64,000 nucleotides of DNA, from contig CAKONZ010000003.1 of assembly GCA_934098525.1 (NCBI GenBank), positions 69,579 through 133,578 of the forward strand. The letters are read 5' to 3'. A program made the translations under genes and the position numbers. Below the pieces are notes generated by a model. The model was not told the DNA's origin and ran no database searches. It was given only the letters and a program-made list of their open reading frames with translations. The stretch's first letter is position 1; each line of letters opens with the position of its first letter. This stretch comes from an uncultured Bacilli bacterium (GTDB lineage: Bacteria > Bacillota_I > Bacilli_A > RF39 > UBA660). Below, piece by piece: positions 1 to 64,000 of the stretch.

Positions 1-31
1 CAATTTTAAAAAATAAAGAAGGAGAAAGAAA

Positions 32-754
32 ATGAAAGGAATCTTAGGTAGAAAAATAGGAATGACTCAAGTTTTCGGAAAAGATGGAAAACTAGTTCCT
101 GTTACTGTTATCGAAATTGAACCTAACGTTGTTACTCAAGTTAAAACAATTGAGAATGATGGTTATGAAGCTGTTCAATTAGGATATGATAACATTCGTG
201 AAAAACTTAGTAATAAAGCACTAAGTGGTCACACAAATAAAGCAAATACTGCTCCTAAGCGCTTCTTAAAAGAAATTCGTGGAGTAGAAATCAGTAATTA
301 TACTCTAGGTCAAGAAGTATGCGCTGATTTATTCGAAGCAGGAGAAATCGTTGACGTTACTGGAATCAGTAAGGGAAAAGGTTATCAAGGTGTTATTAAG
401 AAAAATAATCAACATCGTGGACCAATGGGACATGGTTCAAAATATCATAGAGGTGTAGGTTCTTTAGGAACTATGCTTCCAAAGAGAGTATTAAAAGGTA
501 AAGCATTACCAAGTCATATGGGTGCTGAACAAGTTACTATCCAAAATTTAGAAATTATTAAAGTTGATATGGAAGATAATTGTATTTTAGTAAAGGGAAG
601 TATTCCTGGAGCTAAGAAATCTTTAGTTGTTATTAAATCAGCTGTTAAGACAGGTGATAAAAAGGAAGCTTTTGATTTAATTTCTTATGTAACTGAAACA
701 CCTGAAACTGTTTCAGAGAATGTTACAGCTGAAACTGAATCATCACAAGAATAA
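32..754 (+). CDS. rplC: 50S ribosomal protein uL3, with an unusual acidic C-terminal tail of about 30 aa
   Basis: Conserved uL3 motifs and first position of the S10-operon gene order; RBS GGAGAAAG upstream. Confidence 0.93.
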
Positions 755-798
755 TTATACTAAAAGATAGTTATTGCGATGAAAGGAGAATATAGTTT

Positions 799-1422
799 AT
801 GAAGTTAGAACTTTTAAATCAAAATGGTGAAAAAATTAAAGATATACAATTAGAAAAAGAAATTTTTGGAATAGAACCTAATGACAAGGTATTAAAGGAT
901 GCAATCGTTTTAGCACAAGCATCACTTAGACAAGGAACTGCTAAAGCAAAAACTAGAGCTGAAGTTTCTGGTGGTGGAAGAAAACCATGGAAACAAAAAG
1001 GAACAGGAAATGCTCGTCAAGGATCAATTAGAGCTGTTCAATGGGTTGGAGGCGGAATTGCTTTCGGACCAGTTCCTAGAAGTTATAGTAAAAAACAAAA
1101 TAAAAAAGAAAGAAGATTAGCTTTAAAATCTGCTTATGCATATAGAGTTAATTCTAATAGTTTAATAGTTGTAGATAAGTTAGAACTTTCTACACCAAAA
1201 ACTAAAGAAATGGTTAATGTTTTAAAACAACTTAAAGTTGAAAATGATAAAGTATTAATTATTGTTAAAGAATACAGTGAAAATGTTATTTTAGCTGCTC
1301 GTAATCTTCAAAATGTTGTTTTAGCTACTGCTAATGAAGTTGGAGTATTAGATTTAATGGCTGCTAAAAAAATAATAGTTGAAAATGCTGCATTTGAAGA
1401 AATAAAGGAGGTGCTTAAATAA
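799..1422 (+). CDS. rplD: 50S ribosomal protein uL4
   Basis: Operon order and uL4-like translation. Confidence 0.93.
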   Translation: MKLELLNQNGEKIKDIQLEKEIFGIEPNDKVLKDAIVLAQASLRQGTAKAKTRAEVSGGGRKPWKQKGTGNARQGSIRAVQWVGGGIAFGPVPRSYSKKQNKKERRLALKSAYAYRVNSNSLIVVDKLELSTPKTKEMVNVLKQLKVENDKVLIIVKEYSENVILAARNLQNVVLATANEVGVLDLMAAKKIIVENAAFEEIKEVLK

Positions 1423-1703
1423 TGAATACTAAATATTTAGAAATCATAAAGGCACCAGTTGTTACTGAAAAGGCTGCAGTTGAAGCTGAAAATAATAAGT
1501 ATAGTTTCTATGTAGATCCTAAAGCTAACAAAACTGAAATTAAATTAGCAATCGAAAAACTATTTAATGTTAAAGTTTTAGATGTTAGAACAATTAATGT
1601 TCATCCAAGAAAGAAAAGAGTAGGACGTTATACAGGTCTTACTAATCGTAGAAAAAAGGCAATTGTTACTTTGGAAAAAGGTCAAACAATTGAGTTAGGG
1701 TAA
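1422..1703 (+). CDS. rplW: 50S ribosomal protein uL23
   Basis: Operon order; 93 aa L23-like. Confidence 0.92.
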   Translation: MNTKYLEIIKAPVVTEKAAVEAENNKYSFYVDPKANKTEIKLAIEKLFNVKVLDVRTINVHPRKKRVGRYTGLTNRRKKAIVTLEKGQTIELG

Positions 1704-1716
1704 GGAGGAATAAATA

Positions 1717-2547
1717 ATGGCTATCAGAAATTATAAACCTACTACTAATGCTAGAAGAGGTATGAGTACTTTAATTAATGATGAAATTACATCTAATAAG
1801 CCTGAAAAAAGTTTACTTTCAACTTTAACTCATAAAGCTGGACGTAATAATCAAGGTAAAATTACAGTAAGACATCAAGGTGGCGGTGCTAAAAGAAAAT
1901 ATCGTATTATTGATTTTAAGAGAAATAAATTTGATATTGAAGGTACAGTTGCTACTATCGAATATGATCCAAACAGAAGTGCTAATATTGCTTTAGTAAA
2001 TTATGTTGATGGAGAAAAAAGATATATTATTGCACCTAAGGGATTAAAGGTTGGCATGAAGATTGTTTCTTCTGCTAATGCAGATATTAAAGTTGGTAAT
2101 ACTTTACCAATTCAAAATATTCCTGAAGGTACTATAATTCATAACGTTGAACTTCAACCAGGAAAAGGTGGAGAATTAGCAAGATCTGCTGGTGCTTCTG
2201 CTCAAATACTTGGTAGAGAAGGAAAATATGTTTTGATTAGATTAACTTCTGGTGAAGTTAGAAGAGTTCTTGGAACTTGTTTAGCTACAATTGGTGAAGT
2301 TGGAAATGAAGATTATTCATTAGTAAAATTAGGAAAAGCTGGACGTAAAAGACATTTAGGAATTAGACCTACAGTTCGTGGTTCTGTTATGAACCCTAAT
2401 GACCATCCACATGGTGGTGGTGAAGGTAAAGCACCAGTAGGTAGAAGTGGTCCAATGACTCCTTGGGGTAAACCTGCACTTGGTTATAAAACAAGAAAGA
2501 AAAAAGCGTCAGACAAACTTATTGTACGTCGTAGAAATGCTAAATAG
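1717..2547 (+). CDS. rplB: 50S ribosomal protein uL2
   Basis: Conserved GGGEGK and HPHGGGEG motifs. Confidence 0.95.
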
Positions 2548-2564
2548 GAAAGGATTGATAGAAA

Positions 2565-2834
2565 ATGGCTAGAAGTATTAAAAAAGGACCTTATGTATTT
2601 AATAGATTATTTGATAAGGTTCAAAAAATGAATGAATCTGGAAAAAAAGAAGTAATAAAGACTTGGTCTCGCCGTTCAACAATTTTTCCTGATTTCATAG
2701 GACATACATTTGCAGTACATAATGGAAAAGATTTTATTCCTGTATATGTTACTGAAGATATGGTTGGACATAAACTTGGAGAGTTTGCTTTAACTCGTAA
2801 GTTTGGTGGACATGGAAATAAAGATAAAAAATAA
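2565..2834 (+). CDS. rpsS: 30S ribosomal protein uS19
   Basis: Operon order; MARSIKKGP start typical of S19. Confidence 0.93.
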
Positions 2835-2852
2835 TCAAGGGAGGAATAAGAC

Positions 2853-3185
2853 ATGGATGTAAAAGCTATTGCTAAAAGCGTAAGAATCAGTCCAATTAAG
2901 ATTCGCCTTGTAGTTGATTTAGTTCGTGGCAAGAACGTTGATGAAGCATTGAATATTTTAAGTAATTATAATAGCAAATCTGCTAGAGTTGTTAAAAAAG
3001 TTGTTGACTCTGCAGTAAGTAATGCTGTTAATAATAATAAATTAGATAAAACTAAGCTTTATATTAAAGAAGCTAGAGTTGATCAAGCACCAACATTAAA
3101 AAGAAGGGTACCAGGATCACGTGGTTCTATTGATAAATTTTATCATAGACAATCACATGTTATCATTGTGGTATCAGAAAGATAA
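2853..3185 (+). CDS. rplV: 50S ribosomal protein uL22
   Basis: Operon order; 110 aa. Confidence 0.92.
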   Translation: MDVKAIAKSVRISPIKIRLVVDLVRGKNVDEALNILSNYNSKSARVVKKVVDSAVSNAVNNNKLDKTKLYIKEARVDQAPTLKRRVPGSRGSIDKFYHRQSHVIIVVSER

Positions 3186-3199
3186 TAGGAGGTTTATTT

Positions 3200-3859
3200 A
3201 TGGGACAAAAAGTTAATCCAACAGGACTAAGAATTGGAGTTAATAAAAATTGGGAATCAAGATGGATCGCTCCTAAAAAAGATATTGCTAAATATATAAG
3301 TAATGATATTAAAATCAGAGAATATTTAGATAAAGTTTTAAAAGATGCTGGTGTATCTAAGATTGAAATAGAAAGAACTTCTAAAAAATGTGAAGTTATT
3401 ATTCATACTTCTAAACCTGGTGTTGTTATCGGACGTGGCGGAGAAGAAATTGGAAAATTAAAACAAAAATTATCAAAATTAGTTGATGAAGATGTTCAAG
3501 TATCAATTATGGACGTTAAAAATGTAGATTTAAATGCAACATTAGTTGCTCAATCTATTGCTAAACAAATTGAGTCTAGAGCACCATTCAGAGCTGCTCA
3601 AAAGAAAGCTATCAGAACTACAATGAAAGCTGGAGCTAAGGGAGTTAAAATTTTAATTTCTGGAAGATTAAATGGTGTAGAAATGGCTAGAGCTGAAAGA
3701 TATTCAGAAGGTAATGTACCACTTCAAACAATTCGTGCTGATATAGATTACGGGTTTGCTGAAGCTTTAACTACTTATGGAAAATTAGGTATTAAAGTTT
3801 GGATTTATAAGGGTGAAATTTTACCTTCTAAATCATCTAGTAAAAAAGGAGGTAATTAA
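3200..3859 (+). CDS. rpsC: 30S ribosomal protein uS3
   Basis: MGQKVNP start and KH domain; operon order. Confidence 0.94.
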
Positions 3860-3861
3860 TT

Positions 3862-4290
3862 ATGTTAATACCGTCTAGAACAAAATATAGAAGAGTTCAT
3901 AGAATCAAATATGAAGGAAAAGCAAAAGGAAATACTGAACTTCATTTTGGTGACTATGGATTAGTTGCTAAAGAAGGAGCTTGGATTACTAATAATCAAA
4001 TCGAAGCTGCTCGTATTGCTATGACACGTTATATGAAACGTGGTGGAAAAGTATGGATTAATATTTTTCCTCATATGCCTAAAACTGCTAAACCACTAGA
4101 AGTTCGTATGGGATCTGGAAAAGGTGCTGTAGATAAATGGGTTGCAGTTGTAAAAGAAGGAAAGATTATGTTTGAAATAGCAGGTGTTCCCGAAGAAGTT
4201 GCAAGAGAAGCTTTAAGACTTGCATCACATAAATTACCAATTAAAACTAAATTTATAAAAAAAGAAGATAAGGGTGGTGAAAACGCATGA
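3862..4290 (+). CDS. rplP: 50S ribosomal protein uL16
   Basis: Operon order; L16 motifs. Confidence 0.93.
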
Positions 4291-4481
4291 AGTTAGAAGA
4301 GTTAAGAAAATTATCTGTTGAAGAATTAAACCAAAAAATTAAAGAATCTAAAGAAGAATTATTTAATTTGCGTTTTCAACAAGCTACTGGAAATCTTGAA
4401 AAACCAGCAAGACTAAGAGAACTAAGAAAACAAGTTGCGAAGATGAAAACTATCATTCGTGAACGCGAGTTAGAGAAGTAG
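4287..4481 (+). CDS. rpmC: 50S ribosomal protein uL29
   Basis: 64 aa; overlaps rplP stop; operon order. Confidence 0.9.
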
Positions 4482-4492
4482 GAGGATAACAT

Positions 4493-4753
4493 ATGAAAGA
4501 TACTGTTAAAAAAGAATTCGTTGGTAGAGTTGTAAGCGACAAAAATGATAAAACTATTACTGTATTAGTAGAAACATATAAGAAACATCCTAAATACGGT
4601 AAAAGAGTTAAATATAGTAAAAAATATACTGCTCATGATGAGACTAATAAAGCTAAAGTTGGAGATAAGGTAAGAATAGTTGAAACTAGACCTTTATCTA
4701 AGACTAAAAGATTCTATTTAGCTGAAGTAGTTGAAAAAAGAGTTGTATTATAG
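4493..4753 (+). CDS. rpsQ: 30S ribosomal protein uS17
   Basis: Operon order; 86 aa. Confidence 0.92.
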
Positions 4754-4771
4754 TACTAAGGAGGAATAGAC

Positions 4772-5140
4772 ATGGTTCAACAAGAAACACGTTTAAAAGT
4801 TGCTGATAACTCAGGAGCTCGTGAAGTATTAGTTATTAGAGTACTTGGTGGAAGTAAAGTTAAATTTGGTAATATTGGTGATGTAGTAGTTGCTACAGTA
4901 AAAAAAGCTATACCTAATGGTACAGTTAAAAAAGGTAAAGTTGTTAAAGCTGTTATAGTAAGATCTGTTCAAGGTGTAAGAAGAGATGATGGATCTTATA
5001 TTAAATTTGATGATAATGCATGTGTATTAATTAAAGATGATAAATCACCTGTTGGTACTCGTGTATTTGGTCCAGTTGCTAGAGAATTACGTGATAGAGA
5101 TTATATGAAGATCGTTTCTTTAGCAAAAGAAGTATTATAG
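4772..5140 (+). CDS. rplN: 50S ribosomal protein uL14
   Basis: Conserved L14 sequence. Confidence 0.94.
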
Positions 5141-5149
5141 GAGGATGTT

Positions 5150-5461
5150 ATGAAACTAAAAGTTGGAGACAAAGTTAGAGTAATGGTTGGAAAAGATAAA
5201 GGAAAAGAAGGCAAAATTACTCATACATTTAAAGATGAAAATAAAGTTATCATTGAAGGTATCAATTTAGTAAAGAAACATAAGAAACCTAATAATGCTA
5301 ATGAAACTGGTGGAATTATTGAAACTGAAGCTAAGATTGATGCTTCTAACGTAATGATAATTGATAAAAAAACAAATAAACCTACAAGAATTTATCATGA
5401 TGTTGATTCTAAAACAAATAAAAAAGTTAGAGTGAGTAAAGCTCACGAAAAACTTGATTAA
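5150..5461 (+). CDS. rplX: 50S ribosomal protein uL24
   Basis: Operon order; KOW motif. Confidence 0.92.
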   Translation: MKLKVGDKVRVMVGKDKGKEGKITHTFKDENKVIIEGINLVKKHKKPNNANETGGIIETEAKIDASNVMIIDKKTNKPTRIYHDVDSKTNKKVRVSKAHEKLD

Positions 5462-5479
5462 TTGGAAGGAGGGTAATAT

Positions 5480-6019
5480 ATGAACCGCCTAAAAGAAAAA
5501 TATGTAAAGGAAATCGTTCCTAGTTTAAAAGAAAAATTCAATTATAAATCAGTTATGCAAGTACCAAAACTTGAAAAGATAGTTATTAATATTGGTGCTG
5601 GTGATGCTTCTCATAATTCAAAATTATTGGAAGCATGCGTTAATGATTTATTAACTATTACTGGACAAAGACCAGTAGTTACAAAAGCTCATAAATCAAT
5701 AGCAGGTTTTAAACTTCGTGAAGGTCAACATGTTGGTTGTAAAGTAACTTTAAGAGGAGAAAATATGTATACTTTCTTAGATAAGTTAATTTCTGTTTCA
5801 CTTCCACGTGTTAGAGATTTTAGAGGTTTATCACCAAAAGCATTTGATGGAAGAGGAAATTATACTATTGGAATTAAAGAACAATTAGTATTTCCAGAAA
5901 TTGAATTTGATAGTGTTGTAAAGGTAAGAGGTATGGATGTAGTATTAGTTACTACTGCTAATTCTAATGATGAAGCTTATGAATTATTAAAAGAATTAGG
6001 AATTCCTTTTAGAAAGTAA
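5480..6019 (+). CDS. rplE: 50S ribosomal protein uL5
   Basis: Conserved L5 sequence. Confidence 0.94.
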
Positions 6020-6031
6020 TCGGAGGAAATT

Positions 6032-6217
6032 ATGGCTAAGAAGAGTATGATAGCGAAAGCTAATAAAACACAAAAATTTAAAGTACGTGAGTATACTCGT
6101 TGTAATAGATGTGGTAGACCTCATGGTGTACTTAGAAAATATGGTCTTTGTCGTATTTGCTTTAGAGAATTGGCAAGTAAGGGACAAATTCCTGGAGTAA
6201 AAAAATCAAGTTGGTAA
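6032..6217 (+). CDS. rpsZ: 30S ribosomal protein uS14, zinc-ribbon type Z (61 aa)
   Basis: CNRCGRPHG...CRIC zinc-binding motif; located between rplE and rpsH. Confidence 0.93.
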
Positions 6218-6238
6218 CAGGAAAAGGAGGAATTTATT

Positions 6239-6625
6239 ATGGTAGTAACAGATCCAATTGCAGATATGCTTACAAGAATTCGTAATGCTAATGCAATGAA
6301 ATATAAAGAAGTATCAATGCCTGTATCAAAAGTTAAAGTTGAAATTGCTAAAATATTAAAAAACGAAGGTTTTGTTGAAGATTATAAAGTTGAAGATGGT
6401 ATTCTTACTTTGACTTTAAAATATACAAGTAAAAAAGAAAGGGTTATAACTGGACTTAAACGTATTTCTAAACCAGGATTAAGAGTTTATGCTAAAAATG
6501 ATGAAATACCAAAAGTATTAAATGGTTTTGGTATAGCTATCGTTTCTACTTCTAAAGGTATTATGACTGATAAAGAAGCTAGAAAAGAAAATCTTGGTGG
6601 CGAAGTAATGGCTTATATCTGGTAA
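6239..6625 (+). CDS. rpsH: 30S ribosomal protein uS8
   Basis: Operon order; S8 motifs. Confidence 0.93.
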
Positions 6626-6637
6626 TAGGTGATAACT

Positions 6638-7174
6638 ATGAGTCGTATAGGAAATAGAATTTTAGCAATTCCTGAAAATGTTACAGTTAATGTAAATGAT
6701 AATTTAGTTACTGTAAAAGGAGCTAAGGGTGAATTAAGTTTACCTGTTAATAGTTTAGTTTCAGTAGAAGTTAAAGATAATACAGTTGTTGTTACTAGAA
6801 AAAATGAAACAATTCCTGCTAAACAAATTCATGGAACTACTAATGCTAACATTCATAATATGTTAGTTGGTGTTTCAGAAGGCTATACAAAAGGACTTGA
6901 AATTGTTGGTGTTGGTTACAAATTTATTCTTAAAGGTGATAAGTTAGTAATTAATGCTGGGTATTCTCATCCAGTTGAACTTGAAATTCCTAATGGTATT
7001 AAAGTAGAAGCTAAGAGTAATACTGAAATTTCTTTATCTGGATGTGATAAAGTTTTAGTAGGAGAATTTGCGGCTGATGTTCGTAAGGTAAGAAAACCTG
7101 AACCATATAAAGGAAAAGGTATTCGTTATGCTGGTGAACATATAAGACGTAAGGAAGGTAAAAAGGCTAAATAG
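6638..7174 (+). CDS. rplF: 50S ribosomal protein uL6
   Basis: ATG at 6638 preceded by AGGTGA; the track's GTG at 6629 over-extends the start. Confidence 0.9.
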
Positions 7175-7191
7175 TAGGTAGGAGGATAAGT

Positions 7192-7539
7192 ATGATAAGA
7201 AAAGAATCACGCAATGAAATGCGTTTAGTAAGACATGAGAGAATTAGAAAACAAATTAGTGGTACTAAAGATATACCAAGACTTAGTGTTTATCGTTCAA
7301 ATAAAAATATTTATGCTCAACTAATTGATGATGAAAATGGCGTTACTTTAGCTAGTGCATCTTCTTTAAATATGGAAGGAAACAACAAGGAAATAGCTGC
7401 AAAAGTAGGAGAAGCAATTGCTGATTTAGCAAAAAAGAAAAAAATTACAAAAGTTGTATTTGATCGTGGAGGATATCTTTATCATGGACGTGTAGCTGCT
7501 TTAGCAGATGCTGCTCGTTCTAAAGGTTTAGAATTCTAG
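7192..7539 (+). CDS. rplR: 50S ribosomal protein uL18
   Basis: Operon order. Confidence 0.92.
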
Positions 7540-7551
7540 TAGGAGGATAAC

Positions 7552-8061
7552 ATGGAAAAGAAAAAGTTTAATAAACCTGCTAAAACTCTAGATGAAATAA
7601 TTTTAGATACTAAGGCTGTTGTAAAAGTTACAAAAGGTGGTCGTCAAAGAAGATTTCAAGCTGTTGTTTTAGTTGGAGATAAGAAAGGTCTTGTAGGATT
7701 AGGAACTGGTAAGGCTAATGAAATATCTGAAGCAGTTAAAAAAGCAAGACAAGAAGCTAATAAAAATGTAGTTAGAATTCCTGTAGTTGAAGGAAGAACA
7801 ATTCCACATGAAATAGTTGGTGTTAAAGGTGCAACAAGAGTTGTAATCAAACCAGCAACAGCAGGTACTGGATTAGTAGCTGGTGGAGCTGTAAGATCAG
7901 TTCTTGAAATTGCTGGATACCATGACATTATTTCTAAATCACTTGGTTCTAGAACAAAGATTAATATGGCTAGAGCTACACTTAGTGCATTACAATCATT
8001 AAAAACAATTGATGAAGTTTGTGAAGCACGTGGAAAATCTAAAGAGGAGATATTAGGATAA
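7552..8061 (+). CDS. rpsE: 30S ribosomal protein uS5
   Basis: Conserved S5 domains. Confidence 0.94.
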
Positions 8062-8504
8062 TGGAATTACATGAATTAAAGAAAAACGAAGGTGCTACTT
8101 TCTCTCGTAAAAGAGTTGGTCGTGGTACTGGTAGTGGTTTAGGAAAAACAAGTGGAAAAGGTCAAAAAGGACAAAAATCAAGAAGTGGAGCTTCAATTAA
8201 TCCAGTTTTTGAAGGTGGACAATCACCATTATATAGAAGACTACATAAAAGAGGATTTTCTAATGCTCAATTTAAAATTAGATATGCTTCAATAAATGTT
8301 GAAGATTTAAATGTATTTAATGATGGAGATATAGTTACTCCTGAATTATTAAAAGAAAATGGTATTGTTAAAAAACAATTATCAGGTATTAAAGTATTAG
8401 GAAATGGTACTTTAAATAAAAAATTAACAGTTAGAGCTCATAGATTTAGTTCTAGTGCTTTAAAGAAGATTGAAGAATCAGGAAGTAAAGCTGAGGTGAT
8501 TTAA
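8061..8504 (+). CDS. rplO: 50S ribosomal protein uL15; no rpmD (L30) gene lies between rpsE and rplO
   Basis: L15 glycine-rich N-terminus; directly abuts the rpsE stop. Confidence 0.93.
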
Positions 8505-8505
8505 G

Positions 8506-9783
8506 ATGTTTAAGATTCTTAAACAACTATTCACTAAAAAGAATAAGGATATAAGAAAAAGATTATATTTTACAATAGCAGTTTTAACAATATTTATTAT
8601 TGGTACTACTATTGAAGTTCCTGGCACACAATCTATTACTAAAAATTTAGGCTTTTTAGAGTTACTTAATGTTATGGGTGGAGGTGCCTTAAAGAATTTT
8701 TCTATATTTGCTTTAGGGGTTTCACCTTATATCACTGCTTCCATTATAATTCAATTATTAGAAATGGATATTATACCTTATTTTTCTGAACTTGCTAAAC
8801 AAGGACATACTGGACAACAAAAGTTAAATCAAATCACAAGATATGTTGGTATTGTATTTGCTTTTATTCAAGGTTATGCTATGAGTTATGCATTTCTTGG
8901 TAAAAATTTTGGTGTTTTAGGATATTTGGAAGTAGCATTAATAATGACTGCTGGTACAGCATTCTTATTATGGCTAGGTGATCAAGTAACACAAAAAGGT
9001 TTAGGTAATGGTACTTCATTAATTATTATGGCTGGTATTATTACTTCATTACCAAGTATGATGAAAACTGCTTTTTCTACTTTAGTTGATTTTGGTACTA
9101 CTAAAACAACAATTGTAGGATTATCTGCTTTTCTATTATTTATACTAGTTTATATATTGGTAATTATTGGTGTTATATATATAGAGGGTGCTGAAAGAAG
9201 AATTTCCATTCAGTATGCTAATAAATCTACTGCAAGTTTAGGTAAACAAACATATATGCCTATAAAGATTAACTCTGCAGGAGTTATGCCTGTTATATTT
9301 GCTTCAAGTTTATTAGCAGTTCCTGCTACAATTGCTCAATTTATTAATAAAGAAGGTTTTTCTAATTTTGTTGATAAATATTTAGATTATACTAAGCCAG
9401 TAGGTTTTATATTATTTGTAGTATTAATATTATTTTTTGCTTATTTTTATACATTTATTCAAATGAAACCTGATCAAATGGCAAAGAATTTACAAGATAA
9501 TGGTGGTTATGTTCCTGGAGTTAGACCTGGAGAGGCTACTACTAAGTATTTTTCACAAGTTTTAAGTAGATTAACAATTGTAGGTGCATTTTTCTTAACA
9601 ATTTTAGCTGCTTTGCCTATTTTAGTTAACGCATTTACTTCTTTACCATCTACAGTTTCTTTAGGTGGTACAGGGTTATTGATTGTTGTAGGTGTTGCTA
9701 TTGAAACTTATAAACAATTAGAAAGTAGTTTGTTGAGTAGAGAATACTCAGTTAATAAAAATAATAGAAGGGCGAGACGTTAA
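8506..9783 (+). CDS. secY: Protein translocase subunit SecY
   Basis: Ten-TM SecY-like translation; located after rplO. Confidence 0.94.
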   Translation: MFKILKQLFTKKNKDIRKRLYFTIAVLTIFIIGTTIEVPGTQSITKNLGFLELLNVMGGGALKNFSIFALGVSPYITASIIIQLLEMDIIPYFSELAKQGHTGQQKLNQITRYVGIVFAFIQGYAMSYAFLGKNFGVLGYLEVALIMTAGTAFLLWLGDQVTQKGLGNGTSLIIMAGIITSLPSMMKTAFSTLVDFGTTKTTIVGLSAFLLFILVYILVIIGVIYIEGAERRISIQYANKSTASLGKQTYMPIKINSAGVMPVIFASSLLAVPATIAQFINKEGFSNFVDKYLDYTKPVGFILFVVLILFFAYFYTFIQMKPDQMAKNLQDNGGYVPGVRPGEATTKYFSQVLSRLTIVGAFFLTILAALPILVNAFTSLPSTVSLGGTGLLIVVGVAIETYKQLESSLLSREYSVNKNNRRARR

Positions 9784-10415
9784 TGAAAAATATTATTTTA
9801 ATTGCCCCACCAGCTGCTGGTAAGGGAACTTTGGCTAATATGCTTGCTTCTGAGTATGGATATATTAGTTTATCTACTGGTGATATGCTAAGAGATTTAG
9901 CTAAACAAGATGAAAAATTAAGTGAAGAGTTAAAGACAGGTAAGTTAATTGATGATGATACTGTTTTTAAAGCTTTAGAAAATAAATTGGATTCATTAGG
10001 AGATACTCCATATATTTTGGATGGTTTTCCTAGAACAGTTAAACAAGCTGAAATGTATGATAATTTATTAAGTAACAAAAATAGAGATTTAGGTGTTGTT
10101 ATTTATTTAGATGTTGATAAAGAAGTTTTATTAAGTAGGGTTACTACAAGATTAGTATGTCCTGTTTGTAAAAGATCTTATTCTACAATAAATAAAGACC
10201 TTTTACCTAAAGATGGTAATTTGTGTTATGATTGTAATGTTTCTTTAATACAAAGATCTGATGATAAAAAGGAAACTTTTGAACAAAGATATGATGAATA
10301 TTTAGAGAAAACATCACCATTAATAAATTATTATGAATCTAAAAATTTATTATTTAAAATTAATGCTATTGATTCTAAAGAGACATTTAAAGAAGCTGTT
10401 AAGATAATTAAGTAA
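9783..10415 (+). CDS. adk: Adenylate kinase with zinc-binding lid
   Basis: GxPGAGKGT P-loop and CPVC...CYDC lid. Confidence 0.94.
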   Translation: MKNIILIAPPAAGKGTLANMLASEYGYISLSTGDMLRDLAKQDEKLSEELKTGKLIDDDTVFKALENKLDSLGDTPYILDGFPRTVKQAEMYDNLLSNKNRDLGVVIYLDVDKEVLLSRVTTRLVCPVCKRSYSTINKDLLPKDGNLCYDCNVSLIQRSDDKKETFEQRYDEYLEKTSPLINYYESKNLLFKINAIDSKETFKEAVKIIK

Positions 10416-10416
10416 G

Positions 10417-11190
10417 GTGATTGATTTGATTAGTATTAAGAGTGATAGAGAAGTTGAACTTTTAGCAATTGCAGGTAATATTGTTTATCAAACTCATCAA
10501 TATTTGAAGGACTTTATTAAACCTGGAATTACTACTAAAGAGTTAGATGATTTGGCTGAAAAGTTTATATTAAGTAAGAACGCTACTCCATCTTTTAAAG
10601 GGTATGAAGGTTTTCCTGCTAGTATATGTACTAGTATAAATGAGCAAGTTGTTCATGGTATTCCTGGAAATACCCGTTTAAAAGAAGGTGATATAATTTC
10701 TATTGATATTGGTGCTTGTTATAAAGGTTATCATGGTGATTCTGCTTGGACTTATCCAGTAGGAAAAGTTAGTGATGATTTAAAATATTTAATGAAACAT
10801 ACTGAGGAATCATTATTTAAAGGTTTAGAACAAGTAAAACCAGGAAATAGAATTGGTGATATTTCTTCTGCTATTGAAGAATGGGCAGAAAAATATAATT
10901 TGGGCGTTGTTAAAGAATTGGTTGGTCATGGAGTTGGTACCAGTGTCCATGAAGATCCTGATGTTCCTAATTATGGAAGAAAAATTACTGGTCCAAAATT
11001 AAAAAAAGGCATGGTTATTGCAATAGAACCTATGCTAACATTAGGTAGTCCAGATATTGTTGTTTTAGAAGACAATTGGACTATTGAAACAGAAGATTAT
11101 AGTCCATCAGCACATTTTGAACACACAGTAGTTGTTACTGATGATGGATACAAAATTTTGACAGGAGTGTTGATAAATGGCAAAGAGTGA
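10417..11190 (+). CDS. map: Methionine aminopeptidase type I
   Basis: MetAP fold residues; GTG start. Confidence 0.92.
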
Positions 11191-11392
11191 TGTAATCGAA
11201 GTAGAGGGAAAAGTTCTTGAAGTTATTCCAGGTGGAAGCTTCAAAGTTGAATTAAGTAATGGTCATATAATAGAAGCTCACGTTTCTGGTAAAATGCGAC
11301 TAAACTATATTCGTATTTCACCGGGTGATAAGGTTATGATCGAACTTTCTCCATATGATTTAACACGTGGGCGTATAACCTATAGAAAGTAG
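11177..11392 (+). CDS. infA: Translation initiation factor IF-1
   Basis: [11 protein letters not shown] motif; S1-like. Confidence 0.93.
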
Positions 11393-11402
11393 GAGGGAAA
11401 TT

Positions 11403-11516
11403 ATGAAAGTAAAACCATCTGTAAAGAAAATTTGTGCAAAATGTAGAATTATTAAACGTAAGGGAAAAATCATGGTAATTTGTGAAAATCCAAAACACAA
11501 ACAAACTCAAGGTTAA
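11403..11516 (+). CDS. rpmJ: 50S ribosomal protein bL36 (37 aa); absent from the ORF track
   Basis: Translated by eye: [37 protein letters not shown], zinc ribbon; GGAGGGAAA RBS. Confidence 0.9.
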
Positions 11517-11531
11517 TAAGGAGGAAAAGTA

Positions 11532-11897
11532 ATGGCACGTATTAAAGGTGTAGAAATACCAAATGAAAAAAAGATCAAAGTTTCATTAACTTATATTTAT
11601 GGTATTGGTCCAAAAACAGCAGAAAAGATTTTAAATGTTGTTAAAGTTGATGGAGAAAAAAGAACTAAAGATTTGTCTAATGAAGAATTAGGTTTAATTC
11701 GTGATGAATTAGCTAATTATGTTACTGAAGGTGATTTAAGAAGAGAAGTTTCTATGAACATTAAAACTAAGATGGAAATAGGTTCTTACCAAGGAATTCG
11801 TCATCGTAAAGGTTTACCAGTAAGAGGACAAAGAACAAATAGAAATGCCAGAACTCGTAAGGGTAAAGGTAAAGTTGTTGCTAATAAAAAGAAATAA
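11532..11897 (+). CDS. rpsM: 30S ribosomal protein uS13
   Basis: [10 protein letters not shown] start. Confidence 0.94.
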
Positions 11898-11918
11898 TAG
11901 GTTTAAGGAGGTTAAACT

Positions 11919-12302
11919 ATGGCTTATAAACAAAGAAAAAGAAAAGTTAAGAAAAACATTCCTGAAGGTGTTGCTCATATTCATGCAACCTTCAATAATA
12001 CAATAACTACTATTACTGATAAAGAAGGTAACGTTGTAGCATGGGCTTCTTCTGGAGCAATTGGTTTTAAAGGTAGTAAAAAATCTACTCCATTTGCAGC
12101 TGGTCAAGCTGCTGAAAAAGCTGGAAAAATGGCTTTTGATTCAGGTATGAGAAAAGTTGAAGTAGTTGTTAAGGGTGTTGGTCCAGGAAGAGAAACTGCT
12201 ATTAGATCATTACAAACTTCTGGGTTAGAGGTAACATCAATTACTGATGTAACTCCTATTCCACATAATGGATGTCGTCCACCAAAAAGACCACGTAATT
12301 AA
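11919..12302 (+). CDS. rpsK: 30S ribosomal protein uS11
   Basis: Conserved S11 sequence. Confidence 0.94.
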
Positions 12303-12321
12303 TGAAAAGGAGGGTAAGTAA

Positions 12322-13272
12322 ATGATTCAATTTGAAAAACCAAATTATAAAATAATTGACCGTGTAGAAAAGAGTAATTATGGTAAATTTGAACTTGAAC
12401 CTTTAGAAAGAGGTTTCGGTTATACTATTGGTAATGCATTAAGAAGAGTAATGTTATCTTCATTACCTGGTAGTGCTATTACTAGTGTTAAGATTGATGG
12501 AGTTTTACATGAATTTCAAACAATCGAAGGTGTAGTTGAGGATGTTACTTCAATTATACTTAATTTAAAGAATGTTGTTATTAAGAAACATTGTGAAGGT
12601 GAAAAAACTATTAGATTATCTGCTTCTGAAGAAGGAGTTGTAACAGCTGGAGATATTACTTGTGATGCTGATGTTGAAATAGTTAATAAAGATCAAGTTA
12701 TTGCTACTTTAGCAAAAGGTGGTAAGCTTGATATGGAAATGACAGTTTCTTCTGGAAGAGGATATGTTAGAGCTGAAGAAAATAAGAAATTATTATCTGA
12801 TAAAAAAATTGGAGTTATTGCAATTGATTCATTGTATTCTCCAATAGAAAGAGTTGCTTATGAGGTATTAGATGCACGTGTTGGTCAAAATGAAACTTAT
12901 GATAAATTAGTTATTGAAGTTTGGACTAATAGTTCTATTAAACCTGAAGAGGCAATTGCTTTAGCTAGTAGAATTTTAATTGAACATTTAGAAATAGTTG
13001 CTAGTTTAGATAATATTGCTAATGTTACTGGTATGATGGTTGAAAAAACTGAAGATCCAAAACAAAAAGCTTTAGAAACTGCAATTGAAGATTTAGATTT
13101 CTCTGTTCGTGCTTATAATTGTTTGAAAAGAGCAGGAATTCATACTTTACAAGATTTAGTTAATAAAACTGATGCTGATGTTATGAAAATTCGTAATTTG
13201 GGTAAAAAATCTTTGAAAGAAGTATTAGATAAGGTTAAAGAATTAGATTTAACTTTAAAAGATGAAGATTAG
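12322..13272 (+). CDS. rpoA: DNA-directed RNA polymerase alpha subunit
   Basis: NTD and CTD motifs; operon order. Confidence 0.94.
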   Translation: MIQFEKPNYKIIDRVEKSNYGKFELEPLERGFGYTIGNALRRVMLSSLPGSAITSVKIDGVLHEFQTIEGVVEDVTSIILNLKNVVIKKHCEGEKTIRLSASEEGVVTAGDITCDADVEIVNKDQVIATLAKGGKLDMEMTVSSGRGYVRAEENKKLLSDKKIGVIAIDSLYSPIERVAYEVLDARVGQNETYDKLVIEVWTNSSIKPEEAIALASRILIEHLEIVASLDNIANVTGMMVEKTEDPKQKALETAIEDLDFSVRAYNCLKRAGIHTLQDLVNKTDADVMKIRNLGKKSLKEVLDKVKELDLTLKDED

Positions 13273-13290
13273 TAAGAAGGAGTGAATATA

Positions 13291-13635
13291 ATGGCATATA
13301 GAAAATTAGGCGTTGATAATAAACATAGAAGAAGCATGCTTGCAAACTTAACTATTAGTCTTATTATGAACGAAAGTATTGAGACAACTGAGGCAAGAGC
13401 TAAAGAAGCTAGAAAAATGGTTGAAAAAATGATTACTTACGGAAAAAACGGTAGTTTAGTTTCAAGAAGAAAAGCGTTAGCTTTCTTAATGAATAACACT
13501 GCTGCTGTTAAGAAAGTATTTGAAGAATTAGCTCCTCGTTATAAAGACCGTAATGGTGGATATACAAGAATTTTAAAATTAGATGAAAGAAAAGGCGATG
13601 ATGCCTTAATGGTAATTTTAGAATTAGTTAAATAA
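13291..13635 (+). CDS. rplQ: 50S ribosomal protein bL17
   Basis: ATG at 13291 with GAAGGAG 8 nt upstream; the track's GTG at 13282 overlaps the RBS. Confidence 0.9.
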
Positions 13636-13659
13636 AAGGATGTTTTTACATCTTTTTTT
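13634..13659 (+). terminator. Intrinsic terminator after rplQ
   Basis: AAAAGGATGT-TTTT-ACATCTTTTT hairpin plus T-run. Confidence 0.55.
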
Positions 13660-13697
13660 AATTATGTAAAAATGATATAATTTTAGTGGGTGATGAT

Positions 13698-14456
13698 ATG
13701 AAGGCTTTGATTACAGGAGCTTCCTCTGGAATAGGAAGAGAAATGGCTATTTATTTAAGTGAATTAGGTTATGATTTGATATTGGTAGCAAGAGATAAGA
13801 CAGAACTTGAGTATTTACAAAAACAATTAAAAACTAATGTTAAGTTGATTATAGTGGATTTATCTGATGAAAAAAAGGTAAAAGATTTATATATGCTTGT
13901 TAAAAATGATGATATTGATATCTTAATTAATAATGCTGGTTTTGGATTGTTTGGAAATTATGATAATGTGGATTTACTTACTGAACTTAAAATGATTGAT
14001 GTTAATATTAAGGCTGTACATATTTTAACTAGAATGTTTTTAAAGAATATGACACAAAGAAATAGTGGATATATTTTAAATGTAGCTTCATCTGCAGGAC
14101 TTTTAAAAGGTGGACCTTTGATGAGTACATATTATGCTACTAAAAGTTATGTTGTTTCTTTTACTAATGCTATATATGAGGAATTAAGAAGAAATAAATC
14201 TAATGTTCATGTTTCTTGTTTATGTCCTGGACCTGTTAAGACTAATTTTAATAATGTTGCAGGAGTTAAATTTACTGTTAAAAGTTTAGATGCTAGGTAT
14301 GTAGCAAGATATGCAATTGATTGTATGTTTTCTAATAAACTTACAATAGTACCAGGAAATACTACTAAGATTGGTTTGTTTTTTTCTAGATTTTTAAGTA
14401 CTAAAACTTTACTTAAAATTACTTATAAATTTCAAAAGAAAAAAGATAGAAAATAA
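13698..14456 (+). CDS. Short-chain dehydrogenase/reductase (SDR) family oxidoreductase
   Basis: TGASSGIG Rossmann motif, NNAG, YxxxK; ATG at 13698 preferred over upstream GTG. Confidence 0.75.
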   Translation: MKALITGASSGIGREMAIYLSELGYDLILVARDKTELEYLQKQLKTNVKLIIVDLSDEKKVKDLYMLVKNDDIDILINNAGFGLFGNYDNVDLLTELKMIDVNIKAVHILTRMFLKNMTQRNSGYILNVASSAGLLKGGPLMSTYYATKSYVVSFTNAIYEELRRNKSNVHVSCLCPGPVKTNFNNVAGVKFTVKSLDARYVARYAIDCMFSNKLTIVPGNTTKIGLFFSRFLSTKTLLKITYKFQKKKDRK

Positions 14457-14473
14457 TAACTTATGAGGTAATT

Positions 14474-15205
14474 ATGAGATATTTAATGAAGTTTGCTTAT
14501 GATGGTTCTTGTTTTTATGGATATGAGAGGCAGAATAATTTGTTAACAGTACAAGGAACTATTGAAAATATATTGACTGGTGTTAATAATTTTAAGGCAG
14601 TTAAAATTCATTCTAGTGGACGTACTGATAGGGGTGTTCATGCTAGATGTCAAACTGCACATTTTGATTTAGATGTAAAAATTAAGCCATATGGTCTTAT
14701 TAAACTTATAAATAAAGAATGTCCTGATATACATGTTTTTAGTATTGAGAATGTTAGTGATGATTTTCATGCTAGGTATAGTGTTAAATCTAAGACTTAT
14801 TCTTATTATATTAATACTGGTATTTATGATTTGTTTGCGAGAAAATATGTTTATCAATATAATCAAAAATTAGATATTGATAAAATGAAAGAAGCATGTT
14901 TATGTTTGATTGGAGAACATAATTTTAAGTCTTTTTGTAATGATAGTAAGTCAAGAAATAATTTTGTAAGGGTTATTAATAGTATTGATATAACAAGTGA
15001 TGATGGAATAATTAAAATTAGTATTAATGGGAATGGTTTTTTGAGATGTATGGTAAGGAATATAGTTGGTGTTTTAATAGAAATAGGATCTTTAAAAAGG
15101 GATGTTTCTTATATGAATTATGTTCTCAATCTTTGTGATAGAAAAGGCTATATTGTTAAGTCAGCTTATAGTGGTGGTCTATATTTAGATAGTGTTTTTT
15201 ACTAA
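14474..15205 (+). CDS. truA: tRNA pseudouridine(38-40) synthase TruA
   Basis: YDGSxFxG(Y/F)Q and RTDRGVHA catalytic motif. Confidence 0.85.
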   Translation: MRYLMKFAYDGSCFYGYERQNNLLTVQGTIENILTGVNNFKAVKIHSSGRTDRGVHARCQTAHFDLDVKIKPYGLIKLINKECPDIHVFSIENVSDDFHARYSVKSKTYSYYINTGIYDLFARKYVYQYNQKLDIDKMKEACLCLIGEHNFKSFCNDSKSRNNFVRVINSIDITSDDGIIKISINGNGFLRCMVRNIVGVLIEIGSLKRDVSYMNYVLNLCDRKGYIVKSAYSGGLYLDSVFY

Positions 15206-15272
15206 TTTTATAAGTAAGATATTAATTATTGTTTGAAAATGTTAAATTTATATATAAATAAGTATTAAATTG

Positions 15273-15301
15273 TTGACATTTACATATTGTTTTAGTATAA
15301 T
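15273..15301 (+). promoter_or_regulatory. Sigma-A type promoter for rplM-rpsI
   Basis: TTGACA, 17-nt spacer, TATAAT. Confidence 0.6.
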
Positions 15302-15385
15302 TTTAGTCGGTACATTTTCTAAGGTTTTTGTTTGTAAGTGTGGGAAGCTTATAAATAGAAACTTAAATGAAAGGGAGAATTAATT

Positions 15386-15817
15386 ATGAAAAGTTATATG
15401 CAAAAAAAGGAAACAGTTGAACGTAAATGGTACGTAATTGATGCTACTGACGTAACTTTAGGACGTTTAGCTAGTAAAGTTGCTTTTATGTTAAGAGGTA
15501 AACATAAAGCTACTTATACACCACACATTGATTGTGGAGATTATATTATTATTGTTAATGCTGGTAAAGTAAAACTTACTGGAAATAAAATGGATAAGAA
15601 ATTATATTATAATCATTCTGGTTACCAAGGTGGTTTAAGAGTTCGTACTGCTAAAGAAATGGTTGAAAATTATCCAGTTGAGATGATTGAAAGAGCTGTT
15701 AAAGGTATGTTGCCTAATGGTAGATTAGGAAGAACTATGTATAAAAAATTATTTGTTTATGAAGGAGAAACTCATCCACATATGGCTCAAAAGCCTGAAG
15801 TGCTTGAGGTTAAATAG
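15386..15817 (+). CDS. rplM: 50S ribosomal protein uL13
   Basis: Conserved L13 sequence. Confidence 0.93.
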
Positions 15818-15828
15818 GGAGGTAAGCT

Positions 15829-16251
15829 ATGGCAAAAAATAAGACATGTTATTATGCTACTGGAAAAAGAAAAACTAGTATTGCAAAAGTAAAATTAGTA
15901 GAAGGTAAAGGTAATATTACTGTTAATGGAAAGGAAGTTTCTTCATATTTTCCATTTGAAACTTTGGTTATGGACTTATCTCAACCACTTGAATTAACTA
16001 ACACAAAAGATAAATTTGATGTTGTAGCAGAAGTTTCTGGTGGTGGTTTTTCTGGACAAACAGGTGCTATTAGATTAGGAATTGTTAAAGCTTTATTAGA
16101 GTATGATTCTGCTAGTGATCCTACTAATCCTGAAAGCTTTAGAAAGATTTTAAAATCTAGAGGTCTAGTTACTCGTGATTCTAGAATCAAAGAAAGAAAG
16201 AAACCAGGACTTAAAAAAGCTCGTCGTGCACCACAGTTTAGTAAACGTTAA
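15829..16251 (+). CDS. rpsI: 30S ribosomal protein uS9
   Basis: C-terminal GLVTRDxRxKERKK motif. Confidence 0.93.
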
Positions 16252-16277
16252 GATATTCTTTGGAATATCTTTTTTTA
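16252..16277 (+). terminator. Intrinsic terminator after rpsI
   Basis: GATATTC-TTTG-GAATATC followed by T7. Confidence 0.75.
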
Positions 16278-16305
16278 TGTTATAATATTTGAGTGAGGTG
16301 TTAAG

Positions 16306-18033
16306 ATGAAAAGATATTTTAAATATGTAAAAGGTAATTGGTTTGCTACTATTATTTCTCCTATTTTGATGATGTTAGATGTTTTAGGTACTATGGTTCA
16401 ACCTCTTTTAATGGCTAAGATTATAGATATTGGAATTATAAATGGTGATTCTAACTATATTATTAAAATAGGTTTGGTTATGATTTTATTTTCTATTCTT
16501 ACTATGATTTGTGGTTTTTTGTGTATGTATTTTTCTGCTAAGGCAGCATATGGTTTTTCTTATAATTTAAGAGCGGATTTAATTTCAAAAATTCAAATGT
16601 TTTCTTTTGCTAATATTAATAAATTTAAAACTTCTTCTTTGATAACACGTTTAACTAATGATATTAATATATTAAGTAATTTGTATCAGATGTTATTAAG
16701 AATTGTTGTTAGGGCCCCACTTATGTTTATTGGTGGTTTGATAATGGCGCTGTTTATTAATAAAAGATTATCCTTGATTCTTGTTGTTATGATTCCTATT
16801 CTTTTTATATTTGTGGTATTTTTAATAAAGAAGGTTGCCCCATTATTTGATAAGGTACAATCAAGTATAGATGATGTTAATTCTTCAATTAGGGAAAATT
16901 TAAAGGGTATAAGAGTTATAAAGGCTTTTGTTAGGGAAAATTATCAAAGGAAAAGATTTGGTAATGCCAATAATAGGTTGACTGATATTTCTATTAATAG
17001 TTATTCGAAGATTATTATTTTGTCTCCTTTTATGTTAGTATTTATGAATTTTTCTGTTGCTTCTGTTTTATGGTTTGGTGGAAAAATAGCATCTTTGGGA
17101 GGTATTGAAATTGGTTCTTTAACTTCTTTTATATCATATATTATGATGATTTTATCTTCTTTAGTTATGATGTCTATGGTTTTTATGAATTTTGCTAGAG
17201 CTTCTGCTTCTTCTAAAAGAATTTTAGAGGTTTTAGATGAAGATGTTGATATTAAAAATGCTTCTAATGGGATTAAAGATATCAATTGTGATTTAATTAG
17301 TTATAATGTTAATTCTTTTGCTTATAAGGATTCTAGTGGAGAGAAGGTCTTGAAAAATATTAAGTTTGATGTTAAAAAAGGGGATAAGGTAGCAATTATT
17401 GGTTCTACGGGAAGTGGAAAATCTACTTTAATAAATTTGTTACCTAGATTTTTTGATGTTGATGATGGAGAGATTTTAATTGATAATGTTAATATTAAAG
17501 AGTATGATTTGTTTGCTTTAAGAGATTCTATTGGAATGGTTTTACAAGAAAATAGGTTGTTTAGTGGCACTATTAAGTCAAATATTTTATGGGGTAATGG
17601 TAATGCTTCAATGAATGATATTATTAAAGCTTGTAAAGTAGCTCAAATAGATGATTTTATTCAAGGACTTGATGATAAATATGATTCTAAGGTTGAACAA
17701 AGGGGTACTAATTTTTCTGGTGGACAAAAACAAAGATTGTGTATTGCTAGAGCTCTTTTGAAAAAACCTAAGATTTTAGTTTTAGATGATAGTGTTAGTG
17801 CACTTGATGCTACTACTGAGGCTAATTTAACTAATGCTTTAAAAAAGAATTTTGCTGATACAACAACTTTTATTATTACGCAGAGAATTAGTAGTTGTAA
17901 GAGTGCTGATTATGTTATTGTGATGGATAATGGTTGTATTACTGATATTGGTAAACATGAAGATTTACTTAAATCAAGTACAGTTTATCAAGAGATAAAT
18001 AATTCTCAACAGGAGGTGTTAACAAATGCATAA
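16306..18033 (+). CDS. ABC transporter, fused permease/ATP-binding subunit (type I exporter half-transporter A)
   Basis: Six-TM N-terminal domain; Walker A GSTGSGKST, LSGGQKQR signature, Walker B ILVLDD. Confidence 0.85.
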   Translation: MKRYFKYVKGNWFATIISPILMMLDVLGTMVQPLLMAKIIDIGIINGDSNYIIKIGLVMILFSILTMICGFLCMYFSAKAAYGFSYNLRADLISKIQMFSFANINKFKTSSLITRLTNDINILSNLYQMLLRIVVRAPLMFIGGLIMALFINKRLSLILVVMIPILFIFVVFLIKKVAPLFDKVQSSIDDVNSSIRENLKGIRVIKAFVRENYQRKRFGNANNRLTDISINSYSKIIILSPFMLVFMNFSVASVLWFGGKIASLGGIEIGSLTSFISYIMMILSSLVMMSMVFMNFARASASSKRILEVLDEDVDIKNASNGIKDINCDLISYNVNSFAYKDSSGEKVLKNIKFDVKKGDKVAIIGSTGSGKSTLINLLPRFFDVDDGEILIDNVNIKEYDLFALRDSIGMVLQENRLFSGTIKSNILWGNGNASMNDIIKACKVAQIDDFIQGLDDKYDSKVEQRGTNFSGGQKQRLCIARALLKKPKILVLDDSVSALDATTEANLTNALKKNFADTTTFIITQRISSCKSADYVIVMDNGCITDIGKHEDLLKSSTVYQEINNSQQEVLTNA

Positions 18034-19807
18034 TGATTCTAGTTTAGAAAAGATAAAAGATGCTAAAAGTACAATTAAAAGAATTGTTAAATATTTGAAG
18101 AAATATAAGTTTAAATTTATGTTAGTTTTATTTTTTATTGTTGCTTATATTACTTTTAATACTTTGATTTCTTTGATGCTTACACCGATTATTGATAATT
18201 ATATTATTCCTCTTATTAAAGATTCTTCTAATAAAGTTTTACTTAGTGGATTGTTTAAACAAATATTGATTTTTTTAATATTTGTTATATGTGCTGCTTT
18301 GGCTCAATATTTTCAATATTATACAATGGTTAAAATTGCTGCTTATACAGTTAGAGATATGCGAAGAGATTTATTTGATAAATTAATTGTTTTACCTATA
18401 AAGTATTATGATACTCATCATAGTGGAGAATTAATGAGTAGAATTACTAATGATTTAGATAATGTTAGTACGTGTTTAAATTCAAGTATTGATCAAATAG
18501 TTTGTGCTGTTTTGAATGTAATAGTTACTTTGATAGTTATGATAAGTATTAGTCCTAAATTAACTTTAATAAGTGTTATTACTATTCCTGTTTTAATGAT
18601 TGCTTCTATAATAATTATGAAATTAACTACTAAACATTTTGAAAAGCAACAGAAATCATTAGGGGATTTAAATGGTTATATAGAGGAATATATTTCAGGA
18701 CAAAAGGTTATAAAGGCTTTTAATAAAGAAAAAGATGTTATTTCTGATTTTGATAAGTATAATTTAAATTTAAGAAGAGATGGATTTAAGGCTCAAGCTT
18801 ATGGGTCTGTTATAATGCCTGTTATGATGTCTCTTAATAATATTTCTATTGCTATTATTTGTATTGTTTCAGGTATTATGGCTATAAAGGGAAAGATATC
18901 TATTGGAAAAATTACTTCTTTTAATAAGTTTTCACGACAATTATCTGATCCAATTAATGAGATTTCTCAACAAATGAGTATTATACAATCAGCTTTAGCA
19001 GGAGCTGAAAGAGTTTTTGAAATTATGGATGAGAAGAAAGAGTTTGAAGGGTTGTCTTGTAATGAGAAATTAACTAATGTTAAGGGAAAAATATCTTTTG
19101 AGAGTGTTAATTTTGGATATGATGATAAGCTGGTTCTTAAGAATTTTAATTTAAGTGTTAAACCAGGAGAAACAATTGCTATAGTTGGTCCTACTGGAGC
19201 TGGCAAAACAACTATAATTAATTTACTTACACGTTTTTATGATACTAATAGTGGTAAAATTTTAATTGATGATAAGAATATTAAAGATGTTTCTGTTTAT
19301 TCTTTGAGAAATAATTTAGGTATTGTTTTACAAGATACTGTTTTGTTTTCAATGTCGGTTAAGGATAATTTACGATTTGGAAAGCTTAATGCTAGTGATG
19401 ATGAGATTGTTAAGGCTTGTAAGTATGCTAATGCTGATAGTTTTATTACTAAGTTACCTTTAAAATATGATACTATTTTAAACGAAGATGTTAATAATTT
19501 ATCTATAGGACAGAAACAATTATTGAATATAGCTAGAGTTATTTTAAATAATCCAAAAATATTGATATTAGATGAAGCAACTTCTAATGTTGATACTAGG
19601 ACAGAGTTAAAGATTAATGAAGCCATGGTTAGATTGATGAAGGGTAGAACTAGTTTTGTTATTGCTCATAGATTATCTACTATTAGAAATGCTGATAGAA
19701 TTGTTGTTATTAATGATGGAAGAATAGTAGAAATTGGTAATCATAGTGATTTGATAAAAAAGCGTGGTGTATATTTTAAGATGTATACTGGAATGTTTGA
19801 AGAATAG
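18026..19807 (+). CDS. ABC transporter, fused permease/ATP-binding subunit (half-transporter B of heterodimeric exporter)
   Basis: GPTGAGKTT Walker A, LSIGQKQ signature, ILILDEAT; overlaps the upstream partner by 8 nt. Confidence 0.85.
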   Translation: MHNDSSLEKIKDAKSTIKRIVKYLKKYKFKFMLVLFFIVAYITFNTLISLMLTPIIDNYIIPLIKDSSNKVLLSGLFKQILIFLIFVICAALAQYFQYYTMVKIAAYTVRDMRRDLFDKLIVLPIKYYDTHHSGELMSRITNDLDNVSTCLNSSIDQIVCAVLNVIVTLIVMISISPKLTLISVITIPVLMIASIIIMKLTTKHFEKQQKSLGDLNGYIEEYISGQKVIKAFNKEKDVISDFDKYNLNLRRDGFKAQAYGSVIMPVMMSLNNISIAIICIVSGIMAIKGKISIGKITSFNKFSRQLSDPINEISQQMSIIQSALAGAERVFEIMDEKKEFEGLSCNEKLTNVKGKISFESVNFGYDDKLVLKNFNLSVKPGETIAIVGPTGAGKTTIINLLTRFYDTNSGKILIDDKNIKDVSVYSLRNNLGIVLQDTVLFSMSVKDNLRFGKLNASDDEIVKACKYANADSFITKLPLKYDTILNEDVNNLSIGQKQLLNIARVILNNPKILILDEATSNVDTRTELKINEAMVRLMKGRTSFVIAHRLSTIRNADRIVVINDGRIVEIGNHSDLIKKRGVYFKMYTGMFEE

Positions 19808-19825
19808 TTTGCTATTCTTTTTTTT
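19802..19825 (+). terminator. Intrinsic terminator after the ABC pair
   Basis: GAATAG-TTTG-CTATTC followed by T8. Confidence 0.75.
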
Positions 19826-19868
19826 ATATAATTTTCACAAAAATGACATATTATTTTAACTATTTATA

Positions 19869-19877
19869 TGTTATAAT
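19869..19877 (+). promoter_or_regulatory. Extended -10 promoter element (TGtTATAAT) upstream of the Abi gene
   Basis: TG-n-TATAAT 25 nt upstream of ATG; no clear -35. Confidence 0.4.
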
Positions 19878-19901
19878 TTATAATAGTTAGGAGTGTAAGG
19901 T

Positions 19902-20855
19902 ATGGGTGCTAAGACTTTTAAAACATTAAATGAACAAATCGATATAATGCGTAATAAAGGACTTGTTATTGACAATGAAAAGTACGCTAAGGAGGTTTTG
20001 CTTAGAGAAAATTATTTCTTTCTTAATGGTTATAGACATATTTTTTTGAAATCTGCTAATAATAAAGTTTTTATAGATGGAACAAAGTTTGAAGAGATGT
20101 ATAGTTTGTTTTTATTTGATAGAAAACTAAGGAATATTTTATTTAAGAATATACTTATTATAGAAAATAATTTGAAGTCTATTATTTCTTATCAGTTATC
20201 AAAAAAATATGGTATAAAAGAACACCAATATTTAAATCCTTCTAATTTTAATTATACTCATGAAAAAAAGAAGCAAGTTACAGATTTACTTGGAAAAATG
20301 AAAAGGCAGATACGTAATAATGCCACTCAACATTCTGCTACACAGCATTATGTTGAAAATTATGGCTATATTCCTTTGTGGGTTGCAGTTAAAGTTTTAT
20401 CTTTTGGTATAGTTACGGAACTTTTTACCATATTAAAGAAGGAGGATCAATACGAAATTGTTGATTTTTATAATGTTGATATAAAAGATTTTATTAATTA
20501 TACTGCTCTTTTATCTAATTATAGAAATCTTTGTGCTCATGAAGATATAGTTTTTTCTAATAGGACACAAAAATATATAGATGATACAAAATATCATAGA
20601 TTATTAAATATTAGTTTACTTGATAATGAATATATATATGGAAGAAATGATTTGTTTGCTTTAATTATTATTTTAAAGTGTATGCTTAAAGATGATGAGT
20701 TTAAGGATTTAGCATTAGAGATTAATGGAGCTTTGAATAATTTAGAATTTAATTTGAGAAGTATTCCTATAAATAAGGTTTTAGATTATATGGGATTTCC
20801 TGATAATTGGAAAGACTTGATAGATATAAGAAAAGAGGAGATTTTTAATGAATAA
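19902..20855 (+). CDS. Abi_2 family abortive-infection protein (AbiD/AbiF-like)
   Basis: N-terminal FKTLNEQIDIMRNKGLVIDNEKYAKEVLLRENYFFLNGYRHIF matches the Abi_2 family pattern. Confidence 0.7.
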   Translation: MGAKTFKTLNEQIDIMRNKGLVIDNEKYAKEVLLRENYFFLNGYRHIFLKSANNKVFIDGTKFEEMYSLFLFDRKLRNILFKNILIIENNLKSIISYQLSKKYGIKEHQYLNPSNFNYTHEKKKQVTDLLGKMKRQIRNNATQHSATQHYVENYGYIPLWVAVKVLSFGIVTELFTILKKEDQYEIVDFYNVDIKDFINYTALLSNYRNLCAHEDIVFSNRTQKYIDDTKYHRLLNISLLDNEYIYGRNDLFALIIILKCMLKDDEFKDLALEINGALNNLEFNLRSIPINKVLDYMGFPDNWKDLIDIRKEEIFNE

Positions 20856-21954
20856 AAACAATAATTTGATACTTTATATTTTAGTTTTTTTCTTAGGTGT
20901 TGGTTGCACTATAGGAGGAATATATAATTTTAGAGGTGTTTTGTTTGGAGGAGGTTCTTCATCTAAGGGAGCTTGTTATACTTCTTGTGAAAATAAAGTA
21001 ACAATTGATGATAAAGGTATTAGTTCTGCGGTTGATAAGGTTTATGATGCTGTAGTTATTGTTAAGAATTATCAAAATGATAAATTGTATTCTACTGGTA
21101 CTGGTTTTATTTATAAAGTGGATTCAAAAAATGGGTATTTGATTACAAATTATCATGTTATTAGTGGTGGTACTAAACTTGTTATTACTATGAGTGATGG
21201 TGAAGATGTTGATGCTAGTTTAGCTGGTGGTGATCAATATTTAGATATTGCAGTTTTGAAAATTGCTAAGGATAAAGTTAAAAAAATAGCTGAGTTTGGA
21301 AGTAGTGAAGATGCTAAACTCGGTGATACTGTGTTTACTATTGGAACTCCTATTGATACTCAATATAGTAATACTGTAACAAGAGGAGTGCTTTCTGGAA
21401 AAGATAGATTAGTTTCTGTTGCTGTTTCTAATAGTAATGTTGAAGATTATGTTATGAAGGTTTTACAAACAGATGCTTCTATTAATCCTGGTAATAGTGG
21501 AGGACCTTTATTAAATTCTAATGGTGAAGTTATAGGTGTTAATTCTTTGAAATTGGTTGAAAATGAAGTTGAAGGAATGGGATTTGCTATTGCTATTGAA
21601 AATGTTGAGAAACATTTATCTGATTTAGAGTTGGGTAAACAAATAGAAAGACCTTATTTAGGAATATCTATGTTAAATGTTGGAGATACTTATGCATTAT
21701 ATAATAGTGGTATTGTAGTTGATTCTAAGATTACTAGTGGTGTTGTAGTTGTTGATGTTGCTTCGGCTTCATCAGTAGATAAGGTTTTGAAGAAAGGTGA
21801 TATTATTACAAAAATTGATAATGAAAAAGTTGATAATTTAGCATATTTAAGATATGAATTATATAAACATAATATTGGTGATAAAATTAAAATTACTTAT
21901 ATTAGAAATAATAAGGAATATACTTCTGAAGTTACATTAAAGGCTAATAAATAG
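20848..21954 (+). CDS. htrA: Trypsin-like serine protease HtrA/DegP family with C-terminal PDZ domain, membrane-anchored
   Basis: N-terminal TM helix; catalytic H/D/S with GNSGGPL; PDZ-like C-terminus. Confidence 0.85.
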   Translation: MNKNNNLILYILVFFLGVGCTIGGIYNFRGVLFGGGSSSKGACYTSCENKVTIDDKGISSAVDKVYDAVVIVKNYQNDKLYSTGTGFIYKVDSKNGYLITNYHVISGGTKLVITMSDGEDVDASLAGGDQYLDIAVLKIAKDKVKKIAEFGSSEDAKLGDTVFTIGTPIDTQYSNTVTRGVLSGKDRLVSVAVSNSNVEDYVMKVLQTDASINPGNSGGPLLNSNGEVIGVNSLKLVENEVEGMGFAIAIENVEKHLSDLELGKQIERPYLGISMLNVGDTYALYNSGIVVDSKITSGVVVVDVASASSVDKVLKKGDIITKIDNEKVDNLAYLRYELYKHNIGDKIKITYIRNNKEYTSEVTLKANK

Positions 21955-21960
21955 TTATTA

Positions 21961-21988
21961 TTGACAAAATTTATTTTAATGTTAAAAT
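21961..21988 (+). promoter_or_regulatory. Sigma-A type promoter for the aspS leader
   Basis: TTGACA, 16-nt spacer, TAAAAT. Confidence 0.5.
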
Positions 21989-21994
21989 ATAATT

Positions 21995-22200
21995 ATATTA
22001 TTTGTTTGAAGGAGTAATTATTTGATATTTTTTAGAGAGCTAATGTTGGTGAAAATTAGTAAGTAGATAATAATGAAGACATCAAACGCTAAATAATCGT
22101 ATATCTGCGTTAAAGTGAAGAGTATAGAAAATCTATAAAATAAGGTGGTACCGCGAGTTTTTTCGCCCTTATGTTATGGATTTTTTTATTTAAAGGAGGA
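21995..22200 (+). ncRNA. T-box leader (tRNA-Asp-responsive) upstream of aspS
   Basis: Conserved T-box sequence AAGGTGGTACCGCGAG at 22142-22157; AGAGAG stem I element; candidate specifier GAC at 22078-22080 followed by A. Confidence 0.65.
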
Positions 22201-22203
22201 TTT

Positions 22204-23955
22204 ATGAAAACTATTAATAATACAGATTTAACAATTAAAAATGTAGGTGAAAATGTAACTTTATATGGTTGGGTTCAAAAGATTAGAAATTTGGGAGGTT
22301 TATTATTTATTGATTTAAGAGATAGAAGTGGTATTATTCAATTAGCTATTAAACCTGATAATGATTATTATGATCTTGCTAATAGTTTGAAAAATGAGTA
22401 TGTAATTAAAGTTAATGGAATAGTTGTTGAGAGGGAAAATAAGAATAGTAATATTGAAACAGGTGATATTGAGATTAATGTTTTGTCTATTGAACAAATA
22501 AATAAAAGTGCTGAGTTACCTTTTAGTATTTCTGATGATACTACCGCTTTGGAGGATACAAGACTAAAATATAGATATCTTGATTTAAGAAGAAAAAATA
22601 TTCAAAGTAATTTAATTTTACGTCATAAGGTCAATATGATTGCAAGAAATTATTTATCTAGTTTAGGTTTTATCGAGATAGAAACTCCTATTTTGTGTAA
22701 GAGTACACCTGAGGGGGCTAGGGATTATTTGGTTCCTTCAAGAATGTTTAAGGGTAAGTTTTATGCTTTACCACAATCTCCACAAATATATAAACAATTA
22801 CTTATGATAGGTGGAATGGAGAAGTATTTTCAAATAGCTAGATGTTTTAGAGATGAGGATTTAAGAGCTGATAGACAACCTGAATTTACACAAATTGATA
22901 TCGAGATGAGCTTTGCTTCTGAAGAAGATATTTGGGGTGTTACTGAAGGTCTTATGGGCAAGATTTTTAAGGATTTAAAGAATGTTACATTAGATAAATT
23001 TCCTAGAGTACCTTATGTTGAGTGTATAGATAAGTATGGTAGTGATAAACCAGATACTCGCTTTGGCTGTGAGATTAATGATATAACAAGTATTTTTGGT
23101 AATACTTGCTTTACCATATTTAAAGATACAATAAATAATAATGGTATTATAAATGCAATTGTTATTAATAATAAGGCTGATAGTTTTTCTAGAAAAGATA
23201 TTGATAAATTAGGAGAGTTTGTTAAAATATATGGTGCTAAAGCATTAGCATATTTGAAGTTTGATGATAATGAATTCTCAGGCTCAATTGCTAAGTTTTT
23301 AACTGAATCTGAAAAGCAGGAACTTGTTGATAGGCTTGGTCTTTCTAATAATGATATAGTATTTGTTATTGCTGATAAGAAAAAGATTGTTAAACAAGCA
23401 CTTGGTGCTCTTCGTTTGAAACTTGGAAATGAGTTAAATTTAATTGATAAGTCTAAGTATAATTTTTTATGGGTTACTAATTTTCCAATGTTTGAGTATA
23501 GCGAAGAGGAACATAGATATGTAGCAGCTCATCATCCTTTTACTGCTCCGAATGAAGAAGATATTGATAAATTACTTACTGATAAAGAAAATTGTTATTC
23601 TAGAGCGTATGATTTAGTTCTTAATGGGTATGAATTGCTTAGTGGTTCGGTTCGTATTCATGATGAAGAAACACAAGCTAAAGTTTTTGAAGCTATTGGT
23701 ATGACTTTAGAAGAAGCAAAGGATAAATTTGGATTCTTTTTAGAGGCATTTAAATATGGGGCTCCTAATCATTGTGGTGTTGGTATTGGTTTAGAAAGAC
23801 TTGTTATGATTTTGGCAGATACTGATAATATAAGAGATGTAGTGGCTTTTCCTAAAACTGCAAGTGCTTCATGTTTAATGAGTGAATGTCCTAATGTTGT
23901 TAGTGATAAACAATTAAAAGATTTAGGTATTGAAACAAAAAAAATTGGAAGTTAA
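22204..23955 (+). CDS. aspS: Aspartate--tRNA ligase
   Basis: Class II aaRS motifs (FRDEDLRADRQPEFTQID, GLERL); ATG at 22204 after AAAGGAGGA; track start 22171 over-extended. Confidence 0.93.
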   Translation: MKTINNTDLTIKNVGENVTLYGWVQKIRNLGGLLFIDLRDRSGIIQLAIKPDNDYYDLANSLKNEYVIKVNGIVVERENKNSNIETGDIEINVLSIEQINKSAELPFSISDDTTALEDTRLKYRYLDLRRKNIQSNLILRHKVNMIARNYLSSLGFIEIETPILCKSTPEGARDYLVPSRMFKGKFYALPQSPQIYKQLLMIGGMEKYFQIARCFRDEDLRADRQPEFTQIDIEMSFASEEDIWGVTEGLMGKIFKDLKNVTLDKFPRVPYVECIDKYGSDKPDTRFGCEINDITSIFGNTCFTIFKDTINNNGIINAIVINNKADSFSRKDIDKLGEFVKIYGAKALAYLKFDDNEFSGSIAKFLTESEKQELVDRLGLSNNDIVFVIADKKKIVKQALGALRLKLGNELNLIDKSKYNFLWVTNFPMFEYSEEEHRYVAAHHPFTAPNEEDIDKLLTDKENCYSRAYDLVLNGYELLSGSVRIHDEETQAKVFEAIGMTLEEAKDKFGFFLEAFKYGAPNHCGVGIGLERLVMILADTDNIRDVVAFPKTASASCLMSECPNVVSDKQLKDLGIETKKIGS

Positions 23956-25328
23956 ATTCCAATTTTTCTTTTTATTACTCTTTCAATAATAGATATTTTA
24001 TTTAATTTTTCTAAGATCCTTTTTTCGATAAGTCTGATTCTTTCAGATGTTACGTTGAACATAAGACCTAGTTCGTTTAGTGTATATATTTTTTGAGTAT
24101 TGTAAAGTTTTGAAATGGTTTCAATATTATTTAGTTTTAATTCTTTACAAAAATCTTCAAAAGTAATAAATTCATTAAATTTTAGACCAAATCTTGCACA
24201 AATAATGATTTTTTCTTTATTATTTAGCGTTGATAAATATCTTTTAACATCATCTGTGTTTTCAAGTTCTTCTGCTATGTTGATTGTAGTATCTGGTATT
24301 TTATTATAATATATGTTTCCTTCTGTTTCAGTTTTGTTATTTTCTTTTGGTTTAATACTTTCATCAAGTGAACTTATTTTTATAAATTGGTTTGTTATTT
24401 TATTAGTTTTTATTTCAAAATTAACTTTTTTGTCTATTTCTTCATTACTTTTTATTTTGTTTCGTTTTTCATCTTTTAATTTTTCTATTAAGATAGATTC
24501 AGGTAGTTGTTTACTTGTTTGTAAATAGTATGCATCTTCTAGTTCTTTAATTTTATTGTTTATTTCTTGAGCATGAACTGGTATTCTTACTACACTTATT
24601 TGATTTTGTAGACCTCTTTTAATACTTTGTTTTATCCACCATGTAGCGTATGTTGCAAATCTAAAACCGTATTCACCATTATAATAATTAATTGCTTTAA
24701 TTAGTCCTAAATTTCCTTCTTCTATTAAATCTAATATTGATACTCTTGTGTTAATATAGCTTTTTGCTATTTTTACTACTAGTTTTAAATTTGCTTCTAT
24801 AAATTTATTTCTATATGTTAAATAATCAATTTGTATATCTAATTTTTTTAATAGGGTAGTGTTATTGGGATCAATATTTTTTAGCTGTTCTCTTTGTTTC
24901 TTTCTTTCACTTATATTGGTTGATGTTTTATTAATTTCAAATCCTAATTGTAGTAATTCATTATTTAGGGTGTTATTATTTATATTTAGTTCTTCTTTTT
25001 CTTGTAATAGTTTTTGGATTTTTTTTGAATATAATATTTCTTCTTCTTTTGTTAATAATTTTATTTTAGATGCTTCTTTATAATATGTTAATAGTAGATT
25101 ATTATAAATAGTTTTTTCATATTCTGTTTCTATTTCATTTTCATTTTTTATATTAAAAAAGAATGCTATTTTTTTAATATTATCAAAATTTTTTTTGTTT
25201 TTTTCAATATATTTATCAAAGTATTTATTTATTTTTTCTTTTCCGTATTTTGAAATTAATTTGTTGTAAAAGTTAATATCTATTTTTTCTAAGGTGTTTA
25301 TGGTATTTTCAAATTCTTTGTATTTCAT
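23952..25328 (-). CDS. RNA polymerase sigma factor, sigma-70 family (RpoD-like) with long non-conserved N-terminal and inter-domain regions
   Basis: Region 1.2 (LLTKEEEILYSKKIQ), region 2 (LDLIEEGNLGLIKAINYY...YATWWIKQSIKR), region 4 HTH (TLNELGLMFNVTSERIRLIEKRILEKL). Confidence 0.85.
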   Translation of the reverse strand: MKYKEFENTINTLEKIDINFYNKLISKYGKEKINKYFDKYIEKNKKNFDNIKKIAFFFNIKNENEIETEYEKTIYNNLLLTYYKEASKIKLLTKEEEILYSKKIQKLLQEKEELNINNNTLNNELLQLGFEINKTSTNISERKKQREQLKNIDPNNTTLLKKLDIQIDYLTYRNKFIEANLKLVVKIAKSYINTRVSILDLIEEGNLGLIKAINYYNGEYGFRFATYATWWIKQSIKRGLQNQISVVRIPVHAQEINNKIKELEDAYYLQTSKQLPESILIEKLKDEKRNKIKSNEEIDKKVNFEIKTNKITNQFIKISSLDESIKPKENNKTETEGNIYYNKIPDTTINIAEELENTDDVKRYLSTLNNKEKIIICARFGLKFNEFITFEDFCKELKLNNIETISKLYNTQKIYTLNELGLMFNVTSERIRLIEKRILEKLNKISIIERVIKRKIGI

Positions 25329-25445
25329 GTTTTTCCCCCGTTTGTTAAAAGCACTGAAATTATATCATAAATTTTAGTATTAGTCAATTTTTGTTATTTT
25401 TCTTAGGTGTTATTTTGGTATAATTATTTTAGGAGATGATTATAT

Positions 25446-26243
25446 ATGAAAACAGTTGTTATTACTGGTTCTTTTAGGGGATTAGGTTTTGAAATGGCTA
25501 AGGTTTTTAGAAAGAAAGATTTTAATGTTGTTATATGCGATGTTGCTGGTGATTTTTTAGATAGTAGTAAGAATGAGTTGTTGAAAGTAAGTGGTAATGG
25601 AGAGGTTCTTGCTTTGTTATGTGATGTTACTAAGAGTGCTGATATTGATAAACTTATATCTGATGTTTTGAAAAAGTTTGATAGTATTGATATTTGGGTT
25701 AATAATGCTGGTGTTAATCAACCAAATAACGCTATATGGGAGCTTAATTATAGTGATGTTAATAAATTGATAGATATTGATTTAAAGGGCACTATATACG
25801 CCTCTATGGCTGTAATTAAACATATGATAGAACAAGGTAGTGGGGCAATATATAATGTAGAAGGTCATGGTAGTAATGATAATGTTATTTTAGGTTTAAG
25901 TTTGTATGGTACTAGTAAAAGGGCAGTTACTTATTTTACAGAGGCTTTAGCTAAGGAAATAGAAATAAGAAAGTTACCTATTTTAATTGGTAAATTAAGT
26001 CCTGGAATAATGATTACTAATTTTATTCAACATGCTTTGGGAGATAGAAAAATAGAATTAGATGATAAGACTAAGAATATCTATAATATTCTTGGAGATT
26101 ATCCTTCAGTAATAGCAGAATTTTTGGTAAATAATATGATTAATAATAAAAAAAATAATGTTAAGTTTAATTGGTTGACTAATAGGAGAGTTTTTGGTAA
26201 ATTTATCAGTTCTTTATTTAATAAAAGAAACTTTTTTGATTAG
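25446..26243 (+). CDS. SDR family oxidoreductase
   Basis: TGSxxGxG N-terminal motif, NNAG, YxxSK. Confidence 0.7.
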   Translation: MKTVVITGSFRGLGFEMAKVFRKKDFNVVICDVAGDFLDSSKNELLKVSGNGEVLALLCDVTKSADIDKLISDVLKKFDSIDIWVNNAGVNQPNNAIWELNYSDVNKLIDIDLKGTIYASMAVIKHMIEQGSGAIYNVEGHGSNDNVILGLSLYGTSKRAVTYFTEALAKEIEIRKLPILIGKLSPGIMITNFIQHALGDRKIELDDKTKNIYNILGDYPSVIAEFLVNNMINNKKNNVKFNWLTNRRVFGKFISSLFNKRNFFD

Positions 26244-26323
26244 GATATTATGTTTTTTAATTCTTAAAATATATACTTTTAATATTTTTTGATATAGAAT
26301 ATAATTATAAATAGGAGGATGTT

Positions 26324-27007
26324 ATGAAGAATATAAGAAATGTATTATGGGGAGTAATTTTGGTTGTAGTAGGAGTTATTATAGCATGTAATTCTTTAGG
26401 TTTGACTAATATTGATATTTTATTTAAAGGATGGTGGACATTATTTATTATTGTTCCATGTTTTATTAATTTATTTAATGATAATGATAAAACTGGTAGT
26501 TTAATTGGAATATTAATAGGAGTAATGCTATTATTGGGAAGCAGAGGTATAATTAATTTTGATATGATATGGAAGTTAATATTACCAATTATTATTATAA
26601 TTGTAGGTTTGTCATTGATATTTAAAGATTTATTCAATTCTGAAATATCAAAGAAGATTTCTAGTTTAAATAAGAATAATAATAATGAATCATGTTGTGC
26701 TACTTTTTCTGGACAAAAGTTAAATTTTGGTAATAAGAAATTTACTGGTGCTAATTTAGATGCTATATTTGGTGGTGTTGAATATGATTTGAGAGATGCA
26801 AAAATAACTAGTGATGTTGTTATTAATACTTCTTCTATATTTGGTGGTATAGATATTTTTGTTCCTGATGATGTCAATGTAGAAGTTAGATCTACTTCTA
26901 TGTTTGGAGGTGTTGATAATAAGAAAAAGGCTACTTCCTCAGAAGATAAAAAATATACAGTATATATTAATGCTTTTTGTATATTTGGTGGTGTTGATAT
27001 AAAATGA
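26324..27007 (+). CDS. LiaF-like membrane protein (DUF2154-type C-terminal domain)
   Basis: N-terminal TM helices; C-terminal repeated IFGG(V/I)DI beta-strand motifs. Confidence 0.5.
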   Translation: MKNIRNVLWGVILVVVGVIIACNSLGLTNIDILFKGWWTLFIIVPCFINLFNDNDKTGSLIGILIGVMLLLGSRGIINFDMIWKLILPIIIIIVGLSLIFKDLFNSEISKKISSLNKNNNNESCCATFSGQKLNFGNKKFTGANLDAIFGGVEYDLRDAKITSDVVINTSSIFGGIDIFVPDDVNVEVRSTSMFGGVDNKKKATSSEDKKYTVYINAFCIFGGVDIK

Positions 27008-27822
27008 CAAGTTTTCAAAGAGCAATAAAATATGTTTCTATATGTTTTGCCTTTTTTCTAGTATTTGTAATTATTACTTCTATATTTGGGGGAATTTACG
27101 CTGTATTTAGTATATTTGATAGTGGTAAGAGTGAACCTGAGTATGAGGTTGAAAATATTAGTTGTAGTCTTAATGGTGATATTAAATCTTTAGATATTGA
27201 CACTAATGTTGTTGATTTGAAGTTATTAATTGGAGATTCTTTTGATGTAAAAACTAATAACAAAAATATAAATTGTAAACAGGATGGTAGTGTTTTAAAG
27301 ATAAAGGAAAGTGGTAGTGGTGTTGTAAATTCTAAAAATAAAGTTTTAGAGGTTAGAATACCCAAAGATTATTTGTTTGAATATGTTGATATTGATTCTG
27401 ATGTAGGAAAAATTTATGTAGAGAGTGTAAATTCTAAGATATTAAATTTTGATTTAGGAGCAGGAGATGCTAATATTGATTATATAAATTCTGGTGATGT
27501 TGATGTGGAGACTGGTGCTGGTAATTTTTATATTAATTCAGGAACTATTGGTAATTTAGAACTTGATCAAGGTGTTGGTAAAGTTTATGTTAATGCTTAT
27601 TTAAGAGGAACAAGTAAGATAGAAGGCGGTGTAGGTAAACTTGATATTAATTTACTTGGAGGTAAAGATAATTATAGAATAGTTGTTGAAAAAGGTGTTG
27701 GTTCTATTAAAGTGGATGGCAATGCTGTTGGTAATGAAAATATGATTGGTTCAGGAAATAGTAAGGTTAATATTGAGGGTGGAGTTGGAGAGATTAATAT
27801 TAATTTTAAGAGTAATGATTGA
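27004..27822 (+). CDS. DUF4097 (toast-rack) family protein with N-terminal TM anchor
   Basis: Repeated G-x-G-K-(I/V)-x-V beta-solenoid-like repeats; overlaps upstream gene by 4 nt. Confidence 0.5.
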   Translation: MTSFQRAIKYVSICFAFFLVFVIITSIFGGIYAVFSIFDSGKSEPEYEVENISCSLNGDIKSLDIDTNVVDLKLLIGDSFDVKTNNKNINCKQDGSVLKIKESGSGVVNSKNKVLEVRIPKDYLFEYVDIDSDVGKIYVESVNSKILNFDLGAGDANIDYINSGDVDVETGAGNFYINSGTIGNLELDQGVGKVYVNAYLRGTSKIEGGVGKLDINLLGGKDNYRIVVEKGVGSIKVDGNAVGNENMIGSGNSKVNIEGGVGEININFKSND

Positions 27823-27838
27823 ATTGGTTAATGTTTTG

Positions 27839-27871
27839 AAATAGCAATAATGATTTTATTGCTATTTTTTT
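27839..27871 (+). terminator. Intrinsic terminator after the DUF4097 gene
   Basis: 12-bp stem AAATAGCAATAA/TTATTGCTATTT plus T-run. Confidence 0.8.
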
Positions 27872-27927
27872 GTGATTTATTTATCACTAAATGTTGTTTG
27901 ATTCATACAATAATGTAGGTGATAAAC

Positions 27928-29130
27928 ATGTATTTTAGAAAACAAATAAAAGGTATAGTTGTAGATGCTGGACATGGTGGTGATGATCCAGGTGCTAGTG
28001 GAAATGGTATTATAGAAAAGGAATATACTTTAAGGGCTGCTAAGTATATGGCTGATAGGTTTAAGGAGTTGGGTATTCCGGTGGTTATGACAAGAACAGA
28101 CGACGAAACTCTTAGTCATTCAGAGAGAGTGAAGAGAATTTTGAATGCTTTTGGTAATAGTGATGATGTAATTGTTTTATCTAATCACATTAATGCCGGA
28201 GGTGGCGATGGTGCTGAAGTAGTTTATGCTTTAAGAAATAATGATACTTTAGCTAAAAAGGTTTTAGATTCTATTGGTAGTGAGGGACAAAATACTAGAA
28301 AGTATTATCAGAGAAGATTACCAAGTGATACTTCTAAAGATTATTACTTTATTCATAGAGAAACTGGTGTTACTCAACCATTATTAATTGAGTATGGCTT
28401 TTTAGATAGTCCTAAGGATGATGTTAATCAACTTAAAAACAATTTATTGGATTATGTAGAAGCAGTTGTTAGAGCTGTTGCAGAATATGCTGGATATAAT
28501 TATGTAGCTCCTGGTGGTGCTAATACATATACTGTTAAATCTGGTGATAGTTTATGGAAAATTGCAAACGAATATGGTGTTACGGTAGACGAACTTAAAA
28601 AGGCTAATAATTTATCTTCTAATGTTCTTAATATTGGCCAAATATTAAAGATACCTACTAAAGAAGTAGAATCAGATAATATTTATATAGTAAAATCTGG
28701 TGATAGTTTGTGGAAAATAGCAAATGAATATGATGTTACAGTAGACGAACTTAAAAAAGCAAATAATTTAACATCTAATGTTCTTAGTATTGGTCAAAAG
28801 TTAGTTATTCCTTCAGAAACTGTTGTTTCAGATCAAACATATTATACTGTTCAATCAGGCGATAGTTTATGGAATATTGCTAAAAGATATGGTGTTTCTG
28901 TAGATGAGCTTAAGAAAGCAAATAATTTATCTTCAAATTTACTTACAATTGGTCAAAAATTAATTATTCCAGGAGAGAATTTTAATAATCATCAAAAATA
29001 TGTAGTACAATCAGGTGATAGTTTGTGGAAAATTGCTAATAAGTATAATGTTTCTGTAGATGATTTAATAAAATTAAATAATTTAAATAATACTTTACTT
29101 AGTATTGGTCAAGAACTTTTAATACCATAA
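27928..29130 (+). CDS. N-acetylmuramoyl-L-alanine amidase (Amidase_3) with four C-terminal LysM repeats
   Basis: VVDAGHGGxDPGA amidase_3 motif; 4 x (YxVxSGDSLWxIAxxYxVxVDELKKANNL) LysM; ATG 27928 after AGGTGA. Confidence 0.85.
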   Translation: MYFRKQIKGIVVDAGHGGDDPGASGNGIIEKEYTLRAAKYMADRFKELGIPVVMTRTDDETLSHSERVKRILNAFGNSDDVIVLSNHINAGGGDGAEVVYALRNNDTLAKKVLDSIGSEGQNTRKYYQRRLPSDTSKDYYFIHRETGVTQPLLIEYGFLDSPKDDVNQLKNNLLDYVEAVVRAVAEYAGYNYVAPGGANTYTVKSGDSLWKIANEYGVTVDELKKANNLSSNVLNIGQILKIPTKEVESDNIYIVKSGDSLWKIANEYDVTVDELKKANNLTSNVLSIGQKLVIPSETVVSDQTYYTVQSGDSLWNIAKRYGVSVDELKKANNLSSNLLTIGQKLIIPGENFNNHQKYVVQSGDSLWKIANKYNVSVDDLIKLNNLNNTLLSIGQELLIP

Positions 29131-29151
29131 AAAAAGTGAATAAATCACTTT
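29126..29151 (-). terminator. Hairpin terminator between the convergent amidase and SleB-like genes
   Basis: AAAGTGA-ATAAA-TCACTTT stem; A-run on plus strand gives a U-run for the minus-strand transcript. Confidence 0.55.
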
Positions 29152-29572
29152 AGTGTATTTGTCTGCATACGCCAGAATAGGGGATGTAAAAACAATGTTT
29201 TTTATATCTCCCAGAGTTCTTTTGTTCATACCAATATGCTGAACATGGATTTTCTGTAGAGTAAAACCACAAGGCATTGGTTGCAGGATAATAATATTCT
29301 CCTCTTAAAATTCTATCTGCTAAAGATAATTCTTTGCTTGTTGGATTGCCAATGAAAAGTGATGAATTTATTCCAGAAAATCCTCCTGGTGATTGGTATA
29401 CTACGTCATTTATAGTTCTTATATTTTTAAATGTTAGACAGTCTGCTAATGCTCTATTCATTATTACATTTCCAACCATTAACATTCCTAAGTCACCTTC
29501 GGATATTGCTTCAGCTCTCATTAATCTTGCTAATAATTCTTTTTCTTTTTTTGTATAATTTATTATACTCAT
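29150..29572 (-). CDS. SleB/CwlJ-family cell wall hydrolase (Hydrolase_2 domain)
   Basis: LARLMRAEAxxEGxxGMLMVGNVIMNRA motif; ATG at 29572 preceded by AGAGGTG; the track's 193-aa ORF runs through the tRNA and is over-extended. Confidence 0.7.
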   Translation of the reverse strand: MSIINYTKKEKELLARLMRAEAISEGDLGMLMVGNVIMNRALADCLTFKNIRTINDVVYQSPGGFSGINSSLFIGNPTSKELSLADRILRGEYYYPATNALWFYSTENPCSAYWYEQKNSGRYKKHCFYIPYSGVCRQIH

Positions 29573-29656
29573 ATTTACACCTCTATAAAATATATGAAAA
29601 ATATTTAAAAAAACTAGACAAATTTTGATATTTATTGATATAATATATTTATATTT

Positions 29657-29730
29657 AGGGGCATAGTTCAATGGTAGAATGTCGGTCTCCAAAACCGCTG
29701 ATGTGGGTTCAACTCCTACTGCCCCTGCCA
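29657..29730 (+). tRNA. tRNA-Trp (anticodon CCA)
   Basis: Cloverleaf folded by hand: acceptor AGGGGCA/TGCCCCT, T-loop GGTTCAACTCC, anticodon loop CTCCAAA, 3' GCCA. Confidence 0.8.
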
Positions 29731-29810
29731 AATGGATTGTTTCAAGCTATTGTGCTTGTTTGATAAACTTGGTACGATTGTATCAAGTTTTTTTGTGTAA
29801 TATTTTAGTA

Positions 29811-29839
29811 AAACCGATATGATTTTTATATCGGTTTTT
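29811..29839 (+). terminator. Intrinsic terminator downstream of tRNA-Trp
   Basis: AAAACCGATAT-GATTTTT-ATATCGGTTTT perfect 11-bp stem with T-run. Confidence 0.7.
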
Positions 29840-30372
29840 GGATATCTATTATGAGATTACTTGATTTTTTGCTATTGAAAAGGAATTATTTCTCTATATT
29901 ATTGATTTTTACTTTGCATTTCAATGCTTAAAAACAAGAAAAGAGGAAAGGTGTTGCTACAATAGTTTTGTAAATGGTTTCTATATTAATTGTTATTTGA
30001 GAATTAATTATATTTGTTAATTATTAAAAAGTAAAATTATTGATAATCAAAAAGTATTTAGTTTTGTACATTGTATGAAAGTGAAATTAAAAAAATGGAT
30101 AAATTTACCAAATTTGATAATATAAAAATCCTTGCTAATTCATTATCTGAATTGTTTAGTCTGTGAAAAATTCTTAACTTAGTAAAGAAAAAAGTTTATT
30201 ATAAGAATTAATATTTTTAATTGCATTTGGCATTGTGATTACTATTATTGTTGATTTAAAAATTAAATGGTATAGAGTTATATTTTTGTTATTATGCGAA
30301 TATAATATGTTAGATACACTAATTTTTTAGTTGAAAAATTTTTGTTTAATAATTACATGCATTACAAAAAAG

Positions 30373-30400
30373 TTGACAAATTGCTTTAAATATGTATAAT
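30373..30400 (+). promoter_or_regulatory. Sigma-A type promoter
   Basis: TTGACA, 16-nt spacer, TGTATAAT. Confidence 0.6.
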
Positions 30401-30404
30401 ATTT

Positions 30405-30538
30405 GGTAGTGAGGAGATATAAGATTTATTTATTGAGCTATCTCGGGGATAACCTACACGAGCTATTGCACGGAGTCACTATTAATGATTTTCGTGTTTT
30501 TTTTGCCTTTTTATACGGAGGTCAAGAAAGGAGTTTTT
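30405..30538 (+). promoter_or_regulatory. Structured 5' leader with terminator-like hairpin (candidate attenuator/riboswitch) upstream of 30539 ORF
   Basis: Repeated GAGCTAT elements; CACGGA...TTCGTG hairpin followed by T8 at 30469-30504, about 35 nt before the RBS. Confidence 0.35.
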
Positions 30539-31078
30539 ATGAAATTAGATAAGTTTTTAAAACCAAGTAAATTTTCAAGAGAAGACGAATCTATTTATAA
30601 AATGTATAATTTAACTAAAGATTATTATGCTGATGATTATGTATTATATAAGAAATATTTACAAGGTAATACTGAGGATTTTAATCAACATGATTATATG
30701 AATACTTTTGTTTTGTCTTTATTACAACAATTAGGATTTAATATGGCTGAAGTAGGAACTTATTTTTATAAAGATGTTATATTGAAAACAATTACTTATT
30801 TAAATGTTGATAATCCTAATTATGGAGAAATAATAGCTCAAGTTAATAATGAGTATTCTTCTTTGTATCATGATATTTCAAGGAATGAAAAAGATGTAGG
30901 TGTTAGTACTTTTCATCTTTGTATAAAAAAAGCTATTAATAATATAAGTACTGAAAATATAGATGCTAATTTATATGATGAAATATTTTCTAAGGCTTAT
31001 AATATGGATTACAAGGCTAGAGCCTATGTATTAGCAAATTATGCATTAGATAATCAAATTGTTAGAAAAAGAAAATAG
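30539..31078 (+). CDS. Hypothetical protein (179 aa)
   Basis: ORF with AAAGGAG RBS; no recognisable domain. Confidence 0.55.
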   Translation: MKLDKFLKPSKFSREDESIYKMYNLTKDYYADDYVLYKKYLQGNTEDFNQHDYMNTFVLSLLQQLGFNMAEVGTYFYKDVILKTITYLNVDNPNYGEIIAQVNNEYSSLYHDISRNEKDVGVSTFHLCIKKAINNISTENIDANLYDEIFSKAYNMDYKARAYVLANYALDNQIVRKRK

Positions 31079-31089
31079 ATAAGTTTTTA

Positions 31090-31125
31090 ACACAAAGTTA
31101 TTTTTTGACTTTGTGTTTTTGTTTT
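31090..31125 (+). terminator. Intrinsic terminator
   Basis: AACACAAAGT...ACTTTGTGTT stem plus T-run. Confidence 0.7.
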
Positions 31126-31194
31126 AAATTAAGATTGACTTTTATTACAAATATATTATAATAAACATGTTATTATGTTAAATGGGAGAATAAT

Positions 31195-31383
31195 ATGAAT
31201 GATATAAATATTTTTAGAAAAAAAGTGGATATGTTGGTGCTTGGTACTTATGTTATGTTCTCTTATTATGATAAATCTTTGAGTGAGATAGATAGAGTAA
31301 AACGTGATGAAACTTTAAGAGATTTTTATTATGCTAGATTAAATAATAAAACTAAGGTTGTTAGAGTTAGAAAGAAGAGGTAG
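31195..31383 (+). CDS. Hypothetical small protein (62 aa)
   Basis: ORF immediately upstream of the Nudix gene. Confidence 0.4.
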   Translation: MNDINIFRKKVDMLVLGTYVMFSYYDKSLSEIDRVKRDETLRDFYYARLNNKTKVVRVRKKR

Positions 31384-31385
31384 GG

Positions 31386-31787
31386 ATGAAGAAGGAAAAA
31401 TGTTGTGGTGCAATTGTTTCTCATGATGGAAAAGTTCTGCTTGTTAAACATAAAAATGGTGGTCATATAGCTTTTCCTAAGGGTCATATGGAATATGGTG
31501 AAAGTGAAAAGGAAACTGCTATAAGAGAGGTTTTTGAAGAGACTGGTTTAAATATTAAAATTATAGATGGTTTTAGATATGAGATGGTTTATAGAATTTA
31601 TAATAATGCTTTAAAAAAGGTTGTTTTTTTCCAAGGCGAGAAAATTTCTGGTGTAGAAAAGGCTCAAGAAGAAGAAATTTCAGAGTTAATGTGGGTTCCG
31701 TATGAAGAAGCTTATAAATTATTAACTCATGAAGATAGTAAAAAAATGCTTAATAGTTTTATAGAATATCAGAAAGTTTATATATAA
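31386..31787 (+). CDS. NUDIX hydrolase
   Basis: Nudix box GHMEYGESEKETAIREVFEETGL. Confidence 0.8.
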   Translation: MKKEKCCGAIVSHDGKVLLVKHKNGGHIAFPKGHMEYGESEKETAIREVFEETGLNIKIIDGFRYEMVYRIYNNALKKVVFFQGEKISGVEKAQEEEISELMWVPYEEAYKLLTHEDSKKMLNSFIEYQKVYI

Positions 31788-31814
31788 AAAAAGAATTGAT
31801 TTTCAATTCTTTTT
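31786..31814. terminator. Bidirectional hairpin terminator between the Nudix and lipoprotein genes
   Basis: AAAAGAATTG-ATTTT-CAATTCTTTT. Confidence 0.6.
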
Positions 31815-32673
31815 AATATGTCTCTTTTTTTAATAGTTCTATATTTTTATACATTATTGATAAGTAGTCTTCGTTGTTATTAGCATTATTTTCTTTTAGG
31901 GTTTCTAAATTATCATAGATTAACAATTCGCCATCATAATTTTCTTTTAAATCTTTTATTGTTTCATCATTTTCATTATAAGTGAAAATATAATTTAGTT
32001 TCTTATTAGCTAATAGATCTTTTGCTAATGATAGATTATTTTCGTTTACAACGTTATTTTCTTTTAGATTTATTACTTCAAAACCATATTTTGATAAGAA
32101 ATTTAATGATTCGTCTGCAACTATTATTCTTTTATCTTCTGATGCATCAGATATTGTTTTTAGTTCAGCTTCTAATTCAGAAACGTCAATTTTTAATAAA
32201 TCATATTGGTTGTTGATTTCATCTATTAAGTATGGATTAGTTATATATTCGCTAAGTTCATTTTTGATGTTTTGGGCTAACATTAATAAGTTTGAAGGAT
32301 TTAACCAACTATTGATACTACTATATGTTGTATCTAATCCGTAAGCTGAGTCAATAATTTTTAAATTATGATTTTTATTTAGTAATGCTTTTGCATATTC
32401 TTTTTCATCACTTTCTCCATTATAAATAAATAAATCTTTTGAACTGTAATCTTTTATTTGTTTTTTTGTTAGATTGAATTTTGATACATTAACACCATTA
32501 GGATAAATACTTGAAATGTTAGATTTGTCTCCATAAAGTCTGTTTGTTATATATTCTATTGGATATATTGTTGTTATTATATTTATGTCTTCCATTTCAT
32601 CTCTTTTGAAAAAGCATCCGGTTGTTAATATTGTTACTATTACTAAAATAGATAATAAAATTTTATTCTTCAT
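31813..32673 (-). CDS. ZnuA/TroA-like solute-binding lipoprotein (orphan; canonical His metal ligands not evident)
   Basis: Lipobox LTTGC; [11 protein letters not shown]...[11 protein letters not shown] pattern resembling the ZnuA-family fold. Confidence 0.5.
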
Positions 32674-32893
32674 TTTTTACTCCTTTTTTTGGTACTGGAT
32701 CGTAACCATATGTTCCCATAGGAGAACATCTTAATATTCTTTTTATTGCCAGAATTGTTCCTTTTATTGAGCCATGAGTATTGATTGCTTCTATAGCATA
32801 ATTAGAACATGTTGGTATGTGCCTGCATGAATTATGCCATGGTCCTGGGATGTGTTGGTATATTTTTATAAAGAAAATCAATATCTTTTTCAT
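32663..32893 (-). CDS. yidD: Membrane protein insertion efficiency factor YidD
   Basis: Conserved YidD motif HIPTCSxYAIEAI...G. Confidence 0.8.
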
Positions 32894-32988
32894 TTGCTCA
32901 CCATTATAAGTTTACTATAAAATTTTAATTTTATCAATCTTGAGTGTTAATTTTTATTATAATATGGTATAGTTATATTGGTGATTTT

Positions 32989-33654
32989 ATGAAAAAATTG
33001 TTTAAACAATTAAATATTAAACCCAATAATATAGATTTATATAATCAGGCTTTTGTTCATTCATCATATGCTTATGAGCATAATATTAATTCATATGAAA
33101 CACTTGAATTTTTAGGTGATGCTATTGTTGATTTAGCTGTTTCAGATTATTTATATAAGAGTAATAAATATAAAGAAGGTGAAATGACTAAAATAAGAGC
33201 TAGTTATGTTTGTGAAAATGCTTTGTATGAATATTCTATGGGGTTAGGATTTAGTGATTATGTTAAACTTGGTGTTGGTGAACAAAAGAGTGGTGGTGCT
33301 TGTAAAAAAGCTATATTAGCAGATATTTTTGAAGCATTTATTGCTGCAATTTATTTAGATTTGGGTTTTGAGAAAGCTAAAAATGTGGCTTTAGGAATTA
33401 TAGTTCCATATATAGAAGATGAAAATGTGTTGTTATTTAGTGATTATAAATCAGAATTACAGGAGGCTGTTCAAACTACTCAAAAGTCATTTAGTTATGA
33501 AATTTTAGAGGAAAGCGGACCTTCTCATAATAAATTTTTTAAAGTGGCTTTAAAGGTTGATGGTATGGTTTATGGTATAGGTAGTGGTGGTTCTAAAAAA
33601 GAGGCAGAACAGGAAGCTGCTAAGGCTGCACTTAAAATTTTGGCAAAAAAATAA
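32989..33654 (+). CDS. rnc: Ribonuclease III
   Basis: ETLEFLGDAIVDL signature and dsRBD C-terminus; ATG 32989. Confidence 0.9.
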   Translation: MKKLFKQLNIKPNNIDLYNQAFVHSSYAYEHNINSYETLEFLGDAIVDLAVSDYLYKSNKYKEGEMTKIRASYVCENALYEYSMGLGFSDYVKLGVGEQKSGGACKKAILADIFEAFIAAIYLDLGFEKAKNVALGIIVPYIEDENVLLFSDYKSELQEAVQTTQKSFSYEILEESGPSHNKFFKVALKVDGMVYGIGSGGSKKEAEQEAAKAALKILAKK

Positions 33655-33661
33655 GAGTTAA

Positions 33662-34228
33662 TTATTGTAAACTCTTATTTTTTATTATATTTTCTGTTTC
33701 TTTTATTGCGTTTTCTAAATTATCATTTATAATAATATAATCATATAAATCTTTTTTATTTATTTCTTTCTTGGCTTTTTTAATTCTTTCACGTATTTTT
33801 TCTTCTTTTTCAGTATTTCTTTCTCTTAATCTTTTTTCTAATTCTTCTATTGAAGGAGGTGCTATAAATATACTTAATGCATCTTTATCGTATTTTTTAA
33901 TATTTTCCATTCCTTCTACATCTATTTCTAGTATTACATCGTATCCTTGATTTTTCTTTTCTTCTACTTTATGTTTTGGTGTTCCATAATATATATCGTT
34001 ATATACTTGAGCATATTCTATGAAATTATTATTTTCTATATTTTTTCTAAATTCTTCTGGTGTTACAAAGAAGTAGTGAACGTTATCTATTTCTTGTTCT
34101 CTTTTTTCTCTTGTTGTCATTGATATTGAATACCATAAATCTTTGTTATTTTTTAATAATTCTTTTATTATGGTTCCTTTTCCTACTCCAGAAGGACCAG
34201 ATATTATTATTAGTCTTCCTTTTTTCAT
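33662..34228 (-). CDS. gmk: Guanylate kinase
   Basis: ISGPSGVGKGT P-loop and GMP-binding motifs. Confidence 0.9.
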   Translation of the reverse strand: MKKGRLIIISGPSGVGKGTIIKELLKNNKDLWYSISMTTREKREQEIDNVHYFFVTPEEFRKNIENNNFIEYAQVYNDIYYGTPKHKVEEKKNQGYDVILEIDVEGMENIKKYDKDALSIFIAPPSIEELEKRLRERNTEKEEKIRERIKKAKKEINKKDLYDYIIINDNLENAIKETENIIKNKSLQ

Positions 34229-34337
34229 AATTCACCTCTTTATGTATATTATATATGTTTTTTAAAAAAATACAAACGTTATCTTTTTAAATTTGCTATT
34301 ATTTGTTATAATTATTAAATAGATAGAAGGTGTTTAT

Positions 34338-37274
34338 ATGTACTTGAAAGAAATTAAAATTTCTGGGTTTAAATCATTTGCAGACAAAATAAATATAAAT
34401 TTAGATGATGATATTACATGTATAGTTGGTCCGAATGGTAGTGGAAAGAGTAATATTGTTGATGCCGTTCGTTGGGTTTTAGGAGAACAATCTGTTAAGT
34501 CTCTTAGAGGTTCAAATAATATGACTGATGTTATTTTTTCGGGAAGTAAGTCAAGAAATCCACTTAATTTAGCATCTGTTACACTTGTTTTTGATAATTC
34601 CGATTCTTATTTAAAAGTCCCTTATACTGAAATTTCTGTTACTCGTAAAGTGTATAGAAGTGGTGAAAATGAATATTTGATTAATAATGAAAAATGTAGA
34701 TTAAAAGATATATCTGATTTATTTTTAGATTCTGGTATGGGAAAATATGCTTTTAATATTATATCTCAAGGTGAGGTTGGAAAGATTATAAGTGATTCAC
34801 CATATGAGAGAAGAGTAATTTTTGAAGAAGCAGCTGGAGTTTTAAAATATAAAAAGAGAAAAGAAGAGGCTTTGAAGAAGTTGGATAGAACAAATGATAA
34901 TTTGATTCGTGTGAAAGATATTATAGGTGAGTTAAATGAACAAATAGATCCTTTAAGAGAACAATCTGAAGCCGCTAAGGATTATTTGGATGCTAAGAAG
35001 AGGCTTGAAGATATTGAAATAGCACTTATTGCTAATGATTTAGAAAAGTATAATTTGTCTTATCAAAAGGGATTAAAAAATATAGAAAGTATTCAAAATG
35101 AAATAGCTTTGTTAGGCAGTAAAAATGCTAATTCTTCAGTTGATATTGAAAGTAAAAAGACTGATTTAAATGAAATAAATTATAAAATAGTTGACCTTAA
35201 TAATAAATATATTTCTTTAACTAAAGAAGAGGAAAAACTTAATGGAGAGAAGAACATAATTAAAGAAAGAAGTAAGTATGATAGTGAAAATGTAAAGGTT
35301 CATGAAAATATTGTTAATCTTAAAGAGAAGAAACTTTCAATTAATAATAAATTGTTGTCTTTGAGGACTGATAAGGATATTTTAGAAAATAAAATAAATG
35401 ATATAAATATTAAAATTAATGATTGTAATAAGAAACTTAATGTTTTAAATTCTGAGAATAATAAATTATTTAATTTAAGTAATTTAAAAAGGGGAAATGC
35501 TTCTGATTTAGATGTTAAGATAAAGTCTTTAAGTAATTATATTGAACAGGGAGGTAATACTCCTATTAGTGTTAAAAAGGTACTATCTAATCCTAAGTTA
35601 AAGGGATTACATAATACTATATCTAGATTGGTTGAGATTGATGATGAATATTTGGTAGCGTTTAATGTAGCTTTAGGTGGTGCTAAGGACTATGTTGTTG
35701 TTGATAATCCTAATGTTGCAAAAAATGCTATTGATTATTTAAAAGAGAATAACTTAGGTAGGGTTACTTTTTTTCCACTAGATGTTATTAAACCTAGATA
35801 TATAGATGATGAGTTTATAAATATTTTGAAAAAATGTGAAGGTTTTATTGATGTTTTGGCTAATAAAATTAGTTATGATAATAAATATAGAAACATTGTT
35901 TTTAATCAATTAGGAAATGTTGTATTGGTTAGTGATATAGATTCTGCTAATGTTATTAGTAAAAAAATTAATAACAAGTATAAAATCGTTACTTTATCTG
36001 GAGAAGTTATTAATGTAGGAGGTTCTATTACTGGTGGTAGTATTAAGAATAAATCAGTTATTAGTGAAAAGTATGAACTTAATAGTTTAATTTCTGAAAG
36101 AGAAGGTATTATAGAAGAAATAAAAAATATAGAAGATAAGAAACAAAAAATTATTGAGGAAATTAAAGAATTACAAGGTAGTTTATTTGATATAGAAAAA
36201 GAAAAGTTGTTACTTAATGAAGAGTTAAGTGTTAAAAGAGAAGTGTTTAATTCGACTAAGAAAGAGTTTGAAAATATAGATTTGGAATTAAGTAATTTGA
36301 ATGATTTGGTAAATGATAATTTAAAGGATGAAGAGGATAGAGTTTTAAATAAGTATTACGAGGTTTTAAATAAAAAAGAAGAATTAGAAAAAGAAATAGA
36401 AGTAGTTAATAAAACTAAAGATTCTATTACTAATGAAATAGAACAAATTGAAGCTAATTTGAAGGTGTTTAATTCGGAAATAAGAGAGAAGGAAAATGTT
36501 TTAAAAGAGTTAGAAATTAATAATACAAAGTTAAGTGTAAAGATGGATAATTTACTTGATATTTTAAGTGAAACTTACTCTATGACATTTGAAAAAGCTA
36601 AAGCTAATTATATATTAGAAATAGATGAAGATATAGCACGAAAGAGTGTTAATGAACTTAAGAATAGAATTAAAAAAATAGGAAATGTAAATATTGGTGC
36701 TATTGAAGAATTTGAACGTGTAAGTGTTAGATATGATTTCTTGTTAAAGCAGAGTAAAGATTTAGAAAGTGCTAGTTTAAAGCTATTAGAAATTATTGAT
36801 GAACTTGATCAAGTTATGAAGGATAGTTTTGTTAAAACTTATAAACAAATAGAACTTGAATTTAATAATGTTTTTAGAGAGTTGTTTGGTGGTGGTAGTG
36901 CTAAATTACAACTTACGGATAAGGATAATATTTTAGAAACTGGTGTTGATATAGTTGTTACTCCTCCTGGCAAAAAAGTTTCTACTATATCTCTTCTTTC
37001 TGGTGGTGAGAAGACATTAACTGCTATTAGTTTGCTTTTTGCTATTTTAAATATTAAAAAAATTCCTTTTTGTTTATTTGATGAGGTTGAGGCTGCATTA
37101 GATGAGGCTAATGTTGATAGAGTTGGAGCATATTTCAAAAAGTATATCAATAAAACTCAGCTTATTATAATAACACATAAGAAAAAAACTATGGAGTATG
37201 CTAAAACACTTTATGGTATTACAATGCAAGAATCTGGTGTGTCAAAACTTGTAAGTGTTAAATTGGTTAATTAG
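34338..37274 (+). CDS. smc: Chromosome segregation protein SMC (978 aa, compact form)
   Basis: N-terminal Walker A GPNGSGKSN, hinge, C-terminal LSGGEKTL and Walker B/D-loop. Confidence 0.9.
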   Translation: MYLKEIKISGFKSFADKININLDDDITCIVGPNGSGKSNIVDAVRWVLGEQSVKSLRGSNNMTDVIFSGSKSRNPLNLASVTLVFDNSDSYLKVPYTEISVTRKVYRSGENEYLINNEKCRLKDISDLFLDSGMGKYAFNIISQGEVGKIISDSPYERRVIFEEAAGVLKYKKRKEEALKKLDRTNDNLIRVKDIIGELNEQIDPLREQSEAAKDYLDAKKRLEDIEIALIANDLEKYNLSYQKGLKNIESIQNEIALLGSKNANSSVDIESKKTDLNEINYKIVDLNNKYISLTKEEEKLNGEKNIIKERSKYDSENVKVHENIVNLKEKKLSINNKLLSLRTDKDILENKINDINIKINDCNKKLNVLNSENNKLFNLSNLKRGNASDLDVKIKSLSNYIEQGGNTPISVKKVLSNPKLKGLHNTISRLVEIDDEYLVAFNVALGGAKDYVVVDNPNVAKNAIDYLKENNLGRVTFFPLDVIKPRYIDDEFINILKKCEGFIDVLANKISYDNKYRNIVFNQLGNVVLVSDIDSANVISKKINNKYKIVTLSGEVINVGGSITGGSIKNKSVISEKYELNSLISEREGIIEEIKNIEDKKQKIIEEIKELQGSLFDIEKEKLLLNEELSVKREVFNSTKKEFENIDLELSNLNDLVNDNLKDEEDRVLNKYYEVLNKKEELEKEIEVVNKTKDSITNEIEQIEANLKVFNSEIREKENVLKELEINNTKLSVKMDNLLDILSETYSMTFEKAKANYILEIDEDIARKSVNELKNRIKKIGNVNIGAIEEFERVSVRYDFLLKQSKDLESASLKLLEIIDELDQVMKDSFVKTYKQIELEFNNVFRELFGGGSAKLQLTDKDNILETGVDIVVTPPGKKVSTISLLSGGEKTLTAISLLFAILNIKKIPFCLFDEVEAALDEANVDRVGAYFKKYINKTQLIIITHKKKTMEYAKTLYGITMQESGVSKLVSVKLVN

Positions 37275-37283
37275 GAGGTTATT

Positions 37284-37718
37284 ATGAAGATTAATTATAA
37301 AAAGATGAGAGATAATGCAAAGGTACCTTTTTATGGAAGTGATTTGGCAGCTGCAGCTGATTTATATGCTTGTTGTGATGATTTGGTTGTTAAACCTTTT
37401 GAAACTGTTATTATTCCGACAGGTATAGCATTGGAAATTCCTGATGGATATGCAGCTTTTATATATGCTAGAAGTTCTTTGGGGATCAAAGAAGGGCTTG
37501 CTCCTGCTAATAAGGTTGGTGTTATAGATGCTGATTATAGGGGAGAAATTATGGTTGGTTTATATAATCATTCTGATGTTGAAAGAACTATATTTCGTGG
37601 TGAGAGAATTGCTCAAATGGTGATAGCACCATTTATAAAAGCTGATTTTTGTGAAGTTGATGAGTTGAGTGTTACTAATCGTGGTGATGGTAGATTTGGC
37701 TCTACTGGAAAAAAATAA
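37284..37718 (+). CDS. dut: dUTP diphosphatase
   Basis: dUTPase motifs (AAAxDL, GxIDxDYRGE, RGxRGFGSTG). Confidence 0.85.
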   Translation: MKINYKKMRDNAKVPFYGSDLAAAADLYACCDDLVVKPFETVIIPTGIALEIPDGYAAFIYARSSLGIKEGLAPANKVGVIDADYRGEIMVGLYNHSDVERTIFRGERIAQMVIAPFIKADFCEVDELSVTNRGDGRFGSTGKK

Positions 37719-37740
37719 AAGAAGTTTTTTAACTTCTTTT
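37717..37740. terminator. Bidirectional hairpin terminator between dut and def
   Basis: AAAAGAAGTT-TTTT-AACTTCTTTT. Confidence 0.6.
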
Positions 37741-38290
37741 AAATTGCTCTGTATATATTTTCTCCTTTATAAGGATTTTTAGGATCTATGTGGTCATAAA
37801 ATAATATTCCATTTAGATGATCGATTTCATGTTGAAAGGCAATTGCTAATTCTTCTCTTGCTCTTATTTTTATTTGATTTCCTTCTGTATCATAACCTGA
37901 TATTGTAACTCTTGCATATCTTGGTACAATTCCTTCTACATCTCTATTTACGCTTAGGCATCCTTCGCCCTCTTCAACGTAAATTTTTTCTTCTGAATTA
38001 CTAATTATCTTAGGATTTATTATTACATATGTTTTAAAAGTTTCTTTTATTTCTTGTTCATGTACTATTACTAAATATCTTTTAGGAATTCCTAATTGGA
38101 TAGCAGCCATACCCATTCCTGGTCTTAAATTGTATTTTTTTGCTAGTTTGTCTATTTGACTGTTTGTTAAATATTCTGTAATTAGTTCGATTGCTTTTTT
38201 ATCTTCATTTGTTAATGGAAATGTTACTTCTTTACTTGTTAATCTTAGTCTTTTATCTTTCTCATCTAAAATATCTTCATTTTTAAGCAT
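37739..38290 (-). CDS. def: Peptide deformylase
   Basis: GxGLAAxQ, EGCLS, HExDH motifs; ATG at 38290 preceded by GAGGTG (track start over-extended). Confidence 0.9.
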   Translation of the reverse strand: MLKNEDILDEKDKRLRLTSKEVTFPLTNEDKKAIELITEYLTNSQIDKLAKKYNLRPGMGMAAIQLGIPKRYLVIVHEQEIKETFKTYVIINPKIISNSEEKIYVEEGEGCLSVNRDVEGIVPRYARVTISGYDTEGNQIKIRAREELAIAFQHEIDHLNGILFYDHIDPKNPYKGENIYRAI

Positions 38291-38373
38291 ATACTTCACC
38301 TCAAAACTAGGTATATTATAACATAAAAGCATAAAAAAAGAAATAGCAAATGCTATTTACTTTTTAAAATGAA

Positions 38374-38538
38374 TTAATTATTCCAAGATCTTGCTCCTAA
38401 AATAATGATAAGTAAAATAAATAATACTAAAATAATTGCATATCCACCGCCAAAGCCGCCATAATTACCGCATTGTGGCATACTTGAGCAGCAACTTCCT
38501 GTATTTCCATAACCGTATGAATTTCCGTAATAATACAT
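38374..38538 (-). CDS. YjcZ-family small sporulation-associated protein (54 aa); not in the ORF track
   Basis: Hand translation MYYYGNSYGYGNTGSCCSSMPQCGNYGGFGGGYAIILVLFILLIIILGARSWNN; AGGAGGGTG RBS; Gly/Tyr-rich head plus hydrophobic tail. Confidence 0.65.
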   Translation of the reverse strand: MYYYGNSYGYGNTGSCCSSMPQCGNYGGFGGGYAIILVLFILLIIILGARSWNN

Positions 38539-38674
38539 AAGCACCCTCCTTTTTTTATCTACTATAGTTTATTGCTTATTGTTGCTTTTTGACATTATAA
38601 ATAACTAGTTTTTTAAACTTTTGATATAAAAAAATTTTATTATATGATATATTATTATAGAGGTAGGATGTTTT

Positions 38675-39820
38675 ATGATTTTAAAATATTTAACTAAAAT
38701 TGTAAAAAGATTTGATATAAGATTATTGATATGTTCTATAGTGTTATTTTCTATAGGACTTTTGATGATATATTCTGCTTCTAATGTTACTGCTATTATA
38801 AATGATGCTACTCCTGGAAGATATTTTTATAAGGAATTATTATTTTTGATTTCGGGATTATTTATTTGTAGTATATTTATATTATTTGGCACTAAACATT
38901 ATTATAAAATGTTTTCTATAGGAATAGGTATCATTGCTACTAGTATGATTTGCTTGTTTATATATGGAGAAGCTGTTAATGGAGCTTATAACTGGATAGG
39001 ATATAAAGGATTTGGTATTCAACCAAGTGAGTTTGCAAAAGTATTTATTATTCCTATTCTTGCTGTTTATTATGAAAAAAATAAGAATTATTCTGATGAT
39101 TTAATGAAGATGATTTTGCCATTGATTTTATCTGCTGTTTTGGCAGGATTTATAATTTTACAAAATGACTATGGTACTGCTTTTATTTTTATTTTACTAG
39201 TTGGTTTTATATTTTTAATGTCTCCTGCATCTGCAAAAATAAAAAGAAATGTTGTATTTGTTTGTATGGGAATATTTATTGTGTTTTTACTTGCTATATT
39301 AGTTGGTGGTAATAAAATAATTGATCAGGATAAAATTGATAGATTTAATATTTCTAAGCCTTGTGAAAGATTTTTAACATCAGGAAATCAATTGTGTAAT
39401 AGTTATATTGCTATAAATGGAGGAGGACTTTTTGGAAAAGGATTAGGAAATAGTACTCAAAAATATTTATATTTACCAGAAGCCCATACTGACTTTATTT
39501 TTTCTATTTTTGTTGAGGAATTAGGTTTTGTTGGTGCCATTGTTTTAATTCTTCTATATATGTTTTTACTTTTGAGAATTTATTTTGATGGAAAAAATGC
39601 TTTAAGAGTTTCTCATAAACTTATATGTTATGGTGTTTGTGTATATTTGTTGTTACATATTCTTATTAATTTAGGTGGTGTTATGGGAATTATACCACTT
39701 ACTGGAGTTCCTTTAGTGTTTATGAGTTATGGTGGTAGTATTTGTTGGTGTGTTTTGCTTTCTTTAGCAATGGTTCAAAGAGTTAATTATGAAACTTATG
39801 TAAAAAAGGCTAGGAAATAA
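38675..39820 (+). CDS. SEDS-family peptidoglycan glycosyltransferase (FtsW/RodA/SpoVE-like)
   Basis: Ten-TM profile and conserved SEDS loops. Confidence 0.8.
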   Translation: MILKYLTKIVKRFDIRLLICSIVLFSIGLLMIYSASNVTAIINDATPGRYFYKELLFLISGLFICSIFILFGTKHYYKMFSIGIGIIATSMICLFIYGEAVNGAYNWIGYKGFGIQPSEFAKVFIIPILAVYYEKNKNYSDDLMKMILPLILSAVLAGFIILQNDYGTAFIFILLVGFIFLMSPASAKIKRNVVFVCMGIFIVFLLAILVGGNKIIDQDKIDRFNISKPCERFLTSGNQLCNSYIAINGGGLFGKGLGNSTQKYLYLPEAHTDFIFSIFVEELGFVGAIVLILLYMFLLLRIYFDGKNALRVSHKLICYGVCVYLLLHILINLGGVMGIIPLTGVPLVFMSYGGSICWCVLLSLAMVQRVNYETYVKKARK

Positions 39821-39856
39821 TCCTTCTGTGGTTAATGATATCATAGGAGGTTTTTT

Positions 39857-40579
39857 ATGGAAAAATTTAAATTTATGTTTGAAAAATATAAAATATATAT
39901 TATTGGTGTTTGTGTGTTTTTAATGGGTTTGTTTTTGGAATTAGGAGGATTTTGGTTTTATAATAAGTATATTCTTAAAAAAATGAATGTGTTTAAAAAT
40001 GATTATGTAAATATAGAAAAAGAGGAAGCTATTGATTCTTCTGATAAAGCCATTGTTGAAGAGAAGAAAGATATATTTGTTGATATAAAAGGAGAAGTTG
40101 TTAATCCTGGTGTTTATTCTATTAAAGAGAATAGTAGAATAATTGATGTGGTTAATTTGGCTGGAGGATTAACTGATAAAGCTGATACTAGCGCTAATAA
40201 TATGAGTAAGTTATTAAAAGATGAAATGGTTATTATTATTTATAGTAAAGATGAAATTTTAAATTATAAAAAAGTTAAAGAAGAGGAGGGCAAGGTATTT
40301 GATGAGTGTAATAATAATGAAAAGAATATTACTAATGATTCTTGCTATAATGTAGATAACAGCGTAAAAGATAATGATAATAATAACAAGTTAATTAATA
40401 TTAATGAAGCTTCTGTTGATAAGCTAATGCTTGTTACAGGAATTGGAAAATCAAAAGCAGAGAAGATAGTTGAATATAGAAATAAAAATGGTAGATTTGA
40501 AAAATTAGAAGATATAATGAATGTTTCTGGGATAGGAGAGGCATTATTTGAAAAAATTAAAGAATATATTTGCATCTAA
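39857..40579 (+). CDS. comEA: Competence protein ComEA (SLBB plus tandem helix-hairpin-helix)
   Basis: N-terminal TM; SLBB-like GEVVNPGVY; C-terminal HhH NINEASVDKLMLVTGIGKSKAEKIVEYR. Confidence 0.85.
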   Translation: MEKFKFMFEKYKIYIIGVCVFLMGLFLELGGFWFYNKYILKKMNVFKNDYVNIEKEEAIDSSDKAIVEEKKDIFVDIKGEVVNPGVYSIKENSRIIDVVNLAGGLTDKADTSANNMSKLLKDEMVIIIYSKDEILNYKKVKEEEGKVFDECNNNEKNITNDSCYNVDNSVKDNDNNNKLININEASVDKLMLVTGIGKSKAEKIVEYRNKNGRFEKLEDIMNVSGIGEALFEKIKEYICI

Positions 40580-42611
40580 TATATTTTATTATGTTGTAAT
40601 ATTTTTTTCTTTTGTTTATTTTTTATTTTATATAAATATAGAACATATTAGTAAATATGATAATTTTGATAATTTAAAACTTAAAATAGTTTCTATTAAT
40701 TATATTGATGATGGTTATAAGTTTATTTTGAAAGGAAAGGAAAAGTTAATAGCGTATTATTATACAGATAAAAAAGAAAATTATAATCTAGGAGATATTA
40801 TATTAATTTCTGGTGAAAAGAAAGATATTTACAATAATACTGTTGATAATACTTTTAATTATAAAAAGTATTTATATAATCAAGGAATATATAATGTTAT
40901 TGAAATTACTGATATAAATAAAGTTAAAAGTAATAGAAATATATTTTATTCTATGAAAACATACCTTATAAATAGAGGAAGAAAATTAAGTAATTCATAT
41001 CCCTATGTTAATAGTTTAATACTAGGTAATAATAGTTTTTTGGATGATGATGTATTAGAGTCTTATAGAAATAATGGTATAAGTCATTTGTTTGCTATAT
41101 CTGGACTTCATATTTCTGTGTTCATGATGATTATTAATAAAATATTATCAAGGTTTGGAATCGGAGAAAAGAAAAGATGTATAATAATTGTTTTGTTTCT
41201 TTTGTATTATATGTTTTTGACTAATTTTTCTATGTCTGTTATGCGTGGAGGCATATTTACTATATTGATTCTTATTAATAAGTTGTTGAAACTTGATATT
41301 AAAACTATTAATTTACTTCTTTTTACACTTGCGATTATTATTTTTATAAATCCGTTGTTTTTATATAATCTTGGATTACAGTTTTCTTATATTATAACTT
41401 TATTTTTAATACTTTATAAGGATATTATAAATAGATTTAAAAATGGTATTTTAAAACTTTTGTTAACATCTTTTCTTTCGTTTATTGTGGCTTATCCAAT
41501 TACGGTTAATAATTTTTTTCAGGTTAATTTTTTGTCGATTTTGTATAATATTTTTTTTGTTCCTTATGTTTCTTATATTTTACTTCCATTTACGCTTATT
41601 TCTTATTTGTTTCCTTTTTTTGATAATCTCTTATATTTATTAATTAAGATTATTGAACGGGCATCACTAATTTTAGAACAATTTGACACTTTTAAAATTA
41701 TTATGTGTAAACTTGATTTGTCAATTGTGGTGTCATATTATGTCGTGTTGTGTATACTTTTGTCGTTTGCTAAAAAACGTAAAGTAAAATATTTGTTCTT
41801 CATTTTTTTCTTTTATTTTATGCATTTTATTAACCCTTTTAAAAATTCTAATTATGTGTATATGTTTGATGTTAATCAGGGGGACTCCATTCTTATTAAT
41901 GTAAATAATAATGTTACTCTTATTGATACTGGAGGTGTTGTCATGTATAGTGACAATAACTATACATATCAATTGTCGAATAATAGAATATTACCGTATT
42001 TAAAGTCAAAAGGAATTAGAAAAATAGATAATTTATTAATTAGTCATGGTGATTTTGATCATATGGGGGAGGCTGTTAATATAGTTAATAATTTTAAAGT
42101 AGGTAAAGTTATTTTTAATTGCGGAAGTTATAATGAATTAGAAAGGGATTTAATTGATGTATTAAATAAGAAAAATATTAAGTATTATTCTTGTGTTGAT
42201 GAGATAGAAATAGATAGTTATAAATTAAAATTTCTTAATACTAAAGATTACGATAATGAAAATGACAATTCAAATGTTGTTTATTTCAATTATAATAATA
42301 TTAAATTTTTGTTTATGGGTGATGCAGGAATTAATAGAGAAAAAGATATATTAAAAAAGTATAGTTTAGAAAAAATAGATTTTTTAAAAGTCGGACATCA
42401 TGGTTCAAATACTTCTAGTGGCGAAGAATTTATAAATAATATTAATCCTAAATATAGTCTAATTAGTGTTGGTAAAAATAATAGATATGGTCATCCTAAG
42501 GATAGTGTATTAAATACTTTAAAAGATAGTAAAATTTATAGAACTGATAAAGATGGAAGTGTAGAAATAAAATTAAAAGATTATTATAATATTAGAACTT
42601 GTAGTCCATAA
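40548..42611 (+). CDS. comEC: DNA internalization competence protein ComEC/Rec2 (metallo-beta-lactamase C-terminal domain)
   Basis: Multi-TM competence domain; C-terminal HxHxDH-type MBL motif. Confidence 0.8.
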   Translation: MKKLKNIFASNIFYYVVIFFSFVYFLFYINIEHISKYDNFDNLKLKIVSINYIDDGYKFILKGKEKLIAYYYTDKKENYNLGDIILISGEKKDIYNNTVDNTFNYKKYLYNQGIYNVIEITDINKVKSNRNIFYSMKTYLINRGRKLSNSYPYVNSLILGNNSFLDDDVLESYRNNGISHLFAISGLHISVFMMIINKILSRFGIGEKKRCIIIVLFLLYYMFLTNFSMSVMRGGIFTILILINKLLKLDIKTINLLLFTLAIIIFINPLFLYNLGLQFSYIITLFLILYKDIINRFKNGILKLLLTSFLSFIVAYPITVNNFFQVNFLSILYNIFFVPYVSYILLPFTLISYLFPFFDNLLYLLIKIIERASLILEQFDTFKIIMCKLDLSIVVSYYVVLCILLSFAKKRKVKYLFFIFFFYFMHFINPFKNSNYVYMFDVNQGDSILINVNNNVTLIDTGGVVMYSDNNYTYQLSNNRILPYLKSKGIRKIDNLLISHGDFDHMGEAVNIVNNFKVGKVIFNCGSYNELERDLIDVLNKKNIKYYSCVDEIEIDSYKLKFLNTKDYDNENDNSNVVYFNYNNIKFLFMGDAGINREKDILKKYSLEKIDFLKVGHHGSNTSSGEEFINNINPKYSLISVGKNNRYGHPKDSVLNTLKDSKIYRTDKDGSVEIKLKDYYNIRTCSP

Positions 42612-42778
42612 GAAAATAATTTTTGATAGTAGGAAATGTATTATTTTAATAGTTTGATAAACAATATTGTATTTCAATATAAAAGTTATATATTTCTAAC
42701 ATTTTGTATTAAAATAGTATTTTTCTAGTGTTAAAATTATTATTGATGTGAGAAATATATCACATCAAGGGGAATATT

Positions 42779-43039
42779 ATGAAAGATAAAGTAAAATTAA
42801 AAGAAATACTGGCATCACATATCATTATTGCTATCTTAATCGCAATTTATTACTGGTGTTGGGCTAGAAATGATTGGAAGGGTTATTATGTAACAATACA
42901 AAATACAATAGGAATATTTGCTTTTTTATTTTTTATTGTACAATCTATTCGAATTTCGAAATATAAAAGGGAAGTAAATGATGAAATGTCAATTGTTAGA
43001 GTTATGTTATTTTATATTATAGACAAAAAAGGATGTTAA
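42779..43039 (+). CDS. Hypothetical small membrane protein (86 aa)
   Basis: Two predicted TM helices; no homology recognised. Confidence 0.4.
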   Translation: MKDKVKLKEILASHIIIAILIAIYYWCWARNDWKGYYVTIQNTIGIFAFLFFIVQSIRISKYKREVNDEMSIVRVMLFYIIDKKGC

Positions 43040-43040
43040 A

Positions 43041-43247
43041 ATGAAACTTATAACTAAAATAAAAGAATATCGTGAAAAAATGGGTATGAAGCAATCCGAA
43101 TTAGCTGAACTTGTGAATATCAGAAGAGAGACTATTGTATGCTTATAAAATGGAAAGTATAATCCATCATTACGATTGGCTATGGATATTGCAAAAGTTT
43201 TTAATGTACAAGTTGAGGATTTATTTTCATTTATTGATGAAAAATAA
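43041..43247 (+). pseudogene. XRE/Cro-C1-type HTH transcriptional regulator interrupted by an in-frame TAA
   Basis: MKLITKIKEYREKMGMKQSELAELVNIRRETIVCL*NGKYNPSLRLAMDIAKVFNVQVEDLFSFIDEK in a single frame; stop at 43146-43148. Confidence 0.65.
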
Positions 43248-43423
43248 GTTACTATTTAATAATAGTTTATAGAGTATAAGATCTAGAAATAGATCTTTTT
43301 TTGTAATTTATAAGGTTTTTTATACTAAAATTATGAATTAACTTATAGTTTAGAAAATATTTAAAGTGAAAAGTTGCAATATAGATATATTAATGTTAGA
43401 CTATTTATAGTAGGTGATGTGAG

Positions 43424-44587
43424 TTGAAAAATTATGATAGTTATAATAATGGTCATTTGATGGCTACTTCAGAAATAGCAGAGGATAATTATGAAAAGGT
43501 CGCTAAAGAATGGGCAGAGGGTAGTGAAAATTTAGAGGCTTTATTGCTTTATTGTTTAAAGAATGGTATTGTTACACAATCTAGTTGTAGGGGACATAGT
43601 GATGATGGTTATGCTTTTGTTCAATTTGAATTAAATGAGGCAAATATGAAATCAATTGTTAAGATAGTAAATCGTTATTATAATTTAGATGGTGTTAGTA
43701 TGAACTTTATTAGTGAACCGGGGAATATTTCTAAATTTTCGATACATGTGCCTAAAAAAATAAGTGAGTTATTTTTTAAAGATATGTTGTCTCAATTATC
43801 TAATGGCATTGATTTGGAAATTGATTCTTTAACAGATGATATGAAAAACACATTAGAAGTTATGATGAATCATAAAGTTCCATTTGAGCTTTTAGAAGTT
43901 AATTATTCAAAGACTAATGATCAAAAACAATTGTATGTTTTTTCGAGTAATCAAGATTATTTTGATACTAATCTTTTTAATGATCCTGATTATAAAATAT
44001 ATACTGGGGATGGAATTGGTTTTGAAAGTACTCCTGAAAAAATTCTTCCAATTATTAAGGATGTTTCAAAAAAATCAGATGTTAAGTATGATGAATTTAT
44101 AAAAGATGGTTTAAAATATGAAGATATAAACATTCAAAAGTTTGCTAAGGAAATGTATGAAAAAAAATCAGTTGGAGAGTTTAATGGGTTTAATGTAGAT
44201 GGTTCAAAGTATACAAGTCCTGAAGAAATAGTAAATGCATATTTTAAAAATCTTGAGAAGGCAAAGTATGGATTTGTTAATAGTAATAAAAATGATAGTC
44301 ATGATATTAAAAACATTGAAAATGATTCTGAAAATAATATAAGTCCAATTGTTGCTAATGCAAAGGCTACAATTGAAAATGATCAAGTTAGACAAGAAGA
44401 AAAAACAATAGTTGAAGTTTTACCAGGAATGAGTATAGAAGAAGTTGCAAGAGCAGTATGTGGAAAAAGATATATTTGTAAATTTAATAATTTTGTAATA
44501 GATGGAACAACATATACAAGTCCTGAAGAAATAATAGATGCATATTTTAAGTCTTGGGAAGAGGGCAAGAAAAAAAGCTCGAGATAA
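43424..44587 (+). CDS. Hypothetical protein (387 aa) with duplicated ~36-aa C-terminal module; TTG start
   Basis: Internal repeat xFNxFxxDGxxYTSPEEIxxAYFK at aa ~250-285 and ~350-385. Confidence 0.5.
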   Translation: MKNYDSYNNGHLMATSEIAEDNYEKVAKEWAEGSENLEALLLYCLKNGIVTQSSCRGHSDDGYAFVQFELNEANMKSIVKIVNRYYNLDGVSMNFISEPGNISKFSIHVPKKISELFFKDMLSQLSNGIDLEIDSLTDDMKNTLEVMMNHKVPFELLEVNYSKTNDQKQLYVFSSNQDYFDTNLFNDPDYKIYTGDGIGFESTPEKILPIIKDVSKKSDVKYDEFIKDGLKYEDINIQKFAKEMYEKKSVGEFNGFNVDGSKYTSPEEIVNAYFKNLEKAKYGFVNSNKNDSHDIKNIENDSENNISPIVANAKATIENDQVRQEEKTIVEVLPGMSIEEVARAVCGKRYICKFNNFVIDGTTYTSPEEIIDAYFKSWEEGKKKSSR

Positions 44588-44757
44588 TTTGTTATTAACG
44601 ATAAAAATATAGAGTAACAAGATTATATTTTTGCCATAATATATATTAGACGTCAATCGCTTTTGGCGTTTATATAGATTGAGAGCTTATGCTCTCTTTT
44701 TAAAATAGTTTTATATTTTTTCTTATCATGGTATAATGTTATTAGGATGGTGAGAAT

Positions 44758-45693
44758 ATGAATATAGATAAATATTTGAATGAACTTGATTCACTTTATT
44801 CTTATGATATTCGCACTAAAAACGCATTAAAAAAGATTATTCCATGTATGATAAGATATTATGGTAATGAATATGAAAATATAATTTTATCTGCTATTAG
44901 AGATTGTGAAATTATTCATTGTGATTCTTTTCAAACAATATCAAAAGTTTTAAATAGTAATAATTTAAGTGATGCTGTTTATGAAATAAAGAATAATGAT
45001 GGAGTTTATGTTTCTAAACCTAATATTGTTTATGATGACGTTAATAATGAATTTATTGTTAGTGATGTTATTAGAAAAATTGTTATTTCTCATACATATA
45101 ATTTTGATTCTCCAAAGGGTTTAGAAGTTTTGACATTACAGTTGTGCTGCCTTGTTAAGAGTTATTATAAGGAATATTTTATTCAGGATAATATATTACA
45201 AAAGAATAATGGTATAGCTATTACAAGACAAAAAATTAATTATAATACGGGTAATATCACACTTGATTTTTTGGATTCTTCTAATCATTCTTTGGAAGAG
45301 GGAATGAATTATTATGATACTGAAAGAATAGTTTCTAATGTTTTGAATGATACTTATAAGTGTTATGGATTTGATTCTATTTATTCTATTGCTATGATTT
45401 TGAAGGAAAAATATAGATTAAAATCTATTATTAATAGGGCAGAGATTTTGAAAGATATGTTTACATTAAAAAGAATATATAATGTTGATCCGGATGATTT
45501 TGATAAATTATCTGTACTTGCTGATAATTGTTATGAACTAGAGGAAAAAATGATTGTATATTCTATGACAAGAGAGGAAAAAAATAAAATTAGAGAAGAA
45601 CTTACTAATTTGTTATCAAAGGATGTATATAATTGTTTGGTTAAATATATTAGTTTGGATAATAAAAAAGAGTTTAAAACTTCTGAGATTTAA
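44758..45693 (+). CDS. Hypothetical protein (311 aa)
   Basis: ORF with no recognisable motif. Confidence 0.5.
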   Translation: MNIDKYLNELDSLYSYDIRTKNALKKIIPCMIRYYGNEYENIILSAIRDCEIIHCDSFQTISKVLNSNNLSDAVYEIKNNDGVYVSKPNIVYDDVNNEFIVSDVIRKIVISHTYNFDSPKGLEVLTLQLCCLVKSYYKEYFIQDNILQKNNGIAITRQKINYNTGNITLDFLDSSNHSLEEGMNYYDTERIVSNVLNDTYKCYGFDSIYSIAMILKEKYRLKSIINRAEILKDMFTLKRIYNVDPDDFDKLSVLADNCYELEEKMIVYSMTREEKNKIREELTNLLSKDVYNCLVKYISLDNKKEFKTSEI

Positions 45694-46561
45694 AATCAGG
45701 AATAAAACTCTTTTTTTGTGTTTTACCTTTTTGAATATAGGCATTTTTAATACCTAAATCACAGGCATAGTTAATTACATCGTTATATTCTTTATTTGTT
45801 ATTGTTCTATTTAAATTGTCATATTCTAATTTTCTTATATTTGTATACTGATTCATTATACTAATAAAAATATTATCATTATATTTTTCGTATAAGTATT
45901 TTAATATTCTTTTGGAATCTTTTGTTAGATTTGGTAATATTAAGTGTCTAACAATTACTCCTTTTTTTAGAATACCTTTTTCAAATATTGGTTTTCCTAC
46001 TTGATTATACATTTCTTCAATTGCTTGACTAGCAAATTTAAAATAGTTTTTACAATTTGAGTATTTTATTGCATAAAAATCAGAATAGTATTTTAAATCT
46101 GGGAGATAGATATCTATATAACCGTTTAGCATTTTAATTGTTTCTATATTTTCATATCCATTAGTGTTATATACTATTGGAATTTTTAACCCTTTTTTTC
46201 TTGCTAATTTTATACCTTCAATAATTAATGGTACAAAATGTGTTGGGGTTACTAAGTTAATATTTAAGGCTTTTTTATTTTGTAGATCAATACATATATC
46301 ACTAAATTTTTCTATTGTTATTTCTTGCCCTATATTTTCTGTACTTATTTCATAGTTTTGACAAAATATACATTTTAAATTACAGTTGGAAAAAAATATT
46401 GTACCTGAACCATTTTTCCCTGATATACATGGTTCTTCCCAATAATGAAGAGCTGCTCTTGCTATTTTTATTTTATCTTTAGCCATGCAATATCCTGTTG
46501 TTACATGTCTATTTATTTTACAATTTCTTGGGCATAATGTACAAGAAGATAATACATCCAT
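45674..46561 (-). CDS. Radical SAM protein, PflX family (putative glycyl-radical-enzyme activase-like)
   Basis: N-terminal CTLCPRNC cluster plus CNLKCIFC (Cx3Cx2C) radical-SAM motif; ATG 46561 after GGTGA. Confidence 0.7.
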   Translation of the reverse strand: MDVLSSCTLCPRNCKINRHVTTGYCMAKDKIKIARAALHYWEEPCISGKNGSGTIFFSNCNLKCIFCQNYEISTENIGQEITIEKFSDICIDLQNKKALNINLVTPTHFVPLIIEGIKLARKKGLKIPIVYNTNGYENIETIKMLNGYIDIYLPDLKYYSDFYAIKYSNCKNYFKFASQAIEEMYNQVGKPIFEKGILKKGVIVRHLILPNLTKDSKRILKYLYEKYNDNIFISIMNQYTNIRKLEYDNLNRTITNKEYNDVINYACDLGIKNAYIQKGKTQKKSFIPDFKSQKF

Positions 46562-46610
46562 AGTTATCACCAATGTTTATTATACAAAAAAAGCTTTTTT
46601 ATTTCAAAGC

Positions 46611-48239
46611 TTATTTTTGTATATGTAATTTTTTTAATATTTTATTTATATATTCTTTTCCAAATGACTCATATAGGCCATTGTTTTTATACATTATTAC
46701 AAAATATAATAGTGATGCTAAAATAGCATATACAATTATTATTAGAATAGAATAAGTATAACTTATACTTTTTATTGGTAATATTGTTTTTTCTAATAAT
46801 ACTATTAGTGCTATCATTGATAAACATGGGATAATCATTTTTTTGATTACTGTTTTTATTTGACTATAATTGAATTTGAATTCCTTTTTTAAATATATGA
46901 ATACAATTATATATGATATTATAAATCCTATTATTGTAGATATTATTGTTCCATAAAATGGATGTATTCCTATTTTGTTTAAAAATAGAATCATAGGTAT
47001 ATCGAGAATGGCATTTACAGATAGTCCTACAATAGAATTTAAATATATTATTTTGAATTTTTTTACACCTTGTAAAGTGTTGTTTATAACGCTTAATATA
47101 CCTGCTAGAACATTTACTACTGCTAAATATTTAAGAATTAGTGGACCATATTTACTAGCACCATAAAATAAGTAATAAATTGGTTCTGATAATAAAATTA
47201 TTCCTATTCCCATTGGAACTGTTATAGCTAATATCATTGATATAGCTTGGTTAAATATTCTGTTAACATTGTCTAAATCATTTTTAGTATAACTACTAAT
47301 GATATGAGGAATAAGACTTGTTACTAGTCCCATAGATACTGCAATTATAATCATACATATTTTTGGACCCCATGTACATATTATACTTGATATCAATTCA
47401 CTATCTTTAGCGGGATATCCTATCATGTATAATCCTTTAATTATTAGTTTCATATCTACTAGATCATATAGATTTGCTACTATTGATGTGATTATTAAAG
47501 GAATACAATAGGATATTATTTTTTTAATTATTTCTTTGTTAGTTACGTTATCAATTTTTTCTTCTTCCTTAAATAAGTTTTTCTCTTTTTTAGTTTTTAT
47601 TTTTAAATATAGGTATGCTATTAAACCTCCAAAAAATGCTCCGGATAAAGCGACTGATACTCCGATTGGTATTGAGGTCTTAAAGACGTTTATTGCTAAG
47701 TAAGAACCAATTAATATTATAGCTATTCTTGTTATTTGTTCGATTACTTGGCTTACTGATGAGGCTGCTATGTATTTATTTCCTTGTAGATATCCTCTTA
47801 ATACACTTAAAAATGGTATTATTAATAGACAAAATGATATAGCTTTAATTACTAGAGAAACGTCTTCTATTTTGTTACCACCTTCTATTCCTCTTAGAAA
47901 GTAAGAACCTATAATATCTGAACCAAAAAATACTATTAAGAATGATATTAATGATATTATAATAATAACTTTTTTACTTATTTTATAAGCTCTTTCTTTT
48001 GCTTCGTATTTTTTTAAACTTGAGTATTCACTTATAATCATACTGACTGCTACTGGTATTCCAGCAGTTGAAATATTTAAGAATAAATTGTATATGTTAT
48101 AAGCATATGAGTATAAAACACCACCATTTTCTCCTATTATTGAATAAAATGGTATTACATATAAAGCTCCAAATACTTTTGTTAATAATATAGCTATTGC
48201 TGCTATTACTGTTCCTTCTACAAATGAATTTTTTTTCAT
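46611..48239 (-). CDS. MOP-superfamily polysaccharide biosynthesis protein / oligosaccharide flippase (SpoVB/Wzx-like)
   Basis: Fourteen-TM profile typical of the Polysacc_synt family. Confidence 0.6.
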   Translation of the reverse strand: MKKNSFVEGTVIAAIAILLTKVFGALYVIPFYSIIGENGGVLYSYAYNIYNLFLNISTAGIPVAVSMIISEYSSLKKYEAKERAYKISKKVIIIISLISFLIVFFGSDIIGSYFLRGIEGGNKIEDVSLVIKAISFCLLIIPFLSVLRGYLQGNKYIAASSVSQVIEQITRIAIILIGSYLAINVFKTSIPIGVSVALSGAFFGGLIAYLYLKIKTKKEKNLFKEEEKIDNVTNKEIIKKIISYCIPLIITSIVANLYDLVDMKLIIKGLYMIGYPAKDSELISSIICTWGPKICMIIIAVSMGLVTSLIPHIISSYTKNDLDNVNRIFNQAISMILAITVPMGIGIILLSEPIYYLFYGASKYGPLILKYLAVVNVLAGILSVINNTLQGVKKFKIIYLNSIVGLSVNAILDIPMILFLNKIGIHPFYGTIISTIIGFIISYIIVFIYLKKEFKFNYSQIKTVIKKMIIPCLSMIALIVLLEKTILPIKSISYTYSILIIIVYAILASLLYFVIMYKNNGLYESFGKEYINKILKKLHIQK

Positions 48240-48344
48240 ATAATTTCTCCTGTTTTTAATATATTAGTATTATAACATATTTTTTTATTTATTTGCTTTT
48301 TTATATGCTTGGTGATAAAATATTTTGTACTTTGGGTGATAATT

Positions 48345-49361
48345 ATGTTTATTAAAGACATTAAAAGAATAAAAAATGATAGTTTTGAAATTTTATCTAT
48401 TAATGATATAGAAAATTATATTGAGTATCCTCTTATAAAAGCTCATGAGGAATTTTTTTGTAAAAATATTAAAACAGTTATGAGTAGTTCAAACAAAAGA
48501 AATGTTCTTTGGCTTGATGATGATAATAATAGTTTGGATTATACATGGTATGGAAATAATTTTAATTTTGGAAAAGGATATGCTTGGATTATGCTTGATT
48601 ATGATTTGTTAAGTGATTCTAATAAAGATATAATTGGAAAATTATGTGATGATGATCTTGTTATTTTAGCAGTTCATCCTGATACTAATAGTTATATTTC
48701 TAAATTACAGGCTTTAAATCATAATCCATATAAAGATGATCCTAGGTATGTTGATTTTTATTCTAAATGTTTATGTGTTAATACTACAAAATATTGTGAA
48801 CGTTCAGTTATTCTTAGATATCCAGTTGATGAAAATACTTTAGATTCTTCTGTGGAGGAGTATTTTTTAAGCTTGTCTAAGGTATTTAAAAAACAAGATA
48901 AAATGATTGATGGTAATAGAAGTATATTAAATAGTTATTTAAAAAAATATAATGTTTTGTTAGAAAGATATGGTTATAATATTGATTCTTTAAATATTTT
49001 AAATCCTGATTTTGCTTCTGATATAGCTTGTTTAATATTTATTATTTCTACTTTAGAAATTAATGATAATTTTGATAGTTATAAATCTATTTCTAATGTA
49101 AATATTCATATGGGGATTGGGGATAATCCTGTTGCTATAGAGTTTTACTATGAATCTAAGAAGAGAATAATTTCATTAGATAATAATGATTATGGAAATG
49201 AAACAATTTATTTTGGTACTACTAATGATTTGGAGAAACTTAATAAAGAAAAAAAACTATTATCTGATTTTTCAAGTTTTTATTCTTCTAAATATTGTAA
49301 TGAATTAGTTACTAATATTGACGTTAAAAATAAAAGAATATTAAAAGATACTTTAAATTAG
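48345..49361 (+). CDS. Hypothetical protein (338 aa)
   Basis: ATG 48345 after GGGTGA; no recognisable domain. Confidence 0.45.
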   Translation: MFIKDIKRIKNDSFEILSINDIENYIEYPLIKAHEEFFCKNIKTVMSSSNKRNVLWLDDDNNSLDYTWYGNNFNFGKGYAWIMLDYDLLSDSNKDIIGKLCDDDLVILAVHPDTNSYISKLQALNHNPYKDDPRYVDFYSKCLCVNTTKYCERSVILRYPVDENTLDSSVEEYFLSLSKVFKKQDKMIDGNRSILNSYLKKYNVLLERYGYNIDSLNILNPDFASDIACLIFIISTLEINDNFDSYKSISNVNIHMGIGDNPVAIEFYYESKKRIISLDNNDYGNETIYFGTTNDLEKLNKEKKLLSDFSSFYSSKYCNELVTNIDVKNKRILKDTLN

Positions 49362-49402
49362 TTGGTATTTTAGATATAATTAATCTGATAAGGAGTGATA
49401 TT

Positions 49403-49702
49403 ATGGATTTAGCTTTAATAGTAATATTACTTGTTTTAGTAATTATTATTTTTAAAGATATTAAATGGACAATATATTTAATTGGAATATTAGAAATATT
49501 TTTTAGATTAGTTCATTATATAGGAGATCATTTAGGGGTTGTTGAGCTAAATGCTTTAATAAATAATTATATACCTTCTATATTTTCTGTTATTGCAAGA
49601 TATTCAAGTGGAATCATTTATGATATTTTATCATGGGTTTTAGTGGTATGTTTTTGTATGTTTTTATTTTATTTAATTAAGTATTTTTTTCATAAAAAAT
49701 AA
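49403..49702 (+). CDS. Hypothetical small membrane protein (99 aa)
   Basis: Three predicted TM segments. Confidence 0.4.
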   Translation: MDLALIVILLVLVIIIFKDIKWTIYLIGILEIFFRLVHYIGDHLGVVELNALINNYIPSIFSVIARYSSGIIYDILSWVLVVCFCMFLFYLIKYFFHKK

Positions 49703-49720
49703 TATAAAGAAGGGTGTTAT

Positions 49721-50920
49721 ATGAGAATAGGACTTTTTACTGATGTTTATTTACCTTATGTTAGTGGTGTTGTTACTGCTGTTGATTCTTTAAGGGAAGC
49801 ATTAGAAAAGGAAGGACATGAAGTATTTATTGTTACAATTAATGCTGATAAAGGATTTAAGTATAAGAGGGAAGGACATGTAATTAGAATACCTGGGATA
49901 CCTTCGGGGATATATGATTATTCAATAAGAATTACTTATCCTTTTAAAGCTGTTGAGATGGTAAAAAAATTAAATTTAGATATAATTCATGCTCATACTG
50001 AGTTTGGAATTGGTAGATTTGGTAAGTCTATGGCTAAGAAATTAGGAATACCTTTTGTTCAGACTTTTCATACTTTGTATGAAGATGCTGTTGGATATGT
50101 TACAAAAGGGTTATTTCCTAGACTTAGTAATAGAGCAGTAATTAAGGCTATTAAACTTTATTATAGTGAGTTTATAGATCAAATTGTTGTTCCTAGCGAT
50201 AAAGTTTATGATATATTAAAAAATAAATATAAGTTAAAACCTGAGATCAATGTTATTCCTAATGGAGTTAGAATTGAACAATTTTATAAGGAAAAGTATA
50301 AGGAAAGGAATATATCAAAATTAAGAAAAGAATTGGGAATAAATCCTGATGATTTTGTGATTCTTTGGGTAGGAAGATTAGGATATGAAAAGAATATTAA
50401 ATTTTTAATTGAGAATCATAAAACATTAACGAATTATAATAAAAATGCTAAATTACTTATAGTAGGGGGAGGACCCGAAGAAGAAAATTTAAAGAAATTA
50501 GCTATTGATTTAGGCATTGCTAATAATGTTATTTTTACTGGTAAGATAAAATATGAAGATGTAGGATTATATTATCAAATAGGTAGTGTTTTATCTTCAG
50601 CTTCAACATTTGAAACACAAGGTCTTACTTTGATAGAGGCATTAGCGGCATCAAAACCTTTGGTTTGTATAAAAGATGAAAGTTTTACTAGTATAATTGA
50701 AAATAATTATAATGGTATTATATTTAAAAATAAGAGTGAATATGTTAAAGCTATGATATCACTTATGGATAATAATATAAGACTCAAAGAAATGAGTTAT
50801 AATGCGAGAGAATCTTCTAATGCATATCTTTTAAAGACATATGCTATAAGGATGCTTAATGTTTATGATAAAGCTATTAAACATTATCAAATTAAGAATA
50901 ACAATAATAGTACCAAATAA
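49721..50920 (+). CDS. GT4-family glycosyltransferase (diacylglycerol glycosyltransferase-like)
   Basis: MRIGLFTDVYLPYVSGVVTAV N-terminus and C-terminal ExxxGLTLIEALA motif typical of GT4 retaining enzymes. Confidence 0.75.
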   Translation: MRIGLFTDVYLPYVSGVVTAVDSLREALEKEGHEVFIVTINADKGFKYKREGHVIRIPGIPSGIYDYSIRITYPFKAVEMVKKLNLDIIHAHTEFGIGRFGKSMAKKLGIPFVQTFHTLYEDAVGYVTKGLFPRLSNRAVIKAIKLYYSEFIDQIVVPSDKVYDILKNKYKLKPEINVIPNGVRIEQFYKEKYKERNISKLRKELGINPDDFVILWVGRLGYEKNIKFLIENHKTLTNYNKNAKLLIVGGGPEEENLKKLAIDLGIANNVIFTGKIKYEDVGLYYQIGSVLSSASTFETQGLTLIEALAASKPLVCIKDESFTSIIENNYNGIIFKNKSEYVKAMISLMDNNIRLKEMSYNARESSNAYLLKTYAIRMLNVYDKAIKHYQIKNNNNSTK

Positions 50921-51622
50921 AATTGATATGAAAATTATTTTATAATATTTATATTTTATTGCTGTAGGAAATAATTCATATGTTGAAATGTATATCATTA
51001 TACCTGCTATAAATGAGAATAGAATTCCTAGGAATAAGTTATTTATTATTGGAGTTAAGAATAAATAGGCTATTAATGCCCCAAATGGTTCAGATAAGGC
51101 TGATATTAGGGTGTATAATATAGCCTTTTTTTTGTTTTTGGTTGAATAAAATATTGGTAGTGCTATGCTTATTCCTTCTGGTATGTTATGGATTGCTATA
51201 GCTATGGTTAGTTTTACTCCTAATTTTATATTATTTGATGTAGTCATAAATGTAGCTATTCCTTCTGGTATGTTATGAAGAATAATTGCTATCATACTTA
51301 TGATTCCTATTTTATATAAATTATTATTTTCAGGAATTAATTTATTAAAAATACTTGATATTATAACACCTATAGTTATTGTTATAAGACATATTATAAT
51401 AGAGGGTATTTTGTTAAAATAATTATTTATAAATTCTATCCCTTCAGGCATTAAATCTAGAATTGATATTAAAAACATAACACTTGATGCAAAAGACAAA
51501 CCAAATGTTATTATTTTGTTATGGTGTTTAGTATTTATTAATAAAATAAGACATCCTAGCATAGTTGAAAAACCTGCTATTGAAGTTAATAAAAATGATA
51601 TTTTGAAATTCATTGTTTTCAC
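50831..51622 (-). CDS. zupT: ZIP-family zinc/metal transporter (ZupT-like)
   Basis: Two HNIPEGI(A/S) signatures; eight TM segments. Confidence 0.8.
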   Translation of the reverse strand: MKTMNFKISFLLTSIAGFSTMLGCLILLINTKHHNKIITFGLSFASSVMFLISILDLMPEGIEFINNYFNKIPSIIICLITITIGVIISSIFNKLIPENNNLYKIGIISMIAIILHNIPEGIATFMTTSNNIKLGVKLTIAIAIHNIPEGISIALPIFYSTKNKKKAILYTLISALSEPFGALIAYLFLTPIINNLFLGILFSFIAGIMIYISTYELFPTAIKYKYYKIIFISILFGTIIVILNLIMFNSFIINIKHPYSICL

Positions 51623-51675
51623 CTATAATAATATTATTTTATTTGTTTGAAAAAGATGTATTTATACTTTTGTAG

Positions 51676-52476
51676 TTAATCTTTATTCATCGATGAATAT
51701 GTTATGAAAAAACATATTATTCCAACTATAATCGAAATGAAAAATTCAATGTTAATTATTATTTTTTGAGGAATTAAAGTTGCTACTGTTGATATTGTAA
51801 AACCTAGTATAGCAAAAAATGTATAGCTATAATATTTTTTAAATAGATTTGTTAGTATTTTTGATAATATTAGAAAACCTGTTATTAATCCTATTAAGAT
51901 AGGTATTAATAGTTTTATATTTAAAGTACTTATTGCTTCAATATAAGTATTGTAAAAATTAAATAGATTTAATATAACTGTTGTAGAGATTCCTGGAATT
52001 ATTGTGGATATTGATATTAAGAAACCGATTAATATTAAAGAAAGAAAATTGATATTATTAATATTGATGTTATTAATATTATTGTTTTTTACAAAAAGGA
52101 GAAACAGTCCTATTGAGAATGTTATAAAAAATGGTATTAGATAGGATGGTTTATATCCTTTTTTTGTTGCTTTATAAAATAAATGGGGAAATGTTCCTAG
52201 AATGAAACCTGTAAAAATAATATAGGTTCCCATTGGAAATTTGTTTATAAAGAAAAAGATTATATTGCTAAAAATATATGTTCCTACTAGTATTCCTAAT
52301 CCTATTGGAAATAAAAAGATTATAGATTTTTTAAAGTCTTTAAATATGTTACTTATTGCTTCAATACATTTTTCATAAAGATTAAAAATTATTAGGAAAG
52401 CACTACCACTTAGACCAGGAACAATATTTCCTATTCCTGCTATTATACCTTTTAAAAAATTTTTCATATACATCAC
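51676..52476 (-). CDS. DUF368-family membrane protein (putative polyprenyl-phosphate translocase-like)
   Basis: Internal two-fold repeat with PG(L/I)S(G/T)(S/T) motifs. Confidence 0.5.
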   Translation of the reverse strand: MMYMKNFLKGIIAGIGNIVPGLSGSAFLIIFNLYEKCIEAISNIFKDFKKSIIFLFPIGLGILVGTYIFSNIIFFFINKFPMGTYIIFTGFILGTFPHLFYKATKKGYKPSYLIPFFITFSIGLFLLFVKNNNINNININNINFLSLILIGFLISISTIIPGISTTVILNLFNFYNTYIEAISTLNIKLLIPILIGLITGFLILSKILTNLFKKYYSYTFFAILGFTISTVATLIPQKIIINIEFFISIIVGIICFFITYSSMNKD

Positions 52477-52559
52477 AATATATTTTATATTAAAATTTGT
52501 AGAAATATGATTATTCTAAATTATATAAATTGTTAATATATTTTACAAGGTGATAGTTG

Positions 52560-55133
52560 ATGATAAAAGGATTGAATGAAAAAGAGGTTCTAATTAATAG
52601 AAAAAAATATGGTAGTAATGAACTTTCTAAACAGAAGAGTAAGAGTTTTTTTAAATTATTATTTGAAACTTTGGGAGATCCTATTATAAAAATATTATTA
52701 ATTGTGTTATTTATTAAAGTGACTTTGTTGTTTAAAAATTTTGATTGGTATGAAACTTTGGGAATTTTAATTGCTATATTTATGGCTAGTTTTATTTCTA
52801 CTATTTCTGAGTATGGAAATGAAAAAGCGTTTAAAAGATTACAAGAAAGTTCTTCTAAAATTAATTGTAAGGTGAAAAGAGATAATGTTATTAAAGAAGT
52901 TTCTATTGATGAAATAGTAATGAATGATATAGTTATTTTATCTAGTGGAGATAAAATTCCTGCAGATGGAGAATTGATTAGTGGGGAGTTAGTGGTTGAT
53001 GAATCTTCGCTTACTGGGGAGTCTAAAGAAATATATAAAAATAGTAGTAATAAGATGTTATATAGGGGATCAGTTGTTTATTCTAAAAGAGGGATAATGA
53101 GAGTTTTAAAAGTTGGTGATTCAACATATTATGGAAGAATTTCTAAAGAACTTCAAGAAGTTACTCAAGATTCTCCTTTAAAAGAACGATTGAGAGTTTT
53201 GGCAAAAACAATTAGTAAAATCGGATATTGTGGGGCTTTTTTAGGGGCTATATCATATTTGTTTTATAATATAGTTATTGCTAATGGATTTAATATTAAT
53301 TTGATTTTTAATACAATTACTAATTTTCAATTAATGAGTAATTATATAATTTATGCTATAACAATAGGGGTTACTATAATAATAGTGGCAGTACCAGAGG
53401 GGCTTCCAATGATGATAACTTTAGTTCTTGCTTCGAATATGAAGAGGATGTTGAAAAAAAATGTTTTAGTACGAAAAATGGTTGGAATAGAAACTGCAGG
53501 AAGTATGAATATGCTTTTTTTTGATAAAACTGGTACAATTACTAATGGAAATCCTGAAATGATTAAATTTATAGATGGGAATTTGAAAGAGTATGGTAAA
53601 AATAATATTAATAAGAGTTTGAATATAGATATAATAAGAAAATCATTGATTGTTAATAATGAGTCAAAATTTGATGGTAATAGTAATGTGGTTGGAGGAA
53701 ATCAGACTGATAAAGCTATACTTAAGTTTTTTAATAGTAAATATACTTATAATTGTAAAATAAAAGATGAAGTCATTTTTAATAGCGTTAATAAATATTC
53801 TTCTGTTTTAATAGAAGATGATGGAAAGAATCTATTGCTTGTTAAGGGAGCTTTTGAAAAGATATATCCTCTATGTATAAGTTATTTTAAAGATGGTAAA
53901 AAAAGATATTTACTTAATAAGATGAAAGTTAAAGAGTATATAGATAATTTGGTTGCTAATGGAAATAGAGTTTTGTGTGTTGCTGTTAATGATAATGGAA
54001 ATGATATGAATAATTTAATATTAGTGGGATTTGTAGTTATAAAAGATGAGGTTAGAAGTGATGCTAGAAAAACTATTGATACTTTAAATAGAGCAGGCAT
54101 AAAGCAAGTGATGATTACTGGTGATAATAAAAATACTGCTATTTCGATTGCAAAAGAGATAAATTTACTTAAAGAAAATGATGTTGTTTTAACTTCTGAT
54201 GAATTAAATAATATGAGTGAAGAAAGAATTAAACTTATTTTTCCATATATTAGAGTTGTAGCTAGAGCACTTCCTACTGATAAGAGTAAATTAGTTAAAA
54301 TAGCTCAAGAACTTAACTATGTTGTTGGTATGACAGGGGATGGTGTTAATGATGCTCCAGCTTTGAAAAAGGCTGATGTTGGTTTTGCTATAGGTTCTGG
54401 AACAGAGGTGTCAAAAGAAGCTAGTGATATAGTTATTTTAGATGATAATATTTCTTCAATTTCTTCGGCTGTTTTATTTGGTAGAACTATTTTTAAGAGT
54501 ATTAGAAAGTTTATAGTTTTTCAACTTACTTTGAATATATGTGCTGTTTTGGTTTCTATAATTGGACCTTTTTTAGGGGTGGATACACCAGTAACCGTTA
54601 TGCAAATGTTATGGATTAATATGATTATGGATACTTTAGCTGGGTTAGCTTTTTCTTATGAACCGCCTTTAAAGGAATATATGAAAGAGTTACCAAAGGA
54701 TAAAAGTGAAAGAATAATTAATAAATATATGAAAAATGAAATTATTGTTGCAGGGTGTTATTCAGCTGTTTTATCACTTTTATTTTTAAAGCTACCATTT
54801 ATTAAGAATTTTTTTAGACCTTCGTATAATGATGAGTATTTATTAACTGCTTTTTTTGGGTTTTTAATATTTATAGGAATATTTAATAGTTTTAATGCTA
54901 GAACTAGTAGAATAAATTTGTTTGCTAATATACTTAAAAACAAAGTATTTCTTATTACATTTTTGATAATTATATTGGTTCAAATATATTTGATTTATTT
55001 TGGTGGCGCTACTTTTAGAACTTATGGTTTGACTTTTAAAGAATTACAAATAATGTTATTACTTGCTTTTTCAATAATACCTGTTGATATAATTAGAAAG
55101 ATTATGTTTAAAACTAATAGACATAGTTTATAA
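52560..55133 (+). CDS. P-type ATPase, Ca2+-transporting (P2 type)
   Basis: TGES, DKTGTIT phosphorylation site, MTGDGVNDAPALKKADVG hinge; ATG 52560 after AAGGTGA. Confidence 0.85.
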   Translation: MIKGLNEKEVLINRKKYGSNELSKQKSKSFFKLLFETLGDPIIKILLIVLFIKVTLLFKNFDWYETLGILIAIFMASFISTISEYGNEKAFKRLQESSSKINCKVKRDNVIKEVSIDEIVMNDIVILSSGDKIPADGELISGELVVDESSLTGESKEIYKNSSNKMLYRGSVVYSKRGIMRVLKVGDSTYYGRISKELQEVTQDSPLKERLRVLAKTISKIGYCGAFLGAISYLFYNIVIANGFNINLIFNTITNFQLMSNYIIYAITIGVTIIIVAVPEGLPMMITLVLASNMKRMLKKNVLVRKMVGIETAGSMNMLFFDKTGTITNGNPEMIKFIDGNLKEYGKNNINKSLNIDIIRKSLIVNNESKFDGNSNVVGGNQTDKAILKFFNSKYTYNCKIKDEVIFNSVNKYSSVLIEDDGKNLLLVKGAFEKIYPLCISYFKDGKKRYLLNKMKVKEYIDNLVANGNRVLCVAVNDNGNDMNNLILVGFVVIKDEVRSDARKTIDTLNRAGIKQVMITGDNKNTAISIAKEINLLKENDVVLTSDELNNMSEERIKLIFPYIRVVARALPTDKSKLVKIAQELNYVVGMTGDGVNDAPALKKADVGFAIGSGTEVSKEASDIVILDDNISSISSAVLFGRTIFKSIRKFIVFQLTLNICAVLVSIIGPFLGVDTPVTVMQMLWINMIMDTLAGLAFSYEPPLKEYMKELPKDKSERIINKYMKNEIIVAGCYSAVLSLLFLKLPFIKNFFRPSYNDEYLLTAFFGFLIFIGIFNSFNARTSRINLFANILKNKVFLITFLIIILVQIYLIYFGGATFRTYGLTFKELQIMLLLAFSIIPVDIIRKIMFKTNRHSL

Positions 55134-55405
55134 AAGAGTTAGTTAAATATCCAAATGTAAATTGGATTAAATTATTGATATTTAAAGACATAATGCAATT
55201 TATGCCTTTCTTTTTTTATAAAAATATTTATAATATGTATTGAAAAATAAACTTTATTGTACTATGAAAACAAGATGACATTTTGATTTTTAAATTAATG
55301 TAACTTTTAAAGCATTTGGATTCATTGTATCTTTAAAAAGATTAATGGTAAGTAAGGAATTAAGAGCTGATATATATATAAAGATAGAAAGGTAGTGTGT
55401 TATTT

Positions 55406-56281
55406 ATGAACAAAGAAAAAATAGAAAATATATTCAAAAGGAAAAAAATTGCAATTAAAGAATTAAATAGTGCAACTAATTCCTTTAGTTCAAATGTATA
55501 TATAATCACTTCAACAACTGGAAAAAAATATGTGCTTAAATTTTGCAATAAAGAAAAAAAGGTGATTAATGAAGGCAAATATATGAATTATTTAAAATCA
55601 TATCTTCCTGTTTCTGATGTGATAGAAACTGGTGTATGCGATGAAAAATATTACATTATCCAGAGCTTTTTTGAAGGTAATAATGTTTATGATGAAAAAG
55701 CAAATGAGTTAAATGACGAACAAATTAGAAATATTGGAATTTTATTAGCCAAATTACATTCTTGTAAATTGTTAGATGAAGATAATGATTCGTGGTTAAA
55801 ATATTTAAATGATTCTCTTGATAAAACAGTAGATACATTGGAAAAAATTTTGGGGAAAGAAGAAAACAAAAAGATAAGTAAATTTTTAAGAAAATACATA
55901 AAACAAAATTTAGTAAATAATTATAAAAACTCTATTTTGCATATGGATTTTAGAATTGGTAATTTAATGTTTGGAAAAGAAAATGAAATTGGATTAATTG
56001 ATTTAGAAGGTATGAAAAACGGAGAATATGTTTTTGATTTTGTTAAAATGAATCGACTTTTTAATAATGATAAATTTGAAATATTTTTGAGTGGATATGA
56101 TAGTGTAAAAACAAGAGAAGATAATTTTGATGAGAGATTAAATTTTTATAGTTTGTTTGATTCTTATACTTCTTTATGGTGGTGTGCTTCCAGAAATCGA
56201 TTAGATACTGATTTTTATAAATTAAATTATAATATCGTTATTAAATATTTAGAAAGGTTAAATAAAACGGGGAATATTTAA
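55406..56281 (+). CDS. Phosphotransferase enzyme family protein (APH/choline-kinase-like)
   Basis: Brenner motif HMDFRIGNLMF and IDLEGM; N-terminal lysine-containing nucleotide-binding region. Confidence 0.6.
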   Translation: MNKEKIENIFKRKKIAIKELNSATNSFSSNVYIITSTTGKKYVLKFCNKEKKVINEGKYMNYLKSYLPVSDVIETGVCDEKYYIIQSFFEGNNVYDEKANELNDEQIRNIGILLAKLHSCKLLDEDNDSWLKYLNDSLDKTVDTLEKILGKEENKKISKFLRKYIKQNLVNNYKNSILHMDFRIGNLMFGKENEIGLIDLEGMKNGEYVFDFVKMNRLFNNDKFEIFLSGYDSVKTREDNFDERLNFYSLFDSYTSLWWCASRNRLDTDFYKLNYNIVIKYLERLNKTGNI

Positions 56282-56292
56282 GTAATATAAAG

Positions 56293-56433
56293 AATTTAAT
56301 ATTAGTGGAATTTGTAGTTATAAAAGATGTTGTTAAAAGTGATACTAGAAAAACTATTACTTTTTTTTTAATAATACCTGTTGATATAATTAGAAAGATT
56401 ATGTTTAAAACTAATAGACATAGTTTATAAAAG
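56293..56433 (+). pseudogene. Decayed internally deleted duplicate of the P-type ATPase 3' region
   Basis: 56293-56358 ~90% identical to 54012-54077; 56370-56433 identical to 55083-55146. Confidence 0.7.
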
Positions 56434-56484
56434 TATTGCATTTTAATAAGTTTTAATATATAATATCTTGCACGAGGTGATTTT

Positions 56485-56973
56485 ATGTATAATTATACTT
56501 GCGTACCATCTTTACTTAACTCTGGTTATACTGATAATAATAGCGATGTTTTGGCTTATGATATTTTAGTTTTGGATGAGAGAGATTCATATGATTCTTC
56601 TTATCTTGGAGCTGATGGTCATGTTTTAGGAAAAATAGTTATTTATAGTAATGATATTGTTAAAATAATGCCTTCATACGCTAATGATGATAAGAATGAG
56701 ATTAGAAAGAAAGAATTATTACTTTTATTTGCTTCTTTAGTTCCTAGATCAAAAATGAAGATTGTTAAAGATGGTAATGATTTGGTTTTAAATTCAGTTA
56801 ACTCATATATCAAGTTTTCTTGTATTTATGATAAGATTAAGTTTTCTTCTGCTATAGATGATATTGAAATTTTTAGAGTAGAAGATCAAAGAAGAGAAAA
56901 TGAGTATGTTTTAAAGTCTGCTATGTATGAAAGAAAAAGAACTATAAAAAAAGAAAGGGAAAATGAAAATTAA
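56485..56973 (+). CDS. Hypothetical protein (162 aa)
   Basis: ORF with no recognisable motif. Confidence 0.4.
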   Translation: MYNYTCVPSLLNSGYTDNNSDVLAYDILVLDERDSYDSSYLGADGHVLGKIVIYSNDIVKIMPSYANDDKNEIRKKELLLLFASLVPRSKMKIVKDGNDLVLNSVNSYIKFSCIYDKIKFSSAIDDIEIFRVEDQRRENEYVLKSAMYERKRTIKKERENEN

Positions 56974-58052
56974 TCATTTTCTCTTTCCTTTTTTTCTATT
57001 ATAAGTTTATTATTTAATAATCTTTTATTTTTTGGATTTATTAATATAGCTTTTTCTATCCATTTTTTTGCTTCTTTAATGTTATTTCTATAATACTCTG
57101 AAATTGATAATAAATCATATATAGTTTCATCCCAACAAAAAGGTTCATTTATATATGTTTTTTTATGTTCTTTTATTCTTAAGGCTCTTGTACAACAATT
57201 ATATACTTCTTCCCAGTTTTTTAATTGATATTCAAGTATAGCTTTTTCTACATAGGGTTCTCTTAAATATGGAGCTTCTTTTATTGCTTTTTCTAACCAC
57301 ATTTTTGCTTCTTCATAGCGATTTAAATTTATGTAACATCTTGATATGTATCTCATTGAGGCACATCTTTCATCTTTCCATGTTGCTTTGGGTAAGCTTA
57401 AATGTTTTATTAATGTGTCAATAGCCTCATTATATTTTTTGTAGTACATGTATTCTCTACCTAAATAATGGATGTTTCTATCATTATTAGGATTTTCTTT
57501 TACTGATAATTCTAGGAGTGGGAGATATGATGAACGTGATTTATTTGGATCTGGGTAGTGATTTAATATAATATTTTCATTTTTTATGATGTTTTCATTT
57601 TCTTTGGTTGTTAGTACTTCGTGTACTGGATATATCCATTTATATCCTAGACTATGTATTTTTTCATAGTAAAATGTTATTTGAGGGTTGTTATTTTTAT
57701 CTAGACTCCAATTATATATGTATTGACATTTGTTTGTATTTTTTTGCCATACTTTTTCTAACTCTTTTCTCCAACCTTTATTAAAAATTTCATCTAAATC
57801 TGTACATACACATATGTCTGTATCTTTAGGTAATAGTTTTAATGATTCATTTCTTGCTTTGTCAAAACGCCAGGGATTTATTTCTTTGATTTTAACATTA
57901 ACGTTTAAATCTTTTAATAGTTTTACTGTGTTATCAGTTGATCCTGTGTCTAGTACATATATTTCATCTGCTTCTTTCATTGATTCCACCCAACGTGTTA
58001 CAAATTTTTCTTCATTTTTACATATTGCGTATACGCAAACTTTATATTTCAT
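56970..58052 (-). CDS. GT2-family glycosyltransferase with C-terminal TPR repeats
   Basis: N-terminal AICKNEEKFV...VLDTGSTDNT...DxD(CTDLDE) GT2 motifs; TPR-like C-terminal helices; RBS overlaps upstream collagen-like gene stop. Confidence 0.7.
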   Translation of the reverse strand: MKYKVCVYAICKNEEKFVTRWVESMKEADEIYVLDTGSTDNTVKLLKDLNVNVKIKEINPWRFDKARNESLKLLPKDTDICVCTDLDEIFNKGWRKELEKVWQKNTNKCQYIYNWSLDKNNNPQITFYYEKIHSLGYKWIYPVHEVLTTKENENIIKNENIILNHYPDPNKSRSSYLPLLELSVKENPNNDRNIHYLGREYMYYKKYNEAIDTLIKHLSLPKATWKDERCASMRYISRCYINLNRYEEAKMWLEKAIKEAPYLREPYVEKAILEYQLKNWEEVYNCCTRALRIKEHKKTYINEPFCWDETIYDLLSISEYYRNNIKEAKKWIEKAILINPKNKRLLNNKLIIEKKEREND

Positions 58053-58060
58053 TATCTACC

Positions 58061-59001
58061 TTATCTTCCTAAATAATCTATTGTGATTGTAACAAGTGAG
58101 TTTGTGAAGTATGAACTAGATTCTATATTATTAATATCAGGTGTATTTAGATAAACTATTTCTGGACTTAAATTTACTAATTCATAAGCATTTGATATAT
58201 CATTTACAGATATTATACCGCTTGCTACAATTTGTTTTGTTTGTTTATCATATATCCATTCACTAGCTCCAATATAAATATTATCTGTTCCTACTAATCT
58301 AAACCCTAAAGCTACAAAATTTTTGTTTGGATCAAAAGTTGTAGATTCACCATTAGTATGAGCTGATACAATAAAACTTACTTTGTAATATCCAATTGTA
58401 TTAAACTGAATGGTTTTTTCATTAGTATCTAATGTTACAATTCCAGTTATGTCTAATTCCTTTCTGTTTATTGGTAATCTTTCATCTTGTGGTATTGGAA
58501 TTCCTTGTTCTGATTCATTTGCGTTAAATGTTACTAAATATGCAGATCTGTTAAGTATTGGTCCAGTAGGCCCGGTTGGTCCGGTTGGTCCAGTTGGTCC
58601 TATTTCACCTTGTTCTCCTGTTAAACCAATTGGTCCTTGTAAACCTTGATCACCTTTTGGACCTTTTATTTCTCCTACGCTTGTCCAATTGTTATCTTTT
58701 TCGTTCCATACATATAGTTCTGTTCCTACAAGATATGAATCTCCTACATTTCCAGTTTGATGATCATTAGTTAAATCTTGATAAGTATCATATTTTCCTA
58801 GTATGGTAACACTTGTTCCATCATTACCTTTTGGTATTATAAAATCTAATATATGATTATTACCTGTTTTTGTCTCTATTACTTGGGCTTCTGTTCCTGG
58901 GTTACCTGTTGCTGTTGTTCTTATTGTGATTGTATCTGCTGCACCAGTAGGTCCTGCTGGCCCAGTTGGTCCAGTAGGCCCGGTAGGTCCGGTCTGTGCA
59001 T
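58061..59001 (-). CDS. Collagen-like (GPT)n protein with BclA-like C-terminal domain; open frame 59014..58061 has no ATG/GTG/TTG, and the only nearby ATG (59001) is in another frame
   Basis: Hand translation: YAQTGPTGPTGPTGPAGPTG... second GxY run GPKGDQGLQGPIGLTGEQGEIGPTGPTGPTGPTGP, then ~190-aa C-terminal domain with FNTIGYYKVSFIVSAHT resembling BclA C-terminal jelly-roll. Confidence 0.55.
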
Positions 59002-59065
59002 AACTAAATTTCTTCTAAATAGAGTAATCGTAAATATAACCCCATATTCCTTTATAAATACATTA

Positions 59066-59094
59066 AAAATAACCTTTTCTGAAAAGGTTATTTT
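59066..59094 (-). terminator. Strong hairpin terminator separating the upstream four-gene block from the collagen-like gene
   Basis: AATAACCTTTT-CAG-AAAAGGTTATT perfect stem flanked by A/T runs. Confidence 0.65.
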
Positions 59095-59287
59095 ATTTTA
59101 ATTAATACAATATTTCATTTTTCATATATTTTTTTATTTTCATAATCTTGTTTTAATTCTTCTGACAATTTTTATTTTAGATTAATTGTATTTTTTAATT
59201 TCTACATATTATTTTATATTTTTTTGTATCGGTAATTTAATATTATCAATTATCATCTTTTAATCTATCATCGTATCAAAATTAGTA

Positions 59288-60337
59288 TTATGTTTCTCTT
59301 TGCGAAACATAATGTTCTGTTAATGATATTTGTATTATCTTGTTATCTTCAGAGTAAATTGTTGCTTCTATGTTTTCTTTTACAAATTTAAAATCTAAAT
59401 CTTTATCAGTGATAAATCCATAGCTTAATAATTTTTTACTTGCATTGTGTTTATCATCATTTATTTTCACTGTATAAAAAGAATTAACATTATTTTTTTC
59501 TAAAATAGTAATTACATCTAACTTTGGTAATGTACTGCCTAGAAAATTACTAGAAAAAGATAATTGAAGAAACTCATTAGAATAGCACTTATTATTAAAA
59601 CCAAAATCAAATGTATTAACTTCTTTAAAATTATCTTTAGTTAATTGCTTTAATGAATCCTCATCTAAACTCATTCCTAATTTGTATTTAAAATTGTCAT
59701 TCATTATATCTTCAAATTTCGAAGAATTAATAAACGAATTACTTAAAATACTTATTAAGTGGTATACATAAGAGTAATCATTTAAATCAAAAGTCAAATA
59801 ATTTAATGTATTATTAAAATAATTTAAATTCAAAGATGGGAATTTTTTAATTAAACTTATAACTCGTTCCTTATTGCTTAAATAATCTTCCATAATATTT
59901 TCATCTACATAAGGTTTTTCAAATTCACCACAAGTTAAAATAATTCTATATAAGTTTTTTGCGTCCAATACTATCTTAGTATTTGGCTCTTTAATATTTA
60001 AATATTTTTTTACACTATTTTCTATTTCTGCTAAAAATAATTTATTGGAATTTACATATATTATCTCATCATTTGTATCAGAATTAATATAAGGGACATC
60101 GATTCCATTAATATTTAAAGTGTTTGAGTAATTGCCATTAAAGTAAAAATTGCTATAAAGAGCTTTAATTATTGCATCTAGTATTTGTTTTGAATATTTA
60201 TGATCTTTGTATAGTATCATCTGATCTCTTAAATATTTTTTATTTTCTTCTATATCATTAGTCAATTTAGACAAAATCTCTTTTATAATTTCCTCACACT
60301 CTATATTATATTCTTTTTTTTGATTTGCTTCATTCAT
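59288..60337 (-). CDS. Hypothetical protein (349 aa)
   Basis: ORF; acidic, no motif recognised. Confidence 0.45.
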   Translation of the reverse strand: MNEANQKKEYNIECEEIIKEILSKLTNDIEENKKYLRDQMILYKDHKYSKQILDAIIKALYSNFYFNGNYSNTLNINGIDVPYINSDTNDEIIYVNSNKLFLAEIENSVKKYLNIKEPNTKIVLDAKNLYRIILTCGEFEKPYVDENIMEDYLSNKERVISLIKKFPSLNLNYFNNTLNYLTFDLNDYSYVYHLISILSNSFINSSKFEDIMNDNFKYKLGMSLDEDSLKQLTKDNFKEVNTFDFGFNNKCYSNEFLQLSFSSNFLGSTLPKLDVITILEKNNVNSFYTVKINDDKHNASKKLLSYGFITDKDLDFKFVKENIEATIYSEDNKIIQISLTEHYVSQRET

Positions 60338-60412
60338 AAAATATACTATTTCTCCTTTGAAATTAAATTAGTTCTAAAATACATTTTTACAATTATTATA
60401 AATTTATTTTTG

Positions 60413-61453
60413 CTATCTTCTTATGCCACCAGTAGTTTGTTGTTGAGTAGATTCATATTCCATATTTTGAATTTGTTGTACTGCATTCATAAAATCCTGT
60501 TGTAATTTAGGCGTTGTTAAGTAAGCTGATACTTTTTGGTAATTATTGATAATATAATTAGGATCATTGTTGGCAATGAAGTTAGCAGCCAACTCCCTTT
60601 CAATTTTATTAATTAAATCTCCTTGTATTTGTAAATTTCCAGAAAATTGTTGTCCATTTTGCATAATAATATTTTGTGGATTTCCTTGTAATTGACTTCC
60701 ATAACCGGCTATTAATAATTTATCAATGGAATATATTTTCTCAAGTTCAAGCATAAAATCTTCAAACTTTCCTTCATTGCCTGGGAAGACTTCATACATA
60801 GCTTTTAATTGTTCTCGTCCATCTTTTCTGTATCCCAGTGCCAATAATTGATTTAATGGTATTCCCAAAGAAGAAGATAACAACATTAATATATTGCCAT
60901 TTAATTGATATTCAGATAATGGACTGTATGGTGTGTGTTCAGAATGACCTCTAACAGTGTTCGGTTGTTGTCTGTATTGTATGTTTGTACCATTAGATAC
61001 GTGATATAAAATCTCAGCTGTAAATTGTGTTGCACCCTCTGTTAAAAACATACCAGTTTTACCATTATAAAAGGAACACTCTTCGTGATCTTCAACCATT
61101 CTAGTTTGTAAGGCGTGAGTTAATTCGTGAAAAAAATAGAGTTTATTTGTTTCATAATCCATATTTAAATTCATTTCAATTCTATCTTCATTAGTTCTAC
61201 CGTGAATTCCTCCCAAATTTGTTTCATTAACTGTTTTCAGTAGCTGTGGCAATGATTTAGCTACTTCAACAGGATCAAGATATAATCCGCCTTCATAATC
61301 AAGTTGGCCTATAGAGTCAATATAATCTGCTATTAAAACAAAATACTTGTCTGGAATGTTATGTGGTGTATTTCTATATTGCATTTTTATCGAATCAACT
61401 AATCCGCTGTTAATTAATTCTTGTTCTCTTTCTATTCTATTCATAAAATTCAC
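60413..61453 (-). CDS. HExxH-motif protein (putative zinc metallopeptidase-like) with Q/N-rich C-terminus
   Basis: FFHELTHALQ at 61115-61129, downstream Glu-rich EDHEE and EGATQFTAE; no signal peptide. Confidence 0.45.
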   Translation of the reverse strand: MNFMNRIEREQELINSGLVDSIKMQYRNTPHNIPDKYFVLIADYIDSIGQLDYEGGLYLDPVEVAKSLPQLLKTVNETNLGGIHGRTNEDRIEMNLNMDYETNKLYFFHELTHALQTRMVEDHEECSFYNGKTGMFLTEGATQFTAEILYHVSNGTNIQYRQQPNTVRGHSEHTPYSPLSEYQLNGNILMLLSSSLGIPLNQLLALGYRKDGREQLKAMYEVFPGNEGKFEDFMLELEKIYSIDKLLIAGYGSQLQGNPQNIIMQNGQQFSGNLQIQGDLINKIERELAANFIANNDPNYIINNYQKVSAYLTTPKLQQDFMNAVQQIQNMEYESTQQQTTGGIRR

Positions 61454-61487
61454 CTCTCAAAATTTATAGATATTTTTGTTTATAATT

Positions 61488-62429
61488 TTATAAAAATAAA
61501 ACTATAATAGAAAATACAATTAATATAATTATTTCTGGTAAAATAAATTTTTTGTATTTATTGTAATAAGAAATAATTTTTTCTCTGTTTTTTAAATTAT
61601 CAACATTTTTTCCTATTAAAATTTCGCTTGTTTGTTTGTATTGTTCTACATCATCTTTATAAATACTTTGATAATTTTTATCATCATAACCAGCGTATAC
61701 TTTTTCTGGAATTATATTAGAATATAGTCCATCTAATATTGAACTTCCAATCAACGTTCCTAATAGGTAAGATATTAATAATACAACAATGGGGAATGCT
61801 ATATATGTTGATGAAAACATCATTCTAATAGTGGGGACAAATAAACATAAAATACAAATTATAATTGCTGGAATAAATGCGATTGTAAATCCAACTATAT
61901 TTTTAATTTTACTTCTGTTTTTTATGGTTGAATCGTATCTTACAGGTGCGTTTAGTATTTTTGATTTTATTAATTCATAAACATCGTCAATTTTTTTATA
62001 ATTGCTATTTAATGATATTTCTATATCTGCTTTTCCTTCAAAAATCCACATATTAATGTTTTCTCTAAAATAATCTTCACCATTTCCAATTTTTTTAATA
62101 CTATATGATACTCCAAAGAAAACATATATCCTTTTTATTTCTTCTAATCTTTGATAATAAATAGAAATAAAATTATTATAATTATCAAATTTTATGGTAG
62201 TATCATCATAGAAATCAACTTCAAATGTTAAAGTGCTTCCCTCATCTTTATAGTCCCAATTTCTATCAGACCATTCTAATATAGAATTTTTTCTTTCCTG
62301 TATCTCTGATGTTTTCTTATATTCTAAAATTTTTTCTTGCATCTTAGAGAAAATATCAAACAAGTCCTCCGATTTAATTATTTTATTTGCGACTTTTATG
62401 GTATCGTTATACATTTTTTTCATCTCCAT
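61488..62429 (-). CDS. Hypothetical membrane protein (313 aa; soluble N-terminal domain plus 3-4 TM helices)
   Basis: Hydrophobic segments in the C-terminal half. Confidence 0.45.
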   Translation of the reverse strand: MEMKKMYNDTIKVANKIIKSEDLFDIFSKMQEKILEYKKTSEIQERKNSILEWSDRNWDYKDEGSTLTFEVDFYDDTTIKFDNYNNFISIYYQRLEEIKRIYVFFGVSYSIKKIGNGEDYFRENINMWIFEGKADIEISLNSNYKKIDDVYELIKSKILNAPVRYDSTIKNRSKIKNIVGFTIAFIPAIIICILCLFVPTIRMMFSSTYIAFPIVVLLISYLLGTLIGSSILDGLYSNIIPEKVYAGYDDKNYQSIYKDDVEQYKQTSEILIGKNVDNLKNREKIISYYNKYKKFILPEIIILIVFSIIVLFL

Positions 62430-63972
62430 TAAGCGTTGCTTTATCTACTAAGTTTAACTGGTTAATTTTTTTAAACTGACTATAATAGGCCAAACCGCCA
62501 AAACTATCTTTGTTGGTTTCTAGTTTAATATTTAATTTTTTACAAGTTTCTTTTACTAAATTCATTATTTTTCCTTGTGTAATAGGTTCTACAAATACTT
62601 GATTTGGATTATAGCTTATCAAATCTGCTATTGTAGCAACATTTTCATATGGTAAATCAATTATTTTTTTTACAATATCATATATCGTTGTGTTCAAATA
62701 TCCATCATTGTTTCCTATAACTTCTTCAATAATTATTTTCAATCTTTCGTCAGTTATTTTATCATCAAAATTATCATTGTTTAAATCATTTCTTGTTTCT
62801 GAATATAAAACACCATTTTCCATATCTTTTTTAAAATTGGGATAGTATAAATCATCTAATATATCCTTATTTTCAGTTAAACATTTTTTAATACATTCGA
62901 TAGCAAATTCTTTTGTACCACTTGGTTCAGGAATATATGGTCTTTTTCCAAATCTTTCTTCATATAACTTACAATATTTATCAAATTCTTTTTCTTCACC
63001 TGATAACTCTGGTGTTGGAGTATTTATAAACATTTCCATATATGATTTTACTTTATCATCACTAACTTTTATATATATTGTATTTTGAGGTAATCCCATT
63101 ATAGTACTTTCATCAAATTTTGATTTGATTTTAATACCTTGCTCTTCTAATTTTTTGAAAGTATCTATAGAAATAGATAATACTTTATCTGTATCCACAT
63201 CAACTAATTGGGATATAGTAAATTCGGTTCCATTAGGCAGCGATTTTATTTTTTCTACAAGTAAGTTTATTGTATCATTATCATTTGTTACCTCTATAAC
63301 ATTTGCATTAATGATTAATTCTTTTATTTCGTTCATAAAGTTTTTACAAAATTCTCCTATTTCACCTACAACTTGCCCATCAATTGAAATTATTAATTTA
63401 CCATATTTAATGGTAATTGTTCTAGCACCACCACCGACAAGACTATTATTTAACATAAATTTTTTGTTTTGTGATAATGAATATTTTATTAAAACTTCAA
63501 GATTTTTATTTATAAATTCTTTAATCTTTTTCAATACATCAAAATTAATTCTATATTCCTTATTTTCTATTTTTATAGAATATTTTTCAATATCCAAAAT
63601 CTCAATATCAATTCTATTAGTGTGATAATTAGGATGTGTCATTGGCAAAACTGAACCACTTTTAAGTTTAATTGAAAAATCATTTGATGGAGAAATAAAC
63701 TCTTCCATTTGGTATAAATCTTCTTGACAATGTTTTAGCTGGTCATATTCCTTTTTTGTAATAGTAATTTTATCATCATTTATTACATAAAAATTATCAT
63801 TAAATATTTTTTTAAATTCTTCATCTTCTTTTTGCCATTTTTCTTTTAATATAATTTGTTCTTCTTCTGGTTTCCCATCAAGTTCTTCTTTTTCTATTTC
63901 AAGTATCTTATTATCTATACTATTAGTATAAGAGTCAATATCATTAATATCTAAATTATTATTTTCTTGCAT
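62407..63972 (-). CDS. Hypothetical protein (at least 521 aa; frame stays open upstream of the ATG to the window edge)
   Basis: ORF; no recognisable motif; overlaps downstream gene by 23 nt. Confidence 0.45.
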   Translation of the reverse strand: MQENNNLDINDIDSYTNSIDNKILEIEKEELDGKPEEEQIILKEKWQKEDEEFKKIFNDNFYVINDDKITITKKEYDQLKHCQEDLYQMEEFISPSNDFSIKLKSGSVLPMTHPNYHTNRIDIEILDIEKYSIKIENKEYRINFDVLKKIKEFINKNLEVLIKYSLSQNKKFMLNNSLVGGGARTITIKYGKLIISIDGQVVGEIGEFCKNFMNEIKELIINANVIEVTNDNDTINLLVEKIKSLPNGTEFTISQLVDVDTDKVLSISIDTFKKLEEQGIKIKSKFDESTIMGLPQNTIYIKVSDDKVKSYMEMFINTPTPELSGEEKEFDKYCKLYEERFGKRPYIPEPSGTKEFAIECIKKCLTENKDILDDLYYPNFKKDMENGVLYSETRNDLNNDNFDDKITDERLKIIIEEVIGNNDGYLNTTIYDIVKKIIDLPYENVATIADLISYNPNQVFVEPITQGKIMNLVKETCKKLNIKLETNKDSFGGLAYYSQFKKINQLNLVDKATLNGDEKNV

Positions 63973-64000
63973 AGATATTTCTAAACTCTTTAGATTTTTA

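Follow-up and report, generated by a model that had tools for sequence, protein, structure and literature searches.

The four-gene block at the window edge

The window, meaning the whole 64,000-nt stretch of DNA analysed here, ends in a block of minus-strand genes that adjoins a collagen-like gene (Table 1). The first-pass annotation described four ORFs of 349, 346, 313 and 521 amino acids at this position; all four are present exactly as noted, and recomputing their spacing returned the same 23-nt overlap and gaps of 34 and 75 nt. At a GC content of 20-30% stop codons are frequent, and three of the four proteins have conserved homologues elsewhere; the ORFs are not chance. The earlier description of the proteins as unrecognisable also holds, as profile searches with all four against Pfam, NCBIfam, PADLOC and PHROG returned zero families at cut-off.

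Table 1. Features at the right-hand edge of the window
Feature	Position	Strand	Remarks
Start-less 3' part of collagen-like gene	58061..58997	-	GPT repeats, BclA_C-type C-terminus; host DNA
Right element end, attR	58992..59045	-	element-side arm ...CTCTATTTAGAAGAAATTTAGTTATGC, then junction to collagen-repeat DNA
Intrinsic-terminator-like hairpin closing the cargo operon	59066..59094	-	RNA fold
g349, last cargo gene	59288..60337	-	349 aa
HExxH zinc metallopeptidase gene (putative)	60413..61453	-	ORF 346 aa; 343 aa from ATG 61444
E139 codon (TEGATQ), predicted third zinc ligand	61037-61039	-	
HELTH motif codons, H109-E-L-T-H113	61115..61129	-	columns invariant in alignment A1
Membrane protein gene	61488..62429	-	ORF 313 aa; 308 aa from ATG 62414
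g620 gene, 3' 1.6 kb	62407..64000	-	within-window ORF 62407-63972, 521 aa

For the HExxH gene the ATG is the most likely start and gives a 343-residue product; the GTG falls within the ribosome-binding site GAGAGGTGA. The HELTH motif was found as annotated, and H109, E110, H113 and E139 are invariant in 33 homologues; the His-to-Glu spacing read from the sequence is 26 residues (HExxH-26-E). As previously noted, the protein lacks a signal peptide, and we regard it as a putative cytoplasmic zinc metallopeptidase of an unannotated family. Every one of its 476 homologues is unnamed. A search of 1.84 billion representative proteins gave 119 matches, 35 of them at E<=1e-30, and the protein is the founder of a small, highly conserved family of ~35 representative clusters. 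The family was found in uncultured gut Firmicutes only; searches of 72,556 plasmids, 50,697 phages and IMG/VR returned no member. At least seven contexts contain homologues with a transmembrane anchor of their own.

The AF2 model of the peptidase (pLDDT 92.6, pTM 0.89) has no counterpart at E<0.001 among PDB or viral folds, all fold matches having E>0.07. The folds nearest to its catalytic core are the IrrE/PprI and SprT-like zincin cores, and the viral fold matches were to IrrE, SprT and metalloprotease cores with probabilities of 0.92-0.97. Pfam matches to DUF6055, DUF6782 and Peptidase_M78 recur, all below curated cut-offs; among remote relatives, DUF6782 is matched by 18 of 32 members at a best E of 6.6e-6, and Peptidase_M78 by 14 of 32 at a best E of 5.5e-5. 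Together, the profile matches and the model suggest that the site is that of a remote ImmA/IrrE/DUF6782-like zincin.

The membrane protein, which probably starts at ATG 62414 (308 residues), has three predicted transmembrane segments. A soluble N-terminal domain of ~175 residues is followed by two transmembrane helices, a conserved loop (P..kYAGY...Y.DDV..Y...SE...GK in an alignment of 9 homologues) and a C-terminal transmembrane helix.

The suspicion that the 521-residue ORF is 5'-truncated by the window proved correct. Both P0121, a 100%-identical protein of 620 residues, and contig L055, which extends the window past base 64000, place the true start ~269 nt beyond this base. The full protein, g620, is a mosaic: a helical bundle at the N-terminus, an alpha/beta module resembling Mago-nashi, two winged-helix-like modules and a short helical module D (EFDKYCKLYEERFGKRPYIPEPSGTKEF...). 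These modules are shuffled among its homologues, some of which also give weak WXG100-like matches. A Foldseek search with the AF2 model (pLDDT 74) returned Mago (TMt 0.6, prob 1.0, E 0.02) and SCCmec LP1413 (TMt 0.5).

The product of the last gene, g349, matches only itself and one 79% relative in a collection of 5.8 billion sequences, and the gene is absent from all other HExxH loci; by these searches it is a lineage-specific orphan. Between g349 and the collagen-like gene lies a hairpin with a 13-bp stem, a predicted dG of -10.4 kcal/mol and a U run after it. The hairpin previously called a very strong terminator thus exists, although it is AU-rich and only of moderate strength, and a consensus terminator scan did not call it.

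A recurrent core set and its mobile contexts

In other genomes the HExxH protein is repeatedly accompanied by the membrane protein and by one domain of the large protein. A homologue of the membrane-protein gene lies directly upstream of the HExxH gene at 16 loci, while at 14 loci a gene for module D or a g620-like protein is nearby; in L026-30 module D is a stand-alone 79-aa gene located 3 nt after the HExxH gene. Comparison of these loci shows that one set recurs at the core of the cargo, consisting of a soluble zincin with an intact HExxH...E site, a protein with three transmembrane segments and the module D domain, although the partners are absent at the BLAST level from many HExxH loci. 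This is not the case of ordinary M48/M50 housekeeping peptidases lacking synteny that had been raised against a module, as no known family claims the proteins and the partners co-recur. The idea of an uncharacterised zincin and membrane-partner module therefore survives, whereas that of a fixed, conserved four-gene block does not: g349 is nearly unique, and the mosaic protein is also found without the peptidase.

An XRE gene of one cluster is present at at least 9 HExxH loci, and palindromic operators (TAGTCTTGCAAGACTA) precede the XRE repressor gene and the gene next to it. This arrangement indicates that the core set is expressed downstream of an XRE-type repressor gene. Elsewhere the surroundings of the HExxH gene include Mob_Pre relaxases, serine recombinases and a tyrosine integrase that adjoins tRNA-Leu, and in Clostridia the core set appears on tRNA-Leu integrative mobilizable elements with Mob_Pre relaxases. 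Judging from these neighbourhoods, the peptidase and membrane protein travel together on several kinds of mobile element.

A probable mobile element inside a collagen-like gene

Upstream of the first GPT repeats, the collagen-like frame of the window contains no ATG, GTG or TTG. Equivalent ORFs in L054 and L067 have Pfam matches to BclA_C and Collagen, and an intact family member of 313 residues in L079 shows the N-terminal domain of ~28 residues that is missing. A GT2-TPR glycosyltransferase gene lies after the collagen gene in the window.

Contigs L067-69 carry a g620 variant together with the membrane-protein, HExxH and g349 genes at 97% nucleotide identity to the window (proteins 95-98.5%). 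There the block sits between the gene for a 680-residue large serine recombinase, directly to its left, and a conserved terminal arm. The recombinase is TnpX-like, contains Resolvase, Recombinase, Zn_ribbon_recom and DUF4368 domains, and is only 29-37% identical to plasmid-borne relatives. Past the recombinase lies a 67-aa ORF that has a ribosome-binding site, an ATG, a 25-residue N-terminus and GPT repeats and ends at the recombinase gene; the ORF to the right of g349 begins within GPT repeats and has no start codon. The two flanking ORFs read as halves of one collagen-like (BclA_C-type) gene, and when joined at CG they stay in one frame. Exactly at both L067 junctions is a 32-nt inverted repeat (pair I5), and the element arms are inverted repeats around ATCGA. 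By length the junction repeat ranks fifth of 179 in this AT-rich stretch, so that its weight lies in its position. The L067 junctions read CGA and CGG, and this copy may therefore be immobile.

The right-end arm is identical across 9 contigs, beyond which (...ATGCACAGAC) three different continuations occur. The arm ...TAGATGATTTATTTTATCG is shared by L067, L074 and L076, and the collagen-repeat DNA flanking it is of three different kinds. The same arm terminates elements of quite different cargo; L074 has the arm and GT2 flank of the window with a different cargo. The window and L067 arms align at ~74%, the partner of the latter adjoining the recombinase gene, and the high identity between the two sequences stops inside the hairpin.

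The left element end is located outside the window; of the element and the split gene, the window includes just the right end and the 3' half that lacks a start codon. Contig L055, while supplying the true start of g620, shows no recombinase in its 1.9 kb past base 64000; this part contains the XRE gene, a gene of 101 aa and leftward genes that resemble those of L064/L075 (an SSB operon). The recombinase and 5' gene half are therefore extrapolated from the relatives with the ~74% identical arm. Neither an empty site nor a circular junction was found among the sequences examined. We consider it probable that the block, which had been viewed as a chromosomal operon upstream of the collagen gene, is the right-hand cargo operon of a small, site-specific mobile element integrated inside this surface-protein gene. 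Upon excision both halves of the collagen gene would rejoin in frame.

Proposed role of the cargo and known systems

We propose that the peptidase is proteolytically active and works on the cytoplasmic side of the membrane, where it would be tethered by the partner protein or, for some homologues, by an anchor at its own C-terminus, and that it serves the element and not the host. The most likely activity would be ImmA/IrrE-style cleavage of a regulator or partner, either the XRE repressor or module D, at element activation or cell entry, with g349 as a probable add-on of the window lineage. An effector role in defence or anti-defence is nearly as likely as such regulatory cleavage.

As a complete account of the cargo, an anti-phage or anti-invader abortive-infection cassette in a swappable slot of the element is a less likely alternative, in which the peptidase senses infection or is triggered by it while the membrane protein acts as effector, or with these roles exchanged. 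It would fit the unrelated cassettes that L074 and L076 hold between a conserved left module (operator and 101-aa gene, or recombinase) and the conserved right arm, one of which has a ResIII/DEAD helicase matching PbeA and type IV restriction models. In the strain variant L054 the block is followed by an AIPR abortive-infection gene, and Schlafen/AlbA_2, HEPN and nSTAND3 genes are neighbours on the Clostridia elements. However, position in a cargo slot is circumstantial, none of 5027 PADLOC models was matched by any of the four proteins, and the XRE/operator control and module D partner are left unexplained.

Somewhat more doubtful than the abortive-infection cassette is an establishment or anti-defence set, like the leading-region genes of conjugative elements, expressed in an entry burst before the XRE repressor builds up; its products would destroy or block host defence proteins, with the zincin as the degrading enzyme. 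Repressor-controlled operons give rise to zygotic induction. The SSB operon is divergent from the XRE gene in the related elements L064 and L075, a second, weak zincin match (WLM) lies downstream in L064, and the L074 cargo comprises a helicase and two transglutaminase-like (papain-fold) proteins, a repertoire that we take to be typical of the polyvalent proteins of conjugative elements. Yet the window lineage shows neither a relaxase nor an oriT, the family has no member in the plasmid, phage and IMG/VR collections searched, and membrane tethering is unexpected for an enzyme acting against cytosolic restriction systems.

Collagen-like genes adjoin HExxH genes in three separate lineages, and in L051/L052 an intact 203-aa collagen gene lies immediately downstream of a 31%-identical HExxH homologue. 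Such adjacency, with the glycosyltransferase gene after the window collagen gene, could point to a protease that matures or processes BclA-type filaments of the exosporium or surface nap, the other genes being assembly factors. We regard this as improbable: most HExxH loci have no collagen gene within ~8 kb, the peptidase has no signal peptide, its family is carried on relaxase- and integrase-bearing elements, and integration into repeat DNA accounts for the adjacency in the window lineage. The window has no decisive sporulation gene, and the initial suggestion of spore-coat morphogenetic factors found no support. Also proposed initially, and very improbable, is a metallopeptidase toxin, either secreted or contact-dependent, that is paired with a membrane protein for immunity or export: the g620 mosaic resembles polymorphic toxins and its homologues give the WXG100-like matches, but a signal peptide, an LXG/Rhs delivery domain and nearby secretion-system genes are all absent, and the peptidase is the most conserved component, not the most variable.

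The proposed element resembles integrative mobilizable elements of the Tn4451/Tn4453 type in several respects: one end carries a large serine recombinase whose tail is DUF4368, the arms are inverted repeats, the identical core is very short and contains GA/CG, and cargo lies between mobility genes (PMC5704250). The resemblance extends to the Mob_Pre relaxases that adjoin the TM-HExxH genes in the Clostridia clade, like TnpZ alongside TnpX, although no relaxase is seen in the window lineage. Tn4451 uses many GA insertion sites with low specificity, whereas collagen-repeat coding DNA is the one setting in which the present family was found, with flanks of three different kinds. Like skin (sigK), SPbeta (spsM) and gin (gerE), it would be a large-serine-recombinase element splitting a spore-envelope-type gene, whose precise excision would restore the frame (PMC4191935, PMC5595907). 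Known sporulation interruptions affect sigK, spsM, spoVFB, spoVR and gerE, and a collagen/BclA-type gene is not among the interrupted genes named in that literature (PMC4191935, PMC5595907).

The putative peptidase itself is most reminiscent of ImmA/IrrE (PprI), Peptidase_M78/COG2856, DUF6782 and DUF6055, which are small soluble gluzincins with HExxH and a Glu ligand ~26-27 residues past the second His, and whose genes lie close to XRE-type repressors on phages and integrative elements. For the catalytic core, IrrE/PprI proteins gave the best fold matches, and the recurrent sequence matches all fall below curated thresholds. In contrast to these proteins, it is 343 residues long and forms one compact fold, with no match for its C-terminal 180 residues; its conservation (55-86% identity across classes) far exceeds that of ImmA proteins, it has a membrane partner or its own transmembrane anchor, and, whereas immR and immA classically form a pair, its gene does not adjoin that of the repressor.

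A membrane-held zinc protease at the cytoplasmic face could inactivate a small DNA-binding repressor, as in BlaR1-BlaI. BlaR1/MecR1, to which no sequence or fold similarity of the block proteins was detected, is a works-like comparison only, in that a zinc protease at the cytoplasmic membrane face is combined with a small DNA-binding repressor; there, however, the protease and membrane sensor are one polypeptide of family M56.

The block at the window edge

The four-gene block at the window edge probably belongs to a serine-recombinase element with a new type of target, and it carries a new zincin family. Its minus-strand ORFs, encoding a 521-aa protein, a 313-aa membrane protein, a 346-aa HExxH protein and a 349-aa protein (g349), lie where the first-pass annotation had placed them, and the 23-nt overlap, the gaps of 34 and 75 nt and the position of the HELTH codons that it reported are all correct. 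Its suspicion that the window truncates the 521-aa ORF at the 5' end was borne out: the homologous protein P0121 has 620 aa and is 100% identical, and the metagenome contig L055, which is the same as the window over 4.9 kb, puts the start of this gene (hereafter g620) about 269 nt past base 64000. The peptidase start moves to a downstream ATG, which gives 343 aa and matches all gene calls, the GTG falling within the RBS. The hairpin that follows the block is present (U tract, 13-bp stem, dG -10.4 kcal/mol), but it is AU-rich and moderate rather than "very strong", and a consensus terminator scan missed it.

Searches of Pfam, NCBIfam, PADLOC and PHROGs with all four proteins returned zero matches above a curated cut-off; sub-threshold matches to Coat_F, MreB-like_C and DUF2207_C were treated as noise. 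The composition of the block showed no clear difference from that of its flanks. The ribosomal-protein cluster identifies the window as chromosomal DNA of a low-GC (about 24%) Firmicute. Elsewhere in the window, a sigma-70 family protein with a long N-terminal extension is encoded alone on the minus strand among plus-strand genes; its best NCBIfam match is MzaA, the MZA anti-phage sigma factor, at 172 bits against a cut-off of 800. Two long ORFs on opposite strands overlap almost completely, and one of them must be spurious.

Coordinates of the features discussed (window positions unless a contig is named)
Feature	Position	Strand	Remark
Ribosomal-protein/secY/adk/map/infA/rpoA cluster	1-13650
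458-aa sigma-70 family protein	23952-25328	-
Long ORF of overlapping pair	26305-27018	-	repeated STPPNI motifs
Long ORF of overlapping pair	26324-27007	+
Collagen-like/BclA_C-type ORF	58061-58997	-
Spurious ORF	58410-58649	opposite collagen repeats	spurious ORFs are 64-82 aa
Spurious ORF	58576-58770	opposite collagen repeats
Spurious ORF	58853-59101	opposite collagen repeats
Out-of-frame ATG	58998-59000		sits in element arm
Element arm	58998-59021
Hairpin	59066-59094
Four-gene block	59288-63972	-
HELTH codons	61115-61129	-
Peptidase start	61444	-	ATG
Membrane protein start	62414	-	probable
Palindromes	L055 735-775, 1146-1170		about 740-1170 nt beyond base 64000
Strain variant of window	L054 5006-6979
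Distant HExxH homologue and collagen-like gene	L051 7054-8950
267-aa collagen gene	L064 13604-14407	opposite HExxH gene
Shared right arm, unrelated cargo	L074 3508-12797
Shared right arm, unrelated cargo	L076 2649-7601

The HExxH protein family and its partners

The HExxH protein has 476 homologues at E<=1e-3 in a collection of 5.8 billion proteins. None of these carries a name, and every one derives from a metagenome or MAG with a label such as Bacilli, Clostridia or Mycoplasmatota. Only 119 matches, 35 of them at E<=1e-30, came from searching 1.84 billion representative proteins with a profile, so the family is small and restricted, even though identity between members of different classes is 55-86%. 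Residues H109, E110, H113, E139 and E147 are invariant (the first four across 33 sequences). The second His lies 26 residues from E139, within TEGATQ, which is the gluzincin spacing, and the combination of HExxH with a downstream Glu as third zinc ligand is that used to recognize ImmA/IrrE proteins. The AlphaFold model is one compact fold (pLDDT 92.6, pTM 0.89). Foldseek comparison of this model with the PDB and viral structures gave no match at E<0.001. The best PDB fold matches were PprI/IrrE, an M1-type lanthipeptide peptidase and an M60-like enzyme, and the best viral-model matches were IrrE, SprT-like and "metalloprotease" cores (prob 0.92-0.97 over about 90-130 residues). Sequence searches of the PDB, with the single sequence and with a profile, returned nothing meaningful.

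Single-sequence Pfam scans of 33 close members produced sub-threshold matches only, to DUF6055 (19/33), DUF6782 (13/33) and Peptidase_M78 (6/33, best E 0.021). Among 32 remote relatives, 18 matched DUF6782 (best E 6.6e-6) and 14 matched Peptidase_M78 (best E 5.5e-5). All of the relatives' Peptidase_M78 matches fall under the PF06114 cut-off of 22 bits, and a scan of the window protein with PF06114 gave no match; by Pfam's own criterion the HExxH protein is outside that family. Judging from these comparisons, we conclude that it belongs to the zincin clan as a branch that is unclassified, whose nearest kin are ImmA/IrrE/DUF6782, and that its active site is intact. An ordinary M48/M50 housekeeping peptidase, the case that the first-pass annotation had named as contrary to its own reading, is contradicted by the lack of any such match, the tiny family and the mobile context.

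The HExxH protein has no signal peptide, and several homologues have a TM helix at the C-terminal end. In two homologues, P0166 (639 aa) and P0173 (668 aa), a second, different small HExxH...EG zincin domain precedes the conserved peptidase domain, and these are tandem-protease proteins. They had been considered as Rosetta-stone evidence for a fusion of the membrane protein to the peptidase, which was rejected because the extra part is this second zincin.

Three TM segments are predicted in the 313-aa protein, in which a loop motif is also conserved. The g620 protein is a mosaic, in which subsets of five modules vary among homologues; its model (pLDDT 74) contains helical bundles, a Mago-nashi-like alpha/beta module (TMt 0.6, prob 1.0, E 0.02) and winged-helix-like modules that resemble the SCCmec nucleic-acid-binding protein LP1413. 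In the whole collection, g349 matched only itself and one 79% relative.

For synteny, 53 loci surrounding HExxH homologues were searched by tblastn with each of the four proteins, and all neighbouring genes were then clustered. Directly upstream of the peptidase gene, 16 loci encode a membrane-protein homologue, and a g620-like gene lies nearby at 14. An XRE-type HTH gene, belonging to a single cluster, occurs in the same operon region at no fewer than 9 loci and is never directly adjacent to the peptidase gene. Mob_Pre relaxases were found in 10 of the 53 loci and serine recombinases in 7; tblastn across the loci found g349 in none but its own lineage. The Clostridia clade has the order XRE (divergent), membrane protein, HExxH (about 500 aa), 79-aa gene, 136-aa gene and Mob_Pre, with a tyrosine integrase adjoining tRNA-Leu, and this locus is an integrative mobilizable element. 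The 79-aa gene, which begins 3 nt past the peptidase stop, is a stand-alone form of module D, a short helical domain within g620. Genes resembling g620 are also found where the peptidase is absent, and there too Mob_Pre and a serine recombinase are their neighbours.

Considering the synteny counts, the Clostridia order and the g620-like genes beside Mob_Pre, the peptidase, the membrane protein and module D form a set that recurs on mobile elements, and the four-gene block itself is unconserved. A fixed four-gene operon was rejected because g349 is an orphan and the g620 mosaic is also found without the peptidase. The earlier description of an uncharacterised module stands, with a conserved core, but the block is best explained as cargo of a mobile element within a split collagen gene and not as a chromosomal spore-coat or toxin operon. 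The HExxH family is compact, unannotated, very well modelled (pLDDT 93), devoid of a Pfam family or PDB fold match, and limited to mobile elements in uncultured Firmicutes of the human and animal gut, where its partner proteins are clear. It is thus a tractable starting point for learning how mobile elements there use proteases.

The element and its boundaries

Three near-identical relatives, the contigs L067-69, carry the membrane protein, HExxH and g349 genes and an internally deleted g620 variant, at 97% nucleotide identity to the window. The gene immediately left of this cargo, on the opposite strand, encodes a TnpX-type large serine recombinase of 680 aa (Resolvase, Recombinase, Zn_ribbon_recom and DUF4368 domains). 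A 62-aa ORF that matched no family precedes this gene, and a 67-aa ORF overlaps its 3' end; the latter has a good RBS and reads MNGKYSKKIECILEQGKKCKEKLGVMGPTGPMGPTGPSGGPIGPTGATGPTGPTG before running into junk. To the right of g349, after the hairpin and a further 85 nt or so, comes an ORF that opens within GPT repeats; it has no start codon and ends in a BclA_C domain. An intact 313-aa member of the same family in L079 has the full architecture, including the N-terminal domain missing from the right-hand ORF.

A 32-nt inverted repeat, AGGTCCAACAGGCCGATGTAATAAATCATCTA and TAGATGATTTATTTTATCGGGGAACTGGACCT, lies at the two junctions of the L067 element; on the element side the arms are TAGATGATTTATT..ATCG and CGAT..AATAAATCATCTA, and on the host side GGTCCA...TGGACC. 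The right arm is kept in L067, L074 and L076 up to ...TTTTATCG, after which three different collagen-repeat sequences follow. Because one arm meets three differing flanks, the switch sets where the element ends and shows that insertion into collagen-repeat DNA occurred independently. The junctions combine inverted-repeat arms, a short common core and changing flanks, as attL and attR do. When the L067 element is excised in silico, the 5' and 3' halves of the gene join in frame at a shared CG (GGC CG/G GGA ACT), an outcome with one-in-three odds by accident. The predicted empty site attB, GGTCCAACAGGCCG(A/G)GGAACTGGACC, and circular-element junction attP, TAGATGATTTATTTTATCGATGTAATAAATCATCTA, were not found in any of the loci analysed or in IMG/VR. 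Upstream of the 5' collagen fragment of L067, CATATAATA was considered as a sigma-K-like -10 and rejected, as it is also a perfect sigma-A TATAAT and is without the -35 AC.

High identity between the window and L067 stops in the hairpin, and the next 168 nt are at about 74%. The window arm is identical in nine contigs, which diverge after ...ATGCACAGAC into three continuations. In the adjoining collagen-like ORF of the window, no in-frame ATG, GTG or TTG precedes the first GPT repeats. L074 has the L067-type arm and, to its right, the GT2-TPR gene of the window, with wholly different cargo: a 974-aa ResIII/DEAD helicase that matches PbeA and type IV restriction models, and two transglutaminase-like proteins. 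On the evidence of the arm, the start-less ORF and this shared flank beside other cargo, the window holds the right end of an L067/L074-family element together with the 3' half of the interrupted gene. The apparent collagen gene and mystery operon are thus a split gene and an inserted element, which corrects the annotation logic. Gene callers and human or model readers alike mis-describe both parts, with a collagen ORF that lacks a start and spurious opposite-strand ORFs in the repeats.

Beyond base 64000, L055 encodes an 89-aa XRE protein and a 101-aa protein. A perfect palindrome, TAGTCTTGCAAGACTA, precedes the 101-aa gene, and near copies, TAGTCTTGCAATACTA and TAGTCTTGCG, precede the XRE gene; from their sequence and placement these are likely XRE operators. 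Of the metagenome contigs, 7 contain the exact 28-mer, and in several of these it lies beside collagen-like genes. Further left in L055 are leftward genes homologous to an SSB-containing operon of L064 and L075. The recombinase at one end of the element is seen in L067-69. The left end of the window lineage lies beyond base 64000, past L055, and is predicted to carry, as its arm, CTCTATTTAGAAGAAATTTAGTTATGC in inverted-repeat form; P0122, tried as a route to this end, belongs to an unrelated locus.

The strain variant L054 is 99.9% identical to the window through g349 and diverges within the collagen repeats, with an AIPR (abortive infection) gene directly after a short BclA_C ORF. In many window-lineage contigs the sequence stops within g620 or at the operator, suggesting either rearrangement between strains or assembly breaks caused by repeats. 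L074 and L076 have the same right arm, operator and 101-aa gene with unrelated cargo, and the cargo position looks like a swappable slot.

Candidate roles of the cargo and comparison with known elements

The membrane partner, and the TM anchors of some homologues, suggest that the peptidase would be active and work at the inner face of the membrane, where it may serve the element rather than the host. We rank first a role as an ImmA/IrrE-like regulatory protease that would cleave the XRE repressor or module D on element activation or cell entry, ahead of defence, anti-defence and collagen processing, since the closest relatives, the association with XRE and the tight coupling to a small partner would all fit. 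The location of the protease gene, in the operon downstream of the operators and away from the repressor gene, counts against this ranking. Close rivals are a defence cassette and an anti-defence or establishment set, both of which draw on the swappable slot, the neighbouring AIPR, Schlafen, HEPN and nSTAND genes, and the SSB operon; the PADLOC-DB v2 defence models gave 0 families at E<=1 with any of the four proteins.

Processing of the collagen protein is a minor rival, to which the presence of collagen genes beside HExxH genes in three lineages, one of them intact, lends some weight. In L051 and L052, an intact collagen-like gene of 203 aa, which has an RBS and an ATG of its own, directly follows the gene of a distant HExxH homologue (31% identity), and in L064 a collagen gene lies on the other strand, 2.5 kb from the HExxH gene. 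Integration-site preference explains this three-lineage adjacency only in part. A prophage or known-plasmid origin was dropped, as tblastn of the HExxH protein and g620 against 50,697 phage and 72,556 plasmid records, and a search of IMG/VR for the HExxH family, gave no match.

The interrupted gene is collagen-like and has a BclA_C domain. In the skin, SPbeta and gin elements a serine recombinase rebuilds a split spore gene (PMC4191935, PMC5595907), and the window-family element resembles these gene-intervening elements; neither those papers nor a full-text literature search yielded a collagen or bclA case. Scans of ten window proteins for sporulation genes gave only sub-threshold SleB-, CwlD- and SpoVE-type matches, with no decisive gene. 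It is conceivable, though we think it improbable, that this is a skin/SPbeta/gin-type element of uncultured spore-forming gut Bacilli, residing in the collagen-repeat DNA of an exosporium BclA-type gene and excised in the mother cell by its large serine recombinase, such that the filament is made only during sporulation, while the cargo (membrane-tethered ImmA/IrrE-like zincin, module D and XRE repressor) acts as a switch or conflict system. Were excision developmental, a surface-filament gene would join the short list of genes rebuilt during sporulation.

Tn4451-type mobilizable elements have a serine integrase that recombines 2-bp identical sequences at GA targets, and a MobV relaxase (PMC5704250). 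The window family resembles them. No Mob_Pre (MobV) relaxase or oriT was found in the window, L055 or L067-69, the relaxase standing next to the membrane protein and HExxH genes in the Clostridia clade only, so that the window lineage, in contrast to the Tn4451 type, has no visible relaxase. The window family also differs in its apparent specificity for collagen-repeat DNA, and recombinases that recognize collagen-repeat coding DNA would constitute a new target class.
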